A stretch of 64,000 nucleotides of DNA from Flaccisagitta enflata (lineage: Eukaryota): contig OZ231126.1 in NCBI GenBank assembly GCA_965153355.1, forward strand, positions 11,780,001-11,844,000. Reading direction: 5' to 3'. The position numbers and the translations under genes were made by a program. The notes under the pieces were generated by a model. That model had not been told where the DNA came from. It did not search any database and saw only the letters and a program-made list of their open reading frames with translations. Numbering within the stretch: position 1 is the first letter of the stretch; each line of letters opens with the position of its first letter. Below, one piece after another: positions 1-64,000 of this stretch.

Positions 1-289
1 GACCGGTCATTTAGTCTTTGGGTCTATATCATACAAAGAAAATATGATATCACACTCAAGAGGTAGGAAAATGTCGCAACGCTAGATTCTCCCTTTGGTG
101 GAATTTCCCAAAGAGGTTTTTGCTATTTCCATCTTGTTTCTGGACTTAGAATCGGTTCAAGCATGTCGATAGGTACCTTAGCTATTCCCCCACTGGTGTA
201 AAGGATGGAGGGAACAAAACGGAAAAGATTTAAGTGTGTTTTACACCTAAAAACTTGATGAAAAAATTGTTTTGTGATCGTCAACACTG
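1..289 (-). mobile_element. End of a DNA transposon (CAGTGTTGAC terminus), same family as 35071-; runs off the left edge
   Basis: 1-289 is the reverse complement of 35071-35359. It ends ...TCAACACTG at 289 inside a small repeat that is uninterrupted in the paralogous copy near 41175. Confidence 0.7.
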
Positions 290-1162
290 CGACTTATAGA
301 GTCGCGTGTCCGCGACTAAAAACCGAATAAAAGTTTATCCGTTTTCCGAAGCGGGAAGCTAGAACTAGAAGCCAGAATGCGGAAAACTTTAATGTTGATG
401 TCAACAACTTGTTAACTTTGTCACAGTGTTAGGGACAAACGGACTGAGAGTCCGACCAACGGACGAAAAGGCTGATCAACGGATAGACCAACGAAAAGAC
501 CTGACTTAAGAAGTCGCATTAAGCTAAATACTAAATGAGGGCGCCTCTTAACTTTTGGGTCACGTCACGATCATTTCTCAAACAATCACAGTCCGAAAGA
601 ATCAATTGATATTGTAAACATCTTTCCTACGTCATGAAATTACGAGAAGGAAAATAGGAAAAAGACTATTTCAACAACGGTAACAATTTTTTGAATAACC
701 GGTTTTTGCATTATAACCCCTGCCTCTCCGCAGGTTGTTCTATAAAATATGTGCTTGGTTTACCAACCTCTCACAATGATGCGCTGTCATGTTCGTTTAC
801 AATGAATATCTATTCAAACCGCAAAAAGTGAGGGTAATGTTATTGAGGCATGAAGCTATTTCGCAGGAGCACCGGTTACATATATAAACATTAACCAGCT
901 CCCTGTACGTACCAACCTAGACTTACTTAGTCGCCTGCGGATGGGCAGATGTAGTGATGATATATGTGAATCAAGCATTTGGATATATTTAACGATATGT
1001 TCACAACCCTTAACAGCCAAATGATCTGCTTTGGTTGCTATACTTCATATGATCATATCATACATCTGGGATCGACCGACAGACGGACACAGCCTATTAC
1101 AGAGATGCGAGGACGCATCTAAAAATCACCCACGTCTCTGTCTTAAGTATTGCCATTGGATC

Positions 1163-1343
1163 ATGAACTCGCCTCAAGTTCATCGTCCTCGTCGTCGTCT
1201 TAATCTGAGTCGTCGTCCTCCGTTAATGCGAAGTTTTTCGTCATTCTTTGTTCCTATGCTGCTGAGCAATTTCGTCTCGGTTGCTCTGATGAAGGATGCT
1301 TCCACGAAGAAGTTTGCAGTAATTGTGGATGCAGGAAGCTCGG
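1163..1343 (+). CDS. Duplicated first coding exon of the NTPDase (signal-like segment plus ACR1 VIVDAGSSG); no clear downstream exons in this copy
   Basis: 181 nt from ATG to the GTATGT donor, the same length as 42036-42216. One amino-acid difference (VSVAL vs VSGAL). Confidence 0.75.
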
Positions 1344-1356
1344 GTATGTGACATTC

Positions 1357-1360
<4 letters not shown>

Positions 1361-1445
<85 letters not shown>
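1361..1445. repeat. (CA)n microsatellite
   Basis: Direct reading; its counterpart at 42233-42410 is longer. Confidence 0.98.
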
Positions 1446-1449
<4 letters not shown>

Positions 1450-2435
1450 AGGATAACTATATATCTAAGAAACATAGAACCGACACCACACCCACTATTA
1501 CAAGAAAACCAAATTGCCAAAGCCGCGATCAACGGCGCGCGGGTACCATATATATGAAAAGTAACGAGTCCGCGTTTTATGAGATAGTAATGTGCTTGAC
1601 AACATTACTACTCAACCCTACTTTAATAAAGGATGAGCCTTTTATTTCATTGCGTTTAATCTGATCTATCACACCATCTCAAATTTCAAAAACACTAATA
1701 GCAATATATCCCTTAAAATGTTTAATCGATATGAACAAAGTTACCCAAAATTGTTTCAAGGTGTGGAATATGTCCCTTTACATAACCAACCAAAAAATTT
1801 TTGATTGTCTTCAAAAAAAATAGTTACTTAAAAAACTGCAACATGCTATTTTACATTTACACATTAAAATTACTCAATGACATCCCCATCCCCAAACTTT
1901 TATATATAGTAGTCCATTTATATATTGTGATGTCTCTAGTAATTTATATTCATTTCATCACGCTTTATGGGACAAAATTTTATTAAATATAAAATGATTT
2001 AATTTTAAGGTTGCTTTTGTGTAATATGACTAGAAAACTTACATCTCAACCCAATTTTTGTAATAGTATCTGATGATAGACAGATGTCCCCATAATTTAT
2101 ACATATCCGATACAAAGCTTGCTAATGTGACCTGGTTTAAAAATGGCAAAAATGATTTTGAATTTTTGGTTGTTTTGGGGTGTAATGCATATTGAACGAC
2201 ATCCTATCCCCCCAAATTCTTTTTAAAAAGAAAATAGTCCAATGATAGACAGATGTCCCCTGTAATTTATCATTTCACACTTATTAATAAAATTTTTGTT
2301 TAAAATGGAAAAAAATGTGGACATGAATTTTTAGTTGTTTTAAAGGTAACTCATATTAAAGACATCCCTATCCCATCCCCATCCTAATTTTTTTGTAAGA
2401 TGTTCAATGATATATAGACATGTCCATTATTAGAA

Positions 2436-5400
2436 TGTGATGTTCAACTGCCTTTTGTAAGTTTTATTTTTTGTTTTTATTCTACTGATCTTGATGTTGT
2501 GTTTTGTTTGCCACTTATATTGAACGCCCAGATGGGCAACCAGCGAGTACAGCTCTGATTTTTGTGCCGCTACACGAGCAAAACATCACGCAACTCGCTT
2601 TTCGATCATCCAATTTTGGATTGATTGATTTTATTTATCTACGGCATTGCTTCTTAAAGTGATCGATTGACCTTTCGCGATCGTTTGAATGCGCCCTTGG
2701 AATTTACTAATTTCAACAATTTCTCATCTTTTATTGCAGATAACCCAATGAACGGACAATTAACGCTAGACTGACATCGACAGACTGAAGGTTGAAACTA
2801 ACAAAAGTAATCCTAAAAGTAAGTTTTATAGACGCCGTTTTTGCTTTTAGTAATTCAGCGGATTCTGTCTCCTGTTCATTATTTTTGTCACCTTTTGCAT
2901 TTTGTGATTTCGCTTCAGATTTTAGTATATTTTACTCACTATCTGATCAAATATTATGTAATATGATAACCTTAATGATAATGGTAGTAAGTATAATATC
3001 AGCACAATTTAAACTAAGATTAACATATCATGTGCTGTTTTGTCTTATTATCTCATTCCATGATTGATAAAGATCTTTTGCGCTTTGTTGATCATAATTA
3101 ACACCACTACTGCTGTTAAATTTTATGAACAAACGACACATCATCATTTCTAATTCACTTTTTTTCACCATGAAAATATTACTGAGACGCTCAGACATAG
3201 CTGGTTGAATTTTAAAGTAGAACTATATTTAACAATGAAAACCATCATCTTTTTTATCCACTTCCAACGAATGATAAAAAAATATGACCTAACATCGCTT
3301 CTTTACTCATTTAACACATCTGCAGAGATCTATCAATTTAACTAGTATCTTATATTTAATCTCACAGCATTAGTAACTGATAACATTGTAAATGAGATGT
3401 TGTGCTTGAATACTAAAAGTTTATTTGGTACCATAATTAATGACTTAATATCACGTGAACTGATGCGTTTCGATTCAGACGCTTCGGGATAACACTTATC
3501 GACAACTTCATCATAACACTAACATACCGACTCGATGCTCCGATCTCTCTTCATTCGCGCCCTTCGCGCTTAACCACAAAATGATCATGTTGATCGTAGT
3601 GTAATCATCCAGAGTGGTTCAATCGTTGGCGTGATCGTGAACTGAAAATAAACATACGGGAAAATGCAAAAATGTTCACAACTAATTTTCTTCTATGAAC
3701 AGTTCAACTTCTCATATCACCTTACGCTTGCAGGATACATTTAAGATACCTTGATCTAATGATGCAACGCTTCATACAAAACTTTATTTAGATCCTAAAG
3801 ATTTCCTTCACTACTCTGTCTAAGTGATATGGTAAGTGCATTCTTTACATATTAACTTTAACCTGCCGCCTCATCCAGCATATATCAATCAATGGTACAG
3901 ATTTTGGTCCCAGAACTGAATCCCGCGCGTATGCTCTTCCAATGATAGTTGACTGCTACACGCCAGTGGATCTCACGCTCGACGCTTCCGCCAGCAAGAT
4001 AGCCGGCGATCATCAACGATTGACGCCCCGCAGGAGAGGCGCAGGCGACGCTCGCTAACAGGAGTAATGAGGCACATGATGCAGTGCCGAGGATGAAACT
4101 TTGGCGCTTCGCTGTTGACTAACGATATGCATAACAACGGGAGTACAGCTATGAGAGCACCAGATGTAAGAAAGAGCAAAGACACTGCAGACAGCAGCAG
4201 TAACCCAACAATGAACGCTAACTCAATGACTATGATAAAGAAAGAACACCGCTCAATTATATAATATTAAAGTTAAAGAAAAGAAAGAAATATAATCTTA
4301 ATGACTTGTCAATAAGATCAGTAAATAACATCAGATCCAGAGCCAAACAACAACTCAGGCTATCAACAGCAACAACACGCTTCCAAACAAAAGTATAAAC
4401 ACATAACAACAACAACAACCAAATATAAATACTAACATAACAGAGTAGCACAGTGAACTTTCCTGCACCTGCAGAGAAGATCTCTGAGCTAAATGATCTG
4501 ATCTTGTTAAAGCATGAACAGTGAGAGACGGAAGAAGATATACAACGCTTACAGATCAACGTGGCTGCATATAGCTTAGCTGCATGTGTGTAATAGCAAC
4601 AGCCTTAAATACATACATCAAAAACATTAATTCCAATAGCTAGTTTCAACACATGAATAATGTATTATACCATTAAGAACAACTTTGTTGTATAAGTAAA
4701 TTAAAATTAGATAAAATATGAATTATTCAACAACACAAGAAGAATGTTAAAATGAGTACTGAAGAGCCTGAACTGATTTGCTGCATTGGTAGCTTTAGAA
4801 CGCGATGCGTTTAGGCAACCGTTCAGAGCTGAACAGCAGTGCAGCCGCATATCCTACTTAAAAGACCGCTACGATCTATCTTCTTCAGAAACTTTGACCC
4901 GGGATTATCTGACCGAATACAGAATACAAAACGCTGCAGTCAGTGGAAACGCCCGTCGCTGTTTTAATATAAAGAGCAACAATGTATGTTATATATGACA
5001 CCAGCGCTCAACTGCAGCAGAATTAACAGCAACAGTAAATTCTGACTACATAACAAGAAACAATTGATCAACAGTATATATAACTGGCTTTAATAACTAA
5101 CAGCATCAAGATTCTGGCATCACTGCTCCTCAGCACAACACTTCACTGCACCGATGATCGCTTATAGCAGACTACTCAGATGAGACTGGTTTTTCCCCAT
5201 CAAGAGGAAAAGGCCTTCAACATAGCTATGATAAGATAACTAATGGATATGTGATAGCTTATATATCATGACGCAATAACAACAGTTTTAAAGACAAAGA
5301 AGAGCATATATATAATATACCGTCTAAGAATATTTAACCCACGATTAGCCGGTTATAAAGAGCTAAGGCTCAGAATCACTCATGAAGTTTTATCAAAGAG

Positions 5401-8400
5401 AATCAACGCAAAAATAGAATGGATAGTTTGAAGATGCAGCAGATTCAGCAGAGAGATTCTACATCTAAGTAAAGATATAAAATAAAAACAACTAAAAGAA
5501 GAACAACAATTATGATTAGACAACCATTCAAGATTTTGATATCTTTACTTCATCAAGATGATCGAGTCAACAACAAGTAACTTGTTAAGATGAATGGTGG
5601 ATGTTAAAAAACCACCAAAAGAGACCTCGTGAAACAGTCACGTCTTAACAACCCTGTCAGATCATCATGGCGACTGATTAACAGCCTTTGGCCAATCGGA
5701 GAGGTCCAACCCAGATGCCCAATAACCAGTCGACAGGTTTTTGAAAGAGCTGACAGACAATGATCTCAGCTGGTACGCGATGTCACCTTCAAAATGTTGA
5801 GAAGACACTTAAATTTCTAGATTTTTATCCAACCAGGGGACTTTATGATGTAGAAGATAGCTGCAGATGATAGCATAATATTGAAGGCTAAACTGACATC
5901 TATTGAATTTAAGTGGTTTATGTTAATATCCACAAAGAGATCATTGAACCGCGACGACATGACGCACCGCTTTAAGAGCAAGATGAGATTGACGACGTGG
6001 CTTCAGAAAAAATGACATGGTGGCAAACAATATTCGCGCGTTGTTCAATCAAATCGCCGCGGGCTAAGATCCAGTCGGCCGTGACTGCGTAGAAGTATTT
6101 TCTTAATTTAAATATATTATAAAACAAAGAAGATCAAGACTCAGAGGAGTGTGGCAACACGTATATGATTTAGCTAACAGGATGATCCTTCAACAAGAGG
6201 GTCCTCTATCTCAGGTGATAAATTTCAGAGTGGCAAACATAATAGCCTGAATGTAGACTGAGCTATCTGACAACTAATGGGACATGACTATGATGCGTGA
6301 TTCACAATGCAAAGTTAAAACAGCGATCAGGAGAGCAGTTGAACAGAAAGAAAGCATCATCATATGCGGAAGATGTTCGACTAATATATAAAGACGTCGA
6401 CGATCAACACTCGGTGAATGTATCAAACGGAAAATCATCAACTGCTGATGAAACACGCTTATCTCAAAAGATCATATCTGCTTGCTCTTAGCTTCCCCAC
6501 CCGTTCTGCGCCAGACATCAACGCATATATCCCACTTTTGTTAAAACTTGTGTTACTACATGACGATCTTCTCCTACCACACTTAATAAGAAAGATAAAT
6601 ATAATAAAAGGAGAAAACACAGGAAATAAAGTAACAATGCCTTCAAAGTCAGAGGATGAGTTATATATATCAACAGCTCCACGAATATTTGATAGCCAAT
6701 CCAACTTAGAAATCATCTCCACCACATTAAAGATGATCTGATAAGATTATAACCATCTGTCTTCATTCGGATGATCGCTATCTCATCCATCGCGCTCCAG
6801 TGATCATTTCGCCACGCCAAAAAGCGAGGACGACATATGCTATGATCGACTCCAGATGCCGATCGCGACGATTATAATTGTGTCATTTAACTTGATCTAA
6901 CAAAACGCAAATGACGGTGATTACTCATAGTTGTTGAGATCGTTTCATCGCATCATCTTACCATAAATCATTTGAGATAATACACATAATGCTTAATGCC
7001 ACTGGTAAGGATTTCCAGCTGACCCAGCTTAACATGATATTCCTTTTTTCCTGTAATTTATCTACCAACTCACATCAGTGCTGAAAATTTAGTGCTGAAG
7101 GCGTGATTATTGATCACGATGTTATGACGCCGTTGTCGCTGCTGAAAACCGGTTTATAACTGCGACTTTTGCAGATCGCTTCAGATGTCAGCTTCCCGTT
7201 GACGGCACAGTGGAAAACGGAAAAGAGGTGACCAAGCAATATATTATCAATCACAATGCACGATGATCATGGCCCTAACTCCAGATAAACATCACCATCC
7301 CTCGGCAATCGCTTGGCCCTCAATAAAGCAACATCACCAAGAGATCTTCTACCATGACTTTGCATCATCAATCGCCCACATGATGGTTACATACATTTAA
7401 AGTAACTTCTTGAAAATGCTTGTGACGCAAACTTAGAGATATGTTATTTCACGCTTTTGTCCACCAGAAAGCACTTTGTTCTTCGCTGGAAACATCATAG
7501 CACCGTGAGATCTCTGAGGTTATGAAATCACGACTGATCGCTGGATATTTAATTTCGAATCAACGCCGTCGCCGATCCGCGCATTTTTGAAATAAAGTTA
7601 TATCTTCCCATGAAATTGAGAAACTTACCAGACGGATATGTGATTGAGATTTGATAACGCTTATTTGACACACGCGCTGAGAAATAACATTACATTTTGC
7701 TTGCTTATTAATGCCTAGAATTGTAAATGTTATGTCATTTAATGTATGTGGTACTGATAGACCTCACTCCAACTTGCTGTTTGAGTATTCAACTCTGGAT
7801 TAACAGCCTGACGATCCTCATAGTTATTATGAAGATCGTCCCTTGAGGTGATAGTTTCCACTCAACCACCATCCCGACGACGCTGATCTGTTCAGATTCT
7901 TTTGCTCCAGACCGTATCAACAGTAATATCTTTGACCTGTTTCTACTTACTTATATTAATCCAGCTTTATTCACACGCACTCAGAAAGCATGCTAGTGAA
8001 CTCAGCTCGGCATTCACAACGCTGACGGCACTTACTGTTTATCGCCGTCGATCGACGGTAGGTGTGATCTGGTCGACAGCGACCGCAGTTAGCGGTGATG
8101 CACACGACAACTGGTTGCGGACGATCTTTGTGAAGTGGAGCATTTCGCATAAGAACCGATGGATGAGATCCGACCGCATAATCTCTGATTCTGATATAAG
8201 ATATACTTAGAATTGACAAATACATGCCTTGATATCAAGTGAAGACGTCATTATCTAAGATTTAATAACTAAAACTTAGATAAAAAACACTTAATACTGG
8301 CTCCCATGTCAAAACTTTATGACCTATTGCACTTTATTTAGCTATGATATCACAGATCGACACCTTAACTTGTCGTCCACAGGAAGGATGGGATCTTTGT

Positions 8401-11400
8401 CTTTAAGAAAGTAAACATGAACTCTTTTCGTTTCTTAGCTACATCTCATCTTAAATTTCTATCATGGTCATCAATTTGACCACAGAATATAAGTACTGGA
8501 CTAATAGTGTTTTAATAATAATTATGAAATAAATAATGGAGGATCTTCTATATGTCTAAAATATGATATGAAGCAGTTAGTATATCAGACGCACACACCC
8601 GGATATATGGACGTGAGATATTGTTAACATTTATCATCGCTTCACCCCAACGCTTGTTCCATCTAATCCAAAACGTATGTCTTCATCATAACAGCGCTTC
8701 AACGCCGAGATTGTAATCCAGGTAAGCAAGAGTCGGAAACGAAGTATGAATAAACGACATCAACTCAGACAATTTTGCGCTGATTGGTTCCTTATTCTAA
8801 TCAACAAAGATGATTATGAATCCGCAACTAGGTCGTATTTTTCGCTAATCTGCCTTCAAATATCCATGGTTCGATCCTTTCAACAAAAAGCGCTGGCATC
8901 ATTAACACCTGGTGACCTCACTGCAGCAGAGTATTCAGCCCATGAGGCCGAAATACTGACCCCATCATGTCCCAGCATTTTTACGTTTCCCTGGATCAAT
9001 GGCCAAAGACGAACACTAACGCCTGTTTCTTAATGTCACATTTGTATGTGGGCTGAGTAAAAGAAACCATAATGACGTTGATACTTTTTATAAAGAGCTT
9101 CTCAAGAATGATTTATATAGATCATCACATATCTATCACATTGTAAGAGGAGCTTTACCTATAATAAGATCTATGACAAAATGATCTCTCTTTCCTGAAC
9201 CGTGAGGTGACTGTTGATCTTGCAGATATGCAACAAACGCTGGTCGGTAGCATCACAATTATTCAGATCGCTCAACAATGATGTGAAAGTTCGCTTAAAC
9301 AGTTTCGCGACTCATCAGCTTCGAAACAAGAGATGAATATCCTTCGCCGATCACGACGGTATCATTCACACAGTCATTTAGAAAACGCTTCACATCGCAT
9401 GACAAATTTCATCCCATGTTAAAAGACTAGAATAAACATTGATTCACATTTACCATCAATGATTTTCATGTGGTAAAGATACATTGTAAAGCAATTATTG
9501 CTTTAGGATTACAAAATACTTTTCTATTCACATTTCAGATAAAAGAACTTGAAAAGAACCCAACTATAATACTAATTTGATCAAACTGTAACACCCCTGC
9601 CTTGATAGATCTGGACTGACACGGCACGATAAACAGATGAACGGGCGCGATCGCTAGCAGTGGATCGAGCGTTCATCTGCTCTCGCGTCACGCCGTCCAT
9701 GAACACCGCCGTAAATTTGCGCGATGGTAACGCAATCATCCACGTGTTAAGATCGCCAGAATCATTGCCAGGATTAATATGGACGCAATCTAGTAGGCTA
9801 GGACACATCCTCAATGAAATGAATGGAACCGCTCATTAACTCTCTTAATTATGAAATGTGGTGGCTTTCAAAGATTTTTTAACACGCTGAGAACACCCTT
9901 ACTCATGGAGGTGAGAGAATCACTTTTGAGTTGCCATCTTATTTCCATCTCGACTTCAGATGATCCACGCTCACGCTCTTTCAACACTCACATTGTTGAG
10001 TTAATTTCAACTTTCAAACTTTCTGATTAGATGCCACAGTGATATTCAATGAGACTTGAGGCCTTTATACCAATCAGACCTTTGACCTGACTGATGATCC
10101 TAATGCCTCTGGATCTGGTGCAACACACACAACTCCTGACGCCCATCATACATCCACGACAGCATGACCATGCAGACGCACTTTAAACTTGAGGCCTAAT
10201 ACTTAATATTTACCAACAAATGGTCGATCTGAGAAAGACTTTATGTGATTATACTTGGTCATCACATGATCAAACACGCTTGCCACAATTGCTTATGACG
10301 TCATAACAAACAGCGCTTCAGGTTCGCTAGCCCATGTCCGATAATTAAGATCCACACATATTTAAGATCGTTACGTTGACTCGTGATTTGGTTACGTATG
10401 GTTTTCAACGACTCAAATCAAGTTTCTGAGATATATAGTAGCAACATGGCCTGTCATTAATAACTGATGATGATGACAACCTGACTGTTATAATTTGGAT
10501 AAAATATTAATATTCATATTTATTCTGATTATCCATATTATCTTTCCTTCATCAATTATAATCTTAATTTTACCTTAACAATTTACTGGATTCATCCCGT
10601 TCATTATTGAAGAACTGTCACTTCTGATTGCATTATCAGTCTATATCATAAACATTTCTAAAGCTTCCGCTGACGACGGCCATTCCATTCAATATTCAGC
10701 TTACATCTGAGTCGCCGCCGAGTCAAGATCCCGCCAGCAGCGCCTTCAGCATAGCTTCGCCGTCACGCCGTGACGGATCTTGATCATCACTCTTTTCACG
10801 ACGGTCGATCCAGAGGGATCATCCACGACGTCGCTCACAGATGATGATAGTTTGTCACACGACAGCTTCAACGGTTTAATCTTCTGCCCGTCAGAGACGC
10901 GTATCGGCTTAACAGTGCGTCAACGCATGATGCTAACGCCAACAGCCATCCGTTAACGCCGGCGATCCTGCTGTCGCTTCCTCCATTGGTGGTCATCAAA
11001 GACGCGGAGGTTCGATAATGATTGATCAATCAACGCCACGCGATCATTCACCACTTCACGCGCGCTCATCATCGATCGGATTTTGAGCTCATCGCTTGAG
11101 CCTTGTATTAGACTTTGCCGCTCACACTCTTTGTAGATTTGGCGCTGCAGCTGAGACATCACCCAAAGTGGCAAGATATATAGATTGGTCAATGATATAA
11201 GATGAGGAGGAGGGATGGAAATTGGAGGAGGAGGAAACAGAATGGGGAGGTAAGATGAGAAAGATGATTGATCCCGGAAGTGGATACTGCGACGCTCGGG
11301 AAGAGAAACACTCAACCAAGATAGGCGCCACAGGGTATCGTATCAGTCCGACTAAGTATCTTCTTCAGCTTAAAACTTTACAGCTGCAACAGAACAAACT

Positions 11401-14350
11401 CTTACATTCATCACAATCAAACGAGCTTTATTTTGAGACTCTGGAGCGCATAATCCAAAGAAAGAAAAGAAGTAGTGAGTATGATAATGAGGTTCGTCTT
11501 ATGGTCCAGGCGATTAAGAGGAATAATGCAAATCTGAAGCCTTTTGGAGTAACTTCCATTGACGCTTCCACAACTCCACCAGCGATATTTGTTCTGATCG
11601 CAGCAACAGCTACATCAGCGGCGATCCACTCCACAGCATCAGGAAGCCGTCAATCGCGCCCTCGCTGGTTCATCCCCAACCGCAATATCCCGTGACGTTA
11701 GTCCCCACAACAGTCAATCACGCTGGGAAAGACCCACAACGCTAATGGGGCAAAGCTTGAGTCAACAAAAATATGCCGAACTTGTGTGTTGTAGTTATCT
11801 CTTCAGCTCATGCTATAGTGAGACTTCAAAGTTATGAGAAAGTTATGTTCTGTTGATTTAATGGACATAGCAACTCCGAAGTTTTGACTAGTGTCAAATG
11901 ATAATGAAGACAAGAGAATAAATAGCTTAATAAAGAAAGAACCATGATATGTAAGAAAAGAAATGACTATGTATACTTAAGTAACCATTTTGGTTAAACC
12001 TGTCTTAATAAGAGACGGATGTTTTCTTACTTCCTTAAAAGATACCAAAAGTTAAGAGTAGTTAACTGATATGTTTGAAGATCTGTAAGTTAGAATACTG
12101 TGTTAAAACTTCTGAATTACTTCATGTTCATAGTAAGAACTACTGCTTGATCCAGAGCCTTTTGATCCTGCGACAGACACCACATCGCCAAACAATGTTG
12201 GTAGCTTTACGATCCCTTAAAACAACAAAGGTGTAACGCATCAAGGTTACCCAAGACTTCTTCATGTTATCACGCGCTCAACGAAATAGCGGCTCGCTTG
12301 CGCTCAGACGAGATCTTCATCGGCAGAGAGACGATGTTTCTCGCTTATATACCATGAAATGAGGTATTGTATAATATTATCAGGAACTGAGAATATTTAA
12401 ATGATAATATATTAAAAGATAAGCTTTATTGTTATAGTGTTGAATCATGGCTATATTTACAGACTTAAAAATCATGGTCCATATGTCTACTGACTGAGCT
12501 GAACTGAGAGCTTACATCTCTCACCTCCTCTTCTTTTCCAGCAGAAAAATATCAGTGTGATCCTGGTTGTGAAAAGATTTTTCCTCCTGCTTGAACACAA
12601 TAAAATCAAACAGGCTTCAGAAACCAGGTGACCGCCAGCTAAACGCCGATTGCTACCCAGTTGCGCCCACTTAACTGGCAATACTGACTGCAAGATGGCG
12701 TGGGAGAGTGGCCACGCACTAGCTGAGGATCGACTCCACTCCTCATCACACTCATCCCCATCGTGGATGGACAGGCTAATGTTTGAAGTACCATGAATTA
12801 TCACTGGTCATGAAAACACAGTAAGTACTGTTTAAAGAGGTTGATATATGAATTTGAATCTAAAATGATAAGAACTTTACTAATTAATCTGCCTTTACTT
12901 TTCTTTTTCTTCAGACATTCACCAGATCGCTTTCACCACCTGCGCCTTTTCTGATGGTCGCCGTCGACCATCACTGATCACTACACGAGCGATCAAATGA
13001 TTTGAATGACTCAGCTGCCTCAACGTAGAGTGTAATATGTATAATATATATAATAGTATGCATATCACTCCATGACGTTATACTTAATTTTTTTCATTTA
13101 ACAGATTCATGATCATAAAGGTTATGGGACACTATTTATCTATCTGTTTTATTTTAATTCTTTGAACATAACACTTTTATAGTTTATTTTAGATATTAAT
13201 TTAATATTATTTTAATACTAATGACATGTTTATATATGCCCTACTTTATCTTTTCCACCCGCCAACCTACGCTGAGAGCCCAGCCCGCCTCTTTCTCCTT
13301 TAACTTTTTTCAGAACGCGCTCAACCTTCCGTCGCTGGCCTCGCCTCCATCCGCTGCTGCCATTGATCGCAAACACAGAAGATCCTTCTGATGAACTTCA
13401 CTTAGTCAGGCAGCCATTATCATGATACTGTGTGTGTGATAAGATGACTTATAAATAACCATAAACTTTTATTAAATATAATACGTTCTTCAGTAGCTTC
13501 CTGATTGGAAACTAGTGTGATTTTGAATCAGAGACCCCAAAATAGGCAGAATACAGAAATGTATGACTGTCCCTGTGTGTGCCTTCTGTCTCTTTTATGT
13601 TTTTACGCTTTCTACTATCTGATGCTGTGTTTTATTTCTTTGCCATTTTTATGAATCAGCCAGATGGCAACCATATACAGCTTCCTGATTTGTACATCAG
13701 ATACATTACGAAAATATATGCACTGTCTTTTCAATTGTCCGACTTCTTGGATTGACTGATTAGTTGTTTTTACTTGCATCAGCTTGAAGGATTGATTGAT
13801 TTTAAGTGATCGCTTAACAGTGGCCTTTGAATCACTAATTAATAACTTCATTCTTTTTATTGCAGATGAAACTAAGACTGAACGGATAATTGACCCATGA
13901 CTTGATATCGACAGACCGTGGGTTGAACCAACGCAAAGCGCCGCGCTGGTAGACGCGTTTTTGCTTTAGTAACGTTGCAGAGCTTACTTCCTTGTCCTCC
14001 GGTCTACATATTTTGCCCTTGCACGTGGATCATTTGATTTTAGTATGGTACGACGCTTATTTGATCGGCTTGCATAGGATGATATGATGAATTTAATGGA
14101 TGTAATATGTATTATCAGGTGAGTATTTGGGAATATTATTTAACATGTTGTCGTTGTTTTTTATCTTTATTGTGTCCATCTTCGATTTCATGTTATCTGC
14201 GCTTGCTGATCACAATTAACGCCACTTTTCTTCATTTTTCTTCTTCTTAATAATAAACTTTATGGAATAAACGCAGATGACGCCTTCATTTCCTAACCCA
14301 CAATCTCTTCTTTCACCACAAGTCGTCGTCAGACAGACGCCACAGATGCG
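2436..14350 (+). mobile_element. BEL/Pao LTR retrotransposon copy 1, heavily degraded or garbled; putative LTRs ~2436-3200 and ~13560-14350
   Basis: Colinear anchors with copy 2: CCCCATCAAGAGGAAAAGG 5196/23311; ATGAACGGGCG 9637/28090; CCCATGTCCG 10331/28847. The ~800-bp segment at 2436 recurs at 13560 and 20314, and the host repeat array resumes after 14350. Confidence 0.75.
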
Positions 14351-15039
14351 CTGAAGGATGTAATGAATCTTATATCCAAGAAAAATCAATCATTTTTACC
14401 TAAGCATAAAATGTTATTAAAACAAAAGATTTTTGAACTTTACTGTTTTTTGGGGGTGGACCTATCCCCACTCTCATCCCCACCCAAATCATATACAACA
14501 TCCAATAAAAAACTGTATTCATTTTTTCATGCTTTTAAAAATTTTCAAATGATTTTTAACTGTTGTTTTTTGGTGGAACTATATGGAAAATTCTGATTTC
14601 AGCTATGGATGTTAGTGAGATACACAATGGGAAGATCAGATAGGTAGGAGGAATGTGGTTTTAGACCATGACCTGGTACCTTTTTATTACTTGCATTTCA
14701 CAAATATTGATAATCATGGTTTTTTAAGCAGTTGTTTGTATCTGAAGTATTTGCTTTCTTGACAATGGCACATGGAATTTTTATATTAAGATACAAGATA
14801 AGCATTAAAATGAACTTGCAGAGCCCAGCATTTTATTCATTTTGTTTTTTGTTAAATATAATGTAAATGTCCAGTTTATACTTAATGACATTCCTTATCC
14901 TAAATTTTTTTGTAAGTAGATAATCTTATGATATAGATGTTCAAGAAACATAATTCATTTTATCACGCTTAGGCATTAATAATTTTGTTTAATCAGGCAC
15001 GTGATTTTTTGACCTCTTAAGTTGTTTTGAGATACTTAC

Positions 15040-15760
15040 AGTTCTGCCCTGACTTTAGGCTTCTCAGCTTCTGAGATCTGGCCTCAGGCCTGACGCTGAG
15101 GCTGAATCTTCTTCAGGATGAGAGGCAGATTCTGTACCTGAGAGGGTAGATTTTATTGGTGATGTCAAGACTCGCAGGTTTATATATGCAAAACGCTTTG
15201 TAACGCGATTCAGATGGACAGATCGTTATACGAAACAAAAGTCCAGAACCCTGCTGGTGACTTTGTCTGATTTAATACTACGGAAAGTATGATATTGCTG
15301 AATCACATATTACCCTTGGGACCTGTTAGGCCTAGTAATGGTAAGAAATAACAAAGCCCTGAGAATGAAGAAGACTTTTGCTGTCCACTGTCCGTCCACA
15401 GTCCCCCTTAGTCTCCTCTGTGCCTCCTGAGATCATTCTCAAATTAAATCTGCCTCCCAGGCTGGAAACACGCCCCAGCCCTGAATCCAGCCCCTCAGGC
15501 CTTGCAGAATTCAGCCTCAGGCCTGAATGCTTTTAGTACCTGAAACATCCTCCAGGCTGCAAACTCCGCCTCTCAGATCTGCCTGATAGACTCAGCGCCT
15601 GGAGAGGTGGCAGACTTTGCACCCAGAGAGGCAGACACGCTCAAGAGCTGTGATGAACACCGACGGATGGACGGATTATCAAACAAGGTGGACCTCTTCA
15701 GTTCTAATATAGACTTTGTCCCCTTCAAAACCGCTGCCCTGCTCACACTCTCATTGAGTT
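15040..15760. mobile_element. Garbled copies of the 21-bp-core non-autonomous element seen cleanly at 49845-50552
   Basis: CTCAGGCCTGA/ATCTGCCTCC-like units and a GACTTTGTCCCCTTCAAAACCGCTGCCCTGCT end motif. Confidence 0.5.
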
Positions 15761-18700
15761 TCTTAATTAAATTGCGCATATATTTCTTTTGAACTGAAAA
15801 TCTCGGAGCGAAATTCCATCGATTGGCTGGTTGTTGTCATATGACTAATTCTGAGACATATGTAAGTTTCAACTGGTGATATCCATTTAAGGATGGATTA
15901 GTCAGATTTACCTCATGAATCAATGAGTGTGCTTCTCCCTATTCCACTTAAACTTTAGTGCTTATACAGCACGTTGACCACATATTGCCTTGGGCACCTA
16001 ACCACCGCCTGTGCCAACCCCCATGACTGTATCTGTTTAGGATCCATCACCCCCCTCGACCACCTCTGGTGCCCTTCCCCGGCCCCCTGATTCAAACAGA
16101 TCATCGAGATGATTAAAAGATTTTGTACACTGACTTGATCAGCTCATGAGTGACTCGTTCATTAATTTAGTTGTGACACTATGATTTAGATTGTTTTACT
16201 TGCTGTTTTTTTGTCCATTATACTACACCCAACCCAGAATGTAATACCAAGAGTGAATACTGTTAAGATTGGGAAAAAGATGGCTGCTGAGGTGGGCCTA
16301 AAGAATGACTGTGTGATGCAACTGTCAGATGGGAATAAGACTTCACAAGATAGACAATGATACCAAATATGTTTTTGATAACCTTTTATCTTATATAAAA
16401 ATCAGAATGCAAAAATGAATAAAAGATAAGAAAATGAATGAGAAAATTGCTGCATTAATATTAAATGTGTTTAGGTTTGAAAATATGCTTTGTTTTGGTT
16501 AAGCACATATTCATTAAGATGGTTGAGGCCTCTGATTGACATCGTCTCTACCAGCACCCTCCCCCGTTGGTGTCACGGCACTTATATTGGGCTACTCATG
16601 ATCGAGTTTTGCTGAAAGTAGAATTGCTGTTTGCATCCCTCACCCCAATCATCCCAAATTCTAGATTACATTAGCAATGAGATATAAGGAAAATATAATT
16701 ATAATACATCCAGTTCCCAGCACACCACACTTGATATTTAGCTATACAGTCTGACTTTATAAAGTGACAAAAAATGAAAATATATCTGTAAGTTATCATT
16801 CAATAATGTTATATCAACATTTGAGGCACTTGAATATAATTTGCCTTTAAACAACAAAAGTTAACATCACAGACTGATCCGTGACAAGTGTTCAAACAAC
16901 ATTTAAAATGATGACCAATCTGCAATTGTAGCTTTATTCTGTTTAAGAAATAAAATCTCTTCCAAGTTGATGCTTTTCTACTTTCATGATGTTGATATAT
17001 TTATTAGCAAGATAGTAGTAACTATATTAATATATAGAAATTACAATTTTTCTAAAAATACAATAATGTAATTCAACAATTTTATAATGATTTTTCAATG
17101 ATGCAAGATCAATAATCATGTTAATAGAATGTAATTTTATTTCTTCCTGCATGATGGTCCTAAAAAGGGTAGTATCTGTATGTATGTAGATGCTGTGTAA
17201 TTATAAGGCCAGGATACATGGCTACCTGGTTAAGTGGTAAGGAGAGGCTGTGATTTTGAGGTCACTTGAGCACTGGCAGGATACAAAGATCAACCTGAAA
17301 AGTAAATTGTGATTGACGGATTGACAGACAAAACTGACAACGATAGAGTTTGCAGCACGCTAGAACGAGCAAACTATTGCCCTGTTTCGAATAATTTTTA
17401 ATATTTCTTTCCATTTCTTACTTCTTGAGTCACATCTATAACAAACTGTTTACTTTGATGCTACCCTGCTTCTTTTGAGTTTATATGGGCATGATAGGCA
17501 AATGAACTTAGATTTTCTGCAGACATCTGGCTCTATCATAGATTCATTCAGCTGCAAAAATTTGGGGATGGGGATGTTGTTTTATAAGAGTTACACCAAA
17601 AACAGTTTGAAAAATTCAAAAATTGTATTATTTGCCATTTAAACCAAATACTTTTGTGTTAAAGATGAAAAATGAATAAATTTTGGGGACATCTTTTCCC
17701 ATCATAGACTACTACATCAATAAAAACTTTGGGGATGGATGCTGATTATATTTCACACCCCAAAAACAGTTTAAATAATTCAAAAATCGCATTAGTATTC
17801 CTAAACCAAAATTTAGTGCTTAAAGGACCAAATGAATAAATTTTTAGTGACATTCTGTCCTATCATGACTAATATACAAAGAATTTGGGGATGGGGTGTC
17901 AGAACACTAATATGCATTACACTTTCAGAAAACAGCTAAAATTAAAAATCATTGCTTTTGGCCATTTTAAACTACAATTTTATTTAATGCGTGAAGGCTG
18001 CCACACAGCACACAAGAAATGAATTGAACTTTAGATGACTTCTGTCCTAACACACCATCACAGACAGATGTTAATGGATATGTTACACTAAAACAGCTTT
18101 TATGTAAAAGTCAAAATGTGATTTTTTACATTTAAACCAAAAATTTTTAAACAAAGCAGATTTAAATGAATAAATTTTTGGGGACATTCAGTCATCATGA
18201 TCATTATACAGAACAAATTTGGGGATGAGGATGTCACACCAATATGCACACCTGAAAAATAGCTTAAAAATTCAAAATCACATTTTTTGCCATTTGAAAA
18301 CTAAATTAAGTTTAAAGATGATTTAAAGCCCAACAGATTAAAGACATCTGTCCTATCATAATAATATAAAGCACAAAAATTTGGGGATGGGGATGAAACA
18401 AATGATTATGCCCTCACACCCTAAAACAGCTTGTAACTGTAAATCAGCATTTTATCATTTGCAAACCAAAATGTTTGTGCTGAAAGCGTGACGGATATGA
18501 ATAATTTTTGGGGACATCTGTCCTATCATGGACTACTGTGCCATTGAAAAATTTTGGGGGATGGGGATAATGTTTGATATAGCAAGATGACTAAAATGAA
18601 GTAAAAATTCAAAAAATCATTTTTTACATTTGGGAACTGAAATTTTTATGCTTAAAGCATGACGGGAAACAAAATTCTGGGGACATCTGTCCTATATCAT

Positions 18701-19729
18701 GGACTACTATGCCACAAAAAATTTGGGGATGGGGATGACGTTTAATATGCTTACACTAAAAAACAGTTTAAAAATCTTCAAAATCACATTTTTGCTATTT
18801 AAACCAAAATTTTGTGCTTAAAGCATGATTTAGGCAATGAATACCCTCCTTGTGTAATATCTGTCCTATCATGTAATGTAATATGCTGTGTACACCTAAA
18901 TATTTAGACTGTTTATTTATAAACACACCCCAAAATGTAATAAAAGCAAAATCTACATTTTTTTGCAGTTTTTGCACTATTTTTAGAGACTGTGAAACCA
19001 TAATTTGGTTGGTTATGTTGCAACAGGACATATCTCCACACTCTTATGATAATTTTGAGTGACTTTATTCATATTGATTAAACGTTGCCTTTTTGAGACA
19101 CTTGTAGCTAACCGTATTCCCTCTTCAGAAATTATCACAAGACTGGTCAAAAGTTATTCATCATTTAAAAAAAGTCACCAATTTCTGTCTATACATGAGA
19201 TATGCAGACCACAAGAACACGCTTGATAAATATGGCGCGAAGGAAACCATCCATCTACACCTTCTCATACTCCCTCATATACCAAAACAGCAAGAAACTG
19301 AAACTCTTCTTCCTGAAACAACCCTTTCAAAAAATCTTATGTCAACCCTAAAATTTAAATCACCTTGTAATATCATCCTTAGATTGTTACAAAACAGAAT
19401 TACCAAATGATGATGTAGCTATCCAAGGATAATCTAGGATATCTGTGAATGTTGATATTTTGGCATCATATTTTTACTGCTAGATCTATTTCATTGTCCT
19501 TTCAAGCTGGCACACATTTATTTGCTCGTGTAAGATGACACATTTGATTATCTGACAGCATTCTTTTCAGTTAATCATGTGTTTTTAACAAGCAATTCAA
19601 CCTTTAGCACTTTAGGATTACAGGAAACTCTGTGGTGAGTGGTACTTATTATTTATGACATTATTTGCTTGAATTGCTGAGGCAGTAGCCATGAGATGAT
19701 GCACCCACATAGAAGTAGGCATTAACCAA

Positions 19730-19970
19730 TCCCCCTCCCCACAGTCCATCAAATCCTACCCTGATGGAAAAAAAACATCTGAACGCCACTCTTGCCCCAC
19801 CCACCCACCCAGCACAGTCCATCAAATCCCACCCCGATGGAAAAAAAACACCTAACGCCACTTTGTCCCACTCCACCCACTATTGTCCATCAATCCCACC
19901 TGATGGGATAAAAACACCCAACGCCACTTTATCCCACTCCACCCACCTGCAGTCCATCAAATCCCTCAAA
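19730..19970. repeat. Degenerate ~70-75-bp C-rich tandem repeat, 3-4 units
   Basis: CAGTCCATCAAATCC..GATGGAAAAAAAACA..AACGCCACT recurs. Confidence 0.8.
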
Positions 19971-20313
19971 GCTTGTCCTCTTTCACCTCCTCCCCACCCA
20001 CCTCCAAGTTTTGTTTTCAATATTTAATCCCTCATGAACTTCATCACTTATTTCTTAGTTTATCACCAAAGAAGTATTTATCTGAGATAAAGTAACTATG
20101 AACTATGTTGCCATACACACATATATATAAAGCTCTTACATATGTTTCTTCAAAATCAGATACCTTCATATCACAAGGCGAGAAGAAATTAATCATCCAG
20201 AATTAATTTCTGTAATATGCAAACAATTGAAAAACAAAGCCATTTACACGGCTTATCTTAGTCACATGTAGAGATAGCAGATATATCTTTATGACAATTC
20301 CTAGGACACCCAG

Positions 20314-23300
20314 TGTTGAAATATACCATCTTAGGTATGTATTTTTATTGGTTCTTTTATGTTATTTTTTCTTCACTATTCAATGCTCCAAGTGTCTTTC
20401 TTTTGTTTCTTGCCATTTTTATATTGAACGCTATAGATAATAACTACATGTGGTTGCTTTGATTTTGTGCCATTTGTTTTCACTTCTTTACGTGTGCAAC
20501 ATACGTAACTGTCCCGTATCATCCACTTTTACTGATTGATTTTATTATTTACATAATATGCTTCTTAAAGTGATTGATTGATTTTTCATGATCTATTGAA
20601 TGCGCCTCCTGAATTCACCAATTTCAATCTTCTCATCTTTATTGCAGATAAACTGAACGACACTAACATTAGTTTGACCTTCTCGACAGACTGTGCCAGT
20701 TCAACGAAAAGTGGCTCAAAAAGTAAGTTTATAGACGCGTCTTTGCTTATTAACGTTGTTTTATCTTGTTTCCGGTCTGTTATTTTTGTCTTTTGCCCTT
20801 TTGCATTTTTATCGCCGGATTTTAGTATGATTTTTATCGCTTGCCCGATCAGCTTGCTACAGGGATGATATGGATGAATTTAATGGGATGGGCTGGGGTG
20901 GGGGCAGGCATTATCAGGTGGCTCTGAAGTAGATTAACACAATGTCATGTGCTGTTTCTGTCCTTTATTGTGTCCTATCTCGATTTCATGTTATCTTTGC
21001 GTTTGCTGATCACAATTAACGCCCACTTTCATTTTTCCCCCTTTCTTCAGTTGTTGAAATTTTTATGGAATAAACTAGATGATCGTCTTCCTATTTTCCA
21101 ATCGGACAACTTTCTTTCACCACAAGTCGCCAGTCAGATAGACGCTCAGACAGTGCCAGCTGAAAACTCGCGCTTAATTATATTATTTCAACAACGAAAA
21201 CGACTTCGACTTCTTCCGCTCTTCACCTCCGAAAACGAAATTGACACGAAGGTGCCGCGCTACAACGACATACCGCCTCAAACCGCTTCAACGTCATCCG
21301 CAGACCTCACTTCGTTTGAACTGTGTCCAGGTCGTGGACCGCGAGCTAATGAGTGGAACGACATCACTGGGCGTGAATGGCAGATGCCGCGCCTTTTCTC
21401 GACGTCGTCATTTGCAACTGGCCGAACGACGACTTCAATACGCTTCAGGAATCAGATGGCGCTCTGACACGACTGGATATGGCTTACGACTTACATTTAT
21501 CGCGCAAGGCAAATGGCGCTCGACCAGATGCCCGGCATTCCTCTTATCTTCGCTGTGGCGTCTTCTTTGCGTCGAATCCGGCGCGAATGGGACTCCATGC
21601 GTTTCTTTGATCATGAAAACTATCCAGAGGGTTTTCCTTCCAACGCCGACATCGTGAACGCAGTGCACAATGACATTGGGAATCGCAAAGACCCGTCAAC
21701 GAATTCTCATGGAACAGTCTCCCAACTGACACTGACGCCACCCGGGACAATGTTACCGGCGCTCCGACTCCAATGATGCGCGCAACGTTTTCGCCAAACC
21801 CCATTTTAGGATCTGGAGTATCTACCACTTCCGGTCCCGCGACATGGTGCGCATCTCCACCGGCGCCAATTTAAATTCGCCGCCGATCCAAAGAGGAGAT
21901 GTCACAATCAATGGGTATCAGACGGTCTCGAAATTGAACAACAAAACCCAAAGCAGCCTGACACAGGAGCAAGCACGACATGCTTGTGATCTCTGACGAC
22001 GCGGGACGCTCTGCAAGAGGTCATGATCACTAACGGATTGACGCCAAGAGAGAGTAAGTGAAAGCACGTCAATAAAGGAGTGCTGAGAGAGACAGATGGG
22101 GCAGGTTGAGGAGGAATGCTATTAAGCGTCAATGGCTGATTGACGATATGCAGCAGCAACAACGGGAGGAGGAGCAGCGACAGTAACAGGAGCAACAGAA
22201 TGCAGCAGCATCAATTGCAGATGGCAGCAACCCAACAGCAACGCCAACTCATACCTGATCAAGGAGCAGCAGGCAAACACACCAACGCAGGCCCAGCAGC
22301 AGCAGTTGCAGCAACTCAACAATTTTGTCAACAAGATCCATCCTGAGCCGGCGCTCAACAATACAACAATACGCAGACTAACAGCATCAACAGCAACAGC
22401 AACAACAACAAGAGCTGTGGCAACATCAACCGGTAACGCAACAGCAATCAGAACAACAACAGCAGCAAAATTATGCAGACGAACGAATACAACAGCAACT
22501 ACAGCAGCAACAGCAACCTTCCGCCGCTATCCCAGCGGTGGTGGTGGATCCTCCAGCTTCGATTAACTATCCTGTTGAAAGCATGAACGTCAGTGAGGAG
22601 ACAGAAGAAGAGAGACAGCAACGCCTTGCAGATCAACGGCTGCGCATGATGGCTGAAGGTGAAGGTGGTGGTGTAGCAACAGCTCCAAAGGCGCCGATCG
22701 CGGTGCCATTGGGATTCCAACAACGAAGCTCATCACAAGAAGACAAAGAGTCACACGACAGAATGTGTGACTTTCGCCAGCAGCAGGAACGAGATGAAGA
22801 TAGAAGAGCAGAAGTATTTACTAATGCGGCAGAAATGCAACGTGCGCACTGGAATAGCCTGACCCACGGCGGCATTGGTGGGGCTTTAGAGCAGCGTGAT
22901 GAAGCTAGACAACTGTCTGAGTTGACCATAGCAGCCGCAGCATCCGCTGCACTCCGCCGATCTATCTTCTGTACTCCCTAACTGGGATTGTTCACCCGGC
23001 ATAAAGGTGCAACGTTAGCTAAGGTAAAGTAGTCAGTGTGAAAAACATGTCCGTCAAGCAGCCATGACAGCAGCAGCAAACAGCGCGCAGCAAGGACAGC
23101 GCTGGGGCCACAACTGCAGCAGCAGAATGAACAGCAGCGCCCTGACCAGCAACAGCAGCTTCAACATCAACAGCGGCAGCAGCACCAGTTTCAAAAACAG
23201 CAACAGCATCTGTATCAGCATCAACAAACTCCAGCAGCAACGATTCTCCCTACCGCACCGGAAGTGATCTTCTAGAAGCAGATTGGTTCTGCCGAAGGGA

Positions 23301-26300
23301 GACTGGTCTTCCCCATCAAGAGGAAAAGGCTCCCAACACAGCCGTGGAAGCGGATATGATGCGACGGAGAATGATGCGCAGGAGGCAGAAGTAAAGAGGA
23401 TAAGCGCTGACGCGGTTACACAGCAGCTGTAATAGCAGATAAAGAAAGAAGAAAGTGTTGCTCCCAAGAAGACAATGAGTGGATTGCAGCCAAAGGCGCC
23501 GAAAGGAAGCGTGCTGCCTCATAACGCCTCAATAGGTCATCCAGCAGAATCACTGCAGCAGGAAGTGGATACCTGAATATGATTCATATAGAGATTTACC
23601 TTGGCTGCACAAGAAGAGAAACAATCAAAAGAGGAACAACAAACAACAGCGACAGCACGCCCTTGCTAAGATTTTGATGCCCTACTCCATCAAGATGATC
23701 ACAACAACAAGTGAATCCGGAAAAGAGCTGGGCTGGCGTAAAACCACCAAAAGAGATCTTCCGCAGTGTCGTAAATAATACATTTATCCAACAACCCCAG
23801 CGATTACCGGCGGAGCATCAACAGCCCATTAACCGGGAAGTCCGCGTCGATGCCCAACAACTGCTCTGGGACAGGTTTGGAAAGAGCGACGTGACAAATG
23901 ATCCTTGACAAGTGAGCAAGGAGGCTTCCACCTTCCTGTGCTGGAGAGAGCAAGGTTATCTTTATAGCTTGCAGAGCCATCCACCACTTCATGATAAGAG
24001 AAAATCAAAGATGCTGAGAAGCATGAAGGCTTGACTTTAAAATGACATCTCCAATAATTGCCTATGGTCGTTATCCGCAAAAGATGTTATTATGACCGCT
24101 GAAATTTGCGCCACGATGAAACGTTTATTACCAGCAAGAGGAGAATTGGACAGACGCCTTTTCGCAAAAAATGGACGCTGCCTTCACATGGCGCGCTGCA
24201 ACATTGCGGAAGAAACACGAATCACACGAAGCGAGCTATGATATCTGCTGGCCGACCATGCATTTAATTGCTCTGCCAAAGTTGCAAAAGGCAAAGAAGA
24301 TTTATGGACCAGAGAAGCAACAATGCTATTATCATGATTGGCTGCTGCAGGAGATCTCACTGTAGTTATGTGGTCCTCATCTTTAGTGATAAATTTGGGA
24401 AAGCAGATCATGAAGCAGCCTAAATGGACAATTATTTGGTCTGGACAACTTAATGGCCACATCGATATTACAGATTCAGCAACAAATGCTAAAGTTGAAA
24501 GATCTGCGGCAGCAGCTTCCGGAACTACAGAAAATATAAGCTACTATCATATGAAGATGCTTTGACTAATGGCAAGCAAAGACGCAGAAGTCGATTTGAC
24601 CACTGCAACAGCTCTGCAGTGAATGCACGCAGAGAAGAATGTCATCAGCCGTTAGAGCAAGGACGCCGAGAGTTCGCAAAGATCATGTGTCCGACGTCTT
24701 TGCTTCCACTGCCTCGCGCCAGGACACAACGCCAGTGATGCGCTAACAGCACCACTTAACAAACTCAAAGCTGGCACGCACCATTCACGGCACTGCCAGT
24801 GCAGGCAATAGAATAATATATAGCAATAAGCAGGAAATATACGCCCGCTATTCCTCTTCAAAAAAGTCAGAGACGTTGCAGACAATTTTAACATCACGAC
24901 GGTGAGGCAGCCAACTTGCTGAAGATGACCTTCAACGCCACGGCATGACTGGTACACGCACGGCGTCCGCCTTCTTTTCACCAACACGCCAACCGTCCGA
25001 TTGTTCCAGCGATCATCATAACACCTTTCGGCGCGCAGAGGACGATTTACGCGGCGATCATCCAGGGCGCTGACGGCGACGCGATCAGCAATAACAAGTC
25101 ATTCGCAGTCTTCGATTCCAAATTTTAAAACAGCAAATGACGGATTATCGGAAGTCATGCCGCTGAGGACTGCTCATCGCACGTTCACTATGCAAATCGG
25201 TCACGAGAATACCACGCCAACCACGCATTGGTGCGATTTCCATATCGAGTGAACGCGACATTCCTCCTTTTCTCCTCGCACCTATCTGACCAACCCCGCA
25301 TCAAGGCATAAAATTTCAGCTGGCGCGCAGATGATGATCACTCCGTGGAGCTGGCGATGCGATACCACGTCGCTCTGCACAAACCCCGCCGAGGCTTTCA
25401 TAGACCTTTGACTGCTTCAGATGTCTATTCCTGGTTGACCGTATGCGGAAAACGCGAAGAGGACGAGATATTGCGCTTCATCAATCGCCATCGCGCACGG
25501 ATGATCACGCCTTCCTCAATCTATAACATCGATCGGCATCTCATAATCCACAGTTCTCATACATGATTAACCGCTTCTTCTACCATGACTTTGCATCATC
25601 AATCGTCTCGCAAGAGAGGATGAGCGATTCCCTAGAGAATATCAGAGCGTGCAAAACGTTAGAGGAAAAGATATATTTTTGCCCAATTCAGAAAAAGTAC
25701 TTTGCTCCTGTCACATGGAAATTTCATCACGCAAAAATCATGGAGATTCTGAGAAGAGTGAAATCACGATCGACTGCGATGAAGCGACTTGGTAACCAAC
25801 GTTTTCGCTTCAAGCGTGATCCAGCCTTCAAAGAAAGAGTCTTCCTGCATAATCAGGAGGAAATGACGCAGACGGGAGTGGCGACAGAAGATGATAATCA
25901 AACAATGCCGACGACGACGATTTGCATTACAGCCGCTGGCGCTTACGCTTCATATTGTTGAATTATGAAAACAGATACACGATGCATGTAGTATGCCCAC
26001 GGGATTCACTCACGATTTGCTCGCCGGAGGTCCAAACCCTATGAACAGCTGAGACATCCCTCTCTCATGCTGGCTGCAAGATCGCCTCTATGTGATATAA
26101 AGAGAGCGCCTGAATTGCATCCGCGTCCAACCCTGACGACGCTGACCTGTCTAGATTCTTTTTGGTTCAAAGACCGCATTTCCATTAGGCCATTTTGAAT
26201 CTGTTCTTATCGCTGCTCCCGGGCACAATCTGCGCCATTCGCCACATCTTTCACCGTCAGAAAGCAGGCCGAAGCAATCCAAATCAAATATCTCTGCAAC

Positions 26301-28890
26301 GTCTACGATCTTATTCGCTTCGGCTTCTACGTCGACGATTTACTTGGAGGTGGGGATTCGGCCGACGAAGCACTGCAGTTGAAGGTGGATGCAGTGGTGG
26401 AGATGGCTGAAGGCGGGATGGACCTTGTGCAGTGGAAAAGCAACGCGCGGCACTTGATGGCTGGAGATCCTAACGTGCCTACTCCCATTTCAGATAAGGT
26501 AGATGATGCGCCGACGAAGGTGTTGGGCGTCCCATGGCTTCCGGCGGAAGACGTCTTCATTTTCATCTGATTTGAGGAATTCAAAACTCTTAGAGCAAAC
26601 ACACCTCGTCAATTGGTCTCCATGTTACTAAACTTTATGATCCATTGACGGGAGTCCGAGCGCATACAACTGGCAGACGAATCTTCAGTCCTGTCGTCCA
26701 CAGGAAGTGGATGCAGATTCGCCTTGGAAGAGAGCTGCTGAGTGGAACTTTTCTTCCCACACTTCATCTGGCTCCTTTCACAACAATACCACTGAACGCT
26801 GGTGGAATGGCTATGCTTCGATAATAGTGGCACATTGGTGAAATGGTTTAATGAGCATCTTTTTGTGACAGTGGCTCCAAAAGGCGGATATGGAGCAGTC
26901 GCATATCGACGCTAACAATCGAGATGAGATACCAGACATTTGCCTATCATTTCTCCACCCCACTTCGCATCACTTAATCTCAAACGTGCTTCATCACAAC
27001 AGCTGCTCACGCGTCGAGATTGTGTATCCACAGAAAAAAGTGCAGCAGCTCAAACGCTTGCCGAAGGACCATCGACTGATAATCTTTTGTTTATCTGGTC
27101 TGATTCTGAATCTTTCCTCTGCACTGAAGACATTTGCCAACCATAAACAGGCCTGTATTTTTCGCCAATCGCCTCTCCACATCCATAGCGGTCTGATCAA
27201 CAGTAAGGCTGGATTGGCCAATGCCCAAGTGACCACTGGCAGAGGCATTCCAGGCCCATGAAGCTGAAATGGCATTAATCATGTCCTGCATTTTTTAAAT
27301 CTTCCCGATGATCAATGGCCAAAGACGAATATCGCGACGTGCCCTATTTCTGCACAAGTCACCGCATTGTATGTGGCTGAAAGTAAAAAGAAACCAGTGG
27401 CTGACGCGATACTTCTTGCAGCAGCTTCTCGGGGAAAATGGATGCATAAGCTGCGGATCATCGGCATGGCCCTTATAGCAGTCAAAAGGTGGAGATAGTA
27501 CCCAAGGGCAAAGACACGAGCAGCAAATGATCTCCTTCAAACCGGAAGTGACGCAAGACGCTTTGGAGGAGGCAAGCAAATAGCTTGTCAAGTCGATGCA
27601 GCGGCCTGAATGGAAAAAGCATCATTATCCAGACACTCCTCTAACACTGAGCTGGGGGAAAAGTCTTTAAACCAGAAAGTCGTCATGACTTCATCATAAA
27701 GAATAAAGAGATGCGGAAATTGAATCCTTTCATTGACGAATACAGAATATCATATTCATGAATGACAAAACGCCACATCGCACATGACGCTAAATTTCCC
27801 TTCATCCTTGCCGCCAAAAGACGAGAATGTGAAATCATTGACCCGCCATTATCATCACAATGATTTTCACGCGGGTACAAAGCATACACTGAGTCAATTA
27901 CGCCAATTTGTGTGGATTACAAAAGGTCTTCAGGCCGCCAAGAGCGTCGTCAACAAGTGCTTCAGATGCCAGAAGAACTTTAAAAAGAAATCTAATCAGC
28001 AAATGGCCAATCTTCCATCAAATCGCGTCAATCCTGCGCCTGTCTTTGCAGAGACTGGATTGGATGTCATGGGGCATTTCCTAGTTAAAATGAACGGGCG
28101 TGCTGATCACAGCGTGGATCGAGTGTTCACCTGTTTTCGTATCACGCGCCATCCATGTGGGGAATTGCTCTTCAACATCAGCGACGCGATGGTAACCGCA
28201 ATCATCCGCTGAGCAAGGCGCCTCCAGAATCGCCGTTTCACATCAGATTGCGGACGAATCTAGTAGGCGCCACAATATCCTCAAGAAGCGATATGAAGCT
28301 GGGAACCGGCCTCGTCAACTCCCTTTAACTGCATGGCTCTTTGTGATTTCATCACGCCGAGAACACCTCACTATGGAGGGGTGTGAGAGAGAATCGTCGT
28401 TCTCTTCAAGCGCCATATCGCTTCCATCTCGACTGGCGCCATCCTCCACGCCGGCGCCTTCAATACTGCTGCCGCCGAAGTTGAAGGAATTCTCAATCGC
28501 TGTCCTCTAACAGCGCTCAGCGATGATCCAAATGACTCTGAGGCCTCAACACCTAATCATATCCTCAATCCATCGACATCCGGTCACGCCCCCCTGGATC
28601 TGGTGCAACAAGGCGACAACTCTGACGCCGACTCATCGAAGATTCAATGGTGGAGTGCGCACTCATGGGTGGATGCATTTAGGAAATCGTGGAGGGTCGA
28701 ATATTTGCCGCTTCTTCACGCGCGAAGCTCATGGTTGAGATCCGAGAAAGACTTTACGGTAGACGACATGGTCATCGCCATGGACGAAGCGCTGCCTCGT
28801 CACAACTGGAGTTTAGGACGAGCCCTGGGCGTCGAGGGATCGTCCGCCCATGTCCGGAGGGCTCACATCCGGCGCCAAGAGGAAGAAATG
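20314..28890 (+). mobile_element. BEL/Pao LTR retrotransposon copy 2: 5' LTR (~20314-21151), frameshifted gag-pol, 3'-truncated
   Basis: Gag zinc knuckle RRLCFHCLAPGHNA at ~24692. RT FYVDDLLGGGDSADEA..WKSN..KVLGVPW at 26325-26540. RNase H FCD..GYGAVAY at ~26860 and FIWSDS at ~27089. Integrase HH..HAG..WI..C..C and QQMANLPSNRV..PVFAETGLD at 27784-28212, then TPHYGG. C-terminal WRVEYLPLL..W..W.LGR at 28603-28953. The order PR-RT-RH-IN is typical of BEL/Pao. Confidence 0.93.
21360..28890 (+). pseudogene. Disrupted BEL/Pao gag-pol polyprotein
   Basis: Domain motifs are spread over many short ORFs in all three + frames. Confidence 0.85.
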
Positions 28891-29029
28891 ATCAATGTGA
28901 TCTCTTGGTATCTTCAACTTAAAGTAGTTAGTAACTCTAAGGCCTATGCGTGAGGATTTCTTGAAAGAACTTGTTTGTTTACAAACTCAAAAACGTAAAT
29001 GATCAATATTTTAGAAACACTTGATGCTA

Positions 29030-29270
29030 ATCGGGACACTATGTTAAGCTATGCTAAGGGTCATATGATCAATAATGGTCAACAATGGTCATACCAGGTT
29101 TAGATATTTTCAACATTTATATGTTCTGTCCCTATTAGCCCCGCTTTTTTTGTATTTTTGGGGCTAATAGGGACCAAATGAACAAATAGTGAAAAATCTG
29201 AACCCGATATGATTATTATTGCAGTTTTGGTACTGTTGTCCCTAAATAGACTATATTAACACATCTCGCT
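29030..29270. mobile_element. Palindromic MITE-like element
   Basis: GTCCCTATTAGCCCC (29127) and GGGGCTAATAGGGAC (29160) are perfectly inverted, with degenerate arms extending outward. Confidence 0.6.
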
Positions 29271-29466
29271 TTTTCAGTCGTACGTTTTAGCTGAATTTAG
29301 CCCTCATTTCTGAGGTCTGATCCTTTTCTCTTCTAGCTTGCATTTTGGAACAGGACTGTAGAAAATATCTCGGCATTAATTTGCGCAAATATTTATACTT
29401 TTCTCAAGGCTAGGGAAGCTAAATTTTTAATGACTGATGAAATTTGAGCCTTGTAACTGGGTACCA

Positions 29467-29539
29467 TAGTTTACCGGCGGTCGGACTGAGACGCTTTTGA
29501 GACGAATAACTGAGTATCTGCTACTTTGTGTTATCTATA
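29467..29539 (-). repeat. Partial 3' LTR-like direct repeat (73 bp, 1 mismatch to 34050-34122)
   Basis: TAGTTTACCGGCGGTCGGACTGAGACGCTTTTGAG(A/G)CGAATAACTGAGTATCTGCTACTTTGTGTTATCTATA occurs at both sites. Confidence 0.9.
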
Positions 29540-29561
29540 TTGTCATGTTGATTCTATATTG

Positions 29562-32500
29562 TCATGTTGATTTTGCTAGTATCTCTTTCACTGAGAAGGG
29601 CACAACTGAGCGTTCCACGAATTGCTTGGCAATGAACACTGCCATATTGATGTCAGTTGCCCCTTTTCGATTTATTTCAGCCCTTAAGGCATCATTCCTC
29701 AAGCCTCTGAGAAAGTACGATAGGACTGCTTTTTTGTAGCTCTTGGTTTTTCTGAGAGCATTAATTTCATCTGGTGGTATGGTTTCATCATACACTTGTT
29801 GTGCTCTAAAACCATAATCATCCAAGGCCTCATGTGCATGTCTTTCAAGCTTTTCAAGCTCATTGTCATGATGTGCTGTTGTATCACTTGAAATGAAGAA
29901 TGCTACTTTTGTGGCTAATTCATCTGTTGTGATGTCTGGTGTTTCGCTGATGATCTTGAAGATGTGCTTCTGTATATTTGGCTTGTGTTTCTGAAAGCAA
30001 TCAGTAAATAAATTTCTTCTCCTTCTTTCACTTAGTTGGCAGTCAAGTGCCTCTGTTGTTTTGAAGTTAAAGTGAGAGTAGAATTCTCTGAAACTATCAT
30101 ATCTTTTTGGATCATACTCAGGTATCTTTAGAAGCTTAATGTCAAAGTTTAAGTTCTGTAGCTTTTCCTTCTGTTGATCTTCAATTCTTTGTCTTTGTCT
30201 TGTAGCTTCTTTGTCTTTTAAATCAAAAAGACGTTCACTCTTTCTGATCCTTCTGTCATTCATTTGATGTCGACAACAGCATGGACGTCTTCCTTGTTGA
30301 TCATCATCATCATCTCCATCATCATCATCATCATCTTCATGATCATTGGGATCTTCATCTCTGCAACCATTATTTCTGGTGTGAGGATGTGGAAAATTTG
30401 AGCCATGATCATCTCTTTGTCCACGATCATCTCTTCGTCCACTTGGATGATGGTACCTTTCTTCATGGCCATTTCCATTCTGTCTTTCACCCCCCGCAGA
30501 GAATGAAGAATCCTTTTTTGCAGTCACATCACCTTTTTCCAACATGTTCATAAGTCGTTTTTTGGCATCTGCTGCCTCTTGCTCCAATTTTTTGTTGATA
30601 TGATGCTTATTTTCATTTTTAACATCATGTCTTTCAGTTTCTTCCTTTTTGGGGATCTTCATCAAATCTCTCATCATTTGTTCATTGGAGTTTCCCACAT
30701 GATGGCCTGATTTATCAATTGTAGGCATGATATACTTTTCTCTTGCAGCTTTGTCATCATATTTGTCTGCATCTCTGACTTCCCTTGCCATTTGTTCCAT
30801 TGCCTCATGATATGAAAGCAGTGGGTCGGTCTTCTTTTTGTTTGGAATGGGTGGCAATTCCTTTATGCCTTGCAGATTATATTCTGGCAATTGATTATCC
30901 CATGCCATGGATTCTACTCTGGCTTGATCATGTGTTGAGCCAACAGATGACTGGCATGGCGAATTTTGTAATGGTGTTGAGTGCGCACCAGGTGCCTTGA
31001 TTTTCCATTTTGGAGATATGACCACAGGTTTGAACCCTTCTTGCTTCACATTCCTCCTAGGAACAACAAAGTGTCGGTTGTAAATTTCTTTGAAGGATTG
31101 TAGAAAGTCATGAAAGTTTTCTCCCACACATGGGATGTCTTTCAGGAAAGGGTGTTTTTGGCGAGTTGTCTTTTTTTCTTCATCCATTCGGCAAGAAATT
31201 TCAAGTTCTTTGTCCAAGGCTAGAGGTCCACTCCTTGGAAAGCCTCGACGACCTCTCTCTTCTCTTGTCATGTTGTGAACATGATCATTTACTGCACTCA
31301 GAAACAATGTCCTTGGCCCCTCTTGATCATTTGTTAGAAATGGTGTCTCAGGCCTGGTAAAAAGTTCAAATGGCCTGATTGGTTCCCATCCTTGGGCTTT
31401 CTTTGCCATGAAGCAATCACAGCTCTTGCTGTATTTCAAATCCAGATTGGTGGGGAATTCCTTTTCATCAAACATTAGTTTGAATAGTTCCATGTTTCTC
31501 TCCATGTGTCCTTGAATGTCGGTTATGATGGACATCATGGGCAGTCCCAAAGGCAGCTGATTAGGTCCTGAGGGACCCATGTCATAGTTTCCAACTGACC
31601 AGCACATGCCCAGGATTTCATCATGGATTTCAAAGAACTTGTCAAACTCTTTTTTTCTGTTTGAAACCATGTTTTGAAACAGAAGATATTGGATGAACTG
31701 AAATTTCTCTGTTTGGATCATAGGACCATCCGTTTCATAGAGAGCTTCCAGTTTGACAAAAGCATCAACTTTGCTAGTATCAGTAGCAAAATCGTGTGCC
31801 ACTTTGATTTCTTTATCTCCATTCGGCGTTACAATGAAGATTGAAGTTTTGTTGAAAAGTTTAATTTGATCACTTCCAAACAAAGTTTCTCGAGTGTAGG
31901 CCTCCTGAGTTTCCCGATTGTCATTTGCCAAATGAGCTGGAAACTTAGGATAATATCTCTCCGTCTTATGTTGTTCATCAACATTCATTGGATTCAATTT
32001 GTAGGGCTCTTTGTCATTGCAGCACCTTCCTTTTAAGAAGGGTGAGGCATTTTGACATCTGTAACAAAAAGCAACAATACCATGAGGATATTCATCTACA
32101 TTACCTTCAGTTACAACATTTTTCATATCAACATGAGAAGTATTTTTTGTACGATTCGCGCTTTGGTTTCCACCGGCAGATGCACCTGAAATGAAATCAT
32201 TATCAAATCTTAGAGAAGGGGAAGGTACAAGCATCCGTTTGGGACTAGTGTTGTTTTGGTCTGAGACAGGTACAGACGAACCAGTCTTGTTGTGTTCACT
32301 GACAGGTACAGCCAACGGATCTTTTTTGTCAGTGTTTGTCAATGTTTGGTCATCAGTTCTGTCACTAGCTTGAAATCTGACTGTCTCATCATCAATGTCA
32401 CTGTTGAGACTAGTTACTGAGGCAGCTAAATTCAACTGACTACTTCCTGCTTCCCTGTTTGTTTCATTCAGCACGCCATCACCTTCATAACTTTCAATGT

Positions 32501-33110
32501 TTTTACCAGATTGTTCAAGAAAATTAGTCACCTTGACTACACTAGGAAAAATTCGAGTAGAGTCAAAAATGATCTCATCGTAAGGCTTCCTGATTTCGTT
32601 ATCATTATAAGTATCAGGAAAGCTATCATAGGTGACCCTTGGATACATTCCATATCCCTTTGCTCGTTTGAGAGGAAAATCCCAAGATACGTCATATGTG
32701 AATTGTTTCTCTGTACCCATTTTTTCGAGCAATTCTTCTCTTTCATGTCTTAATGCGTCAAAAGTAATGTCACATGTGCATTGTTTGTTGTTGTTCTTTT
32801 CGCATGTTCGGCAAGGACGCAGGCAGTCGATTATTTTTTGAAATCCGTAAATTTTGTAAACCACATTTTTTGCAAACTTGGGTTTGAAAGGAATTCGCAT
32901 TGTCGCAACTGCTGAAGCTAGTTCTCCTACCTCACTGCAGGCAAAGTTCAGAACCGGGTCGAAACCTTCTTCTCCTCCAACCTTTATGTACTTCGCCTTT
33001 GGAGCGGAGGAACGAAAACCGACTTCCGGTACGGTCGTAAACCGCCTGTTGTCAAGATCCTTCCCTTGCCACCAATTTTGGCGCCATTTTTCTCTCGTGT
33101 ATGTCGCCAT
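29562..33110 (-). CDS. 1182-aa intronless protein with a C-terminal Ty3/gypsy-like Gag capsid domain and a long uncharacterised N-terminus
   Basis: Uninterrupted ORF. The C-terminal LKIPEYDP..SFREFYSHF, LERHAHEALDDYGFRAQQV (MHR-like) and YFLRGLRNDALRAEI..KGATDINMAVFIA follow the retrotransposon capsid pattern. No zinc knuckle or pol follows. Confidence 0.85.
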   Translation of the reverse strand: MATYTREKWRQNWWQGKDLDNRRFTTVPEVGFRSSAPKAKYIKVGGEEGFDPVLNFACSEVGELASAVATMRIPFKPKFAKNVVYKIYGFQKIIDCLRPCRTCEKNNNKQCTCDITFDALRHEREELLEKMGTEKQFTYDVSWDFPLKRAKGYGMYPRVTYDSFPDTYNDNEIRKPYDEIIFDSTRIFPSVVKVTNFLEQSGKNIESYEGDGVLNETNREAGSSQLNLAASVTSLNSDIDDETVRFQASDRTDDQTLTNTDKKDPLAVPVSEHNKTGSSVPVSDQNNTSPKRMLVPSPSLRFDNDFISGASAGGNQSANRTKNTSHVDMKNVVTEGNVDEYPHGIVAFCYRCQNASPFLKGRCCNDKEPYKLNPMNVDEQHKTERYYPKFPAHLANDNRETQEAYTRETLFGSDQIKLFNKTSIFIVTPNGDKEIKVAHDFATDTSKVDAFVKLEALYETDGPMIQTEKFQFIQYLLFQNMVSNRKKEFDKFFEIHDEILGMCWSVGNYDMGPSGPNQLPLGLPMMSIITDIQGHMERNMELFKLMFDEKEFPTNLDLKYSKSCDCFMAKKAQGWEPIRPFELFTRPETPFLTNDQEGPRTLFLSAVNDHVHNMTREERGRRGFPRSGPLALDKELEISCRMDEEKKTTRQKHPFLKDIPCVGENFHDFLQSFKEIYNRHFVVPRRNVKQEGFKPVVISPKWKIKAPGAHSTPLQNSPCQSSVGSTHDQARVESMAWDNQLPEYNLQGIKELPPIPNKKKTDPLLSYHEAMEQMAREVRDADKYDDKAAREKYIMPTIDKSGHHVGNSNEQMMRDLMKIPKKEETERHDVKNENKHHINKKLEQEAADAKKRLMNMLEKGDVTAKKDSSFSAGGERQNGNGHEERYHHPSGRRDDRGQRDDHGSNFPHPHTRNNGCRDEDPNDHEDDDDDDGDDDDDQQGRRPCCCRHQMNDRRIRKSERLFDLKDKEATRQRQRIEDQQKEKLQNLNFDIKLLKIPEYDPKRYDSFREFYSHFNFKTTEALDCQLSERRRRNLFTDCFQKHKPNIQKHIFKIISETPDITTDELATKVAFFISSDTTAHHDNELEKLERHAHEALDDYGFRAQQVYDETIPPDEINALRKTKSYKKAVLSYFLRGLRNDALRAEINRKGATDINMAVFIAKQFVERSVVPFSVKEILAKST

Positions 33111-34029
33111 TTCGTTGCGTGACCCGACGATGGCCCGATGACGTAAAGGCGGAACTGTTTTTACTTCCTCTCAACAGGACGTCTGTTTATTCCGAGTTTT
33201 AAGCAAGATGCAGGCAAGTGAGCGTTGATTAATGAGCAGTTATGTAATAAGCGTGTATTTCGCGCAGTGTATATCAGAACGCAAACTGGTTATGATGATT
33301 TTGTGATGCTAGTGGATGATGTTGGATGATAAATATTTCGATGATTAATCCAATGTGCGAAGTGATTGTAAAGTGAAGATAATAAGCTGATATTATTTCG
33401 TCTTTGAAGATGAACATTATTTCTTTTTATTCACACGGAAATGGTTATTACTGAAAGATGAGCAGAATTTCTTTTGATTTTCTTGTTTGTCGGCGAAAGC
33501 CGCCATAAATGGCGTATGAAAACGTGCGTCTATTATGCGTGTCCCCATAAAATTGCGAGTCACAGTCCCATTCATGCAGGGAACACTCTTTTTTTTGCTA
33601 AGCCTGAACACTCTCTCTCGTGATATTTCTTTTTCTTCTCTTCAGTAAGCACGCACTTTCATACGATCTTGATAGTGTGAAAATCGTTTTTACTATTTTT
33701 AGCATCAATATTTCTTTTTTCTCTTCATTTTTGAATTGAAAGATGAACCGATTCAGGAAGAAGGGAAAAAACGAGTTAACCCTCTTTTTTGGAAAAAAGT
33801 CGATCAGGTAGTTATTTTTTCTCTTATTTTTTTCGAAAGAATTTCGATAGAACGGCGCAAAAAAGAGGATTGAGTCAGTCAAACTTTTATGTGAAGATTA
33901 GAATTAATGCAGATGTTGATGTTGACAAGTCAGCTTACATTCCGCCCCTTAAAAACATTTTCACGTAACCCGACGCAGATAAATGCAGAACAGTAGGTAG
34001 CGTGTTGAGTTAGCACCAGCTTAAGTCGA

Positions 34030-34047
34030 AAATGGCCGCTGACGCCA
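34030..34047 (-). promoter_or_regulatory. Putative tRNA primer-binding site
   Basis: TGGCGTCAGCGGCCATT immediately follows the LTR-like ...ACTACA end. The cognate tRNA was not identified. Confidence 0.5.
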
Positions 34048-34389
34048 TGTAGTTTACCGGCGGTCGGACTGAGACGCTTTTGAGGCGAATAACTGAGTAT
34101 CTGCTACTTTGTGTTATCTATACTGATCTTATTATCTATTTGTATCATTATCATGATTATTAACATTTGTTATTGACTTTTAAAACGGATTTTAGGAGAG
34201 AGAGAAAAGATTTCTATTGAATGGGTTGATGATGAAAACGCGACTGAAAAAGTAAAACAGGATATCAAAATCAATGGGCTAAAGAGCACTCATGTTTGAA
34301 TGGTGCTTAGAGGCTACTAAGGTTGCACGATCTTATCCCATTCACTTCTTTGTTATTGTCGTTTCCAAGAATTTACGATAGTTTTTCTC

Positions 34390-34655
34390 TGATGGAACTC
34401 GGGAAAGGTCTGATAGAGCTCGGGAGAGTCCTGATAGAGCTCGGGATAGGTCTGATAGAGCTAGGAATGGTCTGATAGAGCTAGGGATAGGTCTGATGGA
34501 GCTAGGGATAGCTGTGGATTAATAACGCCCGGCGGGATAGGTCTGATAGAGCTAGGAATGGTCTGATAGAGCTAGGGATAGGTCTGATTGAGCTAGGGAT
34601 AGCTATGAATTAATAACGCTCGGCGCACCGTCTTGGCCCGTGTACCCGGCCTTGT
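34390..34655 (+). mobile_element. Non-autonomous element with a 20-bp tandem core (GGGATAGGTCTGATAGAGCT)
   Basis: About 10 units, ending in the GGCCCGTGTACCCGGCCTTGTT tail. The same core is at 45720-45930. Confidence 0.75.
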
Positions 34656-35070
34656 TTTCATGCTATGTCCCAACCCAACTATAACTTCAAAACTTACTCC
34701 CAAACCCATTGGTCCATGTTTAGACCCTGGACCTACGGCACAGAATTTATCCCTACCTTCAGTATCGCCTCCTCGATCTTCCTACACGCTTGCTTCTTTT
34801 TCTTTCTTTTCCATGTTAGGATCCAACTTACAACCTCTTTACGATACCAAACACTATGTATACATAAACCCATTCACACTTTTATCATATTTCTTTCGAA
34901 ACCGCTTAAAAAAACTTGGTTGTACCGTAGTTACACAAGTTCTATCTATTGATGATATACCAAATTGAGTTTACCCGTTGTTGATTTGTGCTGGCCGGTT
35001 AAGCAAATTTCTGGCCTCTTGGAATGCTGAAATGATCTTTGAAGATCTGCAATGCAGATGCCTTACGTCG

Positions 35071-36990
35071 CAGTGTTGACAGTCAAAAAACAATTTTTTC
35101 ATCAAGTTTTTAGGTGTAAAACACACTCAAATCATTTCCGTTTTGTTCCCTCCATCCTTTACACCAGTGGGGGAATAGCTAAGGTACCTATCGACATGCT
35201 TGAATCGATTCTTAGTCCAGAAACAAGAAGGGAATAGCAAAAATCTATTTGGGAAATTCCACCAAAGGGAGAATCTAGCGTTGCGACATTTTCCTACCTT
35301 TTGAGTGTGATATCATACTTTCTTTGTATGATACAGACCCAAAGACTGAATGACCGGTCATGGGTGGTGCCATTGACCTACGGTACGACTTCTTACGTTG
35401 GCTGGTATTTACTCCCAGCCAAAAAGCAAAAATCCCTAAAAATATGTACCTCCCCCTGGTTGCGAAGCCAATTTGCATATTCAGAGAAGTCAGGGAATTT
35501 TGATGTATTGTATTATCATAAGTCACTCAAACACAAAACCGCCATTTAATCTTCGTCAGTTGGAACCCTGACCATCATTAGGTCTCAAAAATTTACCCTC
35601 CAGAAAGTTTTTTTCTGCTTATTTTGACCTTACTACAGAAAAAAAATCAAGAGTGAGAGTTTTTGAAAATATTATTTCTTGGACGTGAAAGTCTAAGACT
35701 GCCTCCACGAGTCAAATTTTGCATTTCCAAGAACATGGCTGTGATCTCTAGTGAATGTAGAACAGGGCCATGTGTTTATTTTTTTGATTTTGTGCGTTTC
35801 TATGCAAACTTAGACTTTCACGCGAGAACACTCAGACAGAATTTTGCAGATTTTGTTTTCTAGTCAGGGAACTTAAGGAAGTGTAGAGTCAAAATTGCCG
35901 AAAAACTCTGGAATTTCATTATTCTGACATATTTTTCCGTGCTGAACACAAATTTGACCTCCATTTTGAAATATTTTTTTGGCCCCCCCTTGAAAAATCC
36001 ATTTTTTTGCAATTTTATGGGTAAAAATGCATTTTTTTGGCTCTTTGAAGTACACTATCGTCACCTGGTTGCTTTTTTTAATAAAGCCTAACAAGAACTG
36101 AAGTGAATATACAGTTTACAAGAACTTTGCAGCTATACAGGGACTGTGTATTGCCAATAACAGGCCAAAAATGACCCAAAACAGCCAAAAACAGCATTTT
36201 TTTTCAAAAATATCAGTGTTATTTAAAAATTTTTTGCCAATCACTCCCAATTAGGTCAGAACTAGGACAAATACACTTATTGAGAGCTTAGGACACTGCT
36301 ATGAGGATCATAATAGGCAAAAACCAGGCCATAAATAGCTTCAAATGGCCAAATTCAGCATTTTCTTTGAATAGATCATTGATATTCAATTTTTTTTCGC
36401 AATTCTCACTTAAACCTGTCAAGACTAGGTCAAATATACTCAATAAGAGCTTTGGACATTGATACAGGAGTCACACCAGGCCAAAAACAAGCCAAAAATA
36501 GCCTAAGATAGCTAAAATTGGCATTTTCCTCAAGAAATTCATTATTATCGATAATTTTTTTGCCAATCTCACTCTATCCAGTCAGAACTAGGTCAGATAT
36601 ACTCATTGAGTGCTTTGAAAACTGATACCGTGACCAAAACAGGCAAAAAATGGTTTAAAATAATCAAAATTAACATTTTTATTCAAAAAAATTATAGTTA
36701 TTAAGAATTTTTTTACAAATCTCACTCACTAGGTCAAACATACTTATTTGGAAACTGTTATCGGGGCTATAACAGGTTGAAATAGCCTAAAATAGTCAAA
36801 ATTAAAACTCATGCGTGGTATTCCTTTGTAAATCTCACTATATCCAGTCAGAACTAGGACAAATAAACTTTAGACACTGATACCGGGGTCATGATAGACC
36901 AAAAACAGGCCAAAAATGGGCTAAAATGACAAAATTGACATTGTTATCAATCAAATCATTGTTATTAAAATTTTCAAGCCAATCAGCCGT
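35071..36990 (+). mobile_element. DNA transposon-derived segment: CAGTGTTGAC terminus and a degenerate ~180-bp internal tandem array (36160-36980)
   Basis: Terminus shared with 1-289; GTCAGAACTAGG(A/T)CAAATA recurs. The right end was not found. Confidence 0.55.
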
Positions 36991-37018
36991 TAAGCTCCCT
37001 GACTATTCGGAAAAAAAC

Positions 37019-37137
<119 letters not shown>

Positions 37138-37616
37138 CGGAGACGGTAAAAGAGCTAGGAGGAGATAGAGGCTGGCAGAGATACCGACAGACAAAAAAAC
37201 GGAGACAGGCTGGCAGAAAAACAGACACAAACTGACGGAGATAGACAAATGGAGAGAGACAATAGGAGACAGACAGAGGGAGACAGTCGGACTGACATAG
37301 CAGTGTAGTGTTTTGGTCTAGCTTCTGTTAAGACTTACGCCAGATGAGGATGGTGAATCTGAGTGAATGGGGATCAAATGAAAGTTGAGGTAAACCTAGT
37401 CAAGATCCTGCTTCGTAGTAGTCATTACGAATGAATGTAGCGGGGGCCCAGAACGTTACCAAAATGTACAATTATGGACATTTGTGCATACATTGAAAGA
37501 AAAACGGACAGAGAGACCACTAGATAGACAAATAGAAATGTTGCCTCTTATCCTAATTTGCATGACGCTGGAAATGTTTTTCGCGAAACAAATACGGAAG
37601 ATAAATGAAAATAGGA

Positions 37617-38062
37617 ACAAGGCCTGATACACAGCCACCAGTTGCGGACGGGTGGGCAGGGGCGGAAATGCAACTCATGCTGACGGACGGACCAACGGAC
37701 CAACGGACCAACGGACCGACGGACAAAGCCTCTTATAGAGTAACGTGTCTCCATTCTTCAAATACTTTTTTAATTTAAGAACATCCAGGCTGAGTTGAAC
37801 AAGGCCGGATACACGGCCAATCCGTAGTCGCTGCTGGTGGGCAGGGGCAGTGATGTGAGTGGGCAGGGGCAGTATATGAGTGGGCGGGGGCTGTATTGAC
37901 ACCAGGCAGGGGCTGTTATGGTCAGAAATCCGTTTTTCAGTCGATTTCGCGTCATTAAAATTTTCGCGTTACGGACACTCAGACATTCAGACAGACATTC
38001 AGACAGACATTCAGACCAAGGGACACACCCTCTTATAGAGTCGCTTAGGCAGCGACTAAAAA
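37617..38062 (-). mobile_element. Two adjacent HINE/DINE-1-like (Helentron-associated) non-autonomous elements
   Basis: ACAAGGCC(G/T)GATACAC start, (GGAC/CAGA)n core and TATAGAGTCGCTTAGGCAGCGACTAAAAA hairpin end. Confidence 0.65.
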
Positions 38063-41040
38063 TGTTGTCTCTTATAAAAAAAAAAAGTGTATCGCGCTGA
38101 TGACGCATAGAGTTGCCCGCCCGGGCTCGTTTTTTCTACTCTTATGACCAATGTCAATTGAGGAAAGTTTTTTGATGTTCTTAGAACATAATTTTGAAAA
38201 TTTTGATATACTATCTTCACAATTAAAATCTTTCCGCACATTTTGATGTATATCTCTGGTTATATATCACCAATCCTTAGAAAATTGGTGACAAAACTAA
38301 AGCTCTTGGAATTTGCATGCTATCCACGCAAACGGCATCTATTTAACTCAATGCGTTTGAAAGTTATTCAACTTAAAATGAAATGTTTCAATTTCTGTTT
38401 TGCCATTCCTTAAAAACCTCAAGCTGTATCACTTCACTCTTTTTTGAATTACATTTAAACAAGTTGAGCTAGACGTATGCAGTTTGCGTAGTCTGCTAGA
38501 AAATTTGTAGGGCATCAGTTTTGTCACCTATTTTTTGATGATTCGTTGAGTCTTGATAGAGCTATAGATTTAAACATAGCAAATCAGGGGGTCAAGAAAA
38601 TGATGGGAATGGTTTGGAACGTCATGACTCCAAAGTACCTCAAGAAGCTCTAAAAGTCATTACCCAGATGAATGGCGGCTGTGATTTAGTTGAACGATGC
38701 TCAAACTTGATATTGATTGATGTGTGATCAACTGGTATTCCTTAACTATTCAAAAAATGAATTTTTTTCAAGGTGGAAAGATTTTTATTGTGAAGATAGT
38801 AGCATTGCAGGAACTTATAAACCATAGGCCAAAATTCCTTAAGGGGTCTGTTGGTGATGCCTGTAAAATGTTCATGACCCTGGGAGGCATTTTTGGGTGT
38901 TATATATTAATTCATTTAAGGGCTGTCAACCAAAAATTACAAAATTTGCCAATTTTAAACCCTTTTTCACTCAACAAGCTTTCTAAAAGTTGATTCATAG
39001 CCCTGACACTTGGCATGCACATCAAATGGACTCTAAATAAGTTGTATAGAAAAAAAAATCAATGTGTGATAATTTTTAGGTATCTAAATTAAGAAAAAAA
39101 CATGTTTTTTTTTTTGTAATATTTATGAAAAATGCTGTTATTACCCCTCTTAAAGTAGACCAATTTTAACTGGAGGTACTTCACATCAAGTACTACCTCC
39201 ATGTCAAATTTCATCAAAATGGGAGCGCTTAAAACACAAAAAAATGTTTTTGAAGTTGGCCTTAATTTAACAATTTTTTTAAATTTCATTTTTTTATATA
39301 GCGCCTAAACGAAAAAAGATTTTGCATTGATTTTTTATTTTTTAACAGCCCATAAACTATTTTAAAGAATAGTAAAAAAAATTTCATGAATATACAAACT
39401 TCATTTTCATCACCCTTTGACTGGTCAAATTTCGTCTTCGTTTGCACTGTGACTTACGTGATCGTCTTTTCATTGAGTTATCAATCTGAAAAAAAAAGAA
39501 AAGATAACTTTTTTGTCCTTATATTTGTCAGATGATCTGATGTTATCATGCTTCTTTTAGAATGCATTTTTCCACCAAATTCAAAGAATCGTCATGACAC
39601 TTATGCTTCATCGCCAAAGACATTTACTTTTACGTATTAAATCCTGTTGTGCCGGACTTGATTTCTTTGTTGTTTTCTTTTATCAAAAAAAAAAACTGTA
39701 AACAAAGACAGGTTGTAAGCCCAAAACGTTTGGGTGAGAAAATGTAAATAAAGTTAGTGTATCTACCTGAACTTGGTGAGGGCAAAGCGTGCGCCGTGTG
39801 GCCTTTTTACCCATCAGCAAACTGGCGAAATAGACAGTGAGATTAGTAGCGGCCTAGCGGGCATGCGGAATATATATATCGTTAGTTTTGAGTCGCGGAC
39901 ACGCGACTCTACACTTTGCCGTGTCGGTTCGTCCGTCCCTCCGTCACCTTGTTGATTTGCTGGCGGTTTTTGCATTATTGCCCCTGCCCAACCGCGACGT
40001 GACGCGAAGCTGCTGCCGTGTATCCGGCCTCGTTACTTTGAGGAAGACGACTATCGATCGTTGCTTTATTACATATTTACACTCATTGAACCCCGCAATA
40101 ACGGAAGAAAAGAGACCAACCAATTTGGTCTGTTATCGGCGGACTTCCACTATTAATGAATGCTAAATGGCAATAAAAGTAATAACCAGTCACCCCAGGA
40201 TTGTACTTGGTCAGCGGCATCCAACGGACACCCTCCGTTGACCTGCTTGGAGTGGTTAGCTAAGGACTTTAGATCAAAGCAAAGCAGGGCCCCAAAGGGC
40301 ATATGTCATGTGGTTGTAGTACACGGGGGGGGGGGGGGACTTTTTGGTCAGCTAAGAATATCACTTACAACTGATGACATCTGTTTGTCCCCTTAAGTCC
40401 GTTCGAGCGGAATTTAACTATCATCAATTCATCATCAAAACTGTATGAAAAGTGGAACAATTTCCCTCACTATACCCAAACTGAAATAAATGGAAGGGGG
40501 CCTTGTGAAGTGAACCCTCATTGACTAGTTAATACGCGCACCACTCCCATACTAGAATTCAAATATCGCCGCGATTCCTACTTTCGATTTTGTCTCCATA
40601 ACAACTTCATATGCTTAATTATAAGGAATCTATTTGCTTAAACATTGAAGACCCATGAAAAAGCAAAGGGGGAAGTTGTTAACTTGTTGTCCCTTTCATG
40701 AGAAATCGTTTTTGACTTTCCGCTTGAGCTTTAGAAATAAAAATCAAAACATTAACTTATTCTGAAATTATTGAAAGATGCAGGGTAATAACCCCCTTTT
40801 AGGCTCTCTCAGCGGCACTCATTTTTACACATGTAGTTTTCCATAAAACAGAATCTGAAAAACACTCCCTCTCAATCCAACCCAAACGCGAACTGCTAAC
40901 CAAAAGTAGTGTGTATGAAGTGATATAACGGTTCACGCCACGGTCGCTCCGTTTAGAAGAACAAATCCCAGTCATTGTGGTTGTCAAGATTGGAAGGTTG
41001 ATTCGGCACTATTTTCACATTTATTAAAGCTGGGTTTTGA

Positions 41041-41202
41041 ACAAGGCCGTATACACGGCAGCATCAGTCGCGGACGGGTGGGCAGGATCAGGAGCGGAAA
41101 ACCTCAAAAAAGAACTTTGTGACCGACCGACAGACCAACCGACCGACCGACGGACCGACGGACCGAAAAGTGGCTTTTAGTGTCGCGTGTCCGCGACTAA
41201 AA
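41041..41202 (-). mobile_element. HINE/DINE-1-like element
   Basis: ACAAGGCCGTATACACGGC...(CCGA)n...GTCGCGTGTCCGCGACTAAAAA. Related copies lie at 39885-40035, 52555-52756, 55110-55355, 55825-56075, 56505-56712 and 59805-60015. Confidence 0.65.
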
Positions 41203-42035
41203 ACCGAATAAAAGTTCATCCGTTTTCCGAAGCGGGCAGCTAGAACTAGAAGCCAGAAGGCGGAAAACTTTAACGTTGATGTCAACAACTCGTTTACTGT
41301 GTCACAGTGTTGGGGACAAACGGACTGGGAGTCCGACCAACGGACGACAAGGCTGATCAACGGATAGACCAACGAAAAGAAGTGACTTAAGTAGTCGCAT
41401 TTAGCTTAATACTAAATGAGGGCGCCTCTCAACTTTTGGGTCACGTCATGATCATTTCTCAAACAATCACAGTGCGAAAGAATCAATTGATATTGTCAAC
41501 ATCTTTCCTACGTCATGAAATTACGAGAAGGAAAATAGGAAAAAGACTATTTCAACAACGGTAACAATTTTTTGAATAACCGGTTTTTGCATTATAACCC
41601 CTGCCTCTCCGCAGGTTGTTCTATTAGATATGTGCTTGGATTACCAACCTCTCACAATGATGCGCTGTCATGTTCGTTTACAATGAATATGTATTCAAAC
41701 CGCAAAAAGTGAGGGTAATGTTATTGAGGCATGAAGCTATTTCGCAGGAGCACCGGTTACATATATAAACATTAACCAGCTCCCTGTACGTACCTACCTA
41801 GACTTACTTAGTCGCCTGCGGATGGGCAGATGTAGTGATGATATATGCGAATCAAGCATTTGGATATATTTAACGATATGTTCACAACCCTTAACAGCCA
41901 AATGATCTGCTTTGGTTGCTACACTTCATATCATACATCTGAGATCGACCGACAGACGGACACAGCCTATTACAGAGATGCGAGGACGCATCTCAAAATC
42001 ACCCACGTCTCTGTCTTAAGTATTGCCATTGGATC

Positions 42036-47407
<5,372 letters not shown>

Positions 47408-47565
47408 CGATTTACGACTAACGATTAATATCTAACGATAAACTACATACCCTGTCTTCAGAAACAACTGCAACCAGCAAAAGATGTATTGTGTGAAAAC
47501 TATCGTAAGCGATTTATGACTAACGATTTATGACCAATGATTATTAACTAACGATAAACTACATA

Positions 47566-47974
47566 CCCTGTCTTCAGAAATAACTGCAGCCAGCAAAAGA
47601 TGTATTGTATGAAAACTATCGTTATAAATGCAGCTTGAAATTTTTTTTTTTCTTAAAGTTGAACCTAATATAATCCTTCAAAAAATCTCCATTTTGAGCC
47701 CAATCCCGGAGTTCTAGCTCAAAGCTTTTGGAAGTCATACAGGTTTAAAGTGACAGACCTCTATCAATGTCTTTAATAAAAAACAATTAACCAAAAAATG
47801 GTTGTTTACTTCAAAATGATGTACAAGCTAAACTACTTGACCTAGAGTGCTGAGATTTTGTATGAAAAAACTGTCAGTTATATGCTATCAGACAGAGCAA
47901 ATCCGAAAGTTGTGGTGTATATAGTTTGCATAGATTAGAACTTTTGCTTGTTGCAGTTGCTTCTTAAGACAGGG
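47566..47974. mobile_element. MITE with ~35-bp TIRs and TA flanks (Tc1/mariner-type); left end duplicated at 47450
   Basis: TA-CCCTGTCTTCAGAAATAACTGCAGCCAGCAAAAG ... CTTTTGCTTGTTGCAGTTGCTTCTTAAGACAGGG-TA. Confidence 0.75.
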
Positions 47975-48127
47975 TAGATGATTCCTTGCAATCGTTACAG
48001 CCAATCAGTTAATGCAATTTAGAAATTTTGCATCGTTTGAAATCGACGAAAATCTTTTAAAAATGCCTTCATCCCCCTACCCTGTCTGTCTGTTTTTCTG
48101 TCTATATCTCACACTCTTTTCCTTTCT

Positions 48128-48166
<39 letters not shown>

Positions 48167-48504
48167 ACAGACGGGAAGAGACAACACTTAAGACTCAATT
48201 AGTCCTCGTCCTCACCTCGTCCACAAACAATTACAGTTATCAAGACACGGAACAGATCAAGCACTTCAACTTTTAGATCACCCTCAGCCCTCAGGACAAT
48301 GCATAGCTGATTTATATCATTGCTCATCTTCTCACTCAAATCAGCTTATACTAGGTTTTCGATTTGGGAAAAAATTGAATATACTTCATAACGAATCCGA
48401 TAAAATGATTGTTTTAATTGGAGGGAACTTTTGAGGAATGTAAGATCTTAAACTATGAAGAAAAGTGTTCGTTAACCACGGTTCTTTTAGAAAGGCTGAG
48501 GACT

Positions 48505-48748
48505 ATTTTTAGATGCGTCCACGCATCTCTATACGAGGCTTTGTCCGTCCGTCCGTCCGTTGGTCGGTGGGTTGGTTGGTTGGTCGGTCGGTCAGTCCGT
48601 GGTGATCGAGCTGAGAATGATGAAAATGCATAGAATCTTGGAAATATCTCAGATTATTGCATCATTCCACAAGGTTGATGCAATATTGCATCATTCTTAA
48701 CAAGCTAAGCCGCATGTGGACGCATCGTTGTACCCCCGGGGTACTTGC
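48505..48748 (+). mobile_element. Intact HINE-like element (same family as the split copy at 56783-58180)
   Basis: TTTTTAGATGCGTCCACGCATCTCTATA, (GTCC/GTCG)n core, second GACGCATC and a GTACCCCCGGGGTAC hairpin end. Confidence 0.75.
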
Positions 48749-48819
48749 TGTAATGAATAATATTGGCTGAGCTGAATGACATTGAAACTTAAGGAGCTGA
48801 AAAAAAAACAGCAAGTCAG

Positions 48820-48933
48820 CAACAATATCAACATCAATAGCAACAACATTAACAACAACAAAACAGCAACGATGATTGTAACATCAACAACAACAACAAC
48901 AACAACACAAAGAACAACAATAACAACAACAGC

Positions 48934-48970
<37 letters not shown>

Positions 48971-49016
48971 GCAACAACAATAGCAAAAACCAATATAAAA
49001 GCAAAACAAAACAATA

Positions 49017-49048
<32 letters not shown>

Positions 49049-49130
49049 CAAAACAAAACAAAACAAAACAAAACAAAACAAAACAAAACAAAACAAAACA
49101 AAACAATAAAACAAAACAAAACAAAACAAG
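48820..49130. repeat. (CAA)n and (AAAAC)n microsatellites
   Basis: Direct reading. Confidence 0.97.
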
Positions 49131-49844
49131 AGAACAAAAGGTTCCTAGCTTCGTAGCTTCCCAAATGTTCCAATTTCGTCTGAGAGAGGCGCTGATTTCA
49201 ATTTCGGGAAAAGAGGAAACAAAAGACCTGCCATAAAAGGAATTGCCTTGACAACCGGGAAGAAGATCCAACAAGTAGACAACTCGTATTACAGAAAAGA
49301 ACCAAACTACTAGTTGCGTAGACATGTCGTAGTAAAACTTGTTCATGTTGAACATTTTCATGTATTTCATTTGAGTCGTGCTCCATTGTATCACACATGG
49401 AAACCATAACGAACTTGTGGCTATGAGAAGTCAAAGTATCCTTGAATGTAATGCACAAAACAAGTCTAAATTCACCAATTTTACGAGCTGTTATGTAACT
49501 CGTTGAAAAGAGAAAAGAAAAAAACAAGCATCGCACAAAATCAAGCGCACATTTGGGAAAGTTTTTCTCAATTCGATTTGCGAATGACAATCATTTACGT
49601 AGTCAAACAAATCGATCGGCGAAACTGACAGAAACCAAGTGAGTTAGATTTAAACAAGGCCAAGTAGGCCAACGATGCGTCCCTTTTGAATGAATCTTTT
49701 TTTTATGAATGAATGGTTTTTTTTTTGATGGATGAATGTTGTTCATGAATGAATGAATGATTTGTTGAATGAATTATATTTTGTATGCTACTTTTGCTGA
49801 CTGGGTACCTCTTTTCTGATGAAATAATGCAAGATTCTGATGCT

Positions 49845-50552
49845 TTTTGGGCAGCGGCCCCGAAGGGGACGAAGTCCTGTAGAACACAGGGGGACTTTCG
49901 TTTGTCCGTCCGTTCGTCCGTTCGTCCGTTCGTCCGTTCGTCCGTTCGTTCGTTAGTCCCCCCCTTGATCAGACCCCTCAGGCCTCAAATCTGGCCTCTC
50001 AGGCCTCCAATCCAGCCTCTCAGGTCTCAAATCCAGCCTCCCAGGCCTCAAATCTGGCCTCTCATGCCTCAAATCTGGCCTCTCAGGCCTCAAATCTGGC
50101 CTCTCAGGCCTCAAATCTGGCTTCTCAGGCCTCAAATCTGGCTTCTCAGGCCTCAAACCTGACCTCTCATGCCTCAAATTAGGCCTCTCAGGCCTCAAAT
50201 CAGCCATCTAAACCTCAATTTATTGCTCCCAGGCTTCAAATCAATCCTCTGGCCTTTCAAGCCTTAGTCCAGCTCTCCAAAGCCTAAATTCAGCCCTCTC
50301 AAGCTTCCAATCAGCATTCTCAGGCCTTATATCAGCCTTCTTAGACCTCAGTTTAGGCTCTTGAATGCCTTCAGTCAGCCCTCTTTAGCATCTCATCCTT
50401 TTCTTCAGGTAGGACGAACGAAAGTCCCCCTGTGTTCTACAGGACTTCGTCCCCTTCGGGGCCGCTGCCCTGCTTCCCCTCACTCAAATTCACAATCACT
50501 CAAAGCAGGGCAACGGGCATCGCTGACCACATATTGCCCTTGGGCGACCTGT
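49845..50552 (+). mobile_element. HINE-like element with ~59-bp inverted repeats, (TCCG)n and a 21-bp tandem core (AGGCCTCAAATCTGGCCTCTC)
   Basis: GGGCAGCGGCCCCGAAGGGGACGAAGTCCTGTAGAACACAGGGGGACTTTCG (49849) is inverted at 50412-50470, followed by an ~80-bp tail. Confidence 0.75.
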
Positions 50553-50959
50553 TATATGAATACATTACCGACCAACCAACCAACTTACAGAATGACATAG
50601 CCCACAACAGAGATGCAAGAACGCGTCTGACAATTATTTTGAAGGAAAAAACTTGAATCGTTGAAAAAAGGAATCGTTAATAGTGACACAAATGTAAAGA
50701 GTAGGGGACCCTTTTGGAAAAAAGTCACTTTTATCGACTTGCATTGGCTATCCCTGAAAGCAAGCTTTTTACAATTGCCCTACGTTGTAATTTGTGTTTG
50801 TTTTTGAAATTAATTTCATTCATTCATTCATTCATTCATTCATTCATTCATTCATTCATTCATTCATTCATTCATTCAGTAATTACGCTATGATCACCAC
50901 ACAGACTTCTCGAACGTTAATTTGTCCCGGTTTTATATTTTTTTACCCCAATTGTCAGA

Positions 50960-51122
50960 ATGCCTGGGGACCGTGACAACAAAACAGACATGGAGAGGGT
51001 GGGGTTCTTTTCCGAGCCGGGTTACATCACAATCGGTGACAAGTACAAAGCTCCCGGGGGCTTCAATCAATACAATGAGTCGGCGGGAAAAGGAAAGCAA
51101 ATGCTTGCCAAAGGCACAAGGT

Positions 51123-51218
<96 letters not shown>

Positions 51219-54200
51219 AGAGAAAGAGAAAAAGAGAGAGAGAGAGAAAGCGAAAGAGAGACAAGAATAGAAAAAGAAAAAGAAAATGAAGAAGAAAAAC
51301 AACAACAACCACCACCACCACCACCACCACCACCACCACCACCACCACCACCACCACCACCACCACCACCACCACCACCACCACCACCACCACCACCACA
51401 ACAACAACAACAACCACCATCATCAACCAACAGAACAAGAGGAAGAAGAAGAGGAAGAAGAAGAAGAGAGAAAGCGAGCGTAAAAGAATGAAAATTAAAG
51501 TTATTGCAACATCTACAACTGTAACTGTAACTGCGATATTCCAGCAAGCGATCATCACTGATGGACGGATACTTCGATGGCAAATATGGTCGAGTTTATG
51601 AAGGCGAAGCGTATGCAGATGTCATCAGAAGAATTCGATTGGAGAGACTCAAAAACACCCAAAAAGCCATTGGTAAGGGATCATGATCAATAAGGCATAA
51701 GATGCAGATTTCGCCAAAAGAATTGAACTGCAAAGACTCAAAAAGACTCAAAAACAGATTGGTATGGTGTCATGGTGGCTAAAGCTTACGTCTCAAAAAC
51801 ACTCAAAAAACCATTGACATTGCTATGGATTCATTGATGACTGAAACTCTTACCAATAAAGGCGGCTCTCGCCGTAGGAAAAAAGTCGTAAGTGCGAGGT
51901 TTTGGAATTTTTTGTGATTGTGTTTTGTTTGGTTGATTGCCTTTTTTCTTCTCCGGGCATCTTTTTGGTTTGTTCCACTCTGTACATGTGTTTCTCTGTT
52001 TCAGACAGAGGCATCCAACCCCCATCCACACCCCAACCCCAACCCTCACACACAAGCATCTAGACCGCTTGTTTTTCCACTTTTCCACTCGGACAGAAAA
52101 ACGGACCAACAGACCAATGGATGGACTGACAGACAAAGCCTCTCATGGAGTCCAGAGTTAAAATGAGAGATACTGTGCTGCCAGGATGCACAATCATCAC
52201 CTGGGACATTTCAAAGTTCAAATAGACTTCATTAACTCAATTCCTCGTTTTTGGGAAAATGTGAAAAAATATAAAAAGATTTAAAAAATCCTAGCGCCAA
52301 AACTATTGATCGCACAGAATTCTGCTTGGCGGCATCTGAAAGAGGAGAATTAGCTCTTTCTTAGCTGTTAGTTTCATGCGTAGTCCCATTCTGCCCGAAA
52401 AATGCACCAACTTGCTCAAACGCCTCATAAAACAAGGGGAAATCCGTTTTTCTCTGCAGGACTCAAAAAGACCGAAGGGACTTCGTCTCTTCGACTTTTT
52501 TCCAAACTAATAAAAAGAATAAGATTCCATCGAATTTATCAAGCAAGGGACCCTTTTCAGTTGCGGACACGCAACTTTATATGAGGCTTTGTCCGTCCGT
52601 TGGTCCGTTGGAGTTGAAAAGTGCAAAAACGCGCATTTTTGATGTTGCTGCTGAACTGGTCTGTGTTTTTGAGTGTGTATGGGGCGGGCGAGGGGACGGA
52701 TGGCGGTAGTATGCCCCTGCCAACCCGTCCGCAACGACCCCCGCGTCACTTGTTTGTTGTTGCAGGCAAGCCATACGTGCCTTCTTCTCCAGCGAAGAAG
52801 AGCACCGGTTTAGGCACTCATTACGGCACTCTTGGAGGCAACATCACAAGCTTCAGCCCCGGACTCAAACCTGAGAAAGAAGAAAAATCCCCGGGGGCCA
52901 ATTTTACGACTAACCCCGGAAAAAAGGGAACGGGCTTTGGATTCATCGATGTTACTATAGGTAAGGACTAAGGATGAAGGGGAAAATTCACTGATGCACC
53001 ACAGGTAAGAATGATAAGGAGATAAGGAGATTTCACCAATTTGATCTCAGTATCAATAAGAATGATGAGAAGTCACTGATGCTGCCCTAGGTGGGGATGT
53101 TGACATATTTCGTCATTGAAATAGTTCGAATGTTAAATCATCCATGTGTCCATGGATGGGAATGATGGGGAGGATTCACTGATGCTACCTTAGGTGGTGA
53201 TGATGATGATTATAAATTATCGATGTGTCTATCGGTAGGAACGGTGGGCACAGCGTTACGATACATAGATAAAGACAACTTTGAGTGCCCAGAGCTGGGA
53301 GTGGTTCAGAAGTGTTCTATGATACTTGGCGATTACCAATCACCCAGTGGTAAATTTTTTTGAAAGCAAAACTTTGAAAAAATACCTTTTAGGCAAAATA
53401 GTCGCAAAAGCGTTAGATGGTCAGCGGTACCCGTTGCCCCTGAGTGAGTGTATGAGGGTGTGAGATGGTGAGAGGGGCAGCGGCCCCCGAAGGAGCCGAT
53501 GACCTATGCTGTTTTTATTTGAGGGTGGAGGCTGGAATTGGGGCCTTGAAGCTGGGATTTGAGCTTGGAGGCAGAGATTTGAGCCTCGTGGCTGAGATTT
53601 GAGCCTCAAGACTGGGATTTGAGCCTCAAGGTTGGAATTTGAGCCTAAAGGCTGGGATTTGGGCCTTGAGGCTGGGATTTGGGCCTTGAGGCTGGGATTT
53701 GGGTCTCAAGGCTGGGATTTAGGCCACGAGGCTGAGATTTGGGCAACAAGGCTAGGATTTGGGTTTGGAGGCTAGGATTTGGGCCTCGAGGCTGGGATTT
53801 GGGTCTCGAGGCTGAAAGCGGGGGGGGGGGGGGACGGAGAAGGAGAAGAAGGAGGAGAAGGAGGAGGAGAAATTTCCCCTATGTGTGAAAGCATAGGTCA
53901 TCGGCCCCTTCAGGGCCGCTGCCCAAAAAGGGAGTTTTTAAACATTTTTTTAGCATTGAATTGTAATAGCAGCTTCAAAAATCCTAAAAAATCCTATAAA
54001 TATGTGGTTATGGTTAAAGTATATAAACTTTTACCTTAAAAGCAGCAAGTTTCATGAAATATTGTCCAGATTAAAGTTTGAAAATAGTAAAATACTAATT
54101 TTTTTAACATTTAAGGGCCTTGATTTGATTAAGCAGCTTCAAAAGTCCTGGGAAATCCTGGAAATGTCTAGTCATAGGTGAAGTTCAAATACTTCAACCC

Positions 54201-55968
54201 TGAACAATAAATAATTTGGGATTTTTTCAAGTTTGCAGCTTGAAAATGATATGAAAAATATGAAATATTGATTTTTTTTAGCTTTGACTAAAAAGATATC
54301 TGAAACTACTCGCTATTAAGGGTAAGAACATGTATACTTTTTTTGTTGGTAGACACATCCAAGATTTTTCAGGATTTTTGGAACTGTATGAACAGTATAC
54401 AGCTTAAAAATGTTAAAAACAAGCAGTATTTTTTCATTTTTTGACTTTTTTAGCTCCAATCTTAAAATATCCTTGATAACTTGTTGTTCAGAGTAAGTGT
54501 ATTTTTACTTTACCTATTACTACACATTTCCAATATTTTCCATGGTTTTTGAGGCTGAATGACCAAATTTAGGCTTTAAAATCTTAAATTAATATATTTT
54601 AACCATTTTTAAGCTTTTATCTTAAAAATATTGCAAGTAACTTGCTGTAGTAGGTTAAGGCATGTATGTTCCAACTACACCCACCCATTTCTAGAATTTT
54701 CGAGGATTTTTGAAGTTGCGTAAATAATTTTGTGCTGAAAAAATAATGAAAATACCCTTTTTTGCCTAAAAAAATTTTTTTTTTTCAAAATTTTGCTTTC
54801 AAAAAAATTTACCACCGGGTGATTAGTATTCACCAAGCATCATAGGATACTTCTGAACCACTCCCAGCATTGGGCACTCAAAGTTGTCTTTGTCTTTGTA
54901 TCGTAACGCTGTGTGGGAACAATTCATCGATGTTTCTTTAGGCGGGAATGATGTGGAAAGTTATTTTATAGAAACATTGGTGATATGGAATGATCATTTT
55001 GACCATAATCACAAACATTGGTGATATGGAATGATCAATTTCAACATAATCACAATTCAGACAAAAACAATGCAGGTCTGAGATCATTACCCACTTAATG
55101 GGCATGAAAACAAGGCCGGATACACGGCTACCCCAGTCGCGTGTAGTTGGGCAGGGACTATATTTGAGGTCACTTGATCATTTGGGCAGGAGCAGTGAGG
55201 CAAAAGACCGCAAAAGACCGCAAAAACCAAAAAAGTAAAGTGTGACGGACGGACGGACGGACGGACCGACGGACCGACGGACGGACGGACCGACGGACGG
55301 ACGGACCGACGGACGGACAAAGCAGTTGTAGAGACGCGTAGCACGCGACTAAAAAGTATGATTATACATCGATTACAGGCAAATATCCCGAGTATTCAAG
55401 CTCGCCCTACGAGCGCGACCGTCAAGTTCGAAACGCGGCCAGCACGCGGCACAAAAACGTGCTGAAAGGCGGCCCATTTCATCTGGCATTTCCGTTGGGA
55501 GATGTTTTTGACGCGACAGTTTATCAACCGGATCCGAACGAAGCGGCGCCTTCTAGAGCGGGATCCAGAGCCCATTCCGCAGGAAGAGGTGAGCTCAGTG
55601 TATTCTTGACAGTCAATGTACGAGATATCCATGGCACGTTATCATTCACAGAAAAAACAACATTCTCAATCACTGTAAATTGAAGATATTCATTGGGTTT
55701 TTCCAAGAGTCACTACACTGCGCTTTGTAAATGATGGTTTTTTTTTGGTTTTCTTTAAAGTTGTCAATAGAGAGCCCCGCGACCGACTATTCAACTTGTT
55801 TCCTCTTTCATGCCATTTAATCAGTTTTTAGATGCGTCCTCGCATCTCTATAAGAGGCTTTGTCCGTCCGTCAATCCGTCCGTCGGTCCGTCTGTCGGTC
55901 CGTCGGTCCGTCCGTGGCGTTTTTTTTCTGTTCACTTAAATTCGAGCCAGATCGAACGAGATCGAGCA

Positions 55969-56014
<46 letters not shown>

Positions 56015-56947
56015 CTCTCTTGCGAACAGGAATAAAACGCAAAGCACGCATCTATAGGTCGAATTTCGGCCTTGTTATCATCCTTTTTTCCATTATTTTA
56101 TGAAAGGTGTCGGTAAAGAGCCCGACGGTCGACCATTCAAACCCTCGTCGCCTGGAAAGCGACTTGGAGGCTGCAAAGCCGGCTGTTTCCACGCATTCCC
56201 CACAGTTTCGTCATCACCTTTTGTACCTCTTTATAAGGTAAGTAACATCAGAGTATAATTGTAAATATGATTGTTCCCACTCATTCCCCACAGTTCCTCT
56301 TCGCCTTTTGTACCTCTTTATGAGGTGAGTTACCTCTTACTGGTCTGTGTGTTTATCTTCATTTTGGTCAACTGGCTTGCTAGCAAAAAAATCGGGCTGA
56401 ACACTGTCTCAATGATTAATCATTCCCAGACAAAATTCCATCACAAATTTTTGAACAAATCTCTACATTCTTCTTTTATTTCTTGTCATTGAATATTTGA
56501 ATTTAAAGTCGCGTACACGCGACTGTACAACCCGCTCTGTCTGTCTGTCGGTCGGTTGGTCCATCTTTTGGTCGGTTGGTAACACTTTGCTTTTTTGGCT
56601 TTTACGGGCGGTTTTGGAGTTACAGCTCCTGCCCAACTGCCTAGCTGGTCTATTTCATCACTGCCCCTGCCCACCCGCACGCGACTTGGGTAGCCGTGTA
56701 TCCGGCCTTGTTTTAAATACAAACCTATGACATCCATTCCTCAACTATTTCCATTCATTCAATGGAAAGGACGTGTTGAACAACAAGTACTCCGGGGGTA
56801 CAACGATGCGTCCACATTAGAGTTGGGAGAACTTATGTCGTGACTGTCGGAATCGACAGTCACACCCCATGGTGTCGGTCAATCGACACCATGGTCAAAA
56901 ACCGTCACGACCTACTGACTGACAGACAAAGGAAAAGGTCTCTCTCT

Positions 56948-57016
<69 letters not shown>

Positions 57017-58383
57017 TAATCCTGGATCACCTACGATCTTTTTTTCCTCACTCACTGACACGATTCTCTCCTAGTCCGTTTGTTTCTGTCCTTGTTGACA
57101 TCGAGTCCAAACAATGTTTTTTCCGCGTGCAAGAGCACGTCTTTAAAAGGTTGTGTCTTTTGGTTGTTTAGTTGGTTGGTTGTCAGTTGAAAACGCTTTC
57201 ATTCTACTATGTGAATAGCGCCTATGATAGCCTACTTTGCCTTGTTATCTTTTGTTGGACATAATCCATAATCCTTTCATGAGGCTTTTTACAAGGCATG
57301 ACACTAGCTTGAGTGTGGGCAGGGGCAATTATGAGGGTGGACAGAAACGTTACATGGTAAAGCAGGGGCTGTGATGTGGTCATGTGGCTAGGCAGGGGCA
57401 GTGATGCATAGAAATTTCTTGACTTAAAAGAGGATGAAAACGATCATCTAATTACCAAATTGTTTCTTACCAAAAGGAAAAATGGTACGAGCATATCATT
57501 CTTTCATTCATTCACTCATTCACTTGTTCACTGATTCACTAATTCATTCATTCATTAATCAATTCACTCATACATCATTTGTTAATACGCGTTGAGGCTT
57601 GGTGAAAAAATAATCCATGCAAAATTTTGGGCCTCTCAGATAGCAGGAACCTTCGTTAGGGTGAGGTTGAAGTTTGCATTGAATTTGCATTGGAATCCAT
57701 ATTTCTATTATGCAAATTTTGTCTCTGCCATAGATTTCTATAGAAACTTCATGGTTACCCTAACAAAGGTTCCCCCTATCCCAGAGGCCCGAAAATTTGC
57801 TTGGGATATTTTTTTACCAAGCCTCGTCTATGGTAAGATTGGTGAGAGCCAGTGTTTAACTTTGGGGCGTTCTCATTGACGTATTTAGCCGTGACGATGT
57901 CGAAACTTATAAGAAGACATTTAAGGGAAACGAAACTTTTGATAACCAATTGGTTTTTAGCTAGTGTCGATGATCTCTAGTCCACATGCGGCTTAGCTTG
58001 TTAAGAATGATGCAATATTGCATCAACCTTGTGTAATGATGCAATAATCTGAGATATTCCTAAGATTCTATGCATTTTCATCATTCTCAACTCGATCACC
58101 ACGGACCAACCGACCGACAGACGGACGGACGGACGGACGGACAAAGCCTCTTATAGAGATGCGTGGACGCATCTAAAAACTGTAAAAGTTTCTCCCCCTC
58201 AACTTTCATTTTCATTCTCAGTATGAAAAGGACGTGGTAAACAAGAGCGGTAAAACGTTCGTTCCTCACGGTGGCCCGAAAACGACTGTAACCAACTCAG
58301 TGATTAACCAAAATGTGATGCGATCTTTAAACCCGGAAAACTTCAAATCCGTCGCGCCAAATTTGAAGGTCTTCACTTCTTAG
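50960..58383 (+). CDS. CFAP96: Cilia- and flagella-associated protein 96 (C4orf47/UPF0602 family), 6 exons, ~328 aa
   Basis: Exons 50960-51120, 51545-51672, 52766-52960, 55379-55588, 56107-56237, 58222-58383 are GT-AG and in phase. Family motifs recognised from the vertebrate protein: KTDMERVGFFSEPGYITIGDKY, GYFD..YEGEAY, GLGTHYGTLGG, FTTNPGKKGTGFG..VTIGK, LKGGPF, FKPSSPGK..GG.KAG.F, F.P.GGPK..NV.RSLN..NFK. Confidence 0.93.
51126..51475. repeat. (GA)n and (CCA)n tracts in CFAP96 intron 1
   Basis: Direct reading. Confidence 0.97.
53249..54913. mobile_element. Non-autonomous DNA transposon with ~150-bp TIRs, CAC...GTG ends and 4-bp TSD (Chapaev-like)
   Basis: TGGG-CACAGCGTTACGATAC... and ...GTATCGTAACGCTGTG-TGGG; the arms match to ~53398 and ~54760. 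Confidence 0.8.
53420..53928 (-). mobile_element. HINE-like element with a 21-bp core (GCTGGGATTTGGGCCTTGAGG) nested in the Chapaev-like element
   Basis: GGGCAGCGGCCCCCGAAGGAGCCGATGACCTATGCT (53474) is inverted at 53890-53924. Confidence 0.7.
56818..57979. mobile_element. hAT-like insertion with an 8-bp TSD (GTCCACAT) splitting a HINE-like element
   Basis: TSD at 56810-56817 and 57980-57987; ends TAGAG...CTCTA. The intact host copy at 48505-48748 has the 8-mer only once. Confidence 0.8.
57594..57825. mobile_element. Fold-back MITE nested in the hAT-like insertion
   Basis: GAGGCTTGGTGAAAAAATA..GGAACCTTCGTTAGGGT is inverted as ACCCTAACAAAGGTTCC..TTTTACCAAGCCTC. Confidence 0.75.
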
Positions 58384-58385
58384 CG

Positions 58386-58710
58386 CGGTGGTGGTGGAGG
58401 TAGTGATGGTGGTGGAAGTGGTGGAGGTGATGGCAGTGTTGGTGATGGTGGTGGATAAGTTGGTGATAGTCGGAGTAATAATGAGGTGGTTTTGGGGGTA
58501 AGGCGGTTGTGGTGCTAGTGATGGCAGTAATGATGGATGTGGATTTGGTGGCGGTGGTGTTGGTAGTAGTAGTGGATGTGGATTTAGTGGTGGTGGTGGT
58601 GGTGGTGGTGGTGGTGGTGGTAGTAGTGGCGGATGTGGATATGGTGGTGGTGGTGGTGGTGGTGGTGGTGGTGGTGGCGGTGGTGGTGGTGGTTGTGGTG
58701 GTGGTGGTGA
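58386..58710. repeat. (GGT)n-rich tract directly after the CFAP96 stop codon
   Basis: Direct reading. Confidence 0.95.
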
Positions 58711-60792
58711 CAAATGAGGTGGCGGCTGCGGCTGGGGCAAGTCGGCGGCCACGATGGTCCTTCTGCAGCAGCGTCCTCATCTGACGTGACTGACTTCCGG
58801 AAAGGAGCGTCACATCTGGAGTCATATGAAATCCCGATAGGAGCGAAGAAAGTGTGCACCAATTGAACTTTTTTTCTTTTTGGCAATCACGAGGTTACTT
58901 TCGCAATTATCACGATCTTTTGATAAACAAGGTTCAATAACAGAAAAGATTTAACAAGTGCCAACACTGAATTCGGGTCGTCTGTCAGTCTGTCTGTCAG
59001 TCTGTCTATCTGCCTGTCGGTCTGTCGGTCTGTCTGTCTGTCTGTGTTACTGTCTGTGTTACTGTCAATCTTCACATTATCAACTGTCGGTCGGTCTGTC
59101 TCTGGCTGCCTGCCTGCCTATCTGTCTGTCTTTCTGCTTGCCGGCCTGTCTGTCTGCCTAACTGTCTGTGTTGTGGTCAATCTTTCACATTATAGACTCC
59201 ATGAGTCTTCACAATCGATTGCATATTTTTCCATTAGCCCAATTGGTAAAGTACATATATATGCTTGGAAAATATTTTTCAACTAAAACTTTTAACCTTC
59301 AACTTTAGTAAGTACAAATTTGCTTTGAGTATATTTTTCAACTTCTTCAAAAAATGGTCACTCCGTTTCGAGATAATGATCAGCAACGATGCTCAATGAC
59401 TAATATTCGAAATAAATTAAGAAAATGAATTGTTTTTAGTTTGTTTTTTGTTTAGTTTCTCAACTAGCGCACAATACAAAGTATAACTCGATCCTTTGAT
59501 ATTGTAAGACAAGCTTTAAGTCCGATAGATATAATGCTTCAGTTTGTTTTGTTTTTAAGTGAGATCAAAAAAGCTTCCTTTCTGATGTATTTTATCTTCA
59601 TGTTATCCGTGACCCAACTGAATCCTCTTCTTTGTTTTTGTTTGACTGATTTTATCACATTTGCTACAGTCAAAACTTCACTTCACACAAGTCTTATTTG
59701 CCAAAGACAGATGACAAACAGGACAACATTAATTGAAATAGACTAATGACTACGGCGCAAGAATGAAAAATTCATACCAATACGATGGATCGAATTATCA
59801 ATTAACAAGGCCGGATACACGGCTGTCACAGTCGCATGCGGGTGGGCGGGGGCAGTATTTGAGGTCACTTGATCATTTGGGCGGGTGCAGTGAGGCCAAA
59901 GACCGCAAAGAAAACAAAAAAGTAAGGTGTGACGGACAGACTGATGGACGGATGGACGGACAGATGGACCGACCGACAAAGCGGGGTGTAGAGTTGCGAA
60001 GCACGCGACTAAAAACTTATCCAAATATTAGATAATCTGAAAGCCCTTTCAAAAGTTCTTTCATTTGGCACCACTCTGGTATTGTTATCTTTTATCATTT
60101 AGAATTGGTATTAGTTTTTGAGTGAAAACATTGTCCATTTCAGTTTCACAATCCTTAGATAAAAATGAATTTTAACAAACTAGTGCTCTCCTTAGTTTCT
60201 CTTAGTTTCTCAATCGTTTGAGATACAGACCTTGGACTGGTCTAGATTGAAAGATTGTTCGAAAATCTTTAAAAAAATCTTTTTTGAAAATAGTGAAAAT
60301 TATTTTCTATATTTGTTTTATCAATTAGTAAATAGGTCTGTCTTTTTTTATCCAAGTAGTACCCTCCCCTCCCACTCATCCTACTCCTGTCACACAAAAA
60401 TTCTTTAAATTTGGTAACCAATCAAGAGCCATGAAAAACTTAACTTTGAATTTTTATAAAGCCAACATACACGACCACCTTGTCTACCGAGCGTTTTGGC
60501 AGGGTTAGAGTTCCAAAACGAACATTCACAATAAGATAATCTGTGATTTCAAATCTCTGAACTTGGAAAAAATTACAACCCTGAGCAAAGGGACCATCGG
60601 TCAGCGGGGGTATCGCATAGAGTGTTTAAGCAGTTGTTAAAACTTCTTGTCATCAACATTTTTACTAAGATGTGGTTTGTGGAAAAGTCTTGTGGAAAAA
60701 TCTTTACTAACTTGTTCTGAAATCTTTGAAATCTCGTATTAACTGACTGCTGACTGAATGTCTTTGATTCCGTACCCCCCGACCCCCACTAC

Positions 60793-60919
<127 letters not shown>

Positions 60920-62052
60920 TGTCCTTTGCACCTTTGAAATGTTTTTGGTCTCGTCGGACGCGTAAATTACAACCATCCTGTCTCCTCAAGGAGCGGCACT
61001 CCATATCCCAAGGCCGGCCGGTCGGCTCTGTCAGTCTGTCTGTCCGACCATAACATTCCTGAAATATAAGCTTTGTCAATCCCTAACCCTTAGCGCTACA
61101 GTTTATTGTAAGGTATGTAAGTGTAATATACTGCTGTACTGTGGTTTTGTAGTACCGTAGTACCGCCCCTGCTCAACCGTCCACAACTTTTTCTTTGTTT
61201 TGGGCCTGTTGTTTTTAACTGTCCATTCTAGATGCATATATCTGCAGGCACGCTACTCCATAATCCAGTGCTGATCGGTCCGTCGATCTGACCATCAGTG
61301 TTTTTATTTGTGTACATCTGACTCCTAACATCATAAATACCCATGTGCCCCTAGTGCCCCTTCCCAATGCCCATCACCATCTCTGACCCCTCACATGCAA
61401 AAACGTCTCCACCATAACTGACCCTGCCTAATCTCCAGTAAATTTCTAGGGCTCGCTTATCGTCCTTGTTCTTCCTTTTTAGCGCTAAGACCATTATTTT
61501 TAGTTGCGTGCTAGGCGACTCTATGAGCCACTTTTTGGTTGGTCTGTCTGTTGGTCCGTCACAAGGCCGTTAAAAGGCGTTTCAAACATTTTAAAAGACA
61601 TTTTAAAGGTTTCAGGGTTTCAATGAGAACTTGTTGACCAATCCAAAGGTCGTTTTAAAAAATTTAGTCTGTCTGCCTGTCTGGTTGTCTGACGTTTTGT
61701 GAAAATGCCGACGCACGCGACTTAGGTCTAATGACCTTGTTTTTTTATGGGGTTGATAGCATTCAGGCTGTTAATCGCATACTTTTCTTCACTATTGCAT
61801 ATTTGTTTATTTTTCAATTCAGCGAATTCAAGCACAGACAGTCATTATGTATTTTACATGGTATTACGTATAATACAGACAAGTCTAGTTTTACATCTTA
61901 CTATGTTTTTGAGTAGAACGGTTTCAGTTCGCCGTACAACCGCGATAGAGGGGGAGGGAAGGAAGAGAGAAAGCATGAGCAATGTACAAAGTGCAGTTGC
62001 TTAGATAATTGATAATTCTATTTCGTCATTGCCGTCATGTCTGTGTGTACGG

Positions 62053-62187
62053 GCATGAGCATGAACGCAAGCATGAACACAAGCATGAGAATAAGGATGA
62101 ACACAAGCATGAACACAAGCATGAGAATAAGGATGAACAAAAGCATGAACACAAGCATGAGAACAAGGATGGGTGTAAGCATGAACG
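62053..62187. repeat. 12-bp-based minisatellite (AGCATGAACACA variants)
   Basis: Direct reading. Confidence 0.85.
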
Positions 62188-62393
62188 AGTCCCCCAAATT
62201 GGCCACTTCTTCCCACGTAAAAAGAAAATCCCTCATCCGATTTCACATCAACCATGAAATGACTCCACCGACTCCTTGTCAATCTGTTTGTTTTCTGTCA
62301 GCCTCTTCATCAACCTGTTTGACGACTGTCAGCCTGTCAGACTCTACATCCTTCGCACATCTGTATGTTATATGTCAGCCTCTTATTTACCCT

Positions 62394-64000
<1,607 letters not shown>

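What the first reader, a model, noticed from the sequence alone, without database searches (positions are those of the whole stretch)
29467..34165. Intact gag-only LTR-like element with very short terminal repeats and no pol
Seen: the only long intact ORF in the window (1182 aa) lies between 73-bp direct repeats with one mismatch. The upstream copy ends ...ACTACA followed at once by TGG, and there is no room for protease, RT or integrase. Known: LTR-PBS-gag is the Ty3/gypsy layout, and gag-only non-autonomous elements (TR-GAG) are described mainly in plants. Inference: this is either a young animal gag-only family that makes its own capsid and borrows Pol, a one-off deletion product, or a Gag being domesticated (Arc/PEG10-like).
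Basis: partly seen in the sequence, partly recalled or inferred. Interest (0 to 1): 0.75.

Follow-up and report, generated by a model that had tools for sequence, protein, structure and literature searches.

The report
Deleted copy of giant envelope retrotransposon
This is an ordinary broken copy of a retrotransposon that lost three quarters of its length in one deletion, but its parent belongs to an unusual group of very large, envelope-carrying elements, some of whose relatives elsewhere in the genome really do spread without their own copying enzymes.

Summary
The 1182-aa ORF, the 73-bp repeat pair and a capsid fold are real, but the reading is wrong. The LTR is 291 bp (34050-34340); the left 73 bp is only the tail of the 3' LTR. 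The family has 4 gag copies: two run on into pol, one is a different deletion, and this junction is unique. Against an 18,333-bp copy on C6 (97.9% identical) the window lacks 13,494 bp: nucleocapsid, pol, dUTPase, env, polypurine tract and most of the 3' LTR. The ORF is not intact: a private frameshift ends it. Its pN/pS equals its siblings' (0.16 vs 0.18). Verdict: a young, one-off, immobile deletion product. What is unusual is the parent clade: 18-25 kb elements with one 3,576-4,266-aa Gag-Pol frame, mostly two protease motifs, F-type env, TG...TA ends. Two sister families outside the window are true pol-less Gag-protease elements with full LTRs, target duplications and constrained ORFs.

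The parts
34050..34340 (-). complete 5' LTR, 291 bp, ends TG...TA
   Evidence: 287-288 of 291 identical to the C6, C2 and C6-28.5 Mb LTRs
34036..34049 (-). 2-base spacer (34048-34049) and primer-binding site; nearest tRNA 3' end seen is Leu(AAG/TAG), 10 of 12 bases
   Evidence: 294 tRNA gene calls, 28 types, an incomplete set; an exact-match search gave 3 hits against 4 in the control and none was a tRNA
33111..34035 (-). 5' leader, shared with the sibling copies
29562..33110 (-). truncated Gag frame, 1182 aa; residues 1-1166 match the start of the sibling's 3559-aa Gag-Pol frame
30966..33110 (-). pre-capsid region (residues 1-715) conserved at 23-28% across the clade, six invariant cysteines, no known family
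   Evidence: no PDB hit at E<=1, no credible Pfam hit, none
29613..30182 (-). complete two-lobed retroviral-type capsid domain (residues 977-1166)
   Evidence: model pLDDT 91.9; top 34 VIA rows are all capsids, best PNMA2 Z 10.2, rmsd 4.8, 164 aligned
29562..29612 (-). frameshift (4-base deletion near 29611) and 16-residue out-of-frame tail with the stop
29534..29572 (.). deletion junction: gag match ends at 29558, LTR match starts at 29539, 18 inserted bases between them form a 19-bp tandem duplication copied from both sides
29467..29539 (-). last 73 bp of the 3' LTR; no polypurine tract before it
29260..29466 (.). left part of the high-copy host repeat into which the element inserted; its last 4 bases are one copy of the target site
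   Evidence: (669 candidates, 40 scored)
34341..34393 (.). imperfect target-site copy (34341-34344, 2 of 4 bases match) and right part of the same host repeat
   Evidence: 10 of 11 other repeat copies run straight from the left part into the right part

Best explanation
A full-length, about 18.3-kb env-carrying Ty3/gypsy-like LTR element inserted once, recently, into a copy of an abundant host repeat (shown). Then, or during integration, a single deletion of 13,494 bp joined the end of the capsid coding region to the last 73 bp of the 3' LTR (shown). The junction, one base of microhomology plus an insert copied from both ends, looks like end-joining repair by repeated priming of the polymerase-theta type (inferred). 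A separate 4-base deletion ends the frame just after the capsid (shown). With no polypurine tract and no 5' three quarters of the 3' LTR the copy cannot be reverse transcribed into a two-LTR daughter even with borrowed Pol (follows from the standard mechanism of LTR reverse transcription), and a parent of this shape could not have given the complete 5' LTR seen here, so the deletion arose in this copy. It is a dead end. It keeps a promoter-bearing LTR and could in principle make a nucleocapsid-less Gag (untested).
For: 4 gag copies in the genome, junction in 1. C6 copy 97.9% identical over 4794 bp, with one 3576-aa frame holding CCHC, two DSG motifs, YVDD, RNase H and integrase. C2 copy also continues into pol up to an N gap. 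LTR 291 bp in 7 of 8 LTR hits, stub only here. Empty site contiguous in 10 of 11 host-repeat copies. Private changes syn/nonsyn 11/7 (window), 11/8 (C6), 11/8 (C2) over 1176 codons: same pN/pS, the mark of selection during replication, none extra here. Contigs of 3 of 3 DNA runs lack the frameshift and run on past 29561 into other sequence. A second, different deletion copy lies in tandem on C6, so such losses recur.
Against: The junction was not seen in any independent data set: no contig piece shown spans it (contigs drop rare variants), so it rests on this assembly alone, and this family is split at an N gap elsewhere in the assembly. The target-site duplication is imperfect (2 of 4), which needs a second small event. 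The capsid domain is complete and the frame stops right after it, as in domesticated capsid genes. Genome searches give lower bounds for copy number.
Confidence: 0.88

Rival explanations
1. Assembly artefact: reads from the gag end were joined to the LTR tail and a full-length element really sits here.
For: Junction not seen in 3 DNA runs; another insertion of the family appears split between C2 and C6 (identical LTRs 292 of 292, same outer 4-mer, N gap on C2).
Against: No N gap in the window copy; the junction carries an 18-base templated insert and a private 4-base deletion lies 50 bp away; the copy has 18 private substitutions, so it is a distinct molecule; the runs laid differ from the window at most private sites, so they show other copies.
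Confidence: 0.05
2. Incipient domestication: the capsid-complete, nucleocapsid-less Gag is expressed from the intact 5' LTR and is kept by the host, for example as a dominant-negative brake on its own family.
For: Complete capsid fold; stop right after it; intact LTR, leader and ATG; no premature stop in 1166 codons.
Against: No extra constraint; the copy is so young (at most about 7-10 post-insertion changes in 3.5 kb) that an open frame is expected; it sits inside a high-copy repeat; not seen in other runs' contigs.
Confidence: 0.04
3. A replicating gag-only non-autonomous family (TR-GAG-like) of which only one copy was assembled.
For: Pol-less Gag-protease families do replicate in sister lineages of this genome.
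Against: Those families have two full LTRs, a purine tract and exact 4-bp target duplications; this copy has one full LTR, no tract and a unique junction.
Confidence: 0.03

Closest known systems
Env-carrying Ty3/gypsy elements ('ancient errantiviruses', F-type env; Chary and Hayashi, PMC13524379)
   Same: Parent layout LTR-PBS-gag-pol-env-PPT-LTR, PR-RT-RH-IN order, env with signal peptide, basic cleavage site, hydrophobic peptide and C-terminal membrane segment; F-type by language-model features; Leu-type PBS.
   Different: 18-25 kb with a 3.8-kb or longer pol-env gap, beyond that survey's filters (region <=10 kb, gap <=1 kb, LTR distance <=14 kb); one Gag-Pol frame; about 1000-1400 aa before the capsid; two protease motifs; antisense dUTPase; intron-like gap in env; TA ends. 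The window copy itself has none of pol or env.
Burro / GYPSM1 giant gypsy-like elements of planarians (Arkhipova and Yushenova, PMC6431247)
   Same: Very large LTR elements with one huge polyprotein (4,873-5,140 aa there; 3,576-4,266 here), F-related env, dUTPase.
   Different: In Burro Gag is N-terminal, env lies in frame between gag and pol, dUTPase is in frame between PR and RT, and there are thousands of copies; here the capsid is deep inside the frame, env is a separate downstream gene, dUTPase is antisense after pol, copies are few. Sequence relationship to Burro not tested.
TR-GAG and other non-autonomous LTR elements of plants (PMC13570524)
   Same: Gag retained, enzymes lost.
   Different: They keep identical flanking LTRs, PBS and PPT; the window copy does not. 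The sister families N1 and N2 do fit (Gag plus one protease).
MaLR of mammals
   Same: Animal non-autonomous LTR elements (PMC4724089 passages call them non-autonomous); a gag-like ORF in their interior is recalled, not confirmed by a call beyond 'vaguely Gag-like' remarks there.
   Different: ERV-L related, ancient and multi-copy; shows that pol-less, Gag-bearing elements are not plant-only.
Domesticated capsid genes (PNMA2, Arc, dArc1, PEG10, MOAP1)
   Same: Same capsid fold.
   Different: Fold similarity only (10-14% identity); no fixation, synteny or lineage-specific constraint here.

Membership tests
Non-autonomous Gag-only LTR family (TR-GAG-like), window copy | Two complete, near-identical LTRs | tested here: not met
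   5' LTR 291 bp, 3' piece 73 bp
Non-autonomous Gag-only LTR family (TR-GAG-like), window copy | Polypurine tract before the 3' LTR | tested here: not met
   present in C6 and C6-28.5 Mb copies, absent here
Non-autonomous Gag-only LTR family (TR-GAG-like), window copy | Several insertions sharing the structure | tested here: not met
   1 of 4 gag copies; counts are lower bounds
Non-autonomous Gag-only LTR family (TR-GAG-like), window copy | Gag ORF with capsid fold, no RT/RH/IN | tested here: met
Non-autonomous Gag-protease family, sister loci N1 and N2 (outside the window) | Full LTR pair, PBS, PPT, target duplication, no RT or IN, more than one insertion | tested here: met
   5 of 7 regions examined have LTR pairs 96.3-99.9% alike with matching 4-bp flanks (two in simple-repeat context); RT and IN baits from 6 clade members hit 0 of 7 regions at E<=1e-6
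Domesticated Gag (Arc/PNMA/PEG10 type) | Capsid fold | tested here: met
Domesticated Gag (Arc/PNMA/PEG10 type) | Constraint acting on this locus beyond its mobile relatives | tested here: not met
   pN/pS 0.16 vs 0.18 and 0.18; low power, 18 changes
Domesticated Gag (Arc/PNMA/PEG10 type) | Expression | tested here: inconclusive
   0 reads laid from about 6% of one RNA run; the tool marks this as no test
Domesticated Gag (Arc/PNMA/PEG10 type) | Orthologous locus in related species | not testable with these tools
   G000 has no relatives in the collection
Ty3/gypsy (Metaviridae), parent element | PR-RT-RH-IN order between LTRs, DDE integrase, short target duplication | tested here: met
   4-bp duplications at C6 and C7
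Ty3/gypsy (Metaviridae), parent element | RT groups with Ty3/gypsy in a tree | tested here: inconclusive
   no tree built. RT profile ranks foamy Pol (E 1.8e-13) and MLV RT (1.1e-10) above Ty3 RT (3.4e-8); named homologues are K02A2.6-like at 22-27%; RVT_1 in 6 of 6 members
F-type errantivirus, parent element | Downstream env of paramyxovirus/baculovirus F type | tested here: inconclusive
   sister ORF on C8: features 0.95 to Baculo_F/Fusion_gly clusters but low recognition score; 25% identical to this family's env, E 1e-26; no PDB sequence hit; not folded
Canonical LTR termini | 5'-TG...CA-3' | tested here: not met
   TG...TA in this family and in 5 of 5 N1/N2 copies; the C8 31.06 Mb sister ends in CA

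The most novel reading that the evidence does not exclude
The window copy is a fragment of an undescribed, deep-branching lineage of giant endogenous retrovirus-like elements (18-25 kb; one 3,600-4,300-aa Gag-Pol frame with an unknown 700-aa cysteine-bearing domain before the capsid and two protease domains; F-type env interrupted by a spliceosomal-type intron in this family; antisense dUTPase; TA ends) that has bred its own satellites: 10-kb and 21-kb pol-less elements that keep Gag and only the first protease under purifying selection, build and mature their own particles and borrow Pol. The split would suggest that the two proteases divide the work, one for Gag and one for Pol.
Probability: 0.5. 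Interest if true: 0.65.

Novelty: new variant of a known kind. Interest (0 to 1): 0.4.

Why it matters
The locus itself matters little: deletion copies of LTR elements are common. It is a useful warning that a truncated LTR mimics a 'short LTR' element. The parent clade matters more. It extends the size and layout range of env-carrying LTR elements in animals, falls outside the filters of the one metazoan-wide errantivirus survey I read, and offers natural pairs of autonomous and Gag-protease-only elements in which to ask what a non-autonomous element gains by keeping its own capsid and what a second protease is for.

Tried and rejected
Pfam on the window protein: no credible hit. Single-sequence fold: pLDDT 42.8, not used. 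Nine-sequence capsid profile against PDB and Pfam: nothing useful; the 42-sequence profile gave PNMA2 at E 6.9e-7. Foldseek gave no match at E<=0.001, although its top rows were capsids. Split-direct-repeat (DIRS/Ngaro) reading: rejected, the relatives have ordinary LTRs and a DDE integrase. Recombinant between two insertions: rejected, both flanks are one host repeat. Exact tRNA for the PBS: not found. Expression: no RNA holder listed; 0 reads laid from one RNA run, no test. Pre-capsid region: no family. Earlier findings: 3 look-ups, nothing. Paper searches with no hits. Of 49 capsid matches I examined this family's 4, 6 loci and 20, with some overlap; of the 9 loci without RT I followed 7 (L127 and L137 not followed). 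The errantivirus paper's element table (supplement) was not read, so an overlap with its elements is not excluded.
Full report
OBSERVATION. The minus-strand ORF runs from 33110 to 29562 and gives 1182 aa; it is the only frame over 300 aa among the 18 of 150 aa or more. The repeats at 29467-29539 and 34050-34122 match at 72 of 73 bases. The rest does not. Searching the genome with the right-hand repeat and its flank shows a 291-bp LTR (34050-34340): 8 hits of 8 candidates, seven about full length and one, the window's left copy, only the last 73 bp. The LTR begins TG and ends TA: the 3' ends in the window, at C6 74.87 Mb and at C6 28.54 Mb and the C7 solo LTR all stop there, with exact 4-bp duplications around the C6 array and the C7 solo LTR. 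The nearest tRNA end among 294 gene calls of 28 types is Leu(AAG/TAG) at 10 of 12 bases; an exact partner was not found.

WHAT IT IS. A mid-gag probe finds 4 copies of 4 candidates: the window, two on C6, one on C2. The copy at C6:74856064-74874396 is 18,333 bp and 97.9% identical to the window over 4794 bp. It has one frame of 3576 aa stop to stop (3559 from the ATG) with CCHC at 1270, DSG motifs at 1428 and 1890, YVDD at 2483 and the integrase core at 3261; Pfam gives rve E 7.6e-9, RVP 3.4e-5, and weak RT, RNase H and second-protease hits. After pol come an antisense dUTPase (E 1.2e-38), an env-like gene, a purine tract and the 3' LTR. The C2 copy follows the same path to element position 9240, where an N gap cuts it. 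The second C6 copy is another deletion, gag joined to the env tail. In the window the match to gag ends at element position 4766 and resumes at 18261: 13,494 bp are missing, with 18 bases between the two matches. Those 18 bases make a 19-bp tandem duplication built from both sides of the join. A 4-base deletion near 29611, private to the window, shifts the frame, so only residues 1-1166 are family sequence, and the zinc knuckle 92 residues further on in the sibling is gone.

THE CAPSID. Pfam does not see it directly. A profile of 9 clade members found 60 proteins; of 34 proteins scanned, 11 carry Retrotrans_gag, several also Ty3_capsid or PNMA. The language-model search points the same way (0.94). 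With a 42-sequence alignment residues 977-1166 fold at pLDDT 91.9; the top 34 rows of the wide structural search are all retroviral or retrotransposon capsids, led by PNMA2 (Z 10.2, rmsd 4.8, 164 aligned). Foldseek agrees in rank, though with no E<=0.001. Residues 1-715 are conserved at 23-28% in 6 sister frames with six invariant cysteines and match nothing.

INSERTION AND AGE. The left flank is a high-copy repeat (669 candidates); in 10 of 11 other copies it continues directly into the sequence right of the element. So this is a single insertion. The target duplication matches at 2 of 4 bases; the two odd bases equal the dinucleotide that precedes the 3' LTR in full copies, which fits a retained cDNA overhang (inference; a one-base case is proposed in PMC2857682, passages read). 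Over 1176 codons the private changes are 11 synonymous and 7 non-synonymous in the window, 11 and 8 in C6, 11 and 8 in C2 (pN/pS 0.16, 0.18, 0.18; 3 codons set aside). All three carry the constraint of the replicating lineage, and the window has no more than the others. Since neutral decay would be about three quarters non-synonymous, at most about ten changes in 3.5 kb postdate insertion: the copy is young, and an open frame needs no selection to explain it. In 3 DNA runs the contigs over 29561-30285 lack the frameshift and run on past the junction; none shown spans it. One RNA run gave 0 reads from about 6% of its data, which the tool marks as no test.

HOW IT WORKS. Shown: single insertion, one large deletion, one frameshift. 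From established mechanism: plus-strand synthesis needs the purine tract, and a daughter's 5' LTR is copied from the parent's 3' LTR, so this copy can neither move nor have come from a parent of its own shape (non-autonomous elements keep identical LTRs, PBS and PPT; PMC13570524, passages read). Inferred: the junction resembles end joining with templated inserts by repeated priming (PMC5068794, abstract and headings read); a template switch during reverse transcription is not excluded. Confidence 0.88. Rivals: assembly artefact 0.05 (the family is split elsewhere: C2 5' and C6 3' LTRs are 292 of 292 identical with the same outer 4-mer); incipient domestication 0.04; unseen gag-only family 0.03.

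THE CLADE BEHIND IT. The capsid domain has 49 matches in the genome (65 candidates). Of 6 loci read, three have LTR pairs spanning 25.5, 23.9 and 18.5 kb and five have single frames of 3652-4266 aa. Two protease motifs between CCHC and RT appear in 5 of 6 long frames. Env-like genes are homologous among four families; a naturally uninterrupted one scores 0.95 against F-type fusogen clusters, with a low recognition value, so this is a strong lead and not a fold. In the window's family the env gene lies in two frames whose gap has GT...AG and pyrimidine-rich motifs in both copies; splicing was not tested. The RT is divergent: its profile ranks foamy and MLV RT above Ty3 RT, named homologues are K02A2.6-like at 22-27%, and no tree was built; domain order, single RNase H and capsid argue for Ty3/gypsy. 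Close relatives exist as unnamed ENA proteins, one of 4066 aa.

REAL POL-LESS FAMILIES, ELSEWHERE. Of 20 capsid loci with short frames, 11 have RT within 10 kb and 9 do not. I followed 7 of the 9. RT and integrase baits from 6 clade members hit none of the 7 regions. Five have LTR pairs, PBS, purine tract and matching 4-bp flanks. Family N1 (three copies, 10.3-11.3 kb) encodes Gag, CCHC and the first protease; two copies 96% alike differ by 89 synonymous and 54 non-synonymous changes (pN/pS 0.16; 17 multi-hit codons skipped), while each has LTRs over 99% alike, so the pol-less form has been copied under selection. Family N2 (two complete copies, 21.3-21.5 kb, plus relatives) encodes capsid and one protease, pN/pS 0.32. 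Neither shows env. Mobilisation in trans is inferred.

COMPARISON AND NOVELTY. The window copy is an ordinary deletion derivative and fails the tests for TR-GAG and for a domesticated Gag. Its parent works like an F-type errantivirus (PMC13524379: abstract, first part of section 5, section 14 and passages read; element table not read), but that survey kept regions up to 10 kb, pol-env gaps up to 1 kb and LTR distances up to 14 kb, and its main text has no mention of dUTPase, non-autonomous or giant elements. Burro elements are larger and also use one polyprotein, with a different order (PMC6431247, passages). Pol-less animal elements are known as MaLR (PMC4724089, passages; their gag ORF is recalled). 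I found no description of this combination in searches, which cover only the held library and not Repbase or Dfam. Verdict: the finding as stated is not supported; the lineage is a new variant of a known kind; interest 0.4, nearly all of it owed to the clade and its pol-less satellites.

Noticed in passing
G000:C6:74856064-74874396 (L012-L014): Full-length relative, 18,333 bp: 3576-aa frame with two protease motifs, antisense dUTPase (Pfam E 1.2e-38), env-like gene in two frames whose gap has GT...AG intron-like motifs in both copies that carry env.
   Followed up: yes
G000:C5:16751746-16762083, C1:99623062-99633635, C9:68147399-68158723; candidate C3:82.75 Mb: Family N1: 10-11 kb pol-less elements, Gag-CCHC-one protease (1979 and 1981 aa; frame broken in the C9 copy), full LTRs, PBS, PPT; pN/pS 0.16 between two copies (89 syn, 54 nonsyn); Gag 88-91% identical to the autonomous C1 9.82 Mb element.
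   Followed up: yes
G000:C7:70767787-70789255, C9:14214811-14236092; relatives at C1:2.35, C9:5.44, C1:14.15, C5:81.1 Mb: Family N2: 21-kb pol-less elements, capsid plus one protease without CCHC (1480 and 1443 aa), about 11 kb without long ORFs, LTR pairs 99.6-99.9% alike, exact 4-bp duplications, pN/pS 0.32; LTR 79% like a stretch at the C2 46.27 Mb locus.
   Followed up: yes
G000:C8:18004087-18029549, C1:9822898-9846802, C8:31057674-31076175, C2:46270576-46283373, C1:106520130-106531535: Other giant members: 25.5, 23.9 and 18.5 kb between LTRs, single frames of 3652-4266 aa; env-like genes in three, antisense dUTPase in one. An ENA protein of 4066 aa (P0003) belongs to the same clade.
   Followed up: partly
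G000:C6:74851139-74856354: Second deletion copy of the window's family, in tandem before the full copy and sharing an LTR; gag joined to the env tail, 99.7-100% identical to its neighbour.
   Followed up: yes
G000:C2:97720704-97729995 and C6:28539548-28544578: 5' half and 3' part with identical LTRs and the same outer 4-mer on two chromosomes: one insertion split by assembly or rearrangement.
   Followed up: partly
window 34341-34344: The two target-site bases next to the 5' LTR are replaced by the dinucleotide that precedes the 3' LTR in full copies, as if the unprocessed cDNA overhang was kept during gap repair; a one-base case is proposed in PMC2857682 (passages).
   Followed up: partly
window about 25500-28950 (+): Fragmented BEL/Pao-type element: DUF5641 E 1.1e-12, Integrase_H2C2 E 7.6e-9, a YVDD motif at 26199-26567.
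   Followed up: partly
window 44903-45160 (+): Exon-like stretch of a GDA1/CD39 nucleoside phosphatase gene (E 5.7e-9): a host gene spans part of the window.
   Followed up: partly
window 34388-34625, 45746-45931, 36159-36650, 62526-64000: Dispersed 21-bp tandem unit, a degenerate 163-bp array and a 112-bp satellite.
   Followed up: no
G000:C4:75.7-76.1 Mb and C7:68.6 Mb: Long tandem arrays of tRNA gene clusters.
   Followed up: no
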